From positions 1 to 61,892 of IMG/VR virus record IMGVR_UViG_3300036945_000312: DNA of 61,892 nucleotides, one strand, 5' to 3'. The first letter of the stretch is position 1, and every line of letters starts with the position of its first letter. Under the pieces are notes generated by a model. That model searched no databases, was not told the DNA's origin, and saw nothing but the letters and a program-made list of their open reading frames with translations. This document shows, one piece after another, positions 1 to 61,892 of the stretch. The DNA is from a virus. Its lineage: Duplodnaviria; Caudoviricetes. A program made the position numbers and the translations under genes.

Positions 1-204
1 GGGTGTCGGCGTTGGCGTAGGCGTGGGCGTTGGCGTTGGCGTTGGCGTTGGCGTTGGCGTTGGCGTTGGCGTAGGTGTCGGCGTGGGCGTTGGCGTGGGC
101 GTTGGCGTGGGCGTTGGCGTTGGCGTTGGCGTTGGCGTTGGCGTTGGCGTTGGCGTTGGCGTTGGCGTTGGCGTTGGCGTTGGCGTTGGCGTAGGTGTCG
201 GCGT
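1..204 (-). repeat. Hexanucleotide tandem repeat encoding (Thr-Pro)34
   Basis: GGCGTT-type units; every variant is synonymous in the - strand Thr-Pro frame (ACG/ACA, CCA/CCC/CCG/CCT). Confidence 0.95.
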
Positions 205-3200
205 TAGAGCATCTAGGTCTTTCTGGGTTACTGGATTACCATCTTCATCAATACCAATTACTGTGTCTGGTTTAGAAGTAGCGGGTACTACCGCTTTGTC
301 TGGAACTACGCCTGTTAACGCATCTAGTTCTTTTTGGGTTACTGGATTACCGTCAGCATCCGTACCCACTACAGTGTCTGGTGCAAGAACAGCAGGTACT
401 GCTGTTTTATCAACGGCTGGGGTTACACCTAGTAAGGTATTTAATTCTTGTTGTGTTACCGGATTACCATCAGCGTCTTTAAAAACAGGAACGGTACCCG
501 GTTCTGGCTGATCTACGAGATTGGATTCATTAGCAGCTTCAGATGTATCTGGAGTAGCCACAATTTCTGCTTCAGGAGCAGGAGTTAAATCTAACGCGGC
601 TTCTGTTTTTGCCTCAGTTTGAACTTGTGGTTTTAAGGCGGAAGTACCTGCAGTGGGGTAACTAACTACTTCATTAGGGGTATTTATTTGATCGGTAAGG
701 AATGTTGTATCATTAACCGCATCAGTTGCTGTACGGGTACCCACAGTCCCATTAGTGGAAGGTAACGTAGCGGGCGCAGTAGTTCCTACTATAGGCTGTT
801 CTGTTAAAGCTGACGCATCGTTAGCAGCGGTATCAATAAGCCCGGCATTTATAAGTTGAGTAATGTCAGGATCATTTGCGGCAATACCAACGTTTTGAGT
901 ACCTACCGTTCCAGCATTGGAAGTATCTATAGCAGGAGTAGTTGCCCCTGAGGGAGTAGTTGCCCCTGAGGGAGTAGTTGCCCCTGAGGGAGTAGTTGCC
1001 CCTGAGGGAGTAGTTGCCCCTGAGGGAGTGGTAACTATTGATGCAGCCTCAGGAGTTCCGCTTGAATGCGAGGCGGCGGTTAATAGGCCAGACCCCATAG
1101 CAGCTTGCACTGCTGACGCCCCTGCACCTGTTTCTAAGGGCTTATCGGTTGCGTAATTTACGGCAGTATTACTAGCTAGCTCATCTAAAGTCTCCCTAAT
1201 AACCTCTGAAGTAACAGCGGCAGGTAGGCTACCCGCTGGGAGGGTTAGTTGAGTAATCTGTGCCCGCTTCCACGAATCGGGCATTGGTAATAAGTTAATA
1301 GCAGCAGAAGCTACTGCTGCTGGAACACCTGCGACCCGTCCTGCGCGTATTGCTTTTTCATAGGCTTGCTCTGGGGGGTACCCATCTTCCATTGCACTTT
1401 TAGCTACTTCTTCATATGCTTGTTGTCCTGCAACACCACCAGTAGCTACAGAATTGAAAAGATTACCCGCCAAATAAGCGGTAGGTAGTGAAAACTCAGC
1501 AGCAAGTAGCGGTGCGGATACCGCTATAGAGGGTAGCGAGCTTCCTGCAGCCCGAAATACCGCCCCCATTAAATGAGCAGGATTCTCGTAATATTGCTTG
1601 AATTGTTCATATGCGGCAGACCCCTGCCCTTGTTTTTCGGCTTCTTTTATAGCCGCCTGCATCGTATTTTCTACTTGTTTATACCCTTCAGAGGTAAGCG
1701 TATCAAAGTTTTTAAGCACACTACCTAAGTACTGCGATACCATATCATCGGGTTTTCCTATAGCCAACCCATAGGCATCTTGGATACCTTTAGTAATTGC
1801 AACTGCCCCAGCCCCTGTCTGGAGAGCTACGTCTTTCATTGTGGTAAGCGTACGTAGAAAGTCATCTGCAGTTCCAAAGGATATGGTTCCCGCAGGGGTG
1901 TTATAGGCAGTAGTAAGAGTGCCTTTACCGGCCATGATATCGGCAAGGGACCCGCTTCCAGCCGTACTTGCTGGAGTAGTACTTGGGTACGTAGTCCCTT
2001 GGGTTGTCGTTATGGGTAGTCCTGCCTGCGTACCTGCACGACTGGGATCATAGGCCCCTAGTACCTGTTGAGGTACTTCGTTCGCGTAGTCGGTAGTGTA
2101 TGTTTGCTTTATCCCTGTAGCGGGGTTAGTCCACGGAAATGTTTTGCCGGGGCCAAGGTCTCTACGTGCGGCGGCAAAGGCTTCATCACGGGTAGCGTAA
2201 AAGTCATAGGGGTTTGTAGCGGGCGCGGTGGTTGTGGATGCTGCAGGGGCTAGAGTTCCTAAATCCGTACCAGTAGCGGAGCCGGGGATAATAGCGCCGC
2301 CAACCGTAACATCTGGGGTAGTCTCCGTTAAGCCTGCGTTTTGCAATCCTGTAATGGTATCGGTAGCGGTTCCTCCTACCGCAGTATCTTCGCCCATTGC
2401 AGCCCGTACGTCCGCATCAGTTGGGCCCCCCTCGTAGGTTCCAGTTCCGGCTCCGGCAACCGCTTTCTCCATATCGGTACGCATATCCGCACCACTAATG
2501 GCTGCTTTACCCGCTGCAAGGGCCTCATTTAATATTGCAGGGCCTAAGGGTTTACCCCGCAGAGTTGCGTATGCTGCCGCACTAGCAACACGTTGCGCCG
2601 CTTCTGGGAGGTCTGCAAAACCGGGAATTTCATTTAGAACTGTAGGTAGTGCTGAATGTATAGTACCGCCAACAAACCCTGCAAACGGGTCTGTACCTTT
2701 AAGCAATGCCCCCACCGCTCCTTTTGCTCCGCTAGTTAGCGCAGATGTTACTCCCTCGGGTAAACCCGTAGCGCCTAGGCTTGTTGGTAGTCCTGCGGCA
2801 CCCGCAACATCTTTTACAGACCCTACCGCTTCAGAAATAGCTTTTTCTATGGCTGGGGTAGCAAAGTTTAGGCCCGCAGTCATGCCCATAGATAGAAGGG
2901 TTGACTTTACGTCGCCTCCGTTAGCAAGAGTTTGCGCTATGCCTTGAGTCAAATACCCTGCGGCGCTTGCCGGTATCCCTGCGGATACTAAGCCTGCCGT
3001 TAAATCGGCTCCAAGAGGCCCGCCTAGCATCATCCCGCCGACTTGCATCAAAAAGTTACGGTCCCCGGCAAGTGGGTTAACCCATGTCCAATCCTGAATG
3101 CTTCGGGGGACGAGCTTATCACCCTGCCTAACGTACTCTATTGTTTTTTGGGCGTTGGAGTCTGGGGTACCCATAAGGGCGGACATGTCCCCACTAATAG

Positions 3201-3699
3201 TCCAGTAGTCCTCTGGGTTTACTACCTCTGGCGTTGTAGTCCATTCCCCACTTTCACCCCCAGAGTAGGAAGTAGTTTCAGGAGTAGTTCCGGCAGGGTG
3301 AAAGGTAATACCTCCAGACGCTCCGCTAGGATTCCAAATCTGGCCCCCACCTAACGTGAGCCCTCCAAAATCGGGGCGGCTTTCTAAGTTCCAGTTATAG
3401 GCCCCAGTGCTAGTATCTATACCCGCCTGCCCCAGCTTACTCATAAGCTCGTTGTAGTCAAGCTCAAACCCCGTACGTGGGGTAGCGGTAGAAGCCGCAG
3501 TTACAGGAGCCGCAGTTACAGGAGCCGCAGTTACAGGAGCCGCAGTTACAGGAGCCGTAGCAACGGCAGGGGCCATAATGGCCCCTAGGGTTTGGTCTCC
3601 TTGGGGAGTCTCGTTAAGGCCTGCATTTTGCAATTGCCCAAACAAGGGGTCAACGGTATAGTCACTGTCGTCTGCAGCGGGGTCAATAAACGATGCCAT
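1..3699 (-). CDS. Large Pro/Thr/Ala/Gly-rich virion (probable ejection/internal) protein, N-terminal 1233 aa; runs off the window edge
   Basis: Missing from the ORF track because it has no stop in the window. ATG at 3699 (MASFIDPAADDSDYTVDPLFGQLQNAG...), 11 nt after the upstream stop. I translated it open to about 2040, and the same frame reads DxDGNPVT repeats and (TP)34 at the window start. Contains FAAARRDLGPGKTFPW...YTTD, a motif seen in phage internal proteins. Confidence 0.8.
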   Translation of the reverse strand, partial: MASFIDPAADDSDYTVDPLFGQLQNAGLNETPQGDQTLGAIMAPAVATAPVTAAPVTAAPVTAAPVTAASTATPRTGFELDYNELMSKLGQAGIDTSTGAYNWNLESRPDFGGLTLGGGQIWNPSGASGGITFHPAGTTPETTSYSGGESGEWTTTPEVVNPEDYWTISGDMSALMGTPDSNAQKTIEYVRQGDKLVPRSIQDWTWVNPLAGDRNFLMQVGGMMLGGPLGADLTAGLVSAGIPASAAGYLTQGIAQTLANGGDVKSTLLSMGMTAGLNFATPAIEKAISEAVGSVKDVAGAAGLPTSLGATGLPEGVTSALTSGAKGAVGALLKGTDPFAGFVGGTIHSALPTVLNEIPGFADLPEAAQRVASAAAYATLRGKPLGPAILNEALAAGKAAISGADMRTDMEKAVAGAGTGTYEGGPTDADVRAAMGEDTAVGGTATDTITGLQNAGLTETTPDVTVGGAIIPGSATGTDLGTLAPAASTTTAPATNPYDFYATRDEAFAAARRDLGPGKTFPWTNPATGIKQTYTTDYANEVPQQVLGAYDPSRAGTQAGLPITTTQGTTYPSTTPASTAGSGSLADIMAGKGTLTTAYNTPAGTISFGTADDFLRTLTTMKDVALQTGAGAVAITKGIQDAYGLAIGKPDDMVSQYLGSVLKNFDTLTSEGYKQVENTMQAAIKEAEKQGQGSAAYEQFKQYYENPAHLMGAVFRAAGSSLPSIAVSAPLLAAEFSLPTAYLAGNLFNSVATGGVAGQQAYEEVAKSAMEDGYPPEQAYEKAIRAGRVAGVPAAVASAAINLLPMPDSWKRAQITQLTLPAGSLPAAVTSEVIRETLDELASNTAVNYATDKPLETGAGASAVQAAMGSGLLTAASHSSGTPEAASIVTTPSGATTPSGATTPSGATTPSGATTPSGATTPAIDTSNAGTVGTQNVGIAANDPDITQLINAGLIDTAANDASALTEQPIVGTTAPATLPSTNGTVGTRTATDAVNDTTFLTDQINTPNEVVSYPTAGTSALKPQVQTEAKTEAALDLTPAPEAEIVATPDTSEAANESNLVDQPEPGTVPVFKDADGNPVTQQELNTLLGVTPAVDKTAVPAVLAPDTVVGTDADGNPVTQKELDALTGVVPDKAVVPATSKPDTVIGIDEDGNPVTQKDLDALTPTPTPTPTPTPTPTPTPTPTPTPTPTPTPTPTPTPTPTPTPTPTPTPTPTPTPTPTPTPTPTPTPTP
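208..489 (-). repeat. Three ~38-aa imperfect protein repeats with core D-[AE]-D-G-N-P-V-T-Q-x-[ED]-L
   Basis: KDADGNPVTQQELNTL, GTDADGNPVTQKELDAL, GIDEDGNPVTQKDLDAL in the 3699 frame. Confidence 0.85.
935..1029 (-). repeat. 18-bp tandem repeat x5 encoding (TTPSGA)n
   Basis: GGAGTAGTTGCCCCTGAG five perfect copies plus a partial. Confidence 0.95.
3493..3557 (-). repeat. 15-bp tandem repeat x4 encoding (PVTAA)n
   Basis: AGCCGCAGTTACAGG four perfect copies. Confidence 0.95.
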
Positions 3700-3710
3700 G
3701 CTAAGACCTT

Positions 3711-4568
3711 TTATATTGTTGCAGAGACGTATGACAACGTAACTACTGCGGAAGCTGTTGAGGGGCGCACTGGGGCTGTAGTCGCGGGATATGCAGGAAT
3801 CGTAACATCCACATTATCTACGGACCACCAGAGTTCTACGAATTCACCCGCTTCTAATTTTACAAAATAGTTCCACCCGGTAATACCGCCGCCATTGATA
3901 GCCCCGTGTTTGGGAGGAACTGTTACAGACCCACGAGACCCCGGGATATCAACACCGGGTCCGGGCCCATCTTGGCGAAGCCACAGGTCTAAGTCATAAG
4001 CTTGAGCAGATACATTTTTAGTCTGTACGCTAAACTGCAAGTTGTAGATGCCGCCATAGGTCACCACAAGCCTAGATGTTATAGAGCCAGTAATGGTAGT
4101 GCTGGCTACCGTAGCAGAAGTACTAACCGTATAGGTTCCTGTACCCCCAGTGCCGCCTAAGAAGGCAATGATTTTGGTACCCGGAACTACGCCTGTACCA
4201 GTTAGAGTCATGCCAAGATAGATAAGATCAACCGATACCGCTGTGACCGTAAGGGTTGTTAGTGTTTGCGAAGCGGTCATTATGGCTACATGGGACCCTA
4301 ATGCCACTTCGTTTGCGTAGTCTAGCGTATCAAAAGTCAACACTTGAGCGGTATTAGCGGGAGCCGTTTGCGTAACAGTAGACTGAAACGCCCCATAAGG
4401 ATGCTGTAAAAACCGGCCCCCAGTACCCCCAAGTACCTCTGATAACGCAGCGTCTAACTGATTAAAGTAGATACGCAGGATGTTGTTCTGCGACCTGAAC
4501 GGGTCCTGATCGTAGAGCGCCGGGGGAAGCTGAAGTGCCGGGGCTTTGGGTTTAAGCAGTAATGGCAT
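3711..4568 (-). CDS. Conserved virion/tail protein
   Basis: 285 aa; N-terminal LRIYFNQLD motif and C-terminal [10 protein letters not shown] beta domain; follows the gp10-like gene. Confidence 0.65.
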
Positions 4569-4570
4569 GG

Positions 4571-6709
4571 CTATCTCCGACCATCAGGCCGCGCATCGAA
4601 ACGAACAGACCCTAGCTGCCATGCGGTACCAATTTTGTTAGAAGACGCTTTTAGAATCATCTGCCGCCCACGAAGCCGGGTGTAAATCTGCCCGGTAAAT
4701 CCTTCAGTCACAGTGTACTCCGCACCTGTCAACTGACTAACAGACTGCGATACCAGCGGGCCCGTACCGGAACCCGAGTTCTTCATAGCGTACAAACCCA
4801 ACGTTACTTCGGCAGTCGTGCCTTCAGTAGACCCAGCAAACGACAAGTCCGGCAGCATACGGTAGACGAACATGAAGTGATCGCCATCGTCAATATCAAA
4901 CTCGGAAGAGGAGATATACGCATTGATTGGCATCGTAACCGCAGTCTCGTTATCGTCTACACCAAATTCATGGTTGACAATATTTTGGCTGTACGTGGCT
5001 GCAATAGGGTAGTTAATAAGCCCTGAATCCAGCCATGCAGTGCGGCCTATCGTACCGTAGTACCAGACCTTTTCTATGTAGTTGTAGATAACGTAGTTGC
5101 TAATAGCGGTGCTATCTTTGGCGCAGTAGAACCACCAGACTTCATTAAAGCCCTCATTGGTACCCGCAAAGACTTGGTAGTTCTGGGCCAGATTAATGTC
5201 TTGGTACACAAACTTCCGCAGATCACAGTCAAGCGTCCGCACAGTACCATCGTACATGTAGAACTTGTCAATACCCATCCAGTACACAACACCTGATGCC
5301 AACGCTGTGGCATTAGGCCCCATGAGGGAAATATTGTCCCCCACCAACTGTGTTTGCCACACTACAGGGGGCCCTACATACTGAAACGCATAGAGCGAGG
5401 AGTCCGTCCATACAAGGATTTCCTGCCGCGCCTGCAAGCAAGATACGATCCGGGACCCGTGAGATAGGCGAATACTTCCCGCCTGATTAGTGGCTGACGG
5501 AGCCCATTCAGTTACGGATTCTTGGTCCGACCATCGGACTACCATCGGGTCTTGCACCGTAGCGCCGTATTCATTAGCGCCCAAAGCAAAGACGAATCGA
5601 CTGGTATCCGAGATAAAAATAGCGTTCTGAACGACTGGAACACTGGAAGCCCCACCCAGTGCAGTAACTGCAATGCCCCTATTAGAGAGGATATGATCCC
5701 CTGATTGAGTCCCTGAGGTAGTTATAGCCGCGCCCCCGTATGTAGCCGACAGGTTACATGTAGTCACTCCCCCGACAGTTGCGGTGTTTATGACGTAGTA
5801 CACGACATAGGTTAGCAGGCCAGTAGGCAGGGCCCCTGTGGTCTCCAATGTGACCGCAGTACCGTTAAGCAGCAGGGGGCCCGTGGCAAAAGTTAGTACC
5901 GCAGACGCCCCGATAGTCACCGTAAAGGTAGCAGTACCCAGCCCTGCGCTTGCGTTCCAATAGTAAATCCCGCCATTAGAAGGCCCGAATACCAGACTCT
6001 CACCGAAGTTATTCTGTGTCCAGAGTTGCAGGGGAGTTCCAACAACGGCTCCTGTACCCCAACCCCCAGACCCCCAGCCGCCGCCACCCCAGCCCGTAAA
6101 CGGACTTTGAATCTCTAGGCCAGTATTAACTTGATAGGCCGCAACGACTGCTGCGCCACCACCCGGAGACCCCAACGCATCAGTTCCATTAGCCGTAGCT
6201 ACGGCTGTAAACGTATACAGATTGGCAGTGACTACATTGACTTGATGCTCACTATTAAGCACAGATGCAGTAATATTTCCGCCAAGCCCCACGGCTCCGC
6301 TAAAGGTCACAAAATCGTTAGAGTTGCAGCCATGCGCCGCATCGTAGACCGTGATAGTAGTTGATCCGGTTGTTGCTGTGAACGGGTTACCCGTACCAGT
6401 AAGCCCTAGCATAGGCCGCACAACTTTGCGAATAGGCGTCACATCATAGTAGACACCCCCCTTGTTAATGTAGAACTTTAAGTGCGTACCCACCCCTATA
6501 AGGGTTAACCCTGTTAAGGTAACCCATGCCCATAGAGAACGGCAAACGCCTAGGAACGTATCGACTGAATACCTAGCCCATCCCCCAAGCTTCTCAGGAG
6601 TGCCTTTACGGAACCGAACCTTATCGCTTTCGTACCACTTACCTTCGGAGGTGTATCGGGTATTTTCGCGGGTAACCCCACTCTGGATACCAATTTTCTT
6701 TATGGGCAT
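4571..6709 (-). CDS. Tail nozzle / packaged-DNA stabilisation protein (P22 gp10-like)
   Basis: 712 aa; [15 protein letters not shown] start, RWSDQE, beta-propeller-like repeats, C-terminal RLRGRQ...[15 protein letters not shown]. Confidence 0.75.
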
Positions 6710-7161
6710 ATAGACCTTAATAGTGCGGCTTCAGCAGTGCGGCGTTTGACCAATCCGGGGAGTATGCGACCCCCGCCACGTACCCATTTAGCCAATTCTA
6801 ACTGGGCAGCGTCCCAGTCTTCAGCATTGATTTTCTTACGAAGTGTGCTGCTATGCAAGTTACCAGAGCCTAGATTGAACGTGAAATCCAGTAAAGCCGC
6901 TAGTTTTCGGGGTTCTTGTAGCGCAGGGCAGGATCGTTTTACTGCAGGGATACAGACTTTATTCAACTCCCAGCGAAGTAGTTCTTCGGCTCTAGCGGGA
7001 GTAATAGCCGGATCGGCTAGAGTTACTTTGCGTCCATCCTCGTAGCGGGTCGCTCCGTAACCAATTGTGGGCACAAGGGCAGGGCATAGATACGGCTTCA
7101 GATACAGCCCTTCAAACTGGCGGCATAGGGATGCCGCTATGCCAACGGCTTCCGCGCTCAT
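6700..7161 (-). CDS. Endolysin, GH24 phage lysozyme
   Basis: FEGLYLKPYLCPALVPTIGYG (E-x8-C-x5-T triad), FTFNLG, C-terminal GLVKRRTAEAAL. Confidence 0.92.
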   Translation of the reverse strand: MSAEAVGIAASLCRQFEGLYLKPYLCPALVPTIGYGATRYEDGRKVTLADPAITPARAEELLRWELNKVCIPAVKRSCPALQEPRKLAALLDFTFNLGSGNLHSSTLRKKINAEDWDAAQLELAKWVRGGGRILPGLVKRRTAEAALLRSICP

Positions 7162-7625
7162 TTACCGCGCTTGAATAGCGACCGATCTGCTAGATAGATG
7201 CCCAAGGCGGCTCCGCATAAACTCCAGCCGTTATCGTCCAACACCCAGCCTGTATTTGCGAAATGTAGCGTAACCATGATGACCGACCACGTAGCTACAA
7301 ACGGGCGAATGACTCCGTTCCATGCGTCAATGAACCAGATACCAATAACTTGGGTAGTCCCTTTAACAGCAGTTAGCCATCCATCCGCTTCAATTTGACC
7401 CACTACCGCCTCAGATTGCACCTGAATAAGCTTAATACCCAGATCAGCCTGTAATCGCAAGGCATCCTGATTACGCAAGAACTGCGACTGTTCTAGGTCC
7501 CCCTGCAACCGCATCCTATCCATCTCATGCGCGTGATCCTGCTTTTTGTTCATCCAAGAGCTTATCTCGCCAAACAACATGCGAAAGACCGACCCGCCAA
7601 GAAAAGATAAGAGCGCGGAGAACAT
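7158..7625 (-). CDS. Holin-like membrane protein
   Basis: Hydrophobic N-terminus, coiled middle, IRPFVATW plus two C-terminal hydrophobic segments; overlaps the endolysin start. Confidence 0.65.
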   Translation of the reverse strand: MFSALLSFLGGSVFRMLFGEISSWMNKKQDHAHEMDRMRLQGDLEQSQFLRNQDALRLQADLGIKLIQVQSEAVVGQIEADGWLTAVKGTTQVIGIWFIDAWNGVIRPFVATWSVIMVTLHFANTGWVLDDNGWSLCGAALGIYLADRSLFKRGK

Positions 7626-8059
7626 TAAGGAATAACCCAGATAGCAGCTTGAGCGGCACCCGCCAGCATTAGGGCTTCCGTCAGTTCAGCTTTAGTGGCG
7701 ACAAGCACACTATTGTCCGCGAGTACCCAGTTTACCGTGGTGCCCACAGGGGCCGCATCCAACGCAACAACAGCACGGACCAAGCGGCTTTGGCTCGTCT
7801 CATCCCCATTAAACGTATTGCCTGCACCTGTAGTCACTTGAATAGCAGCTACGGCATCGGCCCGCTGGGCTTTGAGTTCATCCCGAGTAGGCGGTATTAC
7901 GGGCGCAGGAGGCCACACAATCGTGTCAGCATCCACAATCTCGCCTTGCCCGACTACGCTGAAAGGCAAGTCGGTATCGTCGCAGTGGTAGCGGTCTGCC
8001 TCAGTTGTGATTGAGGTGTAAGGGCCGAAGTTACCGGAGGGGGTTGTTAGTGCTTTCAT
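7625..8059 (-). CDS. Tail-fibre assembly/chaperone protein (DUF4376-like)
   Basis: Start moved to ATG 8059 (ATGA overlap with fibre stop); FNGDETSQSRL...WVLADN motif. Confidence 0.7.
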   Translation of the reverse strand: MKALTTPSGNFGPYTSITTEADRYHCDDTDLPFSVVGQGEIVDADTIVWPPAPVIPPTRDELKAQRADAVAAIQVTTGAGNTFNGDETSQSRLVRAVVALDAAPVGTTVNWVLADNSVLVATKAELTEALMLAGAAQAAIWVIP

Positions 8060-10629
8060 TGGACGCACTCCAGTTTGGTTATAACTTTTGATCCATCGGC
8101 AAACCACCGTTCCGAGTCCGCTTTACCTCGGTAGAACATAGTGCTAGTGGCCCAAGTCGTTGACTCCTCGACTGAAGGCCCCAAACTTATATAAAAAGCA
8201 GGGGGCTTTAAGCGAACGCGTTGCGCTACAGCGGCGGAGGCAACTGCAAGACAATATAAATTCTGCCAAAAAGAGGTTGAGTAAACGCACAACGGGGATT
8301 TGCGTAATACTGAATTTGAGGGGCTAGAAATTAAGGGCACAGGTAGATTATTTGCTCCCGTAGCTAAGGAAAGAGTAGATAGTAGCGTTACTGCAGTACC
8401 AGAGGTCTCTACTTCTGCAATGCTAATTTGTGCGGTAGTATTTGCAGTGAATCCTATAAATACTCGACTTCCCGTTTGATAAAGAATCGCCATAAAAGGA
8501 TTCGAAAAGGCAGCAATACTAAGGGCAGTACCCGCACTTGCAGTTCCAGCGGTATCAATTAAAAGATTGACATTATTACTTGCCTGATTATTAACAATTA
8601 AAACTTTTGAGGTACTTACAACAATAGCATCAAACAAAGTACCCGGGGTTAATAGCGCTACAGTGCTAATTGTAGTAGTGCCATTTCCGGTTATATTTAG
8701 GGACACTATCCCACCCATGCAGGTAGTTCCCCCATCGTTATACCCAACATACCAGCGGGTCCCAAGGGCTGCAAGTTTATCAAGCGTCATTGTGCCACTG
8801 GTGGTCGTGGTCCCTGTTCCCGCCGTGAGCGTTGATCCACTGACAAGATAGGGTTTTGTATAAATGCTGGTTGTTGCAGTAGAAACCGCAATTGCATGAC
8901 TTGTAGACGCAGCAATCAATCCTGTAGCCGTACCATCGAGCACCGTTGCAGCCCCAATCGTTACCGTAGTTCCGCTGATACTCAGCGCCCGAATCTGCGC
9001 GGCTGGTGTAGCTACTGTGTAGCTGGTGACAAAACTAGACCCGACTGCAATCAGGCCGCAACCATCGGCAAAGGCACTAAAATTGGCGGAAAGTGTGGCC
9101 GTGGCTGCGATATTAACGGTAATTGTTGTTCCACTGATGGAAAGAACTACCGCTTCAAAAGCGGTAGTTGAGCTACAAGAGGTAAATAAAATTTGACCTA
9201 CCGCACTCAATACTGCTGTTTGTCGAGTACCAAGAGACACTGCTCGTATTAATACTGGGGTCCCAAACGTATTTGTAGAGCGGTCATATACTATTGCATA
9301 TGGGCTACTGTTACCGATAAGAACTTCCCGGTTTGATCCAATATCTATACAAGAGTAAACAGTTGGTATAAAGGTGGTACGCAATTGCGCCGAAGCCCCC
9401 ACCAACTCAATATTGGTCGCATCCCAAACCCCCGCAGCGGTTGACTTATCCACCAGTGATACATCGCTCGTCACACCCGCAAAGACGAAGCCAACCAGCG
9501 CACCCGTTGAATTGAGCAGCCTGACCGGATAAGCTCCGGCGTTGTAAATGCGATGCAGTGGCCCACCCAAAGGGCAGGTTGTGGCGGCAGGCAAGGTGAC
9601 TGCGATACCATAAGCTGTAGGGGTGATACTTAACAAAGTGGGGCTGTTGGTCAGCGTGGTCATGCCAGTGGCCGTGGTGACTGTGCTTATACCCACGCCT
9701 GCCCAAATAGGGGACCCGGTTCCTGCAGACTGTAAGAACTGCCCTGCGGTCCCTGCAGCCGTAAGGGCATACGCAGTTCCAGTACCATAGGCAATAGCCC
9801 CGGCTGTGGGGGTATCGGTAGAGTTAGTACCGCCACCCGAAATGCCTAGCGTTGCAAATTCCGGGGCCCCAGTACCGGTGGATACCAAAGGTTTACCCGA
9901 AACACCTGCAGCCGTAAAAGCTGTGGTACTTGGGGCAGACTGGTAAGGAATTACACCTGCGGTACCTCCTGCTAAGGAAACCGCGTTAACCGCTGCGGGA
10001 GCGACTACCCAAGTAAGATTAGTTCCATCCCAACCTAGCACGTAGCCCGGAATAGTAGGGGCTGTGATGAACGCGGTAGCCCCTGCTCCTGTTTGGTAGG
10101 GGATATTATTAGTAGCTCCAGCCGCTAAGTTAGTAGCTGTTGTTGCTGTGGTAGCGGTTGTTGCTGTAATAGCGGTTGTCGCAGTTACTGCCGAGGTAGC
10201 CACTCCATTGAGGTAAGTAATACCATCAATAACATCTGTGCCGTTGTTGTACACAAGCATCCGCTTGCCGTTAGGCACCACAACGCCTGTCAAGCCGGAG
10301 ACTTTAACAGTCAGGGCAAAGCCGCCTACGGTGTTGTTGAACACAATGTAGGGCTTCTGAACAGCGGGTACGTTAATGGTTCCTGCAGCCGATAGCGTAG
10401 CAGTTACATCCAGAACAAAGGCCCGGGCCGTTTGACTCTCATTGGTATCAGTCAGCGTCAGGGTAGCTACGTTAGCCGTGAAATCCCCGGTTACTAATGA
10501 AGCCTTGCCGACAATAGCTTGCTCAAGGGCGGTGCCTAGATTGGTGTTGGTTGTGCCGCCCCAGATACCTGTCTGATCGCCTGTCCCAATCAGTTCAAGT
10601 TTTAGGCTGGTGGAGTATAAACTTGACAT
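8056..10629 (-). CDS. Tail fibre / receptor-binding protein
   Basis: 857 aa; N-terminal anchor MSSLYSTSLKLELIGTG..WG.TTNTNL, Thr/Ala/Gly-rich shaft with IPYQ repeats, beta-rich C-terminal half. Confidence 0.85.
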   Translation of the reverse strand: MSSLYSTSLKLELIGTGDQTGIWGGTTNTNLGTALEQAIVGKASLVTGDFTANVATLTLTDTNESQTARAFVLDVTATLSAAGTINVPAVQKPYIVFNNTVGGFALTVKVSGLTGVVVPNGKRMLVYNNGTDVIDGITYLNGVATSAVTATTAITATTATTATTATNLAAGATNNIPYQTGAGATAFITAPTIPGYVLGWDGTNLTWVVAPAAVNAVSLAGGTAGVIPYQSAPSTTAFTAAGVSGKPLVSTGTGAPEFATLGISGGGTNSTDTPTAGAIAYGTGTAYALTAAGTAGQFLQSAGTGSPIWAGVGISTVTTATGMTTLTNSPTLLSITPTAYGIAVTLPAATTCPLGGPLHRIYNAGAYPVRLLNSTGALVGFVFAGVTSDVSLVDKSTAAGVWDATNIELVGASAQLRTTFIPTVYSCIDIGSNREVLIGNSSPYAIVYDRSTNTFGTPVLIRAVSLGTRQTAVLSAVGQILFTSCSSTTAFEAVVLSISGTTITVNIAATATLSANFSAFADGCGLIAVGSSFVTSYTVATPAAQIRALSISGTTVTIGAATVLDGTATGLIAASTSHAIAVSTATTSIYTKPYLVSGSTLTAGTGTTTTSGTMTLDKLAALGTRWYVGYNDGGTTCMGGIVSLNITGNGTTTISTVALLTPGTLFDAIVVSTSKVLIVNNQASNNVNLLIDTAGTASAGTALSIAAFSNPFMAILYQTGSRVFIGFTANTTAQISIAEVETSGTAVTLLSTLSLATGANNLPVPLISSPSNSVLRKSPLCVYSTSFWQNLYCLAVASAAVAQRVRLKPPAFYISLGPSVEESTTWATSTMFYRGKADSERWFADGSKVITKLECVQ

Positions 10630-10638
10630 ATTACCCTT

Positions 10639-11058
10639 TTAGGCTATCCGAAGTAGTGCGCTAGAAGCGACATTTGTCGGCATTTGAACAGTGAAACTTT
10701 GCACGGCTACAGTCTTATCGGCCCCAAAATCCAGAACCGCTACAGCCTTGTTAGCTTTGGAGCTATTATAAAGTAGCGCCCCACGAGCCGTAAAGGTAGC
10801 CGCAGGCCACACAGCATCATTAAAGTCTACGTAGGCTGTAGCGCCAGATAGCAGAACCGAAGCTCCGGTAAGCGCAATTCCACCTGCTGTGTACCCCGCA
10901 CCAACAACTTCAGCAGTGGTTACATAGACGGTAGTATCTGGACCGATATCAGAGACGCTGGTGTACAGAGCTATCTTAATTACATCCGTGCTTAGGTCAT
11001 GCTGGGCTAAAAACAATTGCTGTTTAAAGCTAGAACACATGGTTTGCTGAATACTCAT
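10639..11058 (-). CDS. Conserved virion structural protein
   Basis: MCSSFKQQL, KIALYT, GYTAGG, ARGALLYN, VAVLDFGADK motifs. Confidence 0.7.
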   Translation of the reverse strand: MSIQQTMCSSFKQQLFLAQHDLSTDVIKIALYTSVSDIGPDTTVYVTTAEVVGAGYTAGGIALTGASVLLSGATAYVDFNDAVWPAATFTARGALLYNSSKANKAVAVLDFGADKTVAVQSFTVQMPTNVASSALLRIA

Positions 11059-11059
11059 A

Positions 11060-11719
11060 TCAACTTACCGCCGTTCTAGGCTGACCATTACGATACGTAT
11101 CTTGCCGCAGTTTACCGTCACCCAAGTTCTTGAGGAGCGTAATCGACTGCACATACATGTCTTGGTACAACTTGACCATATCGGCCTCGCCCTTCATAAA
11201 GCGAATCGCCTCAACAAGCGCCCCATTCAGCAATGCAGAGTCAAAATGCTCCCCCAGCCATGTAGTACCTGTAGTAACAATCGACTCCGGGTAGTAGAAA
11301 TAATTCAACTCTGCGGAGTAAATCTTGTCTGGAGTTGGGCCTAGGATGAACCGCAATGCGAGTTCTGTACCGGTCTGGTTGCCGTAAATGGCATAGTACT
11401 TCGGAGTCCCTGTAGCCGCTACAGTTGGATACGCTTCCCGAATAAAGTTAACATCCTTATCGAGCAGGTAGCTGTAGCTCAACGTAGTCGGGTCTACTAC
11501 CGCAATAGAAAACGCTGCCAAAAAGTCTGCGGGAATGTTCAGAAACTGATCCCCAACAATAGAGGCAATAGCGGTAGTTTTACGGAGTGACGGAAGCTGG
11601 ACAGTGTTGTATATACGCTGCTCAGTCTGCTGCGTAAACATCTTGTACTCCGCAACGGTGTACTCGTTCTGGGTAATGTCCGCGATATTCGCGCACAACT
11701 CCGTATAGGTCATAGCCAT
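11060..11719 (-). CDS. Head-tail connector / tail structural protein
   Basis: 219 aa; AEQRI-like, PADFL, GTPKYYA, GPTPD motifs; neck gene context. Confidence 0.65.
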   Translation of the reverse strand: MAMTYTELCANIADITQNEYTVAEYKMFTQQTEQRIYNTVQLPSLRKTTAIASIVGDQFLNIPADFLAAFSIAVVDPTTLSYSYLLDKDVNFIREAYPTVAATGTPKYYAIYGNQTGTELALRFILGPTPDKIYSAELNYFYYPESIVTTGTTWLGEHFDSALLNGALVEAIRFMKGEADMVKLYQDMYVQSITLLKNLGDGKLRQDTYRNGQPRTAVS

Positions 11720-11720
11720 G

Positions 11721-11918
11721 TTAGGCCATTGGTCCCCGGGCGGTTACGCCCTTTGTGGCTGCGCCGTTACCCCGCGTTTTAATACCTGAGGTCTTAATCC
11801 CAGTCTGCGGATAGCCGCTATTGGTCAAGTCTACGCCCGCAGCCGCGCCCGTATGGGGCTTTGCATATACAGAAGCGGAACCCACTTCTTTACCCATCAT
11901 TTTCTTAGTGAATGCCAT
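11721..11918 (-). CDS. Small basic virion-associated protein
   Basis: 65 aa, AAGGAG RBS, C-terminal RGNGAATKGVTARG. Confidence 0.7.
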   Translation of the reverse strand: MAFTKKMMGKEVGSASVYAKPHTGAAAGVDLTNSGYPQTGIKTSGIKTRGNGAATKGVTARGPMA

Positions 11919-11928
11919 CGTAGGCTCC

Positions 11929-12318
11929 TTATGTAGTCACGATAGTGACTGTACCAACAAATCCTGTCGCCACCAAGCTATTTGGCGTTAGAACAGCATC
12001 AAAACTGCTAGAACCCCCTACAGGGTTCCAGCCCCACTGAAATACGCGACTACCTTCGCCATACGAACCATTTGCTAGTATCCCGGAAGTTACATAGCTC
12101 CGGTCTGGGCGGGGCTCCCGAAGACCTTGTGGGTCCGATACGGGGTACATACCAAGCTGCAATTGCGGCTGATCGGGAGTCCAGCAGGTAGGGCAAACCA
12201 GTAGATTATAGGTCTTGGTCTTTACTACCTCTTTCTTCAGCATCTTGAGCTTGTAGCGAAAACCACAACGGTCGCATTCCGCGATAGCCCGTTTGCCGTT
12301 GGCGAACCTATTTGCCAT
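11929..12318 (-). CDS. Conserved zinc-ribbon protein of the neck region
   Basis: CDRC...CPTC and PQLQLG...DPQGLREPRPD. Confidence 0.75.
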   Translation of the reverse strand: MANRFANGKRAIAECDRCGFRYKLKMLKKEVVKTKTYNLLVCPTCWTPDQPQLQLGMYPVSDPQGLREPRPDRSYVTSGILANGSYGEGSRVFQWGWNPVGGSSSFDAVLTPNSLVATGFVGTVTIVTT

Positions 12319-12320
12319 GA

Positions 12321-13013
12321 TTAGCTAATGAACATCTGGCGTGGGACGAAACGAACCGCTGCCTTTTCCCGGTCCTCATCTGCGGCCAGTTGCCATGCCT
12401 CATCGTATTGAGCTTTCAATGGCTGCATACGATCTATAGCTCCGGGCACCTTCATGGACAGATAATAGGCAAGGCCCGCTACCATGCAGGGGAGGAACCG
12501 GAACGGTACCGCCATCGTATTAACCCCGCCGCCAGCATCTTGGATACGCTTAAGTCGCCAGTACACAAAGGTATAGGTCTGTGCGGCATCAGGAACCGGC
12601 CACATGGTCACCGTAGGGATCGGGGCTTGCCTATCTATGTAAACCTGAATAGGACGTGCCTGAGTCAGTTTATTAGGCAGTGTGGCATAGGTGGACACAC
12701 TAATACGGGTAATCGTCAGGTCAGCCTGCGTAGAGGCATTGCCTGCGCCCGTACGGATAACATGTTCCATCAGGTCTACGGTATTCTCGGGCAGGTTGTA
12801 GGTAGCTGTTCCAGCTACAAGAGGGATCGACCCTTGCTCCACAGTCCAGAGATTAATACCCCGATTAGCCCAATCAGCAAATAGCAGATTAAGACTACGC
12901 CTTGCAGTACGAAGATCGTAACCCGTACGCAACTCTGAGCCACAGCGTTCAAAGGCTTCCTCCACAATATCTGTAAGGTCCAGATTGAAATCTGTAGTGC
13001 CTGAGGTAGTCAT
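12321..13013 (-). CDS. Head-tail adaptor (P22 gp4 / tail tubular A-like)
   Basis: EEAFERCG, ARRSLNLLFADWANRGINLWT, WPVPD, PFRFLPCMVAGLAYY. Confidence 0.75.
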   Translation of the reverse strand: MTTSGTTDFNLDLTDIVEEAFERCGSELRTGYDLRTARRSLNLLFADWANRGINLWTVEQGSIPLVAGTATYNLPENTVDLMEHVIRTGAGNASTQADLTITRISVSTYATLPNKLTQARPIQVYIDRQAPIPTVTMWPVPDAAQTYTFVYWRLKRIQDAGGGVNTMAVPFRFLPCMVAGLAYYLSMKVPGAIDRMQPLKAQYDEAWQLAADEDREKAAVRFVPRQMFIS

Positions 13014-13234
13014 TATTTAGCCGAATCTTTAAAGGCTTTATTAGTGGGAGCGCCGGGGGACCCGGGTTTACGCATTGCGGCCCCGCGTTTTCGCTTGGCG
13101 TTAATGTTGTCCCACAACCCCACAGCGCCGCCCTTGGCAAAGGTCTCAAAGTCGGTATTGTCCCGGCGTTTCGTTCGCTTTGCCTTGGGCATTTTGGTAG
13201 GCGAAATATCGCCCATCCCCCGGCTGGGTCTCAT
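13013..13234 (-). CDS. Small basic protein with FAKGG motif
   Basis: Start moved to ATG 13234 (ATGA overlap); MRPSRGMG...FAKGG.VGLWDNINAKRKR. Confidence 0.7.
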   Translation of the reverse strand: MRPSRGMGDISPTKMPKAKRTKRRDNTDFETFAKGGAVGLWDNINAKRKRGAAMRKPGSPGAPTNKAFKDSAK

Positions 13235-13467
13235 ATAAATTTGCCGCGAGTCTTGCCCTTGGTGGCACAACCATCAGCCCGCCTAGAGGCGCTAACAGAC
13301 CCGCCTTTAGCAAAACGTTTAGGAGCCATAGGAGGCATGGGGGCTGAAGCTGGCCGCATTGGACGCGCAGGAGCCGCCTCTGTGGTTGTCATTGCATCGT
13401 TATAAGCAGCTTCAAGAGCAGCTTTTTTACGAATGTCATCAACTTCTTGTTTAGATGGGCGTGCCAT
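13231..13467 (-). CDS. Small basic protein with FAKGG and RADGCATKGKTRG motifs
   Basis: TAATG coupling to the upstream gene. Confidence 0.7.
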   Translation of the reverse strand: MARPSKQEVDDIRKKAALEAAYNDAMTTTEAAPARPMRPASAPMPPMAPKRFAKGGSVSASRRADGCATKGKTRGKFI

Positions 13468-13820
13468 TAGCATTTACCTCCGTTAGCCATTTTAATCATG
13501 GTGCCTTTGGTTTTACCCTTGGACTCCACTCCACCGCCACGAGCCATCTTCGTAACGGCTCCACCCTCTTTCAGCCCTGCGTGGGCTTTGGATGCGGGTT
13601 TACTGGCGTGTTTTGCCAGCTCACTTTTATCCCCGAACAAGCCCTTAGGCATCGGTTTTTTTGTAGCCATAGTCTCACCACCTTTTGCAAATTTGCGACC
13701 CGTATCGGCCTTAATGAAATCAGCCCCTACGGACTGAGGGACGCCAGCTTTCTTTGCGAAAGCCGGATTCTTGGCGATTGCCGCCATGAAATTGTGTTGT
13801 TTTAAAGTTGAAGAAGGCAC
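13467..13820 (-). CDS. Small basic protein with four xxxGG motifs
   Basis: GTG start at 13820 after GGAGAG; KQHNFMAAIAKNPAFAKK; possible internal start at 13670. Confidence 0.7.
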   Translation of the reverse strand: MPSSTLKQHNFMAAIAKNPAFAKKAGVPQSVGADFIKADTGRKFAKGGETMATKKPMPKGLFGDKSELAKHASKPASKAHAGLKEGGAVTKMARGGGVESKGKTKGTMIKMANGGKC

Positions 13821-14005
13821 TATTCTCTCCCGGTCCACCGCTTTACAGTGTCCGTTTCCCAGATTCTAATTCCGGTCCAGATAATAGTAAATGCCGCAGC
13901 AACAGACGGAAGCATATCAGCCAATGTTCCTAATACGGTAGCTATGGATATTGCGTCCACAACGTGTTTTGCGGCATCGTCCATATGGATAAACGGGTCT
14001 TTCAT
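13820..14005 (-). CDS. Small membrane protein
   Basis: 61 aa with hydrophobic core and IWTGIRIWETDTV. Confidence 0.7.
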   Translation of the reverse strand: MKDPFIHMDDAAKHVVDAISIATVLGTLADMLPSVAAAFTIIWTGIRIWETDTVKRWTGRE

Positions 14006-14006
14006 G

Positions 14007-14258
14007 TCAGCATTTCCACCGAGCTAGTGAAGCAGCTTTACGAGTAGGCTTGCCTTTTTCATCTTTCATGGGCCCGGGCATACCGCTCATTCTTGCACAA
14101 AAAGAATCTTTTCGGGCTCCGCCTTGCGGCTGGGGAGCCTTCAGATTGCTACCAGTAGCTGCGTTGTACTTGGCGCGGCCCTTAGCGGTTAAACCGGCAC
14201 CTTTAGATACCGGGAGTTTTTCCCCGCGCCCGACTGCCAATGATGGATTTTTAGCCAT
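14007..14258 (-). CDS. Conserved small basic phage protein
   Basis: GLTAKGRAKYN..GSNLKAP..RKDSFCARM..LARWKC. Confidence 0.75.
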   Translation of the reverse strand: MAKNPSLAVGRGEKLPVSKGAGLTAKGRAKYNAATGSNLKAPQPQGGARKDSFCARMSGMPGPMKDEKGKPTRKAASLARWKC

Positions 14259-14281
14259 AGTTAGATTCTACGTGTATACCG

Positions 14282-15250
14282 TTAATCGTCAAAGACATAT
14301 ATTGTTTTCCGACCGCTAGCAGCATATGTACCTGTGTACATTCCACTTGGACCATAGACAACACCTATTCGCACATCTGCAGGGTCTGGGTATAGTGGCG
14401 CGTGTTCTGCAGTCCCTACAATAATAGCCCCGTTACCCGTAAGAGACCCTGAAGTGTAGTGCCTTGTTACTCGGTCTGCAACACCCGCAAGTATCGCGCC
14501 TTGCCCTACCAAAACCCCAGTAGAGGAAATAAATTTATCTCTGCGGGCGGCTCCCGTTAGTGTCGTACCGGGACCTACCAATACTCCGGAGGCTACGTGC
14601 GGTATTACGAGGGCTTCTCTATCCGCATCCCCAACAACTGTAGCCCCTTGGCCTGTAAGAACCCCGCTACTGCCAAATGCCCTAAAGTTAGTCGCCGCCC
14701 CAACAACAGCGGAACCGGGCCCAACTAAAGACCCGGAGGAAGTAAAAGTTCTAAACCGCCTAGCAGACCCAACAACCGTAGTGCCATTACCAACCAGTAC
14801 TCCAGTGGCCGTGTGGGCTACCGCGCCTGCCTGCCTATCCGCCGCGCCCACAAGGGCTGATCCGGGGCCGACTAACGCTCCTGTAGCTCCAAAGGTGCGG
14901 GACTGATTAGCCGCTCCGCTAACTAACGAGCCGGGGCCAACTAAAGCGCCTACCGTTGTGTGCGGAATTATTGCGGCTTCACGGTCTGCAGCGCCAGTTA
15001 GTACGGCTCCGGGACCTACTAAAACTCCAGTAGTCAGATGGTCCGCGTTGTACCTAGCTGCGCCGACAATAACGGCTCCGGGCCCAACTAGCGCACCAGA
15101 AGTGCCAAACGTCCTAAACTGTGCTGCGGCTCCTACAATAGAAGAGCCCGATCCCGCTAACGTTCCGGTTGTCGCATGAGTTACCGGCCCCGCCCCGCCA
15201 ACTTCAAAGGCGTCGTTTTGAAACGCATCACTTTGAAACGCAGCGGCCAT
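14282..15250 (-). CDS. Repeat-rich virion fibre/decoration protein
   Basis: About 11 repeats of ~24 aa (G-x-L-V-G-P-G-[SA]-x-x-x-G-A-A); N-terminal AFQSDAFQNDAF; C-terminal PADVRIGVVYG. Confidence 0.7.
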   Translation of the reverse strand: MAAAFQSDAFQNDAFEVGGAGPVTHATTGTLAGSGSSIVGAAAQFRTFGTSGALVGPGAVIVGAARYNADHLTTGVLVGPGAVLTGAADREAAIIPHTTVGALVGPGSLVSGAANQSRTFGATGALVGPGSALVGAADRQAGAVAHTATGVLVGNGTTVVGSARRFRTFTSSGSLVGPGSAVVGAATNFRAFGSSGVLTGQGATVVGDADREALVIPHVASGVLVGPGTTLTGAARRDKFISSTGVLVGQGAILAGVADRVTRHYTSGSLTGNGAIIVGTAEHAPLYPDPADVRIGVVYGPSGMYTGTYAASGRKTIYVFDD

Positions 15251-15254
15251 GCGG

Positions 15255-15401
15255 CTACTCCACTAGCGTAGGTTGATTGCCCGCATAAATCCAGTCAATG
15301 TACGCAATAAAGTCAGGGTCGTCAGCGGATTGGCAAGGCGCTACAACCTTGCCGTCACTTAGCCGAACGGCTTCCCCAGTAGACATGCTAAGTGAGTACA
15401 T
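15255..15401 (-). CDS. Small fibre-associated protein (48 aa, below ORF-track cutoff)
   Basis: MYSLSMSTGEAVRLSDGKVVAPCQSADDPDFIAYIDWIYAGNQPTLVE; TGATG coupling. Confidence 0.7.
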   Translation of the reverse strand: MYSLSMSTGEAVRLSDGKVVAPCQSADDPDFIAYIDWIYAGNQPTLVE

Positions 15402-16369
15402 CAATAGTCCGTTTCCGTGTATATATTGATGATATCCATACCTACTGCTAGCGCCGTAGCATTATTAGTACGATACATAAAAGTGTTCAGCATCGTAGTA
15501 TTAGCTGGCGTTTGAACACCGGGCGTAGTTGGCGTTATCGTACCTGCAGTAGACGCCCCACCTATACGTTCCAGTTGCCAGTTAATAACACCGTTGGAGT
15601 TTGGGGGGCACCAGATCATAAAGTCATAGGGAATGCCGTTGGCAATACCCGCAGTGGCTTGAATGCAGGGGAACCCTGTACCTAGGGGGATTGCAGTTTG
15701 AGCCGCGCTTCCGCCGTAAAACAAATATAGCTGCGTGTTATCTGTGGAAAGCTGCCCTACCCCAAAACAATTAAGCAATGTACTAGGCTCTACGTTAGTC
15801 GGGGCAGCGGTAGTAGACGACACCCCCAGAAACATTCGAGCCCCCGATACCACGGCAGCATCGGTTACTGCGAATCGAATAGACTGGAAAAACCCGCCAA
15901 GCCCGGAACCATTGCCGGTAGAAAACTGTGCCGCCGCATTACGGATCGAGAACAAAGCGCCCGCAGTGGCCGCTGTAGACGTGTACCCCAGTCGCCGCAT
16001 TCGGGTAAACAAGGATGTACTTGCCAAAGTCCGAACTGCTAGCGTACCGACAACCGTAAACGACGCTCCAAATACACCAGATACCGCAGCGGTAGATGGG
16101 TTAAACATACCCACTTTCTGCCGCCATTGTGCGGGTTGCAAGGTATAGTCCATACCGCTCGGGCCAATAGCCGCAGGCATGACCCGGGTATTGCCTAGCG
16201 TTCTGCCAAATAAACTAAAGTTACCCGCAGGGGGTGTTGCGGGGGCTGCAACAGCGGGAAAGGTAACCTCGCTATCTATAGTATGGTCTGCATTCCAGTT
16301 GCTAGGCCGCACAAGAGTGGCATCTGCTCCGTCAGCCTGTGCCGAAGCGAATGCGTGTTTAACGCCCAT
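15401..16369 (-). CDS. Fibre/spike-like structural protein
   Basis: 322 aa; VRPSNWNADH N-terminal motif and beta-sandwich-like C-terminus. Confidence 0.6.
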   Translation of the reverse strand: MGVKHAFASAQADGADATLVRPSNWNADHTIDSEVTFPAVAAPATPPAGNFSLFGRTLGNTRVMPAAIGPSGMDYTLQPAQWRQKVGMFNPSTAAVSGVFGASFTVVGTLAVRTLASTSLFTRMRRLGYTSTAATAGALFSIRNAAAQFSTGNGSGLGGFFQSIRFAVTDAAVVSGARMFLGVSSTTAAPTNVEPSTLLNCFGVGQLSTDNTQLYLFYGGSAAQTAIPLGTGFPCIQATAGIANGIPYDFMIWCPPNSNGVINWQLERIGGASTAGTITPTTPGVQTPANTTMLNTFMYRTNNATALAVGMDIINIYTETDY

Positions 16370-16759
16370 TTACGCGCTCAGTGCGGTATAGGTTAGGGAC
16401 GAGCAGGAAACCGTGTCGCCTGCAGCTACTGTAAGCCCGTTAGTCATGTTGATATCTGACCCGGAGGCCGCAACAGCACAGTGGATAACCACGGTAGCTG
16501 CGGATGTTTGCAGCGTTGCTGTGGCTACTGGGCTTGCATTACCTGTGGCGTTGGTATCTGCAGTAATCGCATTAGCCGTAGCGGTGCCGGTACTTGAGGC
16601 TGCAAAAGCCGTGGTACTAAGCGATAGCAGAGCAACAACAGTGCCCGGGGCGCTGACGGTTCCAGAAAGCCGAAAGGCCAACTTCCCCGAAGTACTGATT
16701 AGCGCAGTTACTGCGTCTGTTGCAGCGTTACGTGCCGCTGTCGAGTGGGTCACTGCCAT
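16370..16759 (-). CDS. Ala/Thr-rich structural protein
   Basis: 129 aa, AAGGAG RBS. Confidence 0.7.
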   Translation of the reverse strand: MAVTHSTAARNAATDAVTALISTSGKLAFRLSGTVSAPGTVVALLSLSTTAFAASSTGTATANAITADTNATGNASPVATATLQTSAATVVIHCAVAASGSDINMTNGLTVAAGDTVSCSSLTYTALSA

Positions 16760-16889
16760 TCTGAAGCTCCTTTAGTTTGTCTTCATCGAGGTACCCAACA
16801 AGCTGGTACTCTTCGACTATTCCAGTATCTTTACGGGTAATCTGAACTGTAAACGCTAGTTCGCCTACTTGGCCTTGCAGGGTAGTCAT
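16728..16889 (-). CDS. Hypothetical protein (53 aa, below cutoff)
   Basis: MTTLQGQVGELAFTVQITRKDTGIVEEYQLVGYLDEDKLKELQNGSDPLDSGT; GGAGG RBS, fills the gap. Confidence 0.65.
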   Translation of the reverse strand: MTTLQGQVGELAFTVQITRKDTGIVEEYQLVGYLDEDKLKELQNGSDPLDSGT

Positions 16890-17222
16890 TTACACTTCCT
16901 CCAACAAAACAGTTACGGCGACACTACCCGCTTCGCTAAGGGTAATAGACAGTTCTCCATCTACCGGACCCGTAGTTAGCTGGCGCTTGCTCAAGGCATA
17001 TACCCGGTATTTTTCTTCGGCCCCCAAGAAAACTTGGATTAGCGGGGAAGCAGTCAAAGCAGGATCATTGATTGCATATATCCACCTAAGCTGAAGCCGC
17101 TTATTGGCTACCGGAGTATAGATAACCGTCGATCCTGCATCCGTAACAGTGGCGACTACGTGCGTGTAGTTTTGCTCACCACTGTCCAGTCCTTCAACAT
17201 AGCTTACACCGCTAATAGCCAT
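16890..17222 (-). CDS. Hypothetical structural protein
   Basis: 110 aa, tightly packed in the late operon. Confidence 0.65.
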   Translation of the reverse strand: MAISGVSYVEGLDSGEQNYTHVVATVTDAGSTVIYTPVANKRLQLRWIYAINDPALTASPLIQVFLGAEEKYRVYALSKRQLTTGPVDGELSITLSEAGSVAVTVLLEEV

Positions 17223-17225
17223 CTG

Positions 17226-17744
17226 TTACCCCAACTTAGCACGAAGCGCATCGAGGGCTTTTTCGGCCACAGCTTTGCGTCGTTCCAAGTCTTTGATCTC
17301 TGCTTCCATATTGGCAACTGCTACTGCGTGTGCGGTAGTAGCCGCCGCAAGGCGCTCATTGATCTGGGCATCAACAGTATCCAAGGTAGCCGTTTGAGCG
17401 GCAATTTTCTTGTCTATCGCAGCCAAGGTCGTTTGAGCTTTCGTCGCGGCTTCAGCAGCAGCTTTAGCCGCCTGTTGCCGTGCTGTGTCGATTCCCGCAA
17501 GAACTTCAGCTTTCTGGCTATTGGTAGCTACAAGCTGCTCATTTAGCGCGGTAAGCCGGACATTAGCCTCAGTGAACGCGGCTTCAATCTCGGTATCTGC
17601 TTTCTTAAGCTCCGAAGATTTTGCTTTGAGCGCCCGGTCTAAGTCCGCTTGCTGCTCCGCCATGTTTATAACAGCGGGGATAGCTTCAATAACAGCGGAC
17701 CATGTGGTCTGGAAAGCGCGTAGTGCGCCAATATCAATTGCCAT
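17226..17744 (-). CDS. Coiled-coil protein
   Basis: 172 aa, Ala/Glu/Lys heptad pattern, GGAGG RBS. Confidence 0.7.
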   Translation of the reverse strand: MAIDIGALRAFQTTWSAVIEAIPAVINMAEQQADLDRALKAKSSELKKADTEIEAAFTEANVRLTALNEQLVATNSQKAEVLAGIDTARQQAAKAAAEAATKAQTTLAAIDKKIAAQTATLDTVDAQINERLAAATTAHAVAVANMEAEIKDLERRKAVAEKALDALRAKLG

Positions 17745-17746
17745 AT

Positions 17747-18082
17747 TTACCTCCCGGGCATACCAGCTTGGATAACGGTAATCGTAGCAGTCCCGCTAGC
17801 GTACACGCCCACATTTAAGCGAGTGGCTACAACGGGAAACGAGAAGTTACCATCTGAAGATGCGGTTTTTGTAACTAATGTAGCGTGTGGAAACCACGTT
17901 GCAGTAGATGGGTCAAAGTTAGGGGCCCATATATCGTCAAAAGTATATTGAACGGTATACGTAAGGGACGCCCCAGCAGATAGCACTACTGCAAGACTCG
18001 CATTAAAGGGGTCTTGGTACGTGTCCATTGGGATAGGAGCCGACACATTCAGCCCTCCTACCGTAAGTCTAATTGGACGCAT
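17747..18082 (-). CDS. Conserved virion protein
   Basis: YTVQYTFDD..TWFPH..FPVVATRL. Confidence 0.7.
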   Translation of the reverse strand: MRPIRLTVGGLNVSAPIPMDTYQDPFNASLAVVLSAGASLTYTVQYTFDDIWAPNFDPSTATWFPHATLVTKTASSDGNFSFPVVATRLNVGVYASGTATITVIQAGMPGR

Positions 18083-18094
18083 ATTAGCCTCCTA

Positions 18095-18523
18095 TTAAGC
18101 GGAAGCTGGAACGCTAGAACCGTCCGAATTACGCACCACATACGTAACAGCCAGCGTACCAGCCGAAGCGGCGGTAGCCGTGTAACTAAGCACGGAATCA
18201 ACCGGGCCGATATTCAGCATGGTGCTAATATTACCCGCTGTAACCGCCAATCCATTAAGACCCGCCGCAGTAGACAAGGTGCCGATAATAACGCCGCCAA
18301 CGGTCACGTTAGGAGTGCCAACGGCCCCAGTTGACATATACGAGTAGACCGAATGGATCAGTGCGCCCGCAGGGAGCATCAGCGTAACAGCAACGCTAGG
18401 AACAAGGGGAACGGACTGGGTAACTGTAGTCGCGCCAGTATTGCGTACTGTACCGGGCGTAGTGCCCGTAGTGTCTTTTACGGTACCGAGTAGCCAAGGG
18501 CCAAGGTGTGTTGCAAATCCCAT
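18095..18523 (-). CDS. Capsid-associated (decoration-like) protein
   Basis: Start moved to ATG 18523 after AAGGAG; MGFATHLGPWLLGTVK. Confidence 0.7.
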   Translation of the reverse strand: MGFATHLGPWLLGTVKDTTGTTPGTVRNTGATTVTQSVPLVPSVAVTLMLPAGALIHSVYSYMSTGAVGTPNVTVGGVIIGTLSTAAGLNGLAVTAGNISTMLNIGPVDSVLSYTATAASAGTLAVTYVVRNSDGSSVPASA

Positions 18524-18529
18524 TTGAGA

Positions 18530-18606
18530 CTCCTTCATGCGTTTAAGATACATCAATCTTGCATGTCAGTCAGCCGGGACTGTTTGATGTACCGGATTCC
18601 CGGAAT
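18530..18606 (-). ncRNA. Structured, potentially pseudoknotted leader RNA downstream of the capsid gene (candidate Mu-gpT-DE-like element)
   Basis: CCGGGA/UCCCGG stem whose loop GUACAUCAA can pair with downstream UUGAUGUAU; CAUGC/GCAUG stem abutting the RBS. Confidence 0.5.
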
Positions 18607-18612
18607 ACTTGC

Positions 18613-18641
18613 AATATATCACGTTGGTTCTATTCGCGCAA
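18613..18641 (-). promoter_or_regulatory. Sigma70-type promoter just after the capsid terminator
   Basis: TTGCGC-17 bp-TATATT with TG extended -10. Confidence 0.55.
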
Positions 18642-18642
18642 T

Positions 18643-18666
18643 AAAAAAGGCCCCCGAAGGAGCCTT
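18643..18666 (-). terminator. Intrinsic terminator after the major capsid gene
   Basis: AAGGCTCC-TTCG-GGGGCCTT followed by a T run. Confidence 0.85.
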
Positions 18667-18703
18667 TAAGTAAGCGGCGGGGAACCCCCCACCCTAACTC
18701 ACT

Positions 18704-19615
18704 TTAAGACGAACCGGGGGAGCCGTAGATACCCAGCGGATCAGACACGCCGAACGAATAACGCTCACGAGCCTTGTAACGCACGTTACCGGTATCGAAG
18801 TCACCGTCCATAGAGTTCTGCAGGGGCGTACGCACAAAGTGCTTCAGACCGTTAGGAACATCAGTCAACAGGAACCAGCCGTTTGTATCAGTCAAGAAGT
18901 GGTTCACGGTGTAACCACCGGGGATAGAACCATTGTTCTTCAAGGCATTGATATCGTTGTCGGTAGTACCAACGCGCTGTTCAGTTTCCAGCAAACGAGT
19001 TGCCACGAACATCAAAGCGGGAGGAACAACCAACTTCTTGGGCTTGGCAGCGATCAGCAAACTACGCTCATCAGTCCATGCGGCGATCTGAATCACAGCA
19101 TTTTCCAAAGAAGTTTCGTTCAGGTCAGCAGCCACCGAAGGACGATTGCTGTTAGTACCGCCAGAGACCAGCGGGTGCAGCGTAGAACACAAAGCAACAC
19201 CGTCACCGTAAGTGACTGCGGAGCTAAAGGCATTGTTCAAGACCGTTGCAGCCTTGACTTGCTTTGTGTACGACATACCACGGGCCAGTGCTTTGGTGTA
19301 GCGGGCTGAGAGACTATCGTACAGATTGTCTTCAACGGCTTCTTCAGTGATACTGAAGCCCATTGCGATGGTTTCGTGGTTGTACCGGGCGGTCCAAGCT
19401 TCCTGCGCGTTGTCATAAGCAATCGCAGAACCCTCGTTCTTCACCGGAGCAGCGGAGAAACCAGACAGTTTGGTCTCTTCTTCAAAGGAACGCTCAGAAG
19501 ACTCAGTTTCATAAATCTCTTTATGCTCTTCGCCGTACTTCGCATATTCCAGACCGAACAAGGCGTTCAATCCGGGGAGCAGTTCTTTAAGTAGTTGTGC
19601 GCGTGAAATAGCCAT
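18704..19615 (-). CDS. Major capsid protein (Mu gpT-like, HK97 fold)
   Basis: MAISRAQLLKELLPGLNALFGLEY, KLVVPPAL, DFDTGNVRYKARERYSFG; strong RBS and terminator. Confidence 0.9.
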   Translation of the reverse strand: MAISRAQLLKELLPGLNALFGLEYAKYGEEHKEIYETESSERSFEEETKLSGFSAAPVKNEGSAIAYDNAQEAWTARYNHETIAMGFSITEEAVEDNLYDSLSARYTKALARGMSYTKQVKAATVLNNAFSSAVTYGDGVALCSTLHPLVSGGTNSNRPSVAADLNETSLENAVIQIAAWTDERSLLIAAKPKKLVVPPALMFVATRLLETEQRVGTTDNDINALKNNGSIPGGYTVNHFLTDTNGWFLLTDVPNGLKHFVRTPLQNSMDGDFDTGNVRYKARERYSFGVSDPLGIYGSPGSS

Positions 19616-19629
19616 GATTTAGCTCCTTA

Positions 19630-20481
19630 TTAAGCGACAGCAGCGCCAATGTAATACTGGTGCTGGGCGAAGTTGATTTTCACCAAAATCTCCGAGTACT
19701 GAGTAAACACAATGGTTGAGCTTGCAGGGATTGCAACAATGCTGCCGGGAACAGCAACCGCCAAGTTGATATTGATGGTAGTCGAACCTGCAGCGTTATT
19801 AGCCTGCACATACGAACCAGTCTGTACCAGTTGACCATTAGCTGCGATGTACGCCACATCTGCACCCGCCAGAATCGCGCTTGGAAGGCCAGTGCCTGTC
19901 AGCGTAATTGCGGTAGTTGTAGAAGAGCCTACTGCCGACACTGAGGAGGAGGTCTCACGGACCATATCCACAACACGCAGGGGGAAGGTACCTGTGATAG
20001 CGGGAGCGCCAGCACCAGTAACCGAGGCAATAGCGTTTGCCGAATTGCCAGTGTTCAGATTAACAGCGTTGTTAATCATCTGGATATTCTGACCGATCAA
20101 CGCATTATTGGCAGAGCCGATAACGGTAGTAGCGGAGCAAACAGCGCCTTTGAACACGGTGTCAGGATCATCAGTAACAATAGCTACTGCGTCACCAGCC
20201 AACGTACCAGCGGGCCAATATTGCGAGAAGAACTTCTGCTTGGTCAATGGGTTCGTGTACGAACAGCCAAGGAAAATACCGACAAGACCACTAGCGCCCG
20301 CTGCAGTTACCTGCAGACGAACAGCGGTGCCGCGATTCAACGCAACAAAGTCGCCATAACCAATATCAGTGGCATAGCCATACTGAATTGGGTAATTACG
20401 GGTAGAACCCGAGAATACTTGTCCGCCGATCAGGTTGACCGGCTTTAGCCCGTAGGGGGCATCAACGGTGGGGTAAGCCAT
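19630..20481 (-). CDS. Minor capsid / cement protein
   Basis: APYGLKPVNLIGG, GIFLGCSYT, DDPDTVF; directly upstream of the capsid gene. Confidence 0.7.
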   Translation of the reverse strand: MAYPTVDAPYGLKPVNLIGGQVFSGSTRNYPIQYGYATDIGYGDFVALNRGTAVRLQVTAAGASGLVGIFLGCSYTNPLTKQKFFSQYWPAGTLAGDAVAIVTDDPDTVFKGAVCSATTVIGSANNALIGQNIQMINNAVNLNTGNSANAIASVTGAGAPAITGTFPLRVVDMVRETSSSVSAVGSSTTTAITLTGTGLPSAILAGADVAYIAANGQLVQTGSYVQANNAAGSTTININLAVAVPGSIVAIPASSTIVFTQYSEILVKINFAQHQYYIGAAVA

Positions 20482-20495
20482 CTTAGACTCCTAAA

Positions 20496-20954
20496 TTAAG
20501 TACCTTTACCGAAAGTGACTTGGGACTTACGTTCTTTGAACATAGGCATCCGTGGGTCATTTTCACGCATATAAGTGTTATCCACAGAACTCATTTGAGC
20601 GTCCGCTTGGTTGCGGTAATACGCATCACGTTGTTCCACGAACTCCACGGGTGTTTTGCATAACAACAAACCACCGATTTCAACTGAATCAGGGAATCGT
20701 GACGACTGCCCGGACATTAGCCGAATCTCAGGATGATCTGAAGCCTTTACAGGTTCCCAACCTTCACGAAGTTTTGAAGAGACGTTAAGCGGGTCAGCAT
20801 TATTCAACGTGCTAACTCGAATCCAACGAAATGCAAAGCCGGGTTCCGCATTAGGGTCCGGCAGTAGCTGGGGCGGGGTCCATTTTGTGGGGCGCTCCAT
20901 TTTCGCTCGGGTTTCAAGATCACGTGGTTGTCTAATAGTTTCAGCCATAATCAT
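20496..20954 (-). CDS. Conserved head-module protein
   Basis: WTPPQLLP..PGFAFRWIR..REGWEPV..IGGLLLCK. Confidence 0.75.
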   Translation of the reverse strand: MIMAETIRQPRDLETRAKMERPTKWTPPQLLPDPNAEPGFAFRWIRVSTLNNADPLNVSSKLREGWEPVKASDHPEIRLMSGQSSRFPDSVEIGGLLLCKTPVEFVEQRDAYYRNQADAQMSSVDNTYMRENDPRMPMFKERKSQVTFGKGT

Positions 20955-21889
20955 TTCCTCATTTCGTCAGCAACCTTACGGGCATACAGTTCCAATGGAA
21001 CTCCAAGCCTTTTGGCGATAGACACTTGCGTTTGCGTTAGTACGACCTTTCGGGGAGCAGTACTTCGGGTTGCGGGTGCCACTACGTTCCTTTTTTGTGT
21101 GCGCTGAGAATTAGCATCAGCGGTTCCGTCTGACTCGAACTTGTCCGGGAACACTTGTCGCACACGAGAATTAACGCGATCATAGTAGGTATCAGATTGT
21201 GGATCAATACCTTCTTTGATTAACTTGTTGTGCAAGCCAAGAGCAAAGCTAGTCATCTCATCATCAGACCCAAACCAACTATTATCTTGCTGCCATTCTA
21301 CTGCTTTTCTATCTTCAGGAGGGCTAGCAGCATATTGTTGTGGTTGTACCACAGGTTTATCCGGTTGTACAGTAGCCGGTTTAAAGTTATTAACCCGCTC
21401 GGCTTTCATCTTCACCGTGGTCATATTCTCCTGAGCCGCTACAAGCGCATCAGAATCCCCGGCTTCATACGCATTCTTATAGGCCCGCTTGGCTTGCTCT
21501 AGCTCATTAGCGACTACTTTCTTGGCCTGCTCAAGCAGTGCGGTCTGCCCTTGGTTCAAGGAACCTTTAAGCTGCCGGTTCTCTTCGGCAATAGTCTGGG
21601 CAATCCGTACAGCCTCTTCGCGCTCCCGCAGAGCGGATTCTTTGGCCCGCCGCTCTTCGTGGTAGCCCTTAGTAAAGTGCTTAATGCGCTTCTTGGCACT
21701 ATCTGAATAGCTATCGAGTTCTTCGTCAGTAGGGTCTACCGGGGCCTCTGCCATAGGCTTGCGGTTACGGTCCCGCTCGGGAGTATCGTCTACGATCTCA
21801 ACTTCTGGGGCTACAACCCGCCCACCTACTCGGGGATTAGAAGTTTCAATTTCGTCAGGAAACTCAAATTCAGTTTTTTCGATAGTCAT
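20951..21889 (-). CDS. Scaffolding protein
   Basis: Acidic N-terminus, long coiled coil, C-terminal IAKRLGVPLELYAR. Confidence 0.75.
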   Translation of the reverse strand: MTIEKTEFEFPDEIETSNPRVGGRVVAPEVEIVDDTPERDRNRKPMAEAPVDPTDEELDSYSDSAKKRIKHFTKGYHEERRAKESALREREEAVRIAQTIAEENRQLKGSLNQGQTALLEQAKKVVANELEQAKRAYKNAYEAGDSDALVAAQENMTTVKMKAERVNNFKPATVQPDKPVVQPQQYAASPPEDRKAVEWQQDNSWFGSDDEMTSFALGLHNKLIKEGIDPQSDTYYDRVNSRVRQVFPDKFESDGTADANSQRTQKRNVVAPATRSTAPRKVVLTQTQVSIAKRLGVPLELYARKVADEMRK

Positions 21890-21898
21890 ACTAGCTCC

Positions 21899-22315
21899 TT
21901 AGGGACGTTGAATACCGCGAGGGTCTTGAACTACTGCTTCTACAGAATCATCGTTAATGATCCGCCATTCGGTATCGTGAATCTTCATACGAGTACCTGT
22001 ATTAGGGCGTACAAGAATAAAATCACCAACAGCGCAAGAAGGTCCTGAAGGAAACCGTTTTTCATCTTTGAAGGCATCGGGGCCAATTTTTGCTACGAAC
22101 AATACCGGAGATAACAACTCCTCATGGCGCTGTGCTTGGCTAGATTTCAAAATCCCACCGTCATACTCTTCCTTAGCCTCAGGGAGCATACAGAGAATAT
22201 GATACGTAACCGGATCAGGAATCTGTTTGGCTTTGGCTTCGCTAGTCCCCGCCAAAATAGATACGGGCCCCCTAGGGTCTGCCGTATGACTAATTAGGAA
22301 TTCATTCGTCTTCAT
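21899..22315 (-). CDS. groES: Co-chaperonin GroES-like (Cpn10)
   Basis: Start moved to ATG 22315 (GGAG RBS); GGIL mobile loop, KIGPDAF, VGDFILV, RIINDDSVEAVV. Confidence 0.8.
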   Translation of the reverse strand: MKTNEFLISHTADPRGPVSILAGTSEAKAKQIPDPVTYHILCMLPEAKEEYDGGILKSSQAQRHEELLSPVLFVAKIGPDAFKDEKRFPSGPSCAVGDFILVRPNTGTRMKIHDTEWRIINDDSVEAVVQDPRGIQRP

Positions 22316-22493
22316 ATCGCTCCAGTTTCTTACGCAGGTCTTGTAGATCAGTGAGTGCAAGGCCAAGACCGTAGATAACCCCGCACATTCTTTGGTACTC
22401 CCCAAAGTCTTTACAACTCCCTTTTGAGAGGGAGTCTGCCATGTAGTCCACATGGGCTTTAAATTTCTTATCGAGAACTTCTAGTTCGGTCAT
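22302..22493 (-). CDS. Conserved small head-module protein
   Basis: KDFGEYQRMCGVIYGL motif. Confidence 0.75.
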   Translation of the reverse strand: MTELEVLDKKFKAHVDYMADSLSKGSCKDFGEYQRMCGVIYGLGLALTDLQDLRKKLERYEDE

Positions 22494-23224
22494 AGGGGCT
22501 CCATAGTGATATGGTTAATCTTATGCCCCGCAGCCCATATTCTTATATGATTGCATACAACACGTTCTGTACAGGTCCCACAAGACTTAACATGTCCTAA
22601 CTTTTGAGCATTATTGGGATGGGATCGGTGTGCATATAGAACTTTAGGTAAATGTGCAGTAGGGAATTTGTCTGCTATCTGTGCAAAAATGTCGGAATCT
22701 TCACACGCGCTAACTAGCTTATCGTTATACCCCTCTATATAGTCCATCACATTGCGACGAAACATACAAAAATGACGATGTGCGTATGTATAGGATTGCG
22801 ACTGGTCAAAAGAGCGTTCTGAAGCATAGTTCATAAACACTCCTTTTTCATCAATGTGTAAACGATCAGAGTACAACATTGATACTTTAGTCCGCTCAAA
22901 CTCCCGCAACATTTCCTCTATAGCCCAACGTTCTAACAAATCATCTTGATCGAAATGCGCTACATAGTCTCCTGTAGATGCCTCGTAAGTTCGTTTACGA
23001 TTTTTAGGAATACCTAAGGTTGTGCTATTACGAAACACTTTTATTCGTGTATCGTACTCTGCAAAATTAAGCGCAGTACCCCATGTAGTGTCCGTAGAGC
23101 AATCATCTACGATAACAAGTTCCCAGTTTTTATGGGTTTGGGCTTGTACGCTTTCTATAGCAAGAGCTAAATACGCGCCTGCATTGTAAGTAGGCATTAG
23201 TAACGAGACTAAATCCAAACTCAT
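22490..23224 (-). CDS. Glycosyltransferase family 2
   Basis: VSLLMPTYN, ELVIVDDCSTD, FDQDD (DxD), ED motif; AT-rich. Confidence 0.92.
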   Translation of the reverse strand: MSLDLVSLLMPTYNAGAYLALAIESVQAQTHKNWELVIVDDCSTDTTWGTALNFAEYDTRIKVFRNSTTLGIPKNRKRTYEASTGDYVAHFDQDDLLERWAIEEMLREFERTKVSMLYSDRLHIDEKGVFMNYASERSFDQSQSYTYAHRHFCMFRRNVMDYIEGYNDKLVSACEDSDIFAQIADKFPTAHLPKVLYAHRSHPNNAQKLGHVKSCGTCTERVVCNHIRIWAAGHKINHITMEPL

Positions 23225-23763
23225 TTTGTATATCTCCCAAATACTTGTATAGTGGTTCTAGGTTGAGCATCAGGGGTAGTACTAAATACTGAATGCTCTA
23301 AAGGAGTATGAATACGAACGGCATTGTTGAATTCAGGTTTAATACACTTTATTTCAGAAGCTACTTTGTATGCAAAATATCCGCCCCAATCAATATCCCA
23401 TTCAGGATTACAGTAAATAGTCATTGCAAAATCCCAAGCATGGTCCGCGTGCCACGGTATATAACTCCCCGGCATCCATTTATAGTACATTGCATATAGG
23501 TACTCAAATTTGGCTAAATCAGGAGCTAAAGTACGTACCGCAGTAAATATCTCTTGCATTAACTCGTCTGATAAATCGTACACAAGTACAGCGTTACTAC
23601 ACTTAACGATACCTTCATTCCAGCAGGAATGATTAGACCTACAACTGGTTTGCGATTTTGCAAAGGTCTCAATACGCTGAATCAATGCAAGGGGAAGCAT
23701 ATTTTTGTATACCATTATTCCTTGTGGAGCGGGGATAGGAGTAGGAATAGGAGTCGTGTTCAT
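23221..23763 (-). CDS. 2OG-Fe(II) dioxygenase (prolyl-hydroxylase-like superfamily)
   Basis: Start moved to ATG 23763; WHAD (HxD), WDIDWGG, HSV, distal R (RTTIQVF). Confidence 0.88.
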   Translation of the reverse strand: MNTTPIPTPIPAPQGIMVYKNMLPLALIQRIETFAKSQTSCRSNHSCWNEGIVKCSNAVLVYDLSDELMQEIFTAVRTLAPDLAKFEYLYAMYYKWMPGSYIPWHADHAWDFAMTIYCNPEWDIDWGGYFAYKVASEIKCIKPEFNNAVRIHTPLEHSVFSTTPDAQPRTTIQVFGRYTK

Positions 23764-23765
23764 AA

Positions 23766-24644
23766 TTAAACGCTCTGGGTCCGTATCCATTTAGTAGCCA
23801 CCCATTTCTCCCCGGCTATTACCGGATTTCCCCCGTGTAGGGTACTAATATCAGTATCGTCGGGGTAGCTAAAAAATACCGCATTACCTGCTACGGGTTG
23901 AATGTCTAGTCCTAAATTTGGGAATGTAGTCGCCCCACCTGCGTCTGGGGTGTTCAAGTACATCAACAAAGTTCCAACCCGAGGACCCCCGGGCCGGGTA
24001 GCTTTAGCCTCGTCTATAAAATAGTCATAGTGCGGTAGATACTGCTGGCCTACATCATACTTAAGTACTTGCAGCCCCTCCCCATGAGTAACTGGAAAGT
24101 TAAGCACCTTAGAAATTCTGTCCTCGATACGGGTAACGGTATCATTCTCAGCACGATGAAAAAAGGTTCCGTGGCTAGTTCGGCTATTAGAAAGCTCACT
24201 AGCTCCTGTATCAAGCGCCATACCCATAGAAGGTGTTAGCTTAGGTGTAGATAAAGCTATTAAGGTAGCACATTCTGTAGGACTTAAAAAGTTTGAGAAC
24301 AATACAATATTAGGAGTTTTAAATATAGCCTGTATCGTAAATTGATGCCCCTCAATAATAAATGTACTTTTACTATCGGCTTTAATGCTAGGAATAGGGT
24401 TTACCGCAGAACCTACCTGCGCTTTCAGTGCGTCTATTTGAGCTTTAGCGTCATTATATTTTTGGGTCATGCGCTCTAAGGCTGTATACCCGGGAAGCTT
24501 TTTAATACGATCTAGTAGCTCTTGAACTTCTACAGCGTCCATACCCGCCTGAAGCATTTGCGCTTTAATAACCTCTGCGGGTACCCCTAGGGCTGTATTT
24601 TCCGCAGCCCAACTAGCCCATTCAATATTTAGTGAAGTTCCCAT
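23766..24644 (-). CDS. Prolyl 4-hydroxylase-like 2OG-Fe(II) dioxygenase
   Basis: FLSPTEC, RTSHG, EGLQVLKY..GQQYLPHYDYF, RVGTLLMYLN..GGATTFP, HGGNPV..GEKWVATKWIR. Confidence 0.92.
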   Translation of the reverse strand: MGTSLNIEWASWAAENTALGVPAEVIKAQMLQAGMDAVEVQELLDRIKKLPGYTALERMTQKYNDAKAQIDALKAQVGSAVNPIPSIKADSKSTFIIEGHQFTIQAIFKTPNIVLFSNFLSPTECATLIALSTPKLTPSMGMALDTGASELSNSRTSHGTFFHRAENDTVTRIEDRISKVLNFPVTHGEGLQVLKYDVGQQYLPHYDYFIDEAKATRPGGPRVGTLLMYLNTPDAGGATTFPNLGLDIQPVAGNAVFFSYPDDTDISTLHGGNPVIAGEKWVATKWIRTQSV

Positions 24645-27143
24645 TTAGTATCTCCTAAGTTTCTGTGCCGCTTGTTGTGCGGCTAGCTGCTGCTTGAGTT
24701 GGTTCGCCTGCACTGCTGCAGCCATCTTCTGCTGCTGGACCTGCTGTGCGTGTGTAAGCTGTTGCTGGTGGGCTTGCTGGCCCTGCTGAAGCTCCTGCAT
24801 GTGCCGCTGCTGTGCCAAGGCCGGGTCTTCGCCGCGCTTGCTAGCCATCTCCTGCGTCTTAAGCTGCAACTCGGCCTGCTTGATCTGCAGGTCCCCCTGA
24901 ATCTTCTGGCCCTTAAGCTCAACCTCTTTGCCTTTAAGCTGCAACTCGGCTTGCTGAAGCTGCATCATCGGGTCTTGCGCCATCTGCTGATTCTGGGCTT
25001 GCTGGGCTTGGGACATATTCAACTGCAGCAACTGCGTAGCGGCTTGCGCGGTCAGGCGGGCTAGCTGAACTTCTACGTCCTCAGGCAAGTCCGAGTCTGG
25101 TGCAGGCATCAGGACGCCCATCTGCTCCTCGATCTTGCGGCGATACGCAAAGGCCAAATGCTCAGAAATATGCGCCATCGTCGCAGCCATCATCTGCTGC
25201 GCCATCGGATTCTGACCCATTGTCTGCCCGATCATCGGGTCTTTCATAAACGTTGTGTGTACAGCGATGTGAGCATCGTGATCTTGGTAAATAAACGCCT
25301 TAACGGGTTTGCCATTAAGGAACGCCATGTTCTCGCTAATCGGATCGCGGGGCTTCAGGTCATCGTCAATCGGAACCAATTTCTCTGCGTTCTTGATACC
25401 CAACACCTCAAGCATCTGGCGGTGCAACTGGGGCAAGTCGTAAATCTGCGGGGCTCCCTGCGCCAACTGGATTGCAGCTTGGTACTGCATGATCCGCTGG
25501 GCCATTGTGGTGCTGTTGGGATCGCTGACCGGGATAACCTCCACCAGTGAGTAGTCGCTGCGCTTGGCCTTACGGTCGCCTTTAGCGGGGTCATACTCGT
25601 AGTCGTCCGGAGCGTTGTCTCCAATGATCGCAGCTAGAAGCTTGAACTCCTGCTTCATGGACGCATGGACCCGGGCCTGCACAGCACTCATGGTCTTCAG
25701 CGTACGCTCCAGCAACGCCAGCGTAGTGCCCACAGGCGCATTACCCGACATGTCGGCAATCTTCATGTCACTGATAGCCCCCAGTCGGCGGGCCTCATCG
25801 GTAATCTGGTTCAGCAGCGCCAACAGCGTTTGGCTAGGCTCCTTGTACGGCAGGGGCATGATGTTGTCCCGGACTGTCCCGGAAGCGACATCTACGTCCC
25901 GGAACTCGCCCGGAGCGATGGGAGTGTCATCTCCCTTGATACGCAAGCCACGCGCCTTCAAGCCACCCGGCAGATTAGCTAGTGAGCCCGCATCAATCAA
26001 CTGACGAATCAGCGAGGTACCCGCCCGGGCGTAGCCGCCAATCAGGTTAATCAATCCAAAGCCATAGGCACCGAAGCCGGGGATATACGTGTACTGTACG
26101 AAGTGTTGCCGCTTCTGCTTGGTTACGTCATCCTCTTCCCAGTTCCTGCGGATAGCCAGCACGTTGCTAGTGCCGCGCTCAATAGTGACCACATACGGCA
26201 GGGCAATCCCATCGTCATCCTCGTACCCGGGCATATCCCAGTCAACGTGAATTTCCAGCAACTGAAACCGGTCATCGTCAGTGACGCTGTAGCCCTGCTC
26301 TTCAGCCTTTTTCTTCTCAACGTCCGTAGTGATGTGAACCGGATCGCCAAGGTCCACCTCACGATAAAACCCAGCTACCTGCAGCTTGCGAACCTCGTTC
26401 TCCGTCTTACGCATGACATGGGTAACCCGCTCTGCAGTCTGCGAACTAGACGCGCCATACGGGATGATGACATCTTCAGCAGGGACAAACAGCGACACTT
26501 GCCTACGCATCGACGGGTCGTAATACACCTTCTTGAACGCAGAACCGGACAATCCAAGGTTAAACAACATGCGCTCATGCTCTGGCCGATACTCAGGCAT
26601 CTTCTCCAGAATCTGATAATTCATGTCCTCCTGCACTCGCGCAGCGGCCTCTTCGGTATCTTTCGTAGCCGCCCCCACGATGGAAGTCCGCACTGGACCC
26701 GCAGCAGGGAACGTCTCTGTCGCCATCTCGGCCTGAAACCGAATCGCAGCTTCAGTCAGCACTGTGGAATATACGCCACAAGCCCCACTCCAAGGCTCTG
26801 TACGTTCGTCGTACTTCATGCCCAAGACCTCAAGGCCCTTCACATACGCATCAACCCAGTCCTTGCGGGAGTTAATGTCGGCATCCACCAAGGCTAGCAG
26901 GTCACCCGCAAGCTCAGTCAACTCGCCCTCATCCATGAATTCTGCAAGGTTGTCGCCAAAATCCTCACCTTGAGTGGGCTCAGGAATCAGCGTAATTTCC
27001 ACGCTACCATCGGCCAGCGTGACCCGATCCGGGTTTTCAATCTCGATCTCCAGATCAGGCTCTGTATTCGCAACAACATCCGTAATAGAGTCGAGCCCCA
27101 GCGGTGCAGGGTTCAGGGAAGAGAACATGTTTGAGGTAGCCAT
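24645..27143 (-). CDS. Portal protein (P22-like)
   Basis: 832 aa; GSAFKKVYYD, YGFGL, Gln-rich C-terminal coiled barrel; follows terminase. Confidence 0.9.
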   Translation of the reverse strand: MATSNMFSSLNPAPLGLDSITDVVANTEPDLEIEIENPDRVTLADGSVEITLIPEPTQGEDFGDNLAEFMDEGELTELAGDLLALVDADINSRKDWVDAYVKGLEVLGMKYDERTEPWSGACGVYSTVLTEAAIRFQAEMATETFPAAGPVRTSIVGAATKDTEEAAARVQEDMNYQILEKMPEYRPEHERMLFNLGLSGSAFKKVYYDPSMRRQVSLFVPAEDVIIPYGASSSQTAERVTHVMRKTENEVRKLQVAGFYREVDLGDPVHITTDVEKKKAEEQGYSVTDDDRFQLLEIHVDWDMPGYEDDDGIALPYVVTIERGTSNVLAIRRNWEEDDVTKQKRQHFVQYTYIPGFGAYGFGLINLIGGYARAGTSLIRQLIDAGSLANLPGGLKARGLRIKGDDTPIAPGEFRDVDVASGTVRDNIMPLPYKEPSQTLLALLNQITDEARRLGAISDMKIADMSGNAPVGTTLALLERTLKTMSAVQARVHASMKQEFKLLAAIIGDNAPDDYEYDPAKGDRKAKRSDYSLVEVIPVSDPNSTTMAQRIMQYQAAIQLAQGAPQIYDLPQLHRQMLEVLGIKNAEKLVPIDDDLKPRDPISENMAFLNGKPVKAFIYQDHDAHIAVHTTFMKDPMIGQTMGQNPMAQQMMAATMAHISEHLAFAYRRKIEEQMGVLMPAPDSDLPEDVEVQLARLTAQAATQLLQLNMSQAQQAQNQQMAQDPMMQLQQAELQLKGKEVELKGQKIQGDLQIKQAELQLKTQEMASKRGEDPALAQQRHMQELQQGQQAHQQQLTHAQQVQQQKMAAAVQANQLKQQLAAQQAAQKLRRY

Positions 27144-27151
27144 AGGTATCC

Positions 27152-28714
27152 TTAGTAGTAAGCAGCTTTACGTGCCGCTTGGTAGTCCGCATTATCCCCG
27201 TGGTCAGAGGCTAACCGCAAGAGGCCCCCCTTCCGGATACGAATAAGTGCCAGTGTGCAGGTATCTACTTGGTCGTCATGCTCCCCGCTAGGGAATGCCA
27301 GCAGTTCTTCAACCACGCTAGTAGCCCATGCAGTCTCCGGGAACCACACTTGGCCGCTCAGGAACATATCACTAACCGAATTCAGCCGTGCAATCTTGTC
27401 TTGGCCCTTACCGGGGCTGTAATCCTGCACAAACAGCCCTGACCGGCGCATTTCATCAATCAGCGGTTGTCCGCTGGCCTTAGCCTCGACAATTATGCTA
27501 TCGGGCTCCCAATCTTTGGCCTGTTGCAGTGCCATTTGCTTCAATTCGGGAAATTCCCACTTGCCCCGCACACAATTCAGCAGAATAGCGTTGTCAATCT
27601 CTTCCTCGTTCTTCCAAACGCCCCATGTTTGGCACACAGAGTAGTCCGAACGGGTTTTCGTGGTCAGTGCAGTGTCAAAAGCCTGCACAATGTAGTCAAC
27701 AGCAGGAGGTTTCTCCTTGGGCCACCACTTAATATGGTCCCGTTTGACAATCGCAGCCTCTTGCGCCGTGGGATTTTGCTGATATTGAGCGTTCCACTGC
27801 CATGCAGGCATAGACGCCTTGGTCCGCAGGAGGGATTCCAAGCTCCACTGCTCCGGCCACAGAGACTTCTGGATGGTAGCGGGCGCATCCGGGTCAAAAT
27901 TAGCGTTTGCAGTGTCCGCCAGCGGGTTAGCTAGCTCCAAAATGGCCGGAAACTCGAACATATCGTACTGATCGCCATCTTCATTCAGCGTACTGTCCTT
28001 CAGCAAGCGTCCAATCAGATCGCGCTGGTGCCAGCGAGTGTGGAGAATGCAAATCTTGCCCCCGGGCATCAGTCGAGTCCGCAGGCCCGCACGGAACCAC
28101 TCGTAGATACCATCGAGGGAGGTCGTGTTTCCACTCTTAATATCCTGTTCGGAGATCGGATCGTCCACCACAACCAAGTTGGCCCCCCGGCCAGCCAACG
28201 CACCTCCAACACCTGTGGCGTAGACCTCCCCGCCTTTGGTCGTGTTCCACTTGCCCGCAGCCTTGGCATCAGCAGCGATAGCTACGCCCGGAAATATCCG
28301 TTTGTAGTCGGGAGTTTGCATAAGGTTACGCACCTTACGCGCCATGTCCACAGCCAAGTCAACCGTATGGGAGGCCACAATCATCTTGTGGTCGGGGTGT
28401 TTACCCAAGTACCACGCAGGGTAGTAGATGGATATCATCTGGCTTTTACCAAACCGGGGGGCCATTGACACGGCAATCCGATCCTTCTCGCCCGCCTCTA
28501 CCTGCGTCAGGAGCGCCCCTAGCCTCTTCAGGTGGGTTCCAAACTTGTAGGCGGGGTCCACAGCCGCAATAAACGCAAGGAAGTCCCCTTGCGCCAGCAT
28601 CGTACGCTTACGCTCTTCCAACTCATCCAGCAACGCTAGGGTGTTTGCCATGTCCAAGTGCGACATGTTCGGGATATTAGCCAGCAGCCGCTGGACATCA
28701 GTGAGGTCCGTCAT
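27152..28714 (-). CDS. terL: Terminase large subunit
   Basis: Walker A MAPRFGKS, Walker B VVVDDP, TRWH, YQQNP, nuclease motif HDDQVD. Confidence 0.95.
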   Translation of the reverse strand: MTDLTDVQRLLANIPNMSHLDMANTLALLDELEERKRTMLAQGDFLAFIAAVDPAYKFGTHLKRLGALLTQVEAGEKDRIAVSMAPRFGKSQMISIYYPAWYLGKHPDHKMIVASHTVDLAVDMARKVRNLMQTPDYKRIFPGVAIAADAKAAGKWNTTKGGEVYATGVGGALAGRGANLVVVDDPISEQDIKSGNTTSLDGIYEWFRAGLRTRLMPGGKICILHTRWHQRDLIGRLLKDSTLNEDGDQYDMFEFPAILELANPLADTANANFDPDAPATIQKSLWPEQWSLESLLRTKASMPAWQWNAQYQQNPTAQEAAIVKRDHIKWWPKEKPPAVDYIVQAFDTALTTKTRSDYSVCQTWGVWKNEEEIDNAILLNCVRGKWEFPELKQMALQQAKDWEPDSIIVEAKASGQPLIDEMRRSGLFVQDYSPGKGQDKIARLNSVSDMFLSGQVWFPETAWATSVVEELLAFPSGEHDDQVDTCTLALIRIRKGGLLRLASDHGDNADYQAARKAAYY

Positions 28715-29226
28715 TCGGCGGGAAGCTCAGGCGGGGTAATAGCAAACATATCAGAGTCGATAGTCTTCATCAAACGCTCCCGCAGTAGCTGTTCCAACTC
28801 TTCCGTTGGCCTGTGCCGCATGGTAATTTCCGTCTTGTCCGTGAACAGTCCAACGTCTGATATCTTGCCTAGCAGTTCGTAGCACTTGAGCCGGATGCGG
28901 GGATCGGGGTTAGCCGAATCCACAATCAACTTGTTCGTTACGTAGGTCCGCAGTTGAGCAGCCGATTGAATGACTACCTTGTCGTACTCGTCCAGCAGGG
29001 CCTTGATATGAATGATGGTGCCCGGGGAGGACAGCATAGTCTCCGTAGCCGCCTTGGTGCCCGTGAACACGGCGTGAGCCGCAGAGATATCGGCATCTGA
29101 TACTTCCACCCCATCGGCGATTTCCGCGAGGCTGTTGAACGCAGCAGCTATTCGAGCTTGCAGGTCCTCAAACGTAGGCGGGTATTCCGCATAGGGGATG
29201 TCAGTGTCGATAACTGGAAATTGCAT
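28711..29226 (-). CDS. Putative terminase small subunit
   Basis: Start moved to ATG 29226; RLKCYELLGKISDVGLF; ATGA-coupled to terL. Confidence 0.6.
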   Translation of the reverse strand: MQFPVIDTDIPYAEYPPTFEDLQARIAAAFNSLAEIADGVEVSDADISAAHAVFTGTKAATETMLSSPGTIIHIKALLDEYDKVVIQSAAQLRTYVTNKLIVDSANPDPRIRLKCYELLGKISDVGLFTDKTEITMRHRPTEELEQLLRERLMKTIDSDMFAITPPELPAE

Positions 29227-29465
29227 AAGTTGTCCGCAGCCGTGAGGCGATATGAAATTATTACACAAAAATTTGGCAGGGGCATTTTATTTAGCTAGGG
29301 GGGTCTTTCCGTGGGGCCGATACCGGAATTCCGATAACGGAAAAATATTTACCTATGTCTAGTTAAGAGGTGGTGAAGTAGCCGTGGGAGTTGCGCTCAG
29401 TGTAATTGCAGGCGGGACTCCAAACGCCAGAAACGGGTCCGGGGTACCGGTGGGGTCAGGCTTCC

Positions 29466-29479
29466 AACTAATATTAGTT
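29466..29479. promoter_or_regulatory. 14-bp palindrome AACTAATATTAGTT, copy 1
   Basis: Perfect copy 21 bp upstream of the -35 of the first early promoter. Confidence 0.8.
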
Positions 29480-29500
29480 TCAGTTCGTCGCCTAGGGTAC

Positions 29501-29529
29501 TTGACAATGTATAAGAACTGGGTTACATT
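29501..29529 (+). promoter_or_regulatory. Strong sigma70 early promoter
   Basis: TTGACA-17 bp-TACATT. Confidence 0.85.
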
Positions 29530-29587
29530 ATAGGTGTTGGTTGTTTAAGGGTTGTTTCATACCTACGACTGACTTGGAGTATTTCAC

Positions 29588-30175
29588 ATGGCTAAGTCTA
29601 CACAGATGGTTTCCTTCAATACCACTGCAACAGTGGTTATCAAGTCAATGAAGGCCCAAGAGGCCGCATCAATAAAAGGCGGCGAGGTCATCGAGGCGGC
29701 GTTCATCCAATACCTTGACGCTTGCACTATTGCAGGTATTCCCCGCGATCAAGAGGGCGTTGATGCTATCGGGAAAGAGATATTGGAATGTCAAGTGATG
29801 TTAGACGCTATTGCGATACTTGGGCCTGTGTTTAAGAATACGGTGTCGTCATATTCAGGGGGCGCAAAACGCGCTTATTTCTTGAATGTTCAATGGTACG
29901 CATCAGCGCATCTGCACCCCCTCAAAGGCGGCTTGGCTTTCCTGCCGTGGGGTAAGGGCGCGAAGGCCGAAGCGGCACGTTTGGCGGCACTGGCTGCAGG
30001 TGGCGAAGCCCCCGCGACAAAAGCTCGGACAGGCAATGTCACCACGACCGATAACAAAGCTTTGTTAGATACCCTTAGGAAAGCAATAGAACAAGCTATG
30101 ATTTTGAATCGCCTTGAAATGAAGGGTAGTCTAATTGACCTTGCTTGTGAGATTGACCCTGACTTCAAGGTGTAA
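29588..30175 (+). CDS. Hypothetical immediate-early protein
   Basis: 195 aa, GGAG RBS, first gene after the promoter. Confidence 0.75.
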   Translation: MAKSTQMVSFNTTATVVIKSMKAQEAASIKGGEVIEAAFIQYLDACTIAGIPRDQEGVDAIGKEILECQVMLDAIAILGPVFKNTVSSYSGGAKRAYFLNVQWYASAHLHPLKGGLAFLPWGKGAKAEAARLAALAAGGEAPATKARTGNVTTTDNKALLDTLRKAIEQAMILNRLEMKGSLIDLACEIDPDFKV

Positions 30176-30225
30176 GGGCATACCATGAACTCCTGAGGGC
30201 AGGGGTTTGTAGTGCGTCTTTGCAC
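30170..30225 (+). other. Long imperfect intergenic hairpin (RNase III-site-like)
   Basis: GTGTAAGGGCATAC-CATGAACTCCTG-AGGG-CAGGGGTTTGTA-GTGCGTCTTTGCAC. Confidence 0.5.
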
Positions 30226-30241
30226 TTAACGGAGAAATAGT

Positions 30242-30496
30242 ATGACAAGTACCGCAGCATTTTTGGCCCAGCAGATCAATGCGAACGGTTTCGTTCGCGG
30301 CTGGAATCAGTCGCACCGCTTCGGCGTGCGCGTACAGGACGGCGAAGTGACTTCGCTATTCCCAGTCAATGCGGACTGGGATGGCTACAGATTCCATGGA
30401 TATGACCGGGCAACTCGTGCCGAGGTGCTGGAATACTACGGCAGCAAAGGTGCCGCGATGGCTGCATGGACCAAACGGTTTGGAGGTGCAGAATGA
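30242..30496 (+). CDS. Hypothetical early protein
   Basis: 84 aa, GGAG RBS. Confidence 0.7.
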   Translation: MTSTAAFLAQQINANGFVRGWNQSHRFGVRVQDGEVTSLFPVNADWDGYRFHGYDRATRAEVLEYYGSKGAAMAAWTKRFGGAE

Positions 30497-30672
30497 ATGC
30501 CGTGATTCAAGCCCTTGATGGGCAATGTAAGCCCATCGGAGAGCCAAAGGACTTGACTACTGTGGCTGGGATGGCTTGGGGTGTTCGGGAAGATATCCAA
30601 AATGGAAAACGGGGAATGATCCCCAACTGGTGTTCTAGTCCTGCAGTGTGGTGGCTAGTGACGGAAGCCTGA
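30493..30672 (+). CDS. Hypothetical early protein
   Basis: Start moved to ATG 30493 (GGAGG RBS, ATGA overlap). Confidence 0.65.
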   Translation: MNAVIQALDGQCKPIGEPKDLTTVAGMAWGVREDIQNGKRGMIPNWCSSPAVWWLVTEA

Positions 30673-30689
30673 CCAGCGCCTACCCAACG

Positions 30690-30712
30690 AACCGCCGAAA
30701 GGCGGTTTTTTT
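30690..30712 (+). terminator. Intrinsic terminator
   Basis: AACCGCC-GAAA-GGCGGTT plus T run. Confidence 0.9.
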
Positions 30713-30748
30713 ACGCCCGGATTTTCCCGGGCGTTGCATGATAGTAAG

Positions 30749-30780
30749 GCAAGTGAGCAAGTGAGCAGGCGAGCAGGCGA
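30749..30780 (+). repeat. Four tandem 8-bp repeats (iteron-like)
   Basis: GCAAGTGA GCAAGTGA GCAGGCGA GCAGGCGA. Confidence 0.7.
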
Positions 30781-30814
30781 GCGGGAGCGCCATACAAGAA
30801 TACACCTTACTCTT

Positions 30815-30828
30815 AACTAATATTAGTT
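30815..30828. promoter_or_regulatory. 14-bp palindrome, copy 2
   Basis: Perfect AACTAATATTAGTT in the non-coding region. Confidence 0.8.
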
Positions 30829-31490
30829 GGGCTCTTACACTGAGTAAGTGTAGGCTCGTATTGTAAGAGGTTCAATGCGTCAGCCTTTTGGGCCCTAAAG
30901 TATGGTGTATATAGAAGAAGTAACGGTAACAAGTGGTATTCGGGTTTCTACATTACGTTTGAATAGTATTCTGGCATACAGGCACTACGAAGGGGCCAAA
31001 ACGGCAGTGGCGGACGTAACGAAAAGCAAGAAAACCTCTAATAATAATACTTTATAAGATTGTATTGTTACCTTGTACTGCCCGTAACGCGCTAAAAAAA
31101 CCGTAGGATTTGCACGGAATCCGAATTTGTGAGTTCTCAAAGAACAAGTTATTTGTATCTTTTTAAAAAAGTCCGGGGGCGCTCTCAGGAGCTCTCTCCG
31201 GCCAAAAACATCGCATCATCGCCTTCTCTTGATACCCTACACTACTTCCCGCCCCGTTCCGCCCAACCTGTTGATTTCAGAGGGTTTTCCCCTGTAAGAC
31301 TGCTGTGGTACGCGGCTACGCCCTTACATAAAGATTCCCGTAACCTATACAGACAAGAGGGTACAAGCCTACACTATAACGTTCAAAAAACTATACAGAC
31401 TCAACTCAAAATAAATCGTACCAAACACTTTTCCCGCCCCCTTTTTCCGTGGTACACTCTGCTCCTCTTCAACTTAATAGACTCTTAAAT

Positions 31491-32294
31491 ATGCTTTACT
31501 CTTACAACGATCTTGCCCTGCAGCCCCAAACGCAGGCTGTTCAGTTCTCTCCTTCTGCAGATATGCCATTTACTAGCCTGCGGGTCTGCCATGACAAGGC
31601 GGTAAAACTGTTCGTGATCGGCACCCCAGAGGCCCCAGTGTTCTACGGGGCGGAAGCTATCCTGAACGGGCTCCTGCATGGTGCGGCTGATATGGAGTTG
31701 CCTTTGCCTGACCCCTTGCCAGTGCCAGAGGCGTTCGCGGTGCTGGATGCACAGGAGCAACTAATATTAGTTACGGCTGCTCTGGGGGCGCACATGGACA
31801 GCCTCACGCTGCTGGCAGGGTCAAAGGCGGCACTATCGCTGCTCATGGGCAAGGCTACTGCTCTGGGGTTTGTGGTGGCTAGGTCTAGCGATGCTCTGGG
31901 CTTGGGCGACAAGGTACGGGCCGACACTACTGCGGCTATACGGAGCCGACTGCTGAATGAGCAGGTATCTAACGATATAGAAGACGCCACGACTAAGATA
32001 CCGAATGCGGTGATGGACGCGCCCCTGATGCAGATCGTACCGGGTGGGGCTGCGATGCTGGAGCGGCTGGAGCGTATGCGTCCGGACACTAAGAGCCTTG
32101 CTACGCGCATGAAGTGGCCCTTCAGGGAGATGGAGGTGGGCGATGTGGTGCGTATCCCTGCGGTGCTAGCCAAACGGGCGCAAACGGCAGTCCACGTATA
32201 TGGTGCGCGGATGGGTAAGCGGTTTGCTAGCACCGGGGAGCGGGGCACGGGGATTCTCACGGTAACCCGCCTGCGGGACAAAGCCCCCACCTGA
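31491..32294 (+). CDS. Hypothetical protein with C-terminal WPFREMEVGD small domain (putative DNA-binding)
   Basis: Start moved to ATG 31491; own terminator; C-terminal KWPFREMEVGDVV...KRF...VTRL. Confidence 0.7.
   Translation: MLYSYNDLALQPQTQAVQFSPSADMPFTSLRVCHDKAVKLFVIGTPEAPVFYGAEAILNGLLHGAADMELPLPDPLPVPEAFAVLDAQEQLILVTAALGAHMDSLTLLAGSKAALSLLMGKATALGFVVARSSDALGLGDKVRADTTAAIRSRLLNEQVSNDIEDATTKIPNAVMDAPLMQIVPGGAAMLERLERMRPDTKSLATRMKWPFREMEVGDVVRIPAVLAKRAQTAVHVYGARMGKRFASTGERGTGILTVTRLRDKAPT
31759..31772. promoter_or_regulatory. 14-bp palindrome, copy 3 (intragenic)
   Basis: Perfect copy read as Q-L-I-L-V. Confidence 0.75.
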
Positions 32295-32314
32295 ACTGCA
32301 ACTACTGTCATCGC

Positions 32315-32339
32315 AGGGCCCCAGAAGTGGGGCTTTTTT
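32315..32339 (+). terminator. Intrinsic terminator
   Basis: GGCCCCA-GAAG-TGGGGCT plus T run. Confidence 0.85.
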
Positions 32340-32374
32340 ACGCCTAAATACGGCCCCAACTACCCGCCAAACAC

Positions 32375-32403
32375 TTGACATACTAGACAATGTATGGTAC
32401 AAT
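32375..32403 (+). promoter_or_regulatory. Strong sigma70 early promoter
   Basis: TTGACA-17 bp-TACAAT with TG extended -10. Confidence 0.9.
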
Positions 32404-32459
32404 AGACCCATCGACTTGAGGATCGCTTCAAGTTAGCAGGCACCATACACATCACGGGC

Positions 32460-32474
32460 CACATCATTAACAAT
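32460..32474 (+). promoter_or_regulatory. boxA-like antitermination sequence
   Basis: CACATCATTAACAAT resembles rrn boxA (TGCTCTTTAACAAT), placed after a 5' hairpin. Confidence 0.45.
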
Positions 32475-32491
32475 CTGACGTAAGTCTAACC

Positions 32492-32505
32492 AACTAATAT
32501 TAGTT
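32492..32505. promoter_or_regulatory. 14-bp palindrome, copy 4
   Basis: Perfect; extends to 18 bp (CC...GG). Confidence 0.8.
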
Positions 32506-32864
32506 GGGAGGGCAAGCAAGCCGCTGCTGGTATACCCAGAAGCCTAAAGGTTCGCCTAGTGCGAATCTCCCTTGGCGAGTAAGCGTAGGGTACAGCCCCT
32601 GCATATGTGTGGTAACAGCACTGTGCAATGCAAACCGATACTACTTAAATGAGTGCTGCTCCTCTCGGGGAAACCCTGCATGAGCCCTTGGGACGTGGAA
32701 CCAGCATAGCTGGGATAAGCCACGCCGACAAACTCTATCGTAGTTACAAGCCAATACAAAGCATACAAAGCCAATGAATTCTGACGGGCATAACTGCCCG
32801 TGCTAGAGCGCCTAGCATATAGGGCACATCACTGTGCCTTATGTAGTGGATGCTCCCACTGCGT

Positions 32865-32878
32865 AACTAATATTAGTT
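32865..32878. promoter_or_regulatory. 14-bp palindrome, copy 5
   Basis: Perfect; extends to 22 bp GCGTAACTAATATTAGTTACGC, just before the RBS. Confidence 0.8.
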
Positions 32879-32899
32879 ACGCTAACTTAAGGAAACGAT

Positions 32900-33655
32900 A
32901 TGAATACGTACACAAAATTAAGCCTGCACTTGACCAAGCACATTTACGCCAAAGGCAAGAACCAAGGCGATGCGCCGCTGGATGGTAGTCGTAGAGGGCG
33001 AGCTACGGAGCGGGTTATCTCCCGGCCCGGTTACATGGCGGTAATCATGCACCACACCTGCATACTGCGGGCTTATGAGGACGGGTCGTTTATGCTGGAC
33101 ACACAGGGCTGGCACGACAGCCCCACGACACGAGAGGCACTGCGGGTGGCGTTGAGGTTCACACCGCTGACAGGGCACAGGGTGTATAAGCGCAAGCAGT
33201 TTGGCGTCTCCCAAGCGTGTATGACGCTCAAGGATGGCCGGGTCGTGGCGTTCTACGATGGCATGAGGTTCAACGCTGACGGTGACCTGACTACGGACTT
33301 GATACCGTTTCAGCAACGCCGGATTAACCCAAAGGAATCGAAAGAATTCGCACAAGGGCTCAAGGACTCCGGGTTCACGGCTATGTATCCCCTGCTGTAT
33401 GCCACCTGCACCGCCCCGGAGATGCTACCGTTACCGGATACGCGGCACATGGCGGACATACTGACGACAGACTACAGGGCACCCGCATGGCCAGAGATTA
33501 TCCAGTACTACAAGTTCGAGATGCTATACGACTACAAGTCGCAGACTCGGTTCTTCCAAGAGCGGGGCGATGCCAAGTCCTGCTGGTCTGTGATGATGGC
33601 GCTGTGCAAGGCCAATATGTATGAGACCGTTGCGTCTTCTGTCAGTGCAGTGTAA
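32900..33655 (+). CDS. Hypothetical early protein
   Basis: 251 aa, TAAGGA RBS; GWHDSPTTR and FYDGM motifs. Confidence 0.8.
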   Translation: MNTYTKLSLHLTKHIYAKGKNQGDAPLDGSRRGRATERVISRPGYMAVIMHHTCILRAYEDGSFMLDTQGWHDSPTTREALRVALRFTPLTGHRVYKRKQFGVSQACMTLKDGRVVAFYDGMRFNADGDLTTDLIPFQQRRINPKESKEFAQGLKDSGFTAMYPLLYATCTAPEMLPLPDTRHMADILTTDYRAPAWPEIIQYYKFEMLYDYKSQTRFFQERGDAKSCWSVMMALCKANMYETVASSVSAV

Positions 33656-33663
33656 GCAACCCC

Positions 33664-33677
33664 AACTAATATTAGTT
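33664..33677. promoter_or_regulatory. 14-bp palindrome, copy 6
   Basis: Perfect, intergenic, upstream of the AAA ATPase RBS. Confidence 0.8.
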
Positions 33678-33702
33678 CAAACCAAACCAACCAAGGAATA
33701 TC

Positions 33703-34758
33703 ATGCAAGTAACTCTCAACCAAGCCGCCACCCTTATCCGTACCTGCGGCACTACGAATACATTCCTCCTGCAGGGTCAGCCCGGTGTAGGCAAGTCGGC
33801 CATCCTGCGTATGCTGGCTGCAGAACTACCAGATTATCAGGCGTGCTACATTGACGTAGCTAACCTTGACCTCGGTGACTTGGGTATGCCGGTCATTGAC
33901 CGTGACCAGATGGTTACCAACTACGCACCGAATAGCAGGTTCGGTATCGGCAAGGGGCAAGATCGGCCTGTGCTGCTGATGCTGGACGAGTTGGGCAAGG
34001 GTGCCCGTCCCATTATTAATATGCTGCTGCCTGTGATTCTTGAGCGTAGGCTTGGTGACGTTGTGCTGCCAGTGGGTAGCATCGTGTTCGGTACGACTAA
34101 CCTTGCGACTGACGGGGTAGGCGACAACATACCGGCTCATGCCCACAACAGGATGACGGTGCTGGACGTAGCTAACCCTGCGGTTGACGACTGGCTTGGT
34201 TGGGCTGCTAACAATGACATTGCCCCGGAGTTGATGGCGTTTGCCCGTGACTTCCCCCAAGTGTTCGAGCGGTACGACCTGATCGACAAGGTAGAGAAGA
34301 ACCCGTACATCTTCAGCCCATTGACGGGTAATACCAAGGCGTTCTGTTCGCCTAGGTCTATGGAGAAGGCAAGCAACATCATCAAGCAACGTGCGGCCCT
34401 TGGCTCTGCGTTACTGCCCGCACTGATCGGCACACTGGGCGAGGCTGCAGCCCGTGACTTGGATGCACTGGTCAATCTGGCTGACGGTATGACTAGCTTC
34501 GTTAGCATCATCGCAGACCCCGCTAAGGCACGGTTACCTGACGGTGCGGGTGCGTACTTCCTGATGGCCTTCAGCCTTGCGGCCCGTGCCAATGCAGAGA
34601 ACCTGACGCAGATCATCACGTATGTCAATCGGTTCGAGTCGTTCGAGGCCAAGACGCTGTTCGCCACCACACTGGCAAGCAACAAGGCTAAGGTAGGCAT
34701 GGCGTGTAGCAATCGTACCTTTACGGTAATGGCCGCTGCTCTCGGTAAGTTCTTCTAA
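33703..34758 (+). CDS. AAA+ ATPase (MoxR/dynein-related AAA_5-like)
   Basis: Walker A GQPGVGKS, Walker B LLMLDE, sensor N, NR arginine finger, SPRS. Confidence 0.9.
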   Translation: MQVTLNQAATLIRTCGTTNTFLLQGQPGVGKSAILRMLAAELPDYQACYIDVANLDLGDLGMPVIDRDQMVTNYAPNSRFGIGKGQDRPVLLMLDELGKGARPIINMLLPVILERRLGDVVLPVGSIVFGTTNLATDGVGDNIPAHAHNRMTVLDVANPAVDDWLGWAANNDIAPELMAFARDFPQVFERYDLIDKVEKNPYIFSPLTGNTKAFCSPRSMEKASNIIKQRAALGSALLPALIGTLGEAAARDLDALVNLADGMTSFVSIIADPAKARLPDGAGAYFLMAFSLAARANAENLTQIITYVNRFESFEAKTLFATTLASNKAKVGMACSNRTFTVMAAALGKFF

Positions 34759-34770
34759 CTAATATTAGTT
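34757..34770. promoter_or_regulatory. 14-bp palindrome, copy 7
   Basis: Perfect; overlaps the ATPase stop codon. Confidence 0.8.
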
Positions 34771-34775
34771 CCATC

Positions 34776-34940
34776 ATGTTAATCACAGAACGCACAAGCA
34801 ACGGTCAGGTCGTAGTCACATTGCACAAAGACTGGTCACCTGACCGGATAGGCAAGGCATACGTCCCGCGCTTCCAGAACAACATCCCATCACGGGATGC
34901 CTACAAACTGCAGACATTACTCCTAAGGAAAACGAAATGA
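34776..34940 (+). CDS. Hypothetical protein (54 aa, below cutoff)
   Basis: MLITERTSNGQVVVTLHKDWSPDRIG...; ATGA-coupled to the next gene. Confidence 0.6.
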   Translation: MLITERTSNGQVVVTLHKDWSPDRIGKAYVPRFQNNIPSRDAYKLQTLLLRKTK

Positions 34941-35179
34941 AAACACCAACAACCACAACAGTCGTACCCGACTGGGCTGCTATCTGGGCGCGGCTTGAGA
35001 CGGGGGAGATTCTGACTTTAGAGGACATGACCCTGCCCATGACCCGTGCGTTCAATATGTGGGCGCGGGTACATAAGACCATGGGCCTTAAGACCCGGGG
35101 ACTACTCACTGGCGGGTATCAGGTGCAGATAGGCAACCCTGTGCCAACAGAGAAACGCCGGTATACCAAGAGGAACTGA
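34937..35179 (+). CDS. Hypothetical protein
   Basis: 80 aa, TAAGGA RBS. Confidence 0.7.
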   Translation: MKTPTTTTVVPDWAAIWARLETGEILTLEDMTLPMTRAFNMWARVHKTMGLKTRGLLTGGYQVQIGNPVPTEKRRYTKRN

Positions 35180-35180
35180 T

Positions 35181-35360
35181 ATGAAGACCACTATCATTAC
35201 CGACGATGCTATTAGCCTTACGACTCTACGTAAGTTTCAGACAGAGATTGCGATTCGGGATAGGCAGATTGCCTTCCTGATGGAAGCATTGCAGAACACG
35301 GCGTCCCATGCACAGATGGTGCTGGCGGCTATCGTTGAGACAACCCCAACGGATAAGTAA
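35181..35360 (+). CDS. Hypothetical protein (59 aa)
   Basis: MKTTIITDDAISLTTLRKFQ...; GAGGA RBS. Confidence 0.65.
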   Translation: MKTTIITDDAISLTTLRKFQTEIAIRDRQIAFLMEALQNTASHAQMVLAAIVETTPTDK

Positions 35361-35449
35361 TGGACTACCTCTACGACTTCCTCGTGTCGTTCGTAGTGGT
35401 CATAGGACTGCTACTTATGAGTCTATTTAAATACGTGCTACCCAACTAA
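35360..35449 (+). CDS. 29-aa single-pass membrane mini-protein
   Basis: MDYLYDFLVSFVVVIGLLLMSLFKYVLPN; TAATG coupling. Confidence 0.5.
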   Translation: MDYLYDFLVSFVVVIGLLLMSLFKYVLPN

Positions 35450-35457
35450 TATTAGTT
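35444..35457. promoter_or_regulatory. 14-bp palindrome, copy 8
   Basis: Perfect; supplies the mini-gene stop, precedes the peptidase-VWA RBS. Confidence 0.8.
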
Positions 35458-35474
35458 ACAACTAAGGAAACAAA

Positions 35475-36635
35475 ATGAACAGTTCAGATCGTATCAAGAA
35501 GGCCCACGTTGCCATCATGCAGCACAAGAAGCTGTGTGTATTCTCCGGCCTGCTGGCCTGCGGTAAGGTGACCGTGACTGAGGACATCCCCACTGCGTGT
35601 ACTAATGGCTGGGACGTGCAGTACAACCCCGAGTTTGTCGCGGAGCTTAAGGACCCTGAGTTGCGGTTCCTTGTGTTGCATGAGGCGTTGCACAAAGCGT
35701 ATCGTCACCTCCATGTGTGGAAAAGCCTGTGGGATATTGACCCTCAGTTGGCAAACATTGCGGCTGACCACTTCAACAACCTGTCGCTGGTTGACTTGGA
35801 TGCAGGCGAGGGGTTCCTTGCCATGCCTAAGGTAGGTGTGCAGCCTGACCCGCAGTACCGGGGTAACTCTGTGTCGATGATCTTCGACAAGCTTCGGCAG
35901 AACCCCCCACCCAAAGACCCGCAAGGTGGCGGCGGTGACGGTATGGACGACCACGACTGGAAGTCAGGCAATGCAGCAAGCCTCACAGAGCAAGAGATGC
36001 AGGGCAAGGAGATCGACCGGGCTATGCGTCAGGGCGAGATCATGCGTAGCAAGATGCAAGGCAAGGGTAGTAAGGGTCAGTCTGGGGTGTTCGGTGACTT
36101 GCTGACACCTGTGATTGACTGGCGCAAGGTATTGCGCGACTTCATCACTGAGACCTGCGCTGGCCGCGACGAGTCAACGTGGCGTAGACCTAACCGTAGG
36201 TTTATCGGTGACGATGTGTATATGCCTAGCATGATGAGTACGACGATGAACGAATTAGTTATCGGGTTCGATACCTCAGGCTCGTGCTTCGGTGGTGCAG
36301 ACATGGCGCGGTTCGTATCCGAGATCAAGGTAATCATCGAGGACGTAAAGCCTAGCAAGTGCCGGGTGATCTACTGGGATACATCAGTTCGTGGTGAGCA
36401 AGTGTTCGAGGACGGACAGTTTGCTGTGCAGAACCTCAAGCCTCAGGGTGGTGGCGGTACGGATGGCTCGGTGCTGTTCGACTACCTGCGCGACAAGCAG
36501 ATATCCCCTGATGCCATCATCCAGTTCAGCGATGGGTACGTAGGTAGCTGGGGCAATAGCTCATGGCCTACGCTGTGGGCACTGACAACTAATATTAGTT
36601 CGCCTTACGGTACGACTATTCACTTAGGAGAATGA
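35475..36635 (+). CDS. DUF2201-type putative metallopeptidase with C-terminal VWA domain
   Basis: PTACTNG, HEALH (HExxH), MIDAS DTSGS, GGGGTD, SDG. Confidence 0.9.
   Translation: MNSSDRIKKAHVAIMQHKKLCVFSGLLACGKVTVTEDIPTACTNGWDVQYNPEFVAELKDPELRFLVLHEALHKAYRHLHVWKSLWDIDPQLANIAADHFNNLSLVDLDAGEGFLAMPKVGVQPDPQYRGNSVSMIFDKLRQNPPPKDPQGGGGDGMDDHDWKSGNAASLTEQEMQGKEIDRAMRQGEIMRSKMQGKGSKGQSGVFGDLLTPVIDWRKVLRDFITETCAGRDESTWRRPNRRFIGDDVYMPSMMSTTMNELVIGFDTSGSCFGGADMARFVSEIKVIIEDVKPSKCRVIYWDTSVRGEQVFEDGQFAVQNLKPQGGGGTDGSVLFDYLRDKQISPDAIIQFSDGYVGSWGNSSWPTLWALTTNISSPYGTTIHLGE
36587..36600. promoter_or_regulatory. 14-bp palindrome, copy 9 (intragenic)
   Basis: Perfect copy read as T-T-N-I-S-S near the gene end. 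Confidence 0.75.
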
Positions 36636-36636
36636 T

Positions 36637-36897
36637 ATGAAATTCGTTATGGAAATCAACAACGTCAAGATCGTGCTGACCACTGAGCAATTGGAAGCCA
36701 TCACTACGGCACTGGATGGCTGCGAGTATCTGGAGAACAAGTACTTAGGCAACAACCTAGGGGTCAACGGGTCGAACTACTTGGAACTACTGAGCCCCGT
36801 GGTCATGCGAGACCTGCTCAAGGTAGGCGTTATGAGTGACGTAGATCACGAAGCCAAGACGTTTGTTACCAAGCAATACAACAAGGATAAGGCATGA
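36637..36897 (+). CDS. Hypothetical protein
   Basis: 86 aa, AGGAG RBS. Confidence 0.7.
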   Translation: MKFVMEINNVKIVLTTEQLEAITTALDGCEYLENKYLGNNLGVNGSNYLELLSPVVMRDLLKVGVMSDVDHEAKTFVTKQYNKDKA

Positions 36898-37307
36898 CAA
36901 CCGCATGGGCACACTTGCCTAACGCCGCGCACATCGACCGGGTACTGGCCTCACTGAAGGCTAACCCGAAGGTATGGGTCGCTGCTCGGACCGCTGCTTG
37001 GGGCGCTGCTCGGGGCGCTGCTCGGGACGCTGTTTGGGACGCTGCTCGGGACGCTGCTCGGGACGCTGCTCGGACCGCTGCTTGGGACGCTGCTTGGGGC
37101 GCTGCTTGGGACGCTGCTCGGGGCGCTGCTCGGGACGCTGCTTGGGGCGCTATAGCTGCGCTCATAGCATGGGACGACTGCGGGGGGTTCTTGGATATGC
37201 CACCCGATGCCGTTCGGCTAGTTGCCGCTGTTGGGAACCACTCTGCCATTCTGGTGCTACCCGCAGCTATCGTATTCAGTAAGTCATCTGTAAGTTTCGC
37301 CAACTAA
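36894..37307 (+). CDS. Protein with tetrapeptide (A-A-[WR]-[DGT])n repeats
   Basis: 12-bp tandem units at about 36980-37150. Confidence 0.75.
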   Translation: MTTAWAHLPNAAHIDRVLASLKANPKVWVAARTAAWGAARGAARDAVWDAARDAARDAARTAAWDAAWGAAWDAARGAARDAAWGAIAALIAWDDCGGFLDMPPDAVRLVAAVGNHSAILVLPAAIVFSKSSVSFAN

Positions 37308-37315
37308 TATTAGTT
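37302..37315. promoter_or_regulatory. 14-bp palindrome, copy 10
   Basis: Perfect; supplies the AAC-TAA stop, precedes the next RBS. Confidence 0.8.
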
Positions 37316-37334
37316 CACCAACCAAGGAAATAAA

Positions 37335-38225
37335 ATGAGCATCACAACAATCGCCGGAGTCGCACGGGCCGCTATGTTAGTAGACCTGAACATCAAGGTC
37401 TACTCGGGTCGTAAGCAAGATCGCAAGACGCAGGAGGAAGTCACCACGGCCAAGGGCTCCGGCTCCAAGCGTGCCGCCTCTGTGTACAAGTCGCTGTTCG
37501 CAGACTGTAAGGAACTGGACGACATCACCAAGTACCAAGCCCGTGTCCGTGCAGAGCATTACCGCCTGACTAAGCCGTGGTCAGATAACGGCCAGCGCCT
37601 GCTGCCTACCAAGCTGCTGCTTGAGTACCAAGGGGCTATGGCTAAGTGCAAGACGGAGTTCGAGTTCCTTGTGGACAAGTTCGTGGTCAAGTACGACACC
37701 CTCGTGGCGGCGGCTGCGTTTCAGTTGGGCACCTTGTTTGACCGCGACGAGTACCTGCCCGGTAGCCAGATCGCTCGTAAGTTCGCCATCGAGACATCGT
37801 TCAGCCCACTGCCCACTGCGGGAGACTTCCGGGTAGACATCGAGAGTGAGGTACAGCAGCAACTGATTACGCAGTACGAGGCTAAGGCACAGCAGTTGCT
37901 GGCTGACGCCAATCAAGACTCATGGTCTCGCCTGCATAAGGTACTGACTAACCTGAGTGATCGGTTAGTTGTTGAGGAGGACGGTACCAAGCGCAAGTTC
38001 CACGATACCTTGGTCACCAATGCCGAAGAACTGTGCGAGTTGCTGGACGCTCTGAATGTTACGGCTGACCCTGATCTGGAGCGGGCACGGCGCAAGCTGT
38101 TAGATGCCATGACGGGCGTTACTCCCAAAGAACTACGCACAGAGGACAGCACTCGCCTTGAGACTAAGCGCAAGGTAGACGCTATCTTGGATGCCTTCGA
38201 CTGGGGTATCTCTGATGGAGCCTAA
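37335..38225 (+). CDS. DUF3150-like helical protein
   Basis: AMLVDLNI..SGRKQD, TKPWSDNGQRLLP, LNVTADPDLE; accompanies the AAA/VWA pair. Confidence 0.65.
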   Translation: MSITTIAGVARAAMLVDLNIKVYSGRKQDRKTQEEVTTAKGSGSKRAASVYKSLFADCKELDDITKYQARVRAEHYRLTKPWSDNGQRLLPTKLLLEYQGAMAKCKTEFEFLVDKFVVKYDTLVAAAAFQLGTLFDRDEYLPGSQIARKFAIETSFSPLPTAGDFRVDIESEVQQQLITQYEAKAQQLLADANQDSWSRLHKVLTNLSDRLVVEEDGTKRKFHDTLVTNAEELCELLDALNVTADPDLERARRKLLDAMTGVTPKELRTEDSTRLETKRKVDAILDAFDWGISDGA

Positions 38226-38547
38226 GGAGTGGGATAAAGTAAAACGGCTCGACGCACTGCATCAAATAAAAACTTTCTATATGACCCCTGATGACCCTTA
38301 CCACTCGCACCGCTACGAAGAGCGGGCAGAGATGTATTCCCTGCGTTCATGGAATGAAGCCACCCGAGAGACTACGGATGAGCGTCTCATAATCGACCGC
38401 CCTGCATGGCTATCGGATATCATAAATGTAGCCGCTGTTGGGGGGCACTTACAACGCCCTCCGATATACCCGCCCACTTGCATTGTCTGGTTCCGCACTG
38501 ATGCGGACCACAAGCTTGTGGATTTTATTGACTTTACGAAAGCATAA
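38215..38547 (+). CDS. Hypothetical protein
   Basis: Start moved to ATG 38215 (MEPKEW). Confidence 0.6.
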   Translation: MEPKEWDKVKRLDALHQIKTFYMTPDDPYHSHRYEERAEMYSLRSWNEATRETTDERLIIDRPAWLSDIINVAAVGGHLQRPPIYPPTCIVWFRTDADHKLVDFIDFTKA

Positions 38548-38549
38548 CG

Positions 38550-39044
38550 ATGATCTACGACAACCTATCCGACGCGGAGCTTATCCGCGAGGCTGACAAC
38601 CAGAATGTACAGGGCCTTACCAAAGCCCTAGCCGAAAGGCTTGAGATGCGGCAGCAGCCTCCGGGCTCTGTATTCCACGACCAAGCCACGTTCATGCGGG
38701 CTTGCGGACAAAGTACTGTGGAGAGTAACGAGGTGCAGGCCAAGTTGTATTTCAACCTACTGTACGAAGAGTTGGATGAGCTAATGGAAGCGCGGGTAGA
38801 CCGTAATGAAGTTGAAGCCTTTGATGCAGTGCTGGACTGCATCGTTGTGTTGATCGGCTTAGGACTATCATTTGGCTGGCCTATGGAAGAGGGTTGGAAA
38901 GAAGTTGTTCGGTCTAACTTCGACAAGATAGATTCAGCTACCGGCAAGGTAACGCGCCGCGACGATGGCAAGATTCTGAAGCCCGAGGGCTGGACCCCTC
39001 CTAACCTCGAACTAATATTAGATGAACATGGAGCGTTGAAATGA
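38550..39044 (+). CDS. MazG-like / PRA-PH nucleotide pyrophosphohydrolase
   Basis: EELDEL, DAVLD, EVVRSNFDK, RRDDGKILKPEGW. Confidence 0.85.
   Translation: MIYDNLSDAELIREADNQNVQGLTKALAERLEMRQQPPGSVFHDQATFMRACGQSTVESNEVQAKLYFNLLYEELDELMEARVDRNEVEAFDAVLDCIVVLIGLGLSFGWPMEEGWKEVVRSNFDKIDSATGKVTRRDDGKILKPEGWTPPNLELILDEHGALK
39010..39023. promoter_or_regulatory. Near-perfect palindrome copy (13/14, intragenic)
   Basis: AACTAATATTAGAT read as E-L-I-L-D. Confidence 0.6.
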
Positions 39045-39214
39045 CAACCGCTAAACCTGCAGCACCTGCGCCCCGCATCAAGCAACCCAACGAAGCGTTG
39101 CCCCAGCAGAACAGCTACAAAACATCTGTCTACAAGATAGGTGACGGAGATAGGTTTGCCCCAGTGCGCCCCGGTGCATTGGACTTCCTCAAGTACAAGT
39201 CGAAAGGATTTTGA
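39041..39214 (+). CDS. Hypothetical protein (57 aa) with RPGAxDF motif
   Basis: MTTAKPAAPAPRIKQ...RPGALDFLKYKSKGF; GGAG RBS, ATGA overlap. Confidence 0.65.
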   Translation: MTTAKPAAPAPRIKQPNEALPQQNSYKTSVYKIGDGDRFAPVRPGALDFLKYKSKGF

Positions 39215-39215
39215 T

Positions 39216-39473
39216 ATGAGCCCGGATATTGCACAGCAAATTATCGACACACTACACGCCCGGATTGACGATCTTATGGCAGAGCGTGACCGGCTGCTCT
39301 ACGAAGTGGGCGCAATCCCCGCGATCAAAGCAGAGCGTGATGCACTGATGGCGGCTGGGAAACTGGCCTTGGATTTTGTCGAGTGGGTATGGCGTGACGT
39401 GACGCTGAATGAGTTTGGCGAAGATATGCGTCTGAATGTTGAGATTGCACTACGTCAGGCGGGTGTGCAATGA
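39216..39473 (+). CDS. Hypothetical protein
   Basis: Start moved to ATG 39216. Confidence 0.6.
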   Translation: MSPDIAQQIIDTLHARIDDLMAERDRLLYEVGAIPAIKAERDALMAAGKLALDFVEWVWRDVTLNEFGEDMRLNVEIALRQAGVQ

Positions 39474-39721
39474 GCTTGCTACCCCTACCAAAGAAAATCA
39501 TCCTGCACACGCAACTACCTGACCACTATTGGTACGGTGATGTTGTCGGGCATACCGACGCAGCCATGCAAGCATACGGCCAGCAATGCCGAGATGCTGC
39601 GTTAAAGGAATCTGCACAGATTTGTGACGCCTACCACGGCACCGCGCTCACGCCATCTGATTGTGCGAACGAAATCAGGAGAATGACAGGCACAAGCCAA
39701 AAGACGAGGCAACAAAAATGA
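39470..39721 (+). CDS. Hypothetical protein
   Basis: ATGA-coupled; MQAYG motif. Confidence 0.6.
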   Translation: MSLLPLPKKIILHTQLPDHYWYGDVVGHTDAAMQAYGQQCRDAALKESAQICDAYHGTALTPSDCANEIRRMTGTSQKTRQQK

Positions 39722-39864
39722 TTCGCAAAACACAAAGCGTATTCAAACGGTTTATCCGCACGAAAAACGGAAGCCATGCAGAGACTGTGCTGCGAGAAAC
39801 GTGGCTCTTGCTGTGGCTGGTGCCGATCTATACACGAGATTCGGTTTTGAGTCACACCCTGTGA
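39718..39864 (+). CDS. Hypothetical protein
   Basis: Start moved to ATG 39718; WLLLWLVPIY. Confidence 0.55.
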   Translation: MIRKTQSVFKRFIRTKNGSHAETVLRETWLLLWLVPIYTRDSVLSHTL

Positions 39865-39890
39865 TGGTTAACGCAAAAAAAGGAAATGAA

Positions 39891-40301
39891 ATGACAGACA
39901 CAAGCCGAGAGGCATTTGAAGCGTGGGCATTGCCAATCCGCGGGGATAACGCAACATGGAAAGAAAGTGGTGAGTGTGAATTAGCTTGGCGGGCTTGGGA
40001 CGCATCAAGGAAGCAAGCGCAGTCGGTGGAGCCAGTGGCTTGGGTATTTTTGCCAAACCGTGAGTTGCTTTGGCCCGATGAAGTAGAAGCAACGAACCCG
40101 ATAGCTATTGACGAGTACAAGCCCCTCTACGCTCACCCAGTCCCACCAGTGCAGCAAGTAGCAGTGCCTGCAACGGATAGTGAAATCTACACGGCATACA
40201 TCGCAGCCACAAATCAAACACTGAGACCTCAAGATGAAAGGCTCGCCCTCAAGTTTGCCCGAGCAATTGAAGCCCATCACAAAATAGGAGCAAAGCCATG
40301 A
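39891..40301 (+). CDS. Hypothetical protein (REAFEAW / EPVAW mosaic family)
   Basis: Start moved to ATG 39891; EPVAW..PLYAHP, FARAIEA. Confidence 0.65.
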   Translation: MTDTSREAFEAWALPIRGDNATWKESGECELAWRAWDASRKQAQSVEPVAWVFLPNRELLWPDEVEATNPIAIDEYKPLYAHPVPPVQQVAVPATDSEIYTAYIAATNQTLRPQDERLALKFARAIEAHHKIGAKP

Positions 40302-40534
40302 TGCCACCACTACCCGAGCCATTCCCTGCTGGCTACATCGCGCAGACAGAGTATTTCTTTACGGCAGACCAGATCAAAGAGTACGGCAAAGCATGTGCAG
40401 CGGCAGAGCGAGAGCGCCTTTTACAGATCGTCTACGAGCAAGCAACTCCGTTCGGTACATCGGGCGAATGCATTTGGATCGCTGTTAAGTCGCAAGTGCG
40501 ACACGTACCCAAAACAGACTGGTCGGCAGCATGA
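40298..40534 (+). CDS. Hypothetical protein
   Basis: AGGAG RBS, PPLPEP, ADQIKEYG. Confidence 0.6.
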   Translation: MMPPLPEPFPAGYIAQTEYFFTADQIKEYGKACAAAERERLLQIVYEQATPFGTSGECIWIAVKSQVRHVPKTDWSAA

Positions 40535-40884
40535 CCGCATCAGATCAGATTAAGCTGGCGCTGGACGATATCGGCCCTATGTCGTCATTAGAACTACGCA
40601 GGCTGCTAGGGTTCAAACAAACGAAGGCCCAAAAATACATCAGGGAACTGCGTGAGGCAAAGCAGATTCACATCTTGCGAAACGATCATCAGCCTGACGG
40701 GACGCGAGGTAGATTTGTGCCCGTCTATGCGATTGGTGAGGGAGCGGCACCCCCGCAGGTCCGACCAGTGACAAATGCGATACGCAACCGGCGATACCGT
40801 CAGCGGCACGCAGCCATTCTGTCGGCTCGTAGATACCCCCATGTCCGGCAAGCGGCGGGTGTGTGGGCGGGGTTGATGCAGTGA
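40531..40884 (+). CDS. Putative winged-helix DNA-binding protein
   Basis: GPMSSLELRRLLG...KYIRELREAKQIHI. Confidence 0.55.
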   Translation: MTASDQIKLALDDIGPMSSLELRRLLGFKQTKAQKYIRELREAKQIHILRNDHQPDGTRGRFVPVYAIGEGAAPPQVRPVTNAIRNRRYRQRHAAILSARRYPHVRQAAGVWAGLMQ

Positions 40885-41069
40885 TGCCAAGACCTAAACC
40901 CCCCGAGCCTTGGAACGCAGGGCACTACTCTATGAGGCTAACAACCCCACAAAGAATAGCACTTGCCCATCTGGGCGGTGCTAGCTGGATTCGAGAACAG
41001 ATTGACAAAGCAATAAAGGAACGTGGCGATGACTTACATTCGCGTAGTAACCAAAAACGCTGCGACTAA
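40884..41069 (+). CDS. Small ribbon-helix-helix-like protein
   Basis: YSMRLT..QR..L..LGGASWIREQID. Confidence 0.55.
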   Translation: MPRPKPPEPWNAGHYSMRLTTPQRIALAHLGGASWIREQIDKAIKERGDDLHSRSNQKRCD

Positions 41070-41427
41070 CCCCATAGCCCGGGCAGTTGCAAGGCAGCAG
41101 TTGAAGAAGTATCTGCTTGGTACGAAGATTGCCCTGTTCATGATAGTGCCGGGTGAAGAATATAAGGAGCGGCTAGAGGGTATAGTGAGTACGTTAGAGC
41201 CTATGATTATGGCTTCGTGTATCGAGGTTTCGGAACGGTTCGCTGATCTGAAGGCCCCGATACTTAGCATGAGAGCAGGGCGAGACGTATGCGTAAAACT
41301 ACTTACAGAGGGAACCTACGATCCTACGCAGGCCCCAGTAATCTGTAACGCATTAGATGCCGCTGAAGAAGTGAACCCTAAAGTTAGCCCCTTGTCCATG
41401 CAGAAAGCCCTCTATGAGTTGTCCTGA
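41023..41427 (+). CDS. Hypothetical protein
   Basis: 134 aa, AAGGA RBS. Confidence 0.6.
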   Translation: MAMTYIRVVTKNAATNPIARAVARQQLKKYLLGTKIALFMIVPGEEYKERLEGIVSTLEPMIMASCIEVSERFADLKAPILSMRAGRDVCVKLLTEGTYDPTQAPVICNALDAAEEVNPKVSPLSMQKALYELS

Positions 41428-41629
41428 TCCCGCACTGAACACAACGCGCACCGCTGCCATTGATCGGAACTACCACTGGATACCGGTCAGTGAGCATACC
41501 CCCCGAGGGGTGAAGCTGCAGCTAATCAACAAGGCGTCAGGCGTAGCCCACATGGGGCTGTACTTCAGGTCCGAGAGCTATTACACCCACTGGGCACCTC
41601 TGCCCACCTTTAAGAAGGATGTTGAATGA
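41414..41629 (+). CDS. Hypothetical protein (DUF551-like)
   Basis: WIPVSE...THWAPLP. Confidence 0.65.
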   Translation: MSCPDPALNTTRTAAIDRNYHWIPVSEHTPRGVKLQLINKASGVAHMGLYFRSESYYTHWAPLPTFKKDVE

Positions 41630-41859
41630 GAAATGAAAAGGGCCAATTTGTAAAGCGTACCGAGGTTGAAGAGGTTCCCTGTACCTGCCCACCTGACTCT
41701 CCGTTCCTCTGGTACCAGAACCGCCACAAGCATTCAGGTTTAGCGGAACCTGCGTGGGTACACAAGGTATCGCAGAAGGCTACGGATGCGCTTGCCAAGC
41801 GCAGGGCTGCAGGTACGGAGGATGCGTTTACGTTGCGAGGAAGCTTGCAAAATGGATGA
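41626..41859 (+). CDS. Hypothetical protein
   Basis: RNEKGQF N-terminus, coupled start. Confidence 0.6.
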   Translation: MRNEKGQFVKRTEVEEVPCTCPPDSPFLWYQNRHKHSGLAEPAWVHKVSQKATDALAKRRAAGTEDAFTLRGSLQNG

Positions 41860-42025
41860 CTCCAACACCCCCGCATTTGAAACGTGGACTCGCAAAGACC
41901 TTGATGAGTTTGCCCATACGGTACACGCCCGAGTCATCGAGCTTGTGATGCAGAACCTGCAGCTACGGATTGATTTGAAGCGGGCCAACCAAGAACTAAG
42001 TAACTATAAGGACGACTGGAAATGA
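41852..42025 (+). CDS. Hypothetical protein
   Basis: Start moved to ATG 41852; PAFETW..DLDEFA. Confidence 0.6.
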   Translation: MDDSNTPAFETWTRKDLDEFAHTVHARVIELVMQNLQLRIDLKRANQELSNYKDDWK

Positions 42026-42258
42026 GCGCATTAGACAAACAAGAAGGTGGCGATCACTACAAGAATTTGATGATTCAACCCATCACATACATCCATGCCA
42101 ACGACCTAGATTTCCTGCAGGGCAACGTGGTTAAGTACATCACCCGCCACAAGGACAAGAACGGTGCTGCCGATGTTCGTAAGGCGTTGCACTACTGCCA
42201 ACTAATATTAGAACTACAGTACGAGGAGACCCCAGATGGCAACTACACCCGAGAGTAA
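42022..42258 (+). CDS. DUF3310 / T7 gp1.7-like nucleotide kinase domain protein
   Basis: QEGGDHY, IQP, GNVVKYITR, DVRKALHY. Confidence 0.85.
   Translation: MSALDKQEGGDHYKNLMIQPITYIHANDLDFLQGNVVKYITRHKDKNGAADVRKALHYCQLILELQYEETPDGNYTRE
42200..42213. promoter_or_regulatory. Near-perfect palindrome copy (12/14, intragenic)
   Basis: AACTAATATTAGAA read as Q-L-I-L-E. Confidence 0.5.
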
Positions 42259-42529
42259 AATTAAAGCGGCGGTTAAGAAGATACTTAACGCCCATGATGT
42301 GTATTACTTCCCCCCTGCTACGGCAGGGTACGGACGCTCCGGGGTTCCGGATATCGTCTGCTGCATCATGGGACGGTTCCTCGCTATCGAATGCAAGGCA
42401 GGCAAGGGCAAGACTACGGCATTGCAAGACCGGGAGATAGAGGCTATTAGGGATGCAGGCGGTATTGCTATTGTGGTTAACGAGGACAACCTTGACGCGC
42501 TAGTCAAAGTTCTCAAGGGGCTTGTATGA
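42236..42529 (+). CDS. VRR-NUC nuclease / resolvase-like
   Basis: PESKIK, GVPD, AIECKA, TALQ. Confidence 0.88.
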   Translation: MATTPESKIKAAVKKILNAHDVYYFPPATAGYGRSGVPDIVCCIMGRFLAIECKAGKGKTTALQDREIEAIRDAGGIAIVVNEDNLDALVKVLKGLV

Positions 42530-44427
42530 GTACGTTAGTCACGTTGGACTTCGAGACGTTCTACGACCGAGAGTTCAGCCTATCTAAAATCAGCACCGAA
42601 GAGTATGTGCGTAGCCCCAAGTTCGAGACTATCGGCTTGTCCGTCAAGCTAGGGGATGGGGCTACTACATGGTATCCGCAGCCTGAAGTAGCAGGGTACT
42701 TGGCCTCTGTAGACTGGGCGGACAAGTTCATCATTGCACAGAACACAGCGTTCGACGGGGCCATACTGAAGTGGCGCTATGGGGTTAACCCTAAGGGCTG
42801 GATGGACACGCTGGGTATGTCCCGTGCGTTGTTCCCGCATGACAAGTCGCATAGCCTGAAGGCACAAGCAGAACGGCATGATATCGGCGTCAAGGGTAGT
42901 GAGGTTATCAACGCGCTGGGTAAGCGTTATGCAGACTTTACACCTATTGAGCTAGACCGCTACGGTGAGTACTGCTGCAACGACACCGAGTTAACCTATA
43001 AGTTATTCCACACCTACATGGGTATGGGGTTCCCCCGCATTGAGCTAGAGTTGATCGACCTCACCCTGCGTATGTTCCTCGACCCCGTGCTGCTGCTCGA
43101 CAAGCCAGTGCTGCAGGCCCACCTAGCGGAGGTTAAGGAGATCAAGGAAAACTTGCTTGATACAGTGCGGGACATGATGCTGACAGATGGTGACCCGGAG
43201 TTCACGCATCAGGTGTTCACAGAAGGTACGGTAGGCATCAAGAAGCTGCTGATGAGCAACGACAAGTTTGCTGCGGTACTGCGTAAGTTTGATGTGGAGC
43301 CGCCAACTAAGATTAGTCCGACCACAGGCAAGGAAGCCTACGCGTTTGCCAAGACCGACGAGGCGTTCAAGGCGTTGGAAGAACACCCTAGCGTAGAAGT
43401 TCAGGGACTTGTGGCTGCACGGTTAGGTAACAAGAGTACGTTGGAAGAGACCCGCACAGAGCGGTTCATTGGCATGGCGGATCGTGGGGAGTTCCCTGTG
43501 CCCCTGCGGTACTACGGGGCACACTCAGGCCGTTGGAGTGGGCAGGACTTTGTGAACCTCCAGAACCTGCCCTCACGAGGAGCCAACGCAGGGAAGATCA
43601 AGAAGGCTATCATCGCGCCCCCCGGCCATGTAGTTATTGACTGCGATTCCTCGCAGATCGAAGCCCGTACGCTGGCGTGGCTGGCAGGGCAGGATGACCT
43701 AGTGCAAGCCTTCGAGAACAAAGAGGATGTGTACAAGATCATGGCTAGCCGTATCTACAACATACCCGTATCGGAGATTACCCCGGGGCAGCGTCAGGTA
43801 GGCAAGGTAGTTATTCTGGGTGCAGGCTACGGAGTTGGGCACGTTAAGCTGCAGGCGTTTCTTAAGCAGCAAGCCAAGGTAGAGGTTACCTTGGACGAAG
43901 CCAAGCGCATCATCGACGCATACCGGGCGACATACTTCCGCATCCCTATGTTGTGGAAGTCTGCGGGTAACGCACTCAAAGCATTGGCGTTGGGCCAGTC
44001 CATGCCAGTGGATGTACCGGGCGTGGTCAAGGTAGTAGCAGGCGAGGGGTTCAGCCTTCCGAACGGCTTGTTCATCCAGTACCCAGACCTTAGGCGCGTG
44101 GTTATGCGGACCCCACAGGGCGAAGAGAAGCAGCAGTGGTCATACCGATCCAAGGGACTTCCTGTGTACGTCTACGGGGGGAAGGTAGTGGAGAATTTCT
44201 GTCAGGCTGTAGCCCGCTGCGTTGTAGCAGAGCAGATGCTGCGTATCGCCAAGCGGTACAAGGTGGTGCTGACTGTGCATGACGCTGTAGCCGTGGTGGT
44301 CAAGCAGGAGGAAGCCGCAGAAGCCCGGGCCTATGTAGAAGCGTGTATGTCGTGGCGTCCCAAGTGGGCTCCGGGTTTACCCTTAGCGTGTGAGTCAGGT
44401 ATGGGAGCTTCGTATGGAGACTGTTAA
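42526..44427 (+). CDS. polA: DNA polymerase family A with 3'-5' exonuclease
   Basis: Exo LDFET and NTAFD; GRWSG..NLQNLP; motif A DSSQIEAR; motif B RQVGK..LGAGYG; motif C VHDA. Confidence 0.95.
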   Translation: MSTLVTLDFETFYDREFSLSKISTEEYVRSPKFETIGLSVKLGDGATTWYPQPEVAGYLASVDWADKFIIAQNTAFDGAILKWRYGVNPKGWMDTLGMSRALFPHDKSHSLKAQAERHDIGVKGSEVINALGKRYADFTPIELDRYGEYCCNDTELTYKLFHTYMGMGFPRIELELIDLTLRMFLDPVLLLDKPVLQAHLAEVKEIKENLLDTVRDMMLTDGDPEFTHQVFTEGTVGIKKLLMSNDKFAAVLRKFDVEPPTKISPTTGKEAYAFAKTDEAFKALEEHPSVEVQGLVAARLGNKSTLEETRTERFIGMADRGEFPVPLRYYGAHSGRWSGQDFVNLQNLPSRGANAGKIKKAIIAPPGHVVIDCDSSQIEARTLAWLAGQDDLVQAFENKEDVYKIMASRIYNIPVSEITPGQRQVGKVVILGAGYGVGHVKLQAFLKQQAKVEVTLDEAKRIIDAYRATYFRIPMLWKSAGNALKALALGQSMPVDVPGVVKVVAGEGFSLPNGLFIQYPDLRRVVMRTPQGEEKQQWSYRSKGLPVYVYGGKVVENFCQAVARCVVAEQMLRIAKRYKVVLTVHDAVAVVVKQEEAAEARAYVEACMSWRPKWAPGLPLACESGMGASYGDC

Positions 44428-44461
44428 AATACCGCCTCAATCAACTGAATAAAGAACACTC

Positions 44462-45121
44462 ATGGCACTCGCATTTTCTTATAGCGCGATCAAGGACTTT
44501 CAAAATTGTGCCCGCAAGTACCATGTGGTTCGTATCCTAAAGCAGTACAAACAGACGGACACCACGGCTACCCTGTATGGGACTGCTGTGCATACCGCAT
44601 TCGAGAATTATGTAAAAGATGGCACCCCATTACCTGAAGCTTTTCAACACTACCTGCCTTTCGTGGAACCTCTTGCCAAAATTGGGGGAGAGATCAAATG
44701 CGAACTCAAGCTTGGGATTCGCAAAGACTTTACACCATGCGAATTCTTCGCCCCGGATGTATGGTTCCGGGGGTTGCCCGACTACCTTGCGCTCAACCAT
44801 GAAAAGGGAATTGCAAGAGTCGTAGATTACAAGACAGGCAAGTCCAGTCGGTACGCAGATACAGATCAGTTAGAGCTTATGGCCGCAATGGTCATGGCGC
44901 ACTACCCCAAGATTAATACCGTCAAGGGGGTGCTTCTATTTGTCGTTGCCAAGGACGCTGTTAAAGCGGAATATACCCGTGCCCAACTCCCCGAGATTTT
45001 CTCCAAGTGGGCGGGCCATGCAAGTATGATCGAGGCTGCACTGGAAGCGGGTGTATGGAATGCCCGACCAAGCGGACTCTGCGGGTTCTGTCCTGTAGAG
45101 TCCTGTGAGCATCACAGATAG
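44462..45121 (+). CDS. PD-(D/E)xK Cas4-like exonuclease
   Basis: SYS..F.NC, GTAVH, VDYKTGK, QL, C-terminal CGFC..C. Confidence 0.88.
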   Translation: MALAFSYSAIKDFQNCARKYHVVRILKQYKQTDTTATLYGTAVHTAFENYVKDGTPLPEAFQHYLPFVEPLAKIGGEIKCELKLGIRKDFTPCEFFAPDVWFRGLPDYLALNHEKGIARVVDYKTGKSSRYADTDQLELMAAMVMAHYPKINTVKGVLLFVVAKDAVKAEYTRAQLPEIFSKWAGHASMIEAALEAGVWNARPSGLCGFCPVESCEHHR

Positions 45122-45127
45122 GAATAT

Positions 45128-45415
45128 ATGGCTACCAAACCACGTAACTATGCCGCCGAGTACGCTGCATACCAAGGCACCCCCGCACAGATCAAGAACC
45201 GTGCTGAACGGAACAAGGCCCGTAGGGACTATGAGAAAGCAAACGGCAACCTGCCTAGTGACATGGACGTAGACCACAAGAAGGCTATGTCCAAAGGTGG
45301 GGCTACCAAGCTGGGTAACCTTCGAGCGGTTACCGATAACGCCAACCGTAGTTTTTCCCGCACCAAGACAGGTGCAATGAAGTCTCAAACAAGCAAGCGG
45401 GAATCCGCTAAGTAA
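45128..45415 (+). CDS. HNH-like basic protein
   Basis: DVDHKKAMSKGG...NLR....NR. Confidence 0.75.
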   Translation: MATKPRNYAAEYAAYQGTPAQIKNRAERNKARRDYEKANGNLPSDMDVDHKKAMSKGGATKLGNLRAVTDNANRSFSRTKTGAMKSQTSKRESAK

Positions 45416-45426
45416 AGTAGTATTCC

Positions 45427-45495
45427 AGAGACGCTTGCCATTTGGCGTCTCTCCTAGTTGGTTTTGCACGGTAGCTCCCCCTACCGTGCTTTTTT
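45427..45495 (+). ncRNA. Candidate small RNA / attenuator: hairpin, anti-SD-like linker, terminator
   Basis: AGAGACGC/GCGTCTCT stem, CTCCTAGTTGGTT linker, GCACGGTAG/CTACCGTGC stem plus T6. Confidence 0.45.
45466..45495 (+). terminator. Intrinsic terminator upstream of the helicase
   Basis: Perfect 9-bp stem, 6-nt loop, T6. Confidence 0.8.
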
Positions 45496-45515
45496 CGTCC
45501 GTGAAAGGATATCCC

Positions 45516-47066
45516 GTGCAGATATTAGAGAACCGGGCACTACAGTTTGTAACCCGCAAGGCAGACCAGATCATTGCCTTGATCCCAAAAAGTAAGATCA
45601 TCGCCCGCAAGGGTGACCAAGCCAAGATCATTGTTAACTGGGGTCATGTGGAGGCGAAGCTTCTACGCAACCTGCAGATCAAAGACGTACCGCATCCCAT
45701 AACGGGACGCTACAAGTGGCCCGGGGTGTACACCCCATTCGACCACCAACGTACTACCGCTGCGTTTCTCGCTACCCACCCACGGTGCCTAGTACTCTCT
45801 GAGGCAGGCACAGGCAAGACCAGTGCGGCTGCATGGGCTGCGGACTACCTGATGCTGCAGGGGGAAATCAAACGAGTGCTTATCATTTGCCCCGTGTCCA
45901 TCATGGATACCGCATGGCGGGCTGACTTGTTCCGTACGCTTATGCACAGAACTGTGGCGATTGCTACCGGCAGTAAAGCCAAGCGGCAGCAGCTAATCAG
46001 CGGGGACTACGAGTTCATCATCATCAACTTCGACGGGGTGAAGGTAGTACGCGAAGAGCTTGCAGCAGGTGGGTTTGATCTTGTTATTGTGGACGAGGCA
46101 ACTGCCCTAAAGACGACCACAACGGATCGTTGGAAAGCTGTGCATAGCTTGCTGAAACCTGACACCCGGCTCTGGCTTATGACCGGTACCCCTGCATCGC
46201 AGTCCCCTACGGATGCCTACGGCCTTGCCAAGTTAGTTAGCCCTAGCTCTGTTCCGAAGTTCTTCGGAGCGTTCCGCGACTTGGTTATGTACAAGGTGAC
46301 AAACTTCAAATGGTCTCCCAAGATTAGTGCCCAAGATACGGTGTTCAAAGTGCTGCAGCCAGCGATCCGGTTCACCAAGGAAGAATGCCTAGACCTTCCC
46401 GACCTGCTGTACACCACTCGGGACATACCGCTAACCGTACAGCAAATGAAGTACTACGAGGAGGTTCGCAAGTCTATGGTGGCTGTAGCTGCAGGGGCGG
46501 AGATCACTGCGGTCAACGCGGCGGGGCTGTTGAATAAACTTTTGCAAATCAGCCAAGGCGTTGCCTATACAACGGATCGGGAAGTCATTGAGTTCGATGT
46601 AAGCAACCGAGTAAACGAGTTGCTGGATGTAATCAATCAGACTACCCACAAGGTCATCGTGTTCGTGCCGTTCCGCCATGCACTAGAAATGCTGGAGCAA
46701 GCCCTTGCTAAGGAAGGCATCTTCACGGAGTCTATCCACGGGGGCGTATCTGCAGGGCAACGCTCTGAGTCCATCAAACGCTTCCAGACCGAAGAGCGCC
46801 CCAAGGTGTTACTGCTAATCCCCCAAGCTGCAGCCCACGGGCTAACCCTTACGAAAGCCGACACGGTAGTCTGGTGGGGCCCGGTCCCCTCTGCGGAACT
46901 GTATATACAAGGCAATGCCCGGGCGCACAGGGCAGGGCAAGTCAACAAGGTAACGGTCGTTCGACTGCAAGGTAGCCCCGTAGAACGCAGGGTGTACGCC
47001 ATGCTGGACGGGAAAGTTGACCTTCATCAGGGCCTAGTTGATCTGTATCGACAAGAGATAGCTTGA
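45516..47066 (+). CDS. SNF2-family (SF2) helicase
   Basis: GTG start 45516 after GAAAGGA; EAGTGKT, VDEA, MTGTP, GLTL, QGNARAHRAGQ. Confidence 0.92.
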   Translation: MQILENRALQFVTRKADQIIALIPKSKIIARKGDQAKIIVNWGHVEAKLLRNLQIKDVPHPITGRYKWPGVYTPFDHQRTTAAFLATHPRCLVLSEAGTGKTSAAAWAADYLMLQGEIKRVLIICPVSIMDTAWRADLFRTLMHRTVAIATGSKAKRQQLISGDYEFIIINFDGVKVVREELAAGGFDLVIVDEATALKTTTTDRWKAVHSLLKPDTRLWLMTGTPASQSPTDAYGLAKLVSPSSVPKFFGAFRDLVMYKVTNFKWSPKISAQDTVFKVLQPAIRFTKEECLDLPDLLYTTRDIPLTVQQMKYYEEVRKSMVAVAAGAEITAVNAAGLLNKLLQISQGVAYTTDREVIEFDVSNRVNELLDVINQTTHKVIVFVPFRHALEMLEQALAKEGIFTESIHGGVSAGQRSESIKRFQTEERPKVLLLIPQAAAHGLTLTKADTVVWWGPVPSAELYIQGNARAHRAGQVNKVTVVRLQGSPVERRVYAMLDGKVDLHQGLVDLYRQEIA

Positions 47067-47090
47067 CACTTAGGCTAGACTGTGTATAAT
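47063..47090 (+). promoter_or_regulatory. Consensus sigma70 promoter
   Basis: TTGACA-16 bp-TATAAT. Confidence 0.85.
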
Positions 47091-47115
47091 AAAGACTCCC
47101 AACCAAGGAAACAAA

Positions 47116-47523
47116 ATGACTGCTCCAATTAAGTACGATGCCGACAAGTTAGTGCGTGTGTATATCAAAATGCGTGATGCCAAGGCTGCGATGGTGGCCG
47201 AGCATGAGACCCAAGTACAGGGGCTCGATACGCAGATGGAAGCCATAGAGGCAGAGCTTCTTAACATCTGCAAGACTACCGGCCAAGATGGCGGCAAGAC
47301 TTCCCACGGTTCGTTTACCCGTACCGTAAAGACCCGGTACTGGACTGGCGACTGGGGTGCTATGCACTCCTTCATTCGTGAACATGATGCCGTAGAGCTT
47401 TTGGAGCGCCGTGTGGCGCAGACCAACATGAAACAGTTCCTGCTGGACAATCCCGGCTTGATGCCTGAAGGACTCAATGTCGATTCCAAGTATTCCATTA
47501 CCGTAAGGAGAGCAACTAAGTAA
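47116..47523 (+). CDS. Conserved replication-cluster protein
   Basis: LVRVYIKMRD, DW..F..E, LLERRV.Q, PEGL. Confidence 0.75.
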   Translation: MTAPIKYDADKLVRVYIKMRDAKAAMVAEHETQVQGLDTQMEAIEAELLNICKTTGQDGGKTSHGSFTRTVKTRYWTGDWGAMHSFIREHDAVELLERRVAQTNMKQFLLDNPGLMPEGLNVDSKYSITVRRATK

Positions 47524-47565
47524 AGTACCCCGTGTCTTCCTGTGTTACCCGTGTCAATCCTATCC

Positions 47566-47579
47566 AACTAATATTAGTT
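47566..47579. promoter_or_regulatory. 14-bp palindrome, copy 11
   Basis: Perfect; 7 bp before the SSB-like start codon. Confidence 0.8.
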
Positions 47580-47586
47580 ACCTATC

Positions 47587-48465
47587 ATGTCTGAACTCAC
47601 ATTATTTAAATCCGGCGCTTCCCTCCCTGACTACCTCCGTGCTGACCCTGACGAGTTTACAAAACGCCTTGCTGGCGGCTCGACTGGCAAGACCATCTCC
47701 ATCAAAGGCGGCGTGTGGCGCATGATCGTCGGCGGCGAAGAGATTGCCAAGAACGAAGACCGCGCTATGAATCTGGTGGTGGTTAACGCTGCCCCCGCAG
47801 TGGCCCGTACTTACTACGAAGGTGTTTATGAAGAAGGTGCCGTTACCAGTCCTGCCTGCTTCTCTGCTGATGGCAAGATGCCAGATGCCACGATTAAAGC
47901 CCCGCAAGGTTCTTCCTGCGCTACCTGCAAACAGAACATCGCAGGTTCTGGACAGGGTGATTCTCGCGCTTGCCGCTTTAGTCAACGGTTCGCGGTAGCC
48001 CTTGAGGGCGATATTGGTGGTAACGTGTATCGCTTGCAACTCCCAGCCAAGTCTTTGTTTGGCCGCGCTGAAGGCGACAAGATGCCACTGCAAGCGTACG
48101 CTAAGTTCCTGTCCGGCCACGGGGTTCCTATGTCTGGTGTTGTGACGGAGGCGCGGTTCGATACTTCTGAAGCAGTTCCAGTTCTGAAGTTCCGGGCTAT
48201 CCGTCCGTTGACTCGGGAAGAGCTTACGATTGCCCGGGCACAAGGCGGCTCTGAGGATGCCGCACAAGCTATCGAGAGCAAGATGGTTATCAAGGATGCT
48301 CCGGTCCTTGCAGCCCTCCCCGCTACGTTTAGCAAGCCTGCGGCCCTGCCGGTTGCAGAGGAACCTGCGGCTCCCAAGAAGGTTTCCAAGAAGCCTGAGG
48401 TAGTTGCTACTCCTGCCAAAGATGTTAGCGCCATGTTGGACGAGTGGGGCTCTGACGATGAGTGA
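47587..48465 (+). CDS. Single-stranded DNA-binding/annealing protein
   Basis: ISIKGG, RTYY, CFS.DG..P, CATC..N..GS...RACR; acidic tail DEWGSDDE. Confidence 0.7.
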   Translation: MSELTLFKSGASLPDYLRADPDEFTKRLAGGSTGKTISIKGGVWRMIVGGEEIAKNEDRAMNLVVVNAAPAVARTYYEGVYEEGAVTSPACFSADGKMPDATIKAPQGSSCATCKQNIAGSGQGDSRACRFSQRFAVALEGDIGGNVYRLQLPAKSLFGRAEGDKMPLQAYAKFLSGHGVPMSGVVTEARFDTSEAVPVLKFRAIRPLTREELTIARAQGGSEDAAQAIESKMVIKDAPVLAALPATFSKPAALPVAEEPAAPKKVSKKPEVVATPAKDVSAMLDEWGSDDE

Positions 48466-48706
48466 TGCCCGGGGTTATTCGTACTCGCTTGTGAAAGCGA
48501 TTCAAGCGGCTGACCCCGCCCTCTTGGGGGTCCAGCTTGCCGACTACTGCCTGCATCATGGGATTTCTGTAAGCACCGTAGCCCGTACCTTGGGGGTAAC
48601 CCGACAGACTGTGTACTCATGGTTCACCGGTACTTTCCGCCCAAGGGGTGTTGCCATAGAAAAAATTAACTCTTTTATGGCGGGTGAGCCGAAAGCACAG
48701 GCATAA
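48458..48706 (+). CDS. XRE/Cro-like helix-turn-helix regulator
   Basis: ATG 48458; ISVSTVARTLGVTRQTVYSWFTG...P. Confidence 0.8.
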   Translation: MSDARGYSYSLVKAIQAADPALLGVQLADYCLHHGISVSTVARTLGVTRQTVYSWFTGTFRPRGVAIEKINSFMAGEPKAQA

Positions 48707-48715
48707 TCCCGTCCC

Positions 48716-48770
48716 GGGGCTAGGAGAAGCTGATCCCTTCTCGACAAAGCGGAACACGGGCCGCTGCCCC
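48716..48770 (+). ncRNA. Candidate three-way-junction leader RNA of the primase gene
   Basis: GGGGC/GCCCC closing stem around GAGAAG/CTTCTC and GCGG/CCGC hairpins. Confidence 0.4.
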
Positions 48771-48805
48771 ACCTTTTACCCAAGAAATCCAGACCGTGAG
48801 GATGT

Positions 48806-51691
48806 GTGAATAATTCCTTCTATCAAGCTGTGCTGCCTCCTGAAGGTTTGTACTGTGCCCTGAGTATCAACAACGGCATAGTAATCCCAAGCTTTCACCC
48901 TACTATTCAAGACCTCTGCGACAGGGGCACCGTGCTACACGCACAGAACACCAACGTATTTTTTGCCCTAGCATCCTACATAGATGCTGCTGAAGGGCGT
49001 AAGGCTTCCAACGCAAATGCTCTCAGGTGTTTCTTCGTTGACATAGATTGCGGTGAGGGTAAACCCTATGCCGATCAAGCGGAAGGTGCGACCGCACTCC
49101 GGGCCTTCATTGCAACTACCGGGCTACCTACCCCGTATATAGTTAACTCAGGTCGGGGGCTTCATGTCTACTGGCCGTTCCATGAAGTACTTACGGTAGC
49201 TAAGTGGAAACCCTTAGCCAAGGCATTCAAACATCTCTGCGTTGAGCATAGGCTGGCGATTGACCTGACCGTAACTGCAGACCCTGCGCGGGTGCTTCGC
49301 ATGGTAGATACTTCTAACCATAAGGTTAGCCCACCAGTTCCCGTTTTGATTATGGTGGAGGGTGTAGTCAGCGATCTGGACACGCTTAAAGGACTGATGC
49401 CCCCAGTGATTGAAGAGATTGACTGGTCGGCTGCGAAGGGTGATGGCGTGGATGCTATGACCCGGGCACTGGCAGGGGGAGACTACCCAGCCTCTGAGTT
49501 CTCTAGGGTCGTGCGCCGTAGCCTACGAGGTACGGGCTGCGCTCAGATTGCCAATGCCGTACAGAACAGTGCCACCTTGGAGGAACCCCTGTGGCGGGCT
49601 GCGTTGTCTGTTGCATGGCGATGTACTGATGCGGAGACTGCGATCCATATTCTGTCTCGGGGCCATCCGGGATACTCCGCAGAGAACACCTTGCGGAAGG
49701 CTGAGAGTACGCAGGGGCCCATGACCTGTGAGTGGTACCGCTCGAACTACAGTGCAGCCTGCGCTGGGTGTACGCAACAAGTTACTAGCCCTATATCCCT
49801 TGGCCGGAAGGTTGAGGCAGCGGAAGCAGTCAACGATGTGTACCTTGTTGAACAGCAGTTGAACCCAGATAACGCAGAGATTGGGGCAACCACAAAGGTC
49901 CAAGTTGAAATCCCTGCCTATCCGTTCCCGTACTTCCGGGGCTTGCATGGTGGGGTCTACCTTAAGAGCAAGGACAAAGAATCTGGCGATCCTATTGAGA
50001 TAGAAATTTACAAGTATGACCTCTATCTAACCTCTAGGTTTTACGATTCCTCAGAGCAGGGGGATGGTGAAGGGGAGCTTGTGGGGGTTAACCTGCATAC
50101 GCCCCATGATGGCATTCGGAGATTCATAGCTCCGGTAACTCAACTACTGACTAAAGAGAAAATGCGCGACCTCTTGCTTAAGCACGGAGTAGTGGCGATC
50201 AATAAAGAACTGGATAACCTCATGGCATACCTTGCAGCATCAATTCGCAACCTGCAGAAATCATTTGCTTCTGACCGTACCCGGAACCAGATGGGATGGA
50301 CACCTGATGATAGTGGCTTCGTTGTTGGTGAGCTAGAGTACACAGCGCATGGGGTTCGCCTAGCACCTGCAGCTAGTGCCACTAAAGCAATGGCCCCCAA
50401 GCTGATGGCAAAGGGTACGCTTACTGCATGGTCAGCCGTGGCTAACTTCTACGACCGTCCGGGCATGGAGGCCCACGCACTCGCATTGTTCTTTGGCTTT
50501 GGCGCTCCCCTCCTGCGGCTTATCGGCGGCATGGAAGTACGTGGGGCTGCGATCAACCTCATGTCCAACAAGTCAGGCACGGGTAAGACTACGGCACAGA
50601 TGGTAATCAACTCCATCTTTGGGCACCCCAGCGAGTTGCTGATGAAGAAGACCGATACCGGCGTGTCCAAGATGCAGTGGCTGGGTACCCTGAATAGCAT
50701 AGCGGCGACGATGGATGAGGTCACCAACTACGGGGATGAGGAGCTATCCGAGTTGATCTACGACATTCCACAGGGACGGGGCAAGAACCGTATGGAGTCG
50801 CAGACTAACAAACTGCGGGTGAACAATACCTCATGGATGACATTCGTTATCATGTCCAGTAACTCCTCGCTGTATGACAAGTTGACCCGCCTTAAGAACA
50901 CATCAGACGGGGAGTTGCGTAGGCTTATCGAGCTTCGGGTTAGCCGCCCTACCGAGATTAGCAAGCAGGAGTCGGACATTATATTTGGGGCCTTGGCAGA
51001 GAACTACGGCGTTGCCGGACCTGTGTTTATGCAGTATGTCTTGAAGAACCGCGAGAAGGTAATGGCACAGCTTAAGAAGATTCAAGCGCGGGTAGACAAT
51101 GACCTGAACCTTACGCAAGCAGACCGGTTCTACTCTATCGTGCTAGCCTGTGCGTTTACCGGAGCTAGCATTTCCATGAAGTTGGGGTTGCACAAGATTG
51201 ATATCTCCCGTGTGTATGCCTATGCGCTACAAGTTGTTGGACAGATTCGGTCAGACATCATCGCCCCCGCAGCCGACAACACACTGGCTGCACAGGAAAC
51301 CCTGACTACCTATATCAACGAGAACCTGAACAACGCACTGGTTATCAACGGTGCGCGTATCCCGGGCATTGTTAACGCCCCCACACAGGCTCCACGGGGC
51401 CCCTTGCGTATTCGGTATGAGCCAGATACCCGAGAGCTATGGATTCCCGCTGCGGCACTCAAGGACTATTTCGTATCCCGGCAGGTGGACTTTCAGCAAG
51501 CTATCAAGGAGTTGGCCGAACGGCACATCCTTAAAAATGGCGGCGCAGCTATGACCAAGCGGATTGGGTCCGGGGCTATCGGTAGCTTTGACGCTATGGG
51601 TATCCGCTGCTACTGCATCGACGGTATTGCTGTAGGGCTGAATGAGGACACCTTTGCCGCAGATCATGGCGCGACCCTATCTAATACCTGA
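48806..51691 (+). CDS. Primase-helicase fusion (AEP/RepB-like primase, DUF927, P-loop helicase)
   Basis: VDID and SGRGLHVYW primase motifs, Cys cluster, QMGW, SGTGKTT, MDE. Confidence 0.9.
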   Translation: MNNSFYQAVLPPEGLYCALSINNGIVIPSFHPTIQDLCDRGTVLHAQNTNVFFALASYIDAAEGRKASNANALRCFFVDIDCGEGKPYADQAEGATALRAFIATTGLPTPYIVNSGRGLHVYWPFHEVLTVAKWKPLAKAFKHLCVEHRLAIDLTVTADPARVLRMVDTSNHKVSPPVPVLIMVEGVVSDLDTLKGLMPPVIEEIDWSAAKGDGVDAMTRALAGGDYPASEFSRVVRRSLRGTGCAQIANAVQNSATLEEPLWRAALSVAWRCTDAETAIHILSRGHPGYSAENTLRKAESTQGPMTCEWYRSNYSAACAGCTQQVTSPISLGRKVEAAEAVNDVYLVEQQLNPDNAEIGATTKVQVEIPAYPFPYFRGLHGGVYLKSKDKESGDPIEIEIYKYDLYLTSRFYDSSEQGDGEGELVGVNLHTPHDGIRRFIAPVTQLLTKEKMRDLLLKHGVVAINKELDNLMAYLAASIRNLQKSFASDRTRNQMGWTPDDSGFVVGELEYTAHGVRLAPAASATKAMAPKLMAKGTLTAWSAVANFYDRPGMEAHALALFFGFGAPLLRLIGGMEVRGAAINLMSNKSGTGKTTAQMVINSIFGHPSELLMKKTDTGVSKMQWLGTLNSIAATMDEVTNYGDEELSELIYDIPQGRGKNRMESQTNKLRVNNTSWMTFVIMSSNSSLYDKLTRLKNTSDGELRRLIELRVSRPTEISKQESDIIFGALAENYGVAGPVFMQYVLKNREKVMAQLKKIQARVDNDLNLTQADRFYSIVLACAFTGASISMKLGLHKIDISRVYAYALQVVGQIRSDIIAPAADNTLAAQETLTTYINENLNNALVINGARIPGIVNAPTQAPRGPLRIRYEPDTRELWIPAAALKDYFVSRQVDFQQAIKELAERHILKNGGAAMTKRIGSGAIGSFDAMGIRCYCIDGIAVGLNEDTFAADHGATLSNT

Positions 51692-51905
51692 CAAGGTTCG
51701 GTTCATCCATGTGTACGGAGTGCCGTACTACATCCCGTGGGAGGGCCTACTCCCCGGGTACTCTGTATTTCTTAAGACTACGGCAAATGCAAGTGAGGTC
51801 CGCAAGCTGCTAAAGCCCGCAGAGCGACACTTCCGGATACTATTGAAAGCGCACAACCGGGTAGAGTTTGGCTACTACGGTGTGCGTATCTGGCGACTAG
51901 CCTAA
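51666..51905 (+). CDS. Small conserved protein
   Basis: ATG 51666; IPWEGLLPGYSVFL...GVRIWR; stop overlaps the convergent late gene. Confidence 0.7.
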   Translation: MARPYLIPDKVRFIHVYGVPYYIPWEGLLPGYSVFLKTTANASEVRKLLKPAERHFRILLKAHNRVEFGYYGVRIWRLA

Positions 51906-54900
51906 GGCTTTAGTTCGCATCATCTTGATATTGGCTTCCTGTCGTTGCAGGAACTGCCGCTCTATTATCTTAAGGCGACGTACTTCAGCTTCTTTCTTTG
52001 CCTTGTCCCAATCAGTACGTGAACTGGTTGTGGATATCGCCGTTCGCACTTCACCCAGTTGCCTTTGAATGTCTCCTACGGCTTCGCGGTATTGCAGCAG
52101 CTTAGTATTTTTTGTGAAGTACTCTTTAGCTTCTGGAATGCGCCCAAGACTTTCTAGTTTACGTACAGTAACTACAGCGGTATCAACTTGTTTAGCTAGA
52201 TCATAGAAATCATTTTTGATCTGCGAATCAAACTCTTTAACGGCAATCCTACCCATACCGGGCACAGCGGCTACCGTATCCCGTATGGACTCGGAAGGCT
52301 TGTTACCTACTAAACTATTGGACATTAGCATTACGGCCCCGCCGTACATACCCAGCATACCCCTGAGGAAGTAATCGAGCTTAACGGGAGATATACCTTG
52401 CGACTCTATGCCAGCAGACTCTAGCAACCGCTTGGAAGTCTCACCAATAAATTTAGACGCCTCACTGGTAGAAGCCGCAGCCTGCAGATAACTCTCTTGC
52501 TTTTCCAGACCCTGCCCGACGATAGGACGTTGGGTAAAGAAACTGTAGTTTGTAGCCAGTTCTGTAGCTACCTTAATGGGCTGGGCTACAGGCATAGGCC
52601 CTGAAATCAACGAGTTAATTACTACGTCTCTAACAGTCTTACTGAGCTTTGCGGGATCATCTGCGTACTTGCTAGCGTATTGACGGAACAGGGTTTCCGC
52701 AAAGAACTTGGGTAGGGTAAAGATATCGGGCCGCATGGGGATTCCCCACCCGTGCATACCGGGGAGGGTCAGCTTAGAAGCCTGTTCAGCCCGTGACATT
52801 TTCTCGTAGTCCTCGTCACCTACATTAGCCGCAGCCATTAGGAACGATATACCTGCCAACCACGCCATGTTGCTAAGTAGGGACTTCTTAGCCTGCGTTC
52901 TATCTCCCGGCGAAATACCTTCAGAGCTAATTACTTTTAGGGCAGCGCGGGTAGCCGCTAAGAATGAGTTAAAGAACACCACATTCCGGGCAACTTGAGT
53001 TAACCCCTCATTGCCTAAACGAGTACGGAAATTAATAATCTCAAACGCTTTCTCAATAGCTTCAGCTTCGGTAAGTCCCGCATCTCTAGCCGCGAGATAC
53101 ACAGCTTGGCGAACCGAGTTATCCGCTCCCATGTTTATGTCTTGCATGAGGTTCTGGTACTTACCCCATGTAGATAACTTCCGAAGCCCTGCCTCTACCT
53201 CCGCATTAGTGCGATGCGTCATAGCGTTGTAGTCGCTAACTCCCACAGCGCCGTATTCCCGCAAGGTCTCTCGTGCTTGGCTCTTACCCGTCATAGTACG
53301 TACCGCCTCTGCCATTGCAGTTAGTGGTATTTTGAATGCGTACTTAGGTTTTAGCCCTGCTATAAACACGGCACTGATGGAGTCCATTGCAACCTGATAT
53401 ACCGGAAACAATGGGAAGTTTGTAATGGAGGCTCTAAATATATTGTTAGTCGCATCCAGCATACCGCCAATAAACGGAATAGTAGCGCGACCAAAAGCTT
53501 CCATTCCCCGGAATACGCCCGCCTTAGCAGCACTCTCAAACTCCAGATACTTAGTCGTACCGTTCTCCAGATAGGACACGGTACGGTCTGCGGCTCCCTT
53601 TGCGGGAGTATCTACTCGACGTACTTCCGTATCTGGCAGGAACTCTAGGGACGCTTGTGCAAGCTCTTGAGCTTTTTGATTAGCAACCGCACTACGAATA
53701 CTATACGCAGCCCAATTACTGAAGTTGTCTACTACATCATGCACATCTCGCAGGGACCCCTTGAACGCTTGTTCTTTAGCCTTTACCTGCAAGCCTTTTA
53801 CAAACTTGTTGAACCCAGACGCAATAGTTTCGCTCTCTGCAAACTCCCGGTTAAACGGTACCCACTCTGCGTTGTCCAGCATCCACTGTCCATGCTCTTC
53901 AGACCAGACCCCGGTTTTCTGCAACAGGTCTCGAATCCAGCTACGCATCTCTTGCTTAATGTCGTCAATCTTTTGAATCTCCGGCATTGTTTGAAATAGC
54001 TTCAACCCCTCGGTAATCTGATCGGGCTCCATGTGGAACACAAGAGCTTCCGCTTTATCTTGGAGCTTCTTAGCTCCCTCTTTTTTACCCGCAGCCTCTA
54101 GCGTAGCTGCGTCAGCCAACATCTTGTCACGGGCTTTGTACAACGCTTCCATACGCTTAGACTCTAGGGCGGTACTAGCGTAGTACCGGGCCTCCGGCAA
54201 CGTAAGGCCGTACGCCTCCATCATCTTCCCGTATTCAGCGTTTATAGCCTTCAGGTTAGCATCAGACTTTGTAGTCTGGAACTTATACGTAGCTTCGTTG
54301 TACTTGAGCCCGCCTGTTTGCAGAGCTTCATCTGCTACGGCTCCTGCATGGGATGCCTGCGACAAACTCAACTGCAGCAGCAGATCGGTAGCTTCGCCTT
54401 CCGGCATAGTGGCACGCGCTTCCTCACGCACAGCCCGCTTCAAAGGTTCGCTAGCGTCAAGGGCATCAGCCGCACGATCCGCAAAAGTTTTAACCCACGA
54501 CTCACCTTGCTTACGCTTAGGAACGAAACCCGCAATGGTTTCTTTGACTCGTTCAGGGAAGCTACGGCTATCCTCTTCCGGCAAGGTGCGCCCCATTGCA
54601 GTCAGCGTATCTTCGGCGTCTTGTGCAGCCTGTGATTTAACAGGAGGAGCCTTTGGGGCCCCGAAAAATACTTTTCCAGCCTGCTTCTTCGCTTGCGGGA
54701 ATTCTTTCTTACCGGTAGCCTTGGCCTGTTTGGCTTCCGCTTTAGCTTGTTTAGCGGCTTCTGCAGCGTCCCGTTTGGCTAGGGCATCCGCCTGACGTTT
54801 AGCTTGTTCAGCCTTAATACGAGTAGTCTTAGCAGCTTTTAATGCCGATAGTTCTTCTTCGGTTTGCAGTCCCCGTCCGATAGACGGGCCTGATATATCC

Positions 54901-57900
54901 CACGGGCCCTTTGCAACTTTTGGGGCTTTTGCAGGAGCTTCCTCTTGCACAATATCTGGGGCTCCGGGTTTGACCAGAGCGCCAAACATTCCTCCTGTAG
55001 GTGCTAGTGCAGCGGGAGTTGGTCTTTTAGGCGCTACAGTAGCGGGCTTGACAGGTTCTGGCTTGACAGGTTCTGGCTTGACGGATGCCGCAGGTTTTGC
55101 GGGCGCTTTTGCTTCGGCTGTAGGCTGTGTAGTCCACGTAATCGGCAGGGTTCCTGTAGGCGTAGTACCTCTCCGTACATACTGCACAGAGCCATCAGGC
55201 AGCGTAGTCTTGGTGAACTCCGAATTTAGAATACGTCGCGTAGCCGGTAACGGAGTAAACTTTGCAGGGTTTTTAACAGTTACAGAATTTACTGCTTTAG
55301 GAGCAACTACGTCCGTACGAAACTCTTGCCCCGTAGCTTCTGAAGTACCGGGTTTGCTATGGAGTTTACCGCTAATTGAGTTAGGTCGAAATTCAATAAA
55401 AACACCCGCGTTCCCTTGCTGTCCTAGTGCTAAGTCAGCGTTGTCCGAAACGAATACTTGATTTAGCTCAAACCGTTTGTCATGGCTCAGCAAGCTTTCT
55501 AGGCCTTGCGTATTTGTTTCATGGTATGTGGACTTGTCCCGCGCAACAACTTTTGGGGTAATACCGCCCGGGCCTACAGAAAACCGTTTTATCGAATCTA
55601 CATCCGGCGCAGTAGTTTCAGGTTTCAGTGCAGGGGTAGCTGATCCTTCAACTCCAGTTCCTGTGCTAGCAGGTGGTTCAACAGGTGCCAGTCCGAGTCC
55701 GACAGTTTCCGTAGGCTGCGCGGGGGCAACGGCTGCGGCGGGCTGAACGGGTGCTGGTTGGGCAGGTGCGACAGGTTGAACAGGTGCAGCCACGCTAGGC
55801 TGACCTCCTCCGGGCTCAACGGCTTGGTTAACTGCAGTCGGCGGGGCACTCGGGGGTTGAACATTGGTAGGCTCCGGAGGGATAGCTTTGAACTCGGGAC
55901 GAGCTAAATACCTGTCAATATTAGCCTGAATTCCGGGGCTTTTACCCGGGCGATACAACTCCAAGTCCCGCTTTATCTGCACGGCGCTGGCAGGGTCCGC
56001 GATATCCATCCCCGCAATGGGAGCCTTGCGGATAACCGCAGTAGGGCCAATACCCAAAGCTTTAAACGTATCAGGGCCTAGGACCGCAGGGGCAGTTTCA
56101 GGAGTGTAGACCGTAGGCGCAGGGCGCAGGATGGGTTCTGGAACAGGAGGAGCGACAGTTTTTGTCGCCTCGGGTACTAGGAGTTGCCGTTGACTCGCAT
56201 ACTCAGCCGGAAGTTCAAAATTCTGCGAAGGCAGTACGCCAAATTCGGCATCCTTAGCTACTAAAGGATGGGTAGCTGGAAGATCAACATAAAAAACATT
56301 TCCATTTGCCTTACTTGCCCATCCTTTAGCATTTTGTAAATCGCTAGTAAACCACAAGGGCCCAGTTTGCCCCGCGTCAACCCCCCCATGATAGACCCGT
56401 ACAGTATTTGCAGGGGGCGGAGGAGTTACTACGGGAGCGACAGTTTTTGTCGCCTCGGGGGTAGTTGTTGGCTTTCCTTCAGGAGTACGGCGCAACGGTA
56501 GTCGTTGCTGACCCATAGCCTCAAGCTCCTGTGGAGTGCGAGTAAGACCCGCATCCTGCATATTCTCGGTGGTTAAGTCAACTCCGCCGATCAGGTCTCC
56601 GACTGTGGGGGCCGCTTCATCGGGAGCAGGAGCAAGGGGCTTGCCAAACAAGTCAAGCTGTGGGGCCAGTTCGCCCTCGGGCATAGCGGCCCGCATCTCT
56701 ACTTGCTGCATTTCAGTGGTAGGCGGGGTACTTGGAACTTCGGGGGCTTCGGTTACTTTTGCCGCCGCCGCCGCTGCAGCAGCGTCCTCACGCTGCTTGG
56801 TAAGGTACGCTATATTTTGGGTTTTTAGCTCTGCCTGAATAGCTTGTTGTTGCGCTCGTATTTCTGGCGTCTGCGGAGCTTTCTTAAGGGTTTCCCCTAG
56901 TATCGTTAGCTCTCCGTAGCCTAAGGTTGATAGGTCTGGTAATGGCGCAGGAGCCACGGGCGCAGGAGGAGACGCTGCGGAATATCTAGGGCCTGTAGGC
57001 GCACGAGGTTGGGTAGGCGCAGCCGCAGCAGGACCCCCACGTTCTGTATATGCACTAACAGGGCCCGCAGCTAGGGCTCCGGATAGGGCTCCCGTAGTCG
57101 TCTCGCCCACTACACCCTGCATTGTGGGCGTTGGTACTCCTGCTTCAGTCAACGCAATGTTTGTAGCCGCTCGTCCTTGCCCGCCTTGAATCGCCTCGGG
57201 AATAGCTTCTTTACCGACTGCGGTAGCTACTCGGGTTCCATACCCACTAGCAGCTTTACGAGCGGTGTCCTCTGCAATTTTACTGGCGGTCTGCTTGCCA
57301 AACAGGCTAGTCAGATTCTTCTCTAATCCGGTACCTCCGGCAATTGCCCCAATACCCCCCGCAGCCAAAATACCGCCCCAGTTCTTCCCCAAATATTCTT
57401 GGGATTGCAGTGCCTGTTGCTTGGCGATCTTTTCTGGGACGCCCCTATCGGTCAATTCCTTTTGAACTTCTTCATAGATATTGCCTTTGACCTCACCCGC
57501 ACCTTGCAGCGCACCTAAGGCATATTTAGCTCCAATACCCACTGCAGCAGCCAATGCTAGCGGAGCGCCTAGGGAAGCCCCAAGAGCCGCAGCCCCTAAG
57601 CCTGCAGCTACCGGAAGGATCGAAGAGCCTAGGCCCTGTGCAGCCGTAAGCACGGGGGCCGCTGCAACATTCTTACCTGCCGTAAGTATTTCTTGCCCTA
57701 CGTTACCAGACTTAGCCGCAGCTTTGGTTTGCTCTGCTTGACGTTTAATCTCTGCTTGCCGCTCGGGTGTTAGCTTTGTACCAAGCCACTTCTGCAGTTC
57801 ACCCAGAGATTCCGCAGGTGCAACTTCCGCACCAAAGCCCTGTAGCGTTGACCTGCCCGCTCCCACTAAACCTTGTAAAGCTGTTAGGGCCGTATCCGAT

Positions 57901-58001
57901 ATAGAGCTTGGCGCAGCCCCAGTGGAGGGGGCGTTTAATTCAGGGGCAGATGCCCATGCAGGGGTTTCACTAGAAACTTCCGGGGCATCATTCCAACTCA
58001 T
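51897..58001 (-). CDS. Giant ejection / large polyvalent protein with ART-like inserts and LPD38-like C-terminus
   Basis: 2034 aa; Gly/Ala hydrophobic N-domain, Pro-rich linkers, C-terminal ELATNYSFFT.RPIV, SPVKLDY..RG, FYD motifs. Confidence 0.75.
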   Translation of the reverse strand: MSWNDAPEVSSETPAWASAPELNAPSTGAAPSSISDTALTALQGLVGAGRSTLQGFGAEVAPAESLGELQKWLGTKLTPERQAEIKRQAEQTKAAAKSGNVGQEILTAGKNVAAAPVLTAAQGLGSSILPVAAGLGAAALGASLGAPLALAAAVGIGAKYALGALQGAGEVKGNIYEEVQKELTDRGVPEKIAKQQALQSQEYLGKNWGGILAAGGIGAIAGGTGLEKNLTSLFGKQTASKIAEDTARKAASGYGTRVATAVGKEAIPEAIQGGQGRAATNIALTEAGVPTPTMQGVVGETTTGALSGALAAGPVSAYTERGGPAAAAPTQPRAPTGPRYSAASPPAPVAPAPLPDLSTLGYGELTILGETLKKAPQTPEIRAQQQAIQAELKTQNIAYLTKQREDAAAAAAAAKVTEAPEVPSTPPTTEMQQVEMRAAMPEGELAPQLDLFGKPLAPAPDEAAPTVGDLIGGVDLTTENMQDAGLTRTPQELEAMGQQRLPLRRTPEGKPTTTPEATKTVAPVVTPPPPANTVRVYHGGVDAGQTGPLWFTSDLQNAKGWASKANGNVFYVDLPATHPLVAKDAEFGVLPSQNFELPAEYASQRQLLVPEATKTVAPPVPEPILRPAPTVYTPETAPAVLGPDTFKALGIGPTAVIRKAPIAGMDIADPASAVQIKRDLELYRPGKSPGIQANIDRYLARPEFKAIPPEPTNVQPPSAPPTAVNQAVEPGGGQPSVAAPVQPVAPAQPAPVQPAAAVAPAQPTETVGLGLAPVEPPASTGTGVEGSATPALKPETTAPDVDSIKRFSVGPGGITPKVVARDKSTYHETNTQGLESLLSHDKRFELNQVFVSDNADLALGQQGNAGVFIEFRPNSISGKLHSKPGTSEATGQEFRTDVVAPKAVNSVTVKNPAKFTPLPATRRILNSEFTKTTLPDGSVQYVRRGTTPTGTLPITWTTQPTAEAKAPAKPAASVKPEPVKPEPVKPATVAPKRPTPAALAPTGGMFGALVKPGAPDIVQEEAPAKAPKVAKGPWDISGPSIGRGLQTEEELSALKAAKTTRIKAEQAKRQADALAKRDAAEAAKQAKAEAKQAKATGKKEFPQAKKQAGKVFFGAPKAPPVKSQAAQDAEDTLTAMGRTLPEEDSRSFPERVKETIAGFVPKRKQGESWVKTFADRAADALDASEPLKRAVREEARATMPEGEATDLLLQLSLSQASHAGAVADEALQTGGLKYNEATYKFQTTKSDANLKAINAEYGKMMEAYGLTLPEARYYASTALESKRMEALYKARDKMLADAATLEAAGKKEGAKKLQDKAEALVFHMEPDQITEGLKLFQTMPEIQKIDDIKQEMRSWIRDLLQKTGVWSEEHGQWMLDNAEWVPFNREFAESETIASGFNKFVKGLQVKAKEQAFKGSLRDVHDVVDNFSNWAAYSIRSAVANQKAQELAQASLEFLPDTEVRRVDTPAKGAADRTVSYLENGTTKYLEFESAAKAGVFRGMEAFGRATIPFIGGMLDATNNIFRASITNFPLFPVYQVAMDSISAVFIAGLKPKYAFKIPLTAMAEAVRTMTGKSQARETLREYGAVGVSDYNAMTHRTNAEVEAGLRKLSTWGKYQNLMQDINMGADNSVRQAVYLAARDAGLTEAEAIEKAFEIINFRTRLGNEGLTQVARNVVFFNSFLAATRAALKVISSEGISPGDRTQAKKSLLSNMAWLAGISFLMAAANVGDEDYEKMSRAEQASKLTLPGMHGWGIPMRPDIFTLPKFFAETLFRQYASKYADDPAKLSKTVRDVVINSLISGPMPVAQPIKVATELATNYSFFTQRPIVGQGLEKQESYLQAAASTSEASKFIGETSKRLLESAGIESQGISPVKLDYFLRGMLGMYGGAVMLMSNSLVGNKPSESIRDTVAAVPGMGRIAVKEFDSQIKNDFYDLAKQVDTAVVTVRKLESLGRIPEAKEYFTKNTKLLQYREAVGDIQRQLGEVRTAISTTSSRTDWDKAKKEAEVRRLKIIERQFLQRQEANIKMMRTKALG
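56149..56459. repeat. Two 26-bp direct repeats 285 bp apart
   Basis: GGAGCGACAGTTTTTGTCGCCTCGGG at 56149-56174 and 56434-56459. Confidence 0.9.
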
Positions 58002-59644
58002 TAGGGTTTTCTCCGAGTTTTACCGTCAGGTCCGATAAAGGTTGTTCCGCTTGCTAACGCATTGTACTCAGCATCATTAGCTATTTTTACAGGCCCGGTT
58101 GCAGCAGGGGCAGGTTCTTCCGTGCTACGTTTACCAGTAGTTCCGAACTCTTTTAGCTGGCGTTCAATTTCGTTAACACGCTGCTGCTTTTCCGCAAGAT
58201 CGGCTTTATCGGCTACCAAGCTAGGCTTGGCTAGGGCTTTCACTAGCGCATCCCGCTCCTTTATTAACGATACCATGTCTACCGGAGTTGGTGGAGCTTT
58301 TCCGGCCCCGCGCAACCCGGCTATCCCGGCTCGGGAAGCGGCATTTATCTTTGACGACTCAAGGCGTTGAGCCGCAGCAGTTTGAGCCGCTGCTTTAGCA
58401 GCTTCTCCAGACAAATATCGACCGGCTACGTTGCCCGAAGCGCCAACTGCCCGACCCATAGCTCCCAATTCAGCTTTCTTCGCTTCATTTTCCAGCTTTG
58501 CCAAGTTTTGCTGGTGCATAGTAGCGGCTTTAATATCGCCTTCAGCACGGGCTCTCTGCAGTCCTTGCATTTCAAACTGGGCTTTAGCCATAATCTCTTG
58601 GCGTTTAAGCGGCAGGTCCCGTAACGCAGCTTCTTCTGCCATACGTTCGGCAGATGAATGACCTAACGACTTACCCATACCGGCCATAAGACCGCCGATA
58701 CCTTGCCCACGGGAACCTTCGCCCGCAGCAATGAGAGACTGCCAAAGGTCCATACGGCGGCGACTCTGGATATCTTCTTTGGATTGCGTATCGCTCTCGC
58801 CCTGCTTGGCCTGCAAGTCAGTCAAGCGTTTAAGGTATTCTCCTTCAACATCCCGATTTACCATAGCGGCTTTTTCGGGGTCTGTTCTTGCAAGGTCGGC
58901 CAGTATCTCGGCCCGGGATTTAGGCGCGGGGCCTCGTTTTCCCATTTGCGCCATAAGCGCGGCTCTATCTGCGGAGTATGCCGCCATCGGATTTTCAGTA
59001 CCGGCACGGGCAAGCATTACAGGACTAGGAACTCCTCCCGTAGTATCGTCTTCTTCGTCATCATAGCCATCGTCTTCTTCATCTACACCCCCACCTCCGG
59101 CGTACCCGACAATACCGCCATCCCTATAACTAGCCATTCGAGAGTGAAGCGGGACTGAAGCCAAGCCACCTCGGGCCATCATTACAGGGGGTTCAGCTTG
59201 AGGCTGGGGCTGGGGTACCCCGCCCGGTACGGCACCGGGAGAACTCATAGCTTGTTGGGCTTGCTGCTGGCCCATCTGCTGCTGGCGCATATTGCCAAGG
59301 GAGGCAATACCCGCAGTCTGTTTGATCTGGTTTTCCAGATTGTCTTTGACCGTACCTTGTGGGGGTTGCCCTGTCTCTGCGTTTTTAGCAGCACGAGTGC
59401 GGCGCTCTATCTCACCTAAGGCAATATACGGGGGCACCATGCCGGGATTAGACCCGTTGGCGTACGCCATAACCGCTTGCTGCGGCATATCTTTTAGTTG
59501 TTCCTGAACTTTGAACAGGTTGATACCTGCTGCAGGGGCACTAAACCCTTGAGGCCCACCTTGCGGAGCCCCTTGAGGAGCCCCTTGAGGGGGACCGCCC
59601 ATTGGCTGACCCATAGGCATAGGTTGAGATTGCATTTGGTTCAT
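58001..59644 (-). CDS. Ejection / internal virion protein
   Basis: 547 aa; MARGG, YRDGG, YAGGG motifs; coiled coils; C-terminal GTTFIGPDGKTRRKP. Confidence 0.7.
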   Translation of the reverse strand: MNQMQSQPMPMGQPMGGPPQGAPQGAPQGGPQGFSAPAAGINLFKVQEQLKDMPQQAVMAYANGSNPGMVPPYIALGEIERRTRAAKNAETGQPPQGTVKDNLENQIKQTAGIASLGNMRQQQMGQQQAQQAMSSPGAVPGGVPQPQPQAEPPVMMARGGLASVPLHSRMASYRDGGIVGYAGGGGVDEEDDGYDDEEDDTTGGVPSPVMLARAGTENPMAAYSADRAALMAQMGKRGPAPKSRAEILADLARTDPEKAAMVNRDVEGEYLKRLTDLQAKQGESDTQSKEDIQSRRRMDLWQSLIAAGEGSRGQGIGGLMAGMGKSLGHSSAERMAEEAALRDLPLKRQEIMAKAQFEMQGLQRARAEGDIKAATMHQQNLAKLENEAKKAELGAMGRAVGASGNVAGRYLSGEAAKAAAQTAAAQRLESSKINAASRAGIAGLRGAGKAPPTPVDMVSLIKERDALVKALAKPSLVADKADLAEKQQRVNEIERQLKEFGTTGKRSTEEPAPAATGPVKIANDAEYNALASGTTFIGPDGKTRRKP

Positions 59645-60597
59645 GGTAACGTTACTCCCAATTTCTTAAGCGACTCTAGCAAGGCACCCATATTACCTAT
59701 AGTAGAGGTAGCTTGTCCGATCCCTGTTTGCTGGGGGGCCGTGTTTGTCGTTGTAGAGATTGGCAACCCCTGAAGCATAGACTGCAGGAACTGAACTTGC
59801 GATTTAGGGTAGTCACGTTGTGCAAGGAATTCGTTGTAGTCGGCAGTGATACCTTCTTGCTCAATACCTCGTTGCGCGGCACCTTGTTGCGATAGCAATC
59901 CCGCAAGACCCATACCTTGAGTTTGCTCAGTATTGAATTGATTGGTACCCTTATCAAAAGCAGTTGCGTAGCCTTGGCCTACCGTTTTGTTCATCTCTTG
60001 CATGAGATTACGCTGGGTTTCGGCATCCATAATACCCTGTCGGGCACCCCCAAAAGCGCCTGCGCCTGTCATTTTGGCAGCGTTACCCATTTGGGTAATT
60101 TGAGACTGGCGGCGTAGTTCCGCAAGCTGTGGGTCAAGCACAGACTGCAGATAGGGGTTCATGTATGACTGCGCCATACTTGAGGGTTGCCCGGTGCCCG
60201 TAGCCCCAGCAGTACCCGTAGCGGTTCCCAAGTTCTGCCCCGCGAGTCCCGGTTGCATAACGCCTCCAGTAGCATCTGTAGGAGGAGCCCCACCTACCGT
60301 ACCGCCTCCAGTACCTGCAGCCCCATACTGCGGGAAGAACGACCCGCCTTGTTGCGAAAAGGTACCTCCTAAGTTTTGGGGGAACGTCAGGTTGCCTAGT
60401 CCTTGGAACACTTTAGACTGTAGCCCGGACTCTCCGGCAGTCATAGGGCCTTGGTATGTCTGGTATGGCGTAGCAGCTATAGCTTGCGCCTGCCCCATCA
60501 TGTCAGTTACATAGGGCCCCGCCCAACTAGATAGTGAAGAAGAAGAGGTCCCCCCTGCGGCGGGGAGTGCGGAACCGGCTGTACCAGTAGTTGCCAT
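59641..60597 (-). CDS. Ejection / DNA-transfer (pilot-like) protein
   Basis: YMNPY, AGAFGGARQG, Gln/Gly-rich, QRDYP. Confidence 0.75.
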   Translation of the reverse strand: MATTGTAGSALPAAGGTSSSSLSSWAGPYVTDMMGQAQAIAATPYQTYQGPMTAGESGLQSKVFQGLGNLTFPQNLGGTFSQQGGSFFPQYGAAGTGGGTVGGAPPTDATGGVMQPGLAGQNLGTATGTAGATGTGQPSSMAQSYMNPYLQSVLDPQLAELRRQSQITQMGNAAKMTGAGAFGGARQGIMDAETQRNLMQEMNKTVGQGYATAFDKGTNQFNTEQTQGMGLAGLLSQQGAAQRGIEQEGITADYNEFLAQRDYPKSQVQFLQSMLQGLPISTTTNTAPQQTGIGQATSTIGNMGALLESLKKLGVTLP

Positions 60598-60606
60598 AAT
60601 AGGTCC

Positions 60607-61452
60607 TTATGCGGGAAGATGTTTATCGGCGCGAGTATTAGCGGCAATATCGGTGGCTTTGCGTCTCGCAGTTTGAATGCGTTTCATCATGGCATCGAGC
60701 CGTTGGGCCCCTGCTTTGGTAGACCCGTTGCCTAGTTCTGACACAATTCGCGCTGGAATAACGTACTCGCCATCGGCCAAAGCAGCGGGTTGGTGCCCAT
60801 CAATAGAGGCAGAAATCGAGTCCGATACGCCATCTCCCGGACCATCCAGTAAACGCCCCTTGGCTAGCGAAGCAATACCGCCTTGGGCAAACCCATTTTC
60901 AGGGAACCCCCCTGCAGGAGGTGCCGCAGGTGTTGGTACGGGCGTGGGCGCTACTGCTGGCGGCATAATTCCCGGGTTGCTGGTTCCTCGGGTATACGTC
61001 ATAGGGCTGAAGTACGTAACACCACCTGACCCGGGCCTACGTGGGGCTACAGGAGGAACTACGGCACCTGCAGCATTTGTAACTGGGGGTGGAGCTACAT
61101 ACCCGGTAGTAGACGGAGGAATAGGCAACATTTCGCGGTTTGCTGTGAGGTATGGGATACCTCCTTTGTAGCCTGTATCGGGAGTAGAGCCCCCCATAAG
61201 AGCGGAAAGTCCTAAGCCCCCCGCAAGTACGCCCGCAGAAGTGGGGGTTAGCCCTAGGGCCTTTATGATTTCTCGCCATGCCGGGGTATTGCTATAGCTT
61301 GAGACGTCTTCCGGAGTTAGCCCAAGGTCTGCAGTGGCTTGATCGCTATCGGCCCTAGGGTTAAACACAAATGGAGTGGTCGTATCCCCACCACCCGTGT
61401 AAGCGTCATACCAATTAAACAAGTCTGAATAGTCGTCAGTAGTATCTGCCAT
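60607..61452 (-). CDS. Internal virion protein with GPGDGxSDSI...DGEYV domain
   Basis: Start moved to ATG 61452; FAQGG, GPGDGVSDSISA, LADGEYVIPA..VSELGNGS..AGA..L. Confidence 0.75.
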   Translation of the reverse strand: MADTTDDYSDLFNWYDAYTGGGDTTTPFVFNPRADSDQATADLGLTPEDVSSYSNTPAWREIIKALGLTPTSAGVLAGGLGLSALMGGSTPDTGYKGGIPYLTANREMLPIPPSTTGYVAPPPVTNAAGAVVPPVAPRRPGSGGVTYFSPMTYTRGTSNPGIMPPAVAPTPVPTPAAPPAGGFPENGFAQGGIASLAKGRLLDGPGDGVSDSISASIDGHQPAALADGEYVIPARIVSELGNGSTKAGAQRLDAMMKRIQTARRKATDIAANTRADKHLPA

Positions 61453-61453
61453 A

Positions 61454-61892
<439 letters not shown>

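Follow-up and report, generated by a model that had tools for sequence, protein, structure and literature searches.

A structured leader RNA with a boxA-like motif at the head of the early operon of an uncultured phage

The locus and its transcription units

We have analysed a stretch of phage DNA, referred to here as the window, that comprises an entire IMG/VR virus entry of 61,892 bp with an estimated completeness of 98%. Genes for the terminase large subunit and the portal are among those on the leftward side of the window. The rightward block encodes, besides a MoxR-like AAA ATPase, a DUF2201 metallopeptidase/VWA protein, a MazG-like pyrophosphatase, an Hjc/VRR-NUC-like nuclease, a PD-(D/E)XK exonuclease and a set of replication proteins (DNA polymerase A, helicase and primase). 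Among 26 window proteins scanned with Pfam and PHROGs there was no member of the RNA polymerase, integrase or repressor families, and since no phage RNA polymerase is among them it is presumably the host polymerase that transcribes this phage, which looks lytic. The same 26 proteins gave no match to an N-like protein, although small basic proteins could escape such scans. The genes and signals that frame the leader are as follows.

Approximately 29.5-51.7 kb, plus strand: rightward genes, from the Pfam and PHROGs scans
31449-32294: upstream gene, ending at the terminator-like hairpin 32318-32339
32318-32339, plus strand: intrinsic-terminator-like hairpin GCCCC-AGAAGT-GGGGC followed by T6, read from the sequence and absent from the consensus-scan list
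32375-32403, plus strand: sigma-70 promoter TTGACA-17-TACAAT with a TG extension, inferred start at about A32410
32900-33655, plus strand: first gene after the leader, with ATG at 32900 and the ribosome-binding site AAGGAAA at 32889-32895
33703-34758, rightward: MoxR-like AAA ATPase
45466-45489, plus strand: strong terminator-like hairpin (9 bp, then T6) within the early operon, just 5' of the conserved helicase part
47063-47090: second early promoter, TTGACA-16-TATAAT (12 of 12 consensus positions), with a ribosome-binding site directly after it and without a structured leader

The hairpin and T6 at 32318-32339 close the upstream gene, and the leader thus begins a new transcription unit. An earlier note on this DNA had read a near-consensus promoter in front of the leader; that reading is confirmed, with 11 of 12 positions matching, and this promoter and the one at 47063 are the only two strong sigma-70 promoters across the 20 kb early region. 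The operon that the leader heads extends over ~15-19 kb and contains a single strong internal terminator-like site, at 45466-45489. Metatranscriptome run X16 yielded one contig of 241 nt, which lies within the next gene (33115-33355) and is uninformative on the leader either way; in one DNA run the contig depth over this region is about 200.

We note two features further upstream. At 30700-30815 a conserved intrinsic terminator (ACCGCCGAAAGGCGG followed by T7), which shows compensatory changes in relatives, closes the 29588-30175 gene unit, and 3' of it lie purine-rich short repeats of the GAGCG/GTGAGC type and then a copy of the palindrome described below. Compared with the related locus L005, the window has ~500 additional bases at ~30175-30680.

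The leader itself is 491 nt long, and the earlier note's view that it holds no credible open reading frame before 32900 agrees with our finding that there is none of at least 60 aa with a credible start in 32410-32899. Its plus strand folds with a minimum free energy (MFE) of -170.4 kcal/mol, against -140.3 +/- 6.2 kcal/mol for shuffled sequence (z -4.87), and none of 100 shuffles folds as well as the native plus strand; the minus strand also folds well (z -3.30), so that the strand is not decided by thermodynamics alone. A scan of the window found no tRNAs. The Rfam search that the earlier note had called for (Rfam 15) returned no match in the window at the gathering score, and by E-value there was only noise in 29000-33200 (E 0.4-2.9) and one unrelated match (E 0.22) in five other loci of the family described below. 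Among the Rfam models without a covariance-model match were those of ROOL, GOLLD, OLE, HEARO, 6S, RNase P, group I and group II introns, the T-box and riboswitches.

A conserved RNA family and its covarying core

A locus search with the AAA ATPase led to 33 related phage loci (related loci carry L numbers here); a protein-based locus search with the gene at 32900-33655 gave no matches. In most of the 33 loci the latter gene is only ~35-43% identical. Iterated nhmmer recovered the leader near full length in 21 loci together with three partial or cut rows, and two motif scans of IMG/VR enlarged the set, after removal of duplicates, to 38 distinct sequences. These 38 family members, from uncultured phage contigs, measure 423-718 nt each, and the window carries one copy. 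A promoter of the form TTGAC[AT]-16..18-TAnnnT lies directly upstream in 36 of the 38, the two misses being rows that start inside the RNA; from its end to the first base of the match the distance is 12-18 nt, inclusive of 6 match bases in the scanned stretch. In distant loci other small genes intervene between the RNA and the homologue of 32900-33655, suggesting that the RNA is tied to the promoter and to the operon's first segment and not to any one gene. Terminator-like sites are absent within 500 nt after the core in 28 of the 38 members; in five a conserved hairpin is followed by a T-rich run, and in five the site lies at least 280 nt downstream, past the first ORF start. Where no terminator-like site is near, an ORF starts 28-308 nt 3' of the core.

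On the first 21 sequences RNAalifold proposed 40 pairs, 28 of them with compensatory changes, and on all 38 it proposed 74 pairs in 16 helices. The earlier note had asked for covariation among homologues, and this test comes out clearly: 57 of the 74 pairs have changed on both sides, and none of 500 shuffles attains any of the observed structure measures, which compare with the two controls as follows.

Cells paired: observed 93.7%; shuffles 78.0%; slid partners 34.8-40.4%
Pairs changed on both sides, of 74: observed 57; shuffles 32.3 +/- 2.7; slid partners 22-29
Covariation score: observed 0.396; shuffles 0.148; slid partners 0.043-0.075

Structure prediction and pair counting used one and the same alignment, which biases the comparison with slid partners in favour of the structure, and the shuffle control does not preserve relatedness; the margin is large against both. 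Among 2599 cells there are 169 G-U or U-G and 50 A-C or C-A, an excess that favours the plus strand, although the prediction was itself made on this strand. Together with the folding score and the empty Rfam search, the 38 homologues bear out the earlier note's proposal of a large structured phage RNA outside the known Rfam families. An all-against-all screen of column covariation for pseudoknots was swamped by phylogenetic noise; one candidate pair, 32520/32596, is G-C in 30 rows and A-U in 8 and thus paired in 38 of 38. A first covariance model with only 9 RNAalifold pairs was dropped, its helices being misaligned when the structure was mapped. In the window the leader is made up of the following elements.

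32413-32434, plus strand: P1, the 5'-terminal hairpin (9 pairs, 7 changed on both sides, 90.7% of cells paired)
Approximately 32439-32460, plus strand: weaker second hairpin, read by eye and outside the pair counts
32462-32472, plus strand: boxA-like motif CATCATTAACA, unpaired in the consensus structure, matching 8 of the 11 positions of GYTCTTTAANA
32490-32507, plus strand: P3 hairpin CC-AACTAATATTAGTT-GG, which occupies the place of boxB in the lambda nut site
32522-32626, plus strand: 5' half of the core (helices 5, 6, 8 and 9, with 100%, 100%, 100% and 89.7% paired)
32627-32744, plus strand: 3' half of the core (helices 10-15, 87.5-97.9% paired, 23 of 27 pairs changed on both sides)
32784-32862, plus strand: four abutting hairpins of the MFE structure
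32861-32882, plus strand: second palindrome hairpin GCGT-AACTAATATTAGTT-ACGC, with 11-bp arms, directly 5' of the ribosome-binding site

Several stems that the earlier note had drawn from this one sequence are supported by covariation across the 38 homologues, namely ACUUGA/UCAAGU (P1), CUGG/CCAG, GUAGGG/CCCUGC, the GUAA-capped stem, and CGUGG/CCACG around CCAGC/GCUGG. The GGGAG/CUCCC helix that it placed at the base of the multibranch is not conserved; the consensus instead closes this part with CGCU/AGCG (32522-32525/32582-32585), whose four pairs are 100% paired, three of them changed on both sides. The 5' half of the core consists of this closing helix, the CUGG/CCAG hairpin (32527-32539), a variable arm, a hairpin at 32587-32600 and a stem at 32601-32626, and contains the invariant stretches CUCCCU and GAGUAAGCG. 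The variable arm bears insertions of up to ~200 nt in other clades; a conserved insertion of ~200 nt, running from a CAGAAGC block to a CUUCCU block, is found in L018, L024, L033, L022, L023 and L145. In the 3' half a long-range helix, ACUAC (32640-44) with GUAGU (32740-44), encloses an invariant internal loop, UUAAAU/UAUC, as well as the helices 32651-54/32732-35, 32655-32687, 32692-98/32720-26 and 32701-05/32709-13. In L185 an extra copy of that phage's own palindrome tips the innermost helix of the second domain. The A/C-rich linker noticed earlier is present at 32745-32783 as an unpaired, G-poor segment with AAGCCAA repeats, and A/C-rich linkers stand at the equivalent place in other members. 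All five abutting 3' hairpins of the earlier note occur in the MFE structure, and one of them (32822-32839) has covariation support besides: as the third 3' hairpin (32819-32842, helix 16) it is conserved in the family, with 98.1% of cells paired and 4 of 6 pairs changed on both sides.

Blastn searches of cultured phages, with the window leader and with the leader of the main clade, gave no match. The nearest cultured DNA polymerases, those of Rhizobium phage RHph_TM3_14A and Pseudomonas phage KPP25, are 34-36% identical, and AAA ATPase matches in cultured phages are below 30%. Both phages have non-coding gaps of 680-770 nt near the start of their rightward genes (883-1560 in KPP25, locus L293; 5883-6564 and 7717-8487 in RHph_TM3_14A, locus L295), and the KPP25 gap contains three ~60-nt repeats. 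The family profile finds nothing in the gaps of either phage, and the covariance model R1, which covers the 3' half of the core, gives no more than noise (E 8.4) for the gap of the RHph_TM3_14A locus, the one of the two on which it was run; short look-alike words spotted by eye in the RHph_TM3_14A gap are not evidence. A search of open-access full text, in which most subscription journals are absent, led to papers on rrn, nut, put and ornate RNAs but to none on this RNA or on a boxA leader in a lytic-type phage. The leader is a member of a conserved RNA family that appears not to have been described before, and its core seems to be new.

A boxA-like motif and a phage-specific palindrome

Processive antitermination of the boxA type occurs in rRNA operons, in the nut sites of lambdoid prophages and in a few cellular genes. 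The rRNA antitermination complex comprises NusA, NusB, NusE, NusG, SuhB and S4, and boxA is the site for NusB and NusE (S10). The gammaproteobacterial consensus for boxA is GYTCTTTAANA, and mutation of positions C4 and T6 together (C4T/T6C) abolishes its function (PMC5725501). BoxA is described as necessary and sufficient for recruitment of the factors; rrn operons have one set of elements in the leader and another in the 16S-23S spacer, and boxC (UCUGUGUGGG), 18-19 nt 3' of boxA, is the 5' strand of a long leader-trailer helix (PMC10250234).

The motif in the window, CATCATTAACA, lies near the promoter, at +53 to +63 from the inferred start, is unpaired in the consensus structure, and retains both C4 and T6 of the gammaproteobacterial consensus. 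In most members the motif reads G(T/C)TCTTTAA(C/A/T)A. Measured against GYTCTTTAANA, the aligned motif is perfect in 25 of the 38 members, has one mismatch in 10 and three mismatches in the remaining 3 (the window and its two nearest relatives, L005 and L004), and it occupies RNA position 31-71 in the 36 members other than L030 and L047, whose rows begin inside the RNA. Perfect boxA matches are no commoner across the genomes of five complete relatives than matches to a reversed-pattern control (5 versus 3), so that only the fixed position carries weight: four of the five have a perfect boxA in the leader and the fifth has a leader version with one mismatch. In one complete relative (G002, the record of L023) a second perfect match lies elsewhere, at 37154-37164.

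The likeness to rrn leaders goes further in the main clade, whose 20-mer of boxA and linker matches the E. coli rrnH leader (NC_000913.3) at all but 1 of 20 positions. The exact 20-mer occurs in 90 bacterial genome stretches, typically several per genome, in bacteria that include Pasteurellaceae, Sodalis, Shewanella, Candidatus Pantoea and Enterobacter, where it is identical to rrn leaders; of the contexts listed, 8 of 9 continue into boxC. The remainder of the phage RNA has no profile match in these 90 loci. When the 38-member profile is run on 6 kb of the rrnH operon, it detects two sites and no others, the boxA of the leader at E 4.6e-4 and that of the spacer before 23S at E 0.11, a third match at E 5.1 being noise; these two sites are the two element sets described in PMC10250234. 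In most members the segment 3' of boxA forms a long helix with the 5' strand AGGUYUUUGUGUA and with the palindrome at its tip, and in the main clade a boxC-like UUUGUGU lies ~16 nt after boxA in the 5' strand of this helix. The window clade has neither the boxC-like sequence nor the long helix after boxA, only two short hairpins, and with three mismatches in its motif the case is weaker for the window phage than for the family. To judge by its sequence, the 5' module of the family is probably a novel form of the boxA-type antitermination signal.

Two further loci bear on how this module relates to the core. L008, a divergent GC-rich locus, has a boxA, its own palindrome and a core; R1 detects it at E 6.5e-5 with the closing helix compensated, and 41 of 67 ungapped pairs are canonical when it is quickly added to the alignment. 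We treat it, on the R1 match alone, as a probable member outside the 38. In L035, whose AAA ATPase is 64% identical, an 8-bp hairpin precedes a perfect boxA that lies ~110 nt ahead of the first rightward gene; in this short leader of ~150 nt (L035:1430-1620) neither the family profile nor R1 detects a core. L035 thus makes the boxA leader the common denominator, and the two loci together show boxA leader and core to be separable modules.

The earlier note had also seen two palindrome copies bracketing the leader, and both are indeed there, as AACTAATATTAGTT at 32492 and 32865. This 14-bp palindrome has 11 exact copies in the window and 4 more with 1-2 mismatches, where 0.21 would be expected by chance; the exact copies all fall within 29466-47579, and the palindrome precedes most early genes. 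A start codon follows within ~50 nt for seven of the 11, while the RNA contains one copy internally and another at its 3' end. Only the copies in or beside the RNA form long stems, and the two bracketing copies each extend their own local hairpin, with no mutual pairing past the 14 bp. Of the 11 copies, 8 have C at -1 but only 2 have G at +1, an asymmetry of the flanks that may reflect a strand-specific role. The palindrome differs from clade to clade, each version being present in 3-11 copies per locus of 1.7-15 kb (19 loci with more than one copy); a strict search with arms of 6-7 nt found one copy only in 12 further rows and no palindrome in 6. The versions are TTATAAnnTTATAA, TTCTAAGCTTAGAA, TCTTAAnnTTAAGA, TATATCGATATA, GTCTTAGnCTAAGAC, ATCTAAnnTTAGAT, TTTTAACnGTTAAAA and TTTTAAnnTTAAAA, and loci with a clade palindrome include L005, L018, L028, L010, L009, L025, L031, L007, L049, L043 and L185. 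The hairpin inside the RNA always bears the phage's own version. Copies that are identical within a genome and change between genomes would imply a phage-specific reader of the sequence and not of a generic hairpin, and a clade palindrome common to the RNA and the intercistronic sites points to a sequence-specific regulator. Palindromes before early genes recall regulator-bound sites, whether stoperator-like or boxB-like.

Possible roles of the leader

The interpretation to which we give slightly better than an even chance is that the leader acts in cis as a Nus-factor antitermination signal of the rrn/nut type, to which a conserved core of ~230 nt is fused. The host RNA polymerase would start at the strong sigma-70 promoter and transcribe the leader and the long rightward early/replication operon. 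The first ~100 nt would mimic the antitermination signal of an rRNA operon or a lambda nut site, with one or two hairpins, then a single-stranded boxA and, after it, a helix capped by the phage-specific hairpin. The boxA would recruit NusB/NusE (S10), along with the other Nus factors, to the polymerase. So modified, the enzyme would be resistant to Rho throughout the ~15-19 kb of the operon and perhaps also to terminators within it, such as 45466-45489. Binding of Nus factors and antitermination by the leader are what we infer from this arrangement of motifs. The earlier note had offered a put-like antitermination RNA among its possibilities; antitermination stands as the best-supported function, whereas the comparison with put does not, the resemblance being to rrn and lambda nut in that a boxA is followed by a phage-specific hairpin. 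Neither the boxA motif nor the recurrence of the clade-specific palindrome throughout the genome figures in that note.

Like an rrn leader, the phage RNA begins just downstream of a strong sigma-70 promoter and has a hairpin or hairpins, a single-stranded boxA and then a long structured untranslated RNA, and in the main clade it shares with gammaproteobacterial rrn an identical linker and the GU-rich 5' strand of a long helix. It differs in that it precedes protein-coding genes, that nothing else in it is rrn-like (as judged by the profile on rrnH), that its helix closes locally around the palindrome, whereas the boxC of rrn pairs with a distant trailer, and that the boxA of the window is degenerate. 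The boxB of lambda is a stem with a GNRA-like pentaloop, unlike the palindrome hairpin. With the lambda nut site, as outlined in PMC10250234, the leader shares its place in a phage early leader and a boxA followed within tens of nucleotides by a lineage-specific hairpin. Here, however, that hairpin is a palindrome of 12-16 nt that recurs before genes, a core of ~230 nt follows, no N homologue is found among the 26 proteins, and the phage looks lytic. The put element of HK022 is a small RNA of two stems. It resembles our leader as a cis-acting structured RNA behind early promoters, and it acts by itself to make the polymerase resistant to termination (PMC9378689); our leader is 5-10 times larger and has a boxA-like Nus-factor site, put being compared here by its description only. 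Finally, ROOL, GOLLD and OLE (PMC12286853) likewise run to several hundred nucleotides, combine numerous covarying helices with invariant junctions and are associated with phages, but the present RNA has no Rfam match and is a leader fused to an operon, not a free-standing gene.

A boxA alone does not explain the conservation of ~230 further nucleotides, including loops and junctions. The core (32522-32744) would be a separate module, and most likely it acts in cis on the same transcription complex or shields the long untranslated leader from Rho. Against a core that is needed for this, we note that the operon of L035 manages without one.

A different way to account for the core, which we think possible at best, is that the leader is processed to a stable, ornate RNA that acts in trans, its core cut out between the palindromic hairpins (~32508-32860) to serve as a scaffold for an RNP, as a ribozyme or as an RNA for host takeover. 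Conservation in the core extends to loops, junctions and long-range helices, well past what a boxA needs, two palindrome copies bracket the core in the window and in other clades, and the large variable insertions that separate its invariant blocks look like expansion segments of large functional RNAs. In addition, the rrn complex is described as a folding chaperone that keeps hold of the 5' end during the looping out of a long RNA (PMC10250234). A free RNA is harder to reconcile with the 28 members that have no terminator-like site in the 500 nt after the core, with palindrome copies that form local hairpins and do not pair with each other past 14 bp, and with the missing core of L035. A bolder form of the same thought, to which we attach a similarly tentative weight, is that the phage imitates an rRNA operon in miniature: the hijacked rrn complex would transcribe and fold a large, stable RNA of a new class, which would act in trans in host takeover, and a phage factor would read the palindrome.

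It is less probable still that the core is a sensor or attenuator, binding a metabolite or a host or phage protein and thereby gating the polymerase at the hairpin 32819-32842. The position of the leader suits a cis-regulator, the G-poor A/C-rich linker at 32745-32783 may resemble a Rho entry site, and in the five members noted above a T-rich run follows the conserved hairpin; the other 33 of the 38, however, lack a terminator-like site there, the Rfam search finds no riboswitch or T-box, and most riboswitch aptamers are smaller than the core. Quite improbable, in our view, is a decoy role, in which RNA from the very strong promoter would sequester NusB/NusE or further host factors and thereby lower the synthesis of host rRNA: the near-consensus promoter and a main-clade boxA identical to that of rrn would suit it, but the motif is placed in cis where an operon in need of processivity begins, the degenerate boxA of the window would be a poor decoy, and a 230-nt core would be superfluous. 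The protein sponge that the earlier note also suggested is conceivable, but the present results lend it no support. That there is no RNA element at all, and that the region instead encodes small peptides or functions at the DNA level, for instance as an origin, we regard as barely credible, for while many members have an ORF of 38-53 aa from a conserved AAAUGG and the minus strand folds well, the peptides are unrelated across clades, no Shine-Dalgarno sequence precedes the ATG, which is lost in 4 of 38 aligned rows (L015, L025, L031 and L047) and is surrounded by nucleotides that sit in covarying helices, L004 has no ORF of at least 30 aa in 612 nt, and G-U cells outnumber A-C cells.

The preferred reading of the leader as an rrn/nut-like antitermination signal fused to a core makes this phage family a testable case of a virus borrowing the rRNA transcription machinery of its host, and with this family the small group of large RNAs of bacteria and phages gains a further structured member. 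Should the more tentative idea of a miniature rRNA operon read by a phage factor be true, the palindromic hairpin would tie this RNA to ten or more identical sites before the early genes.
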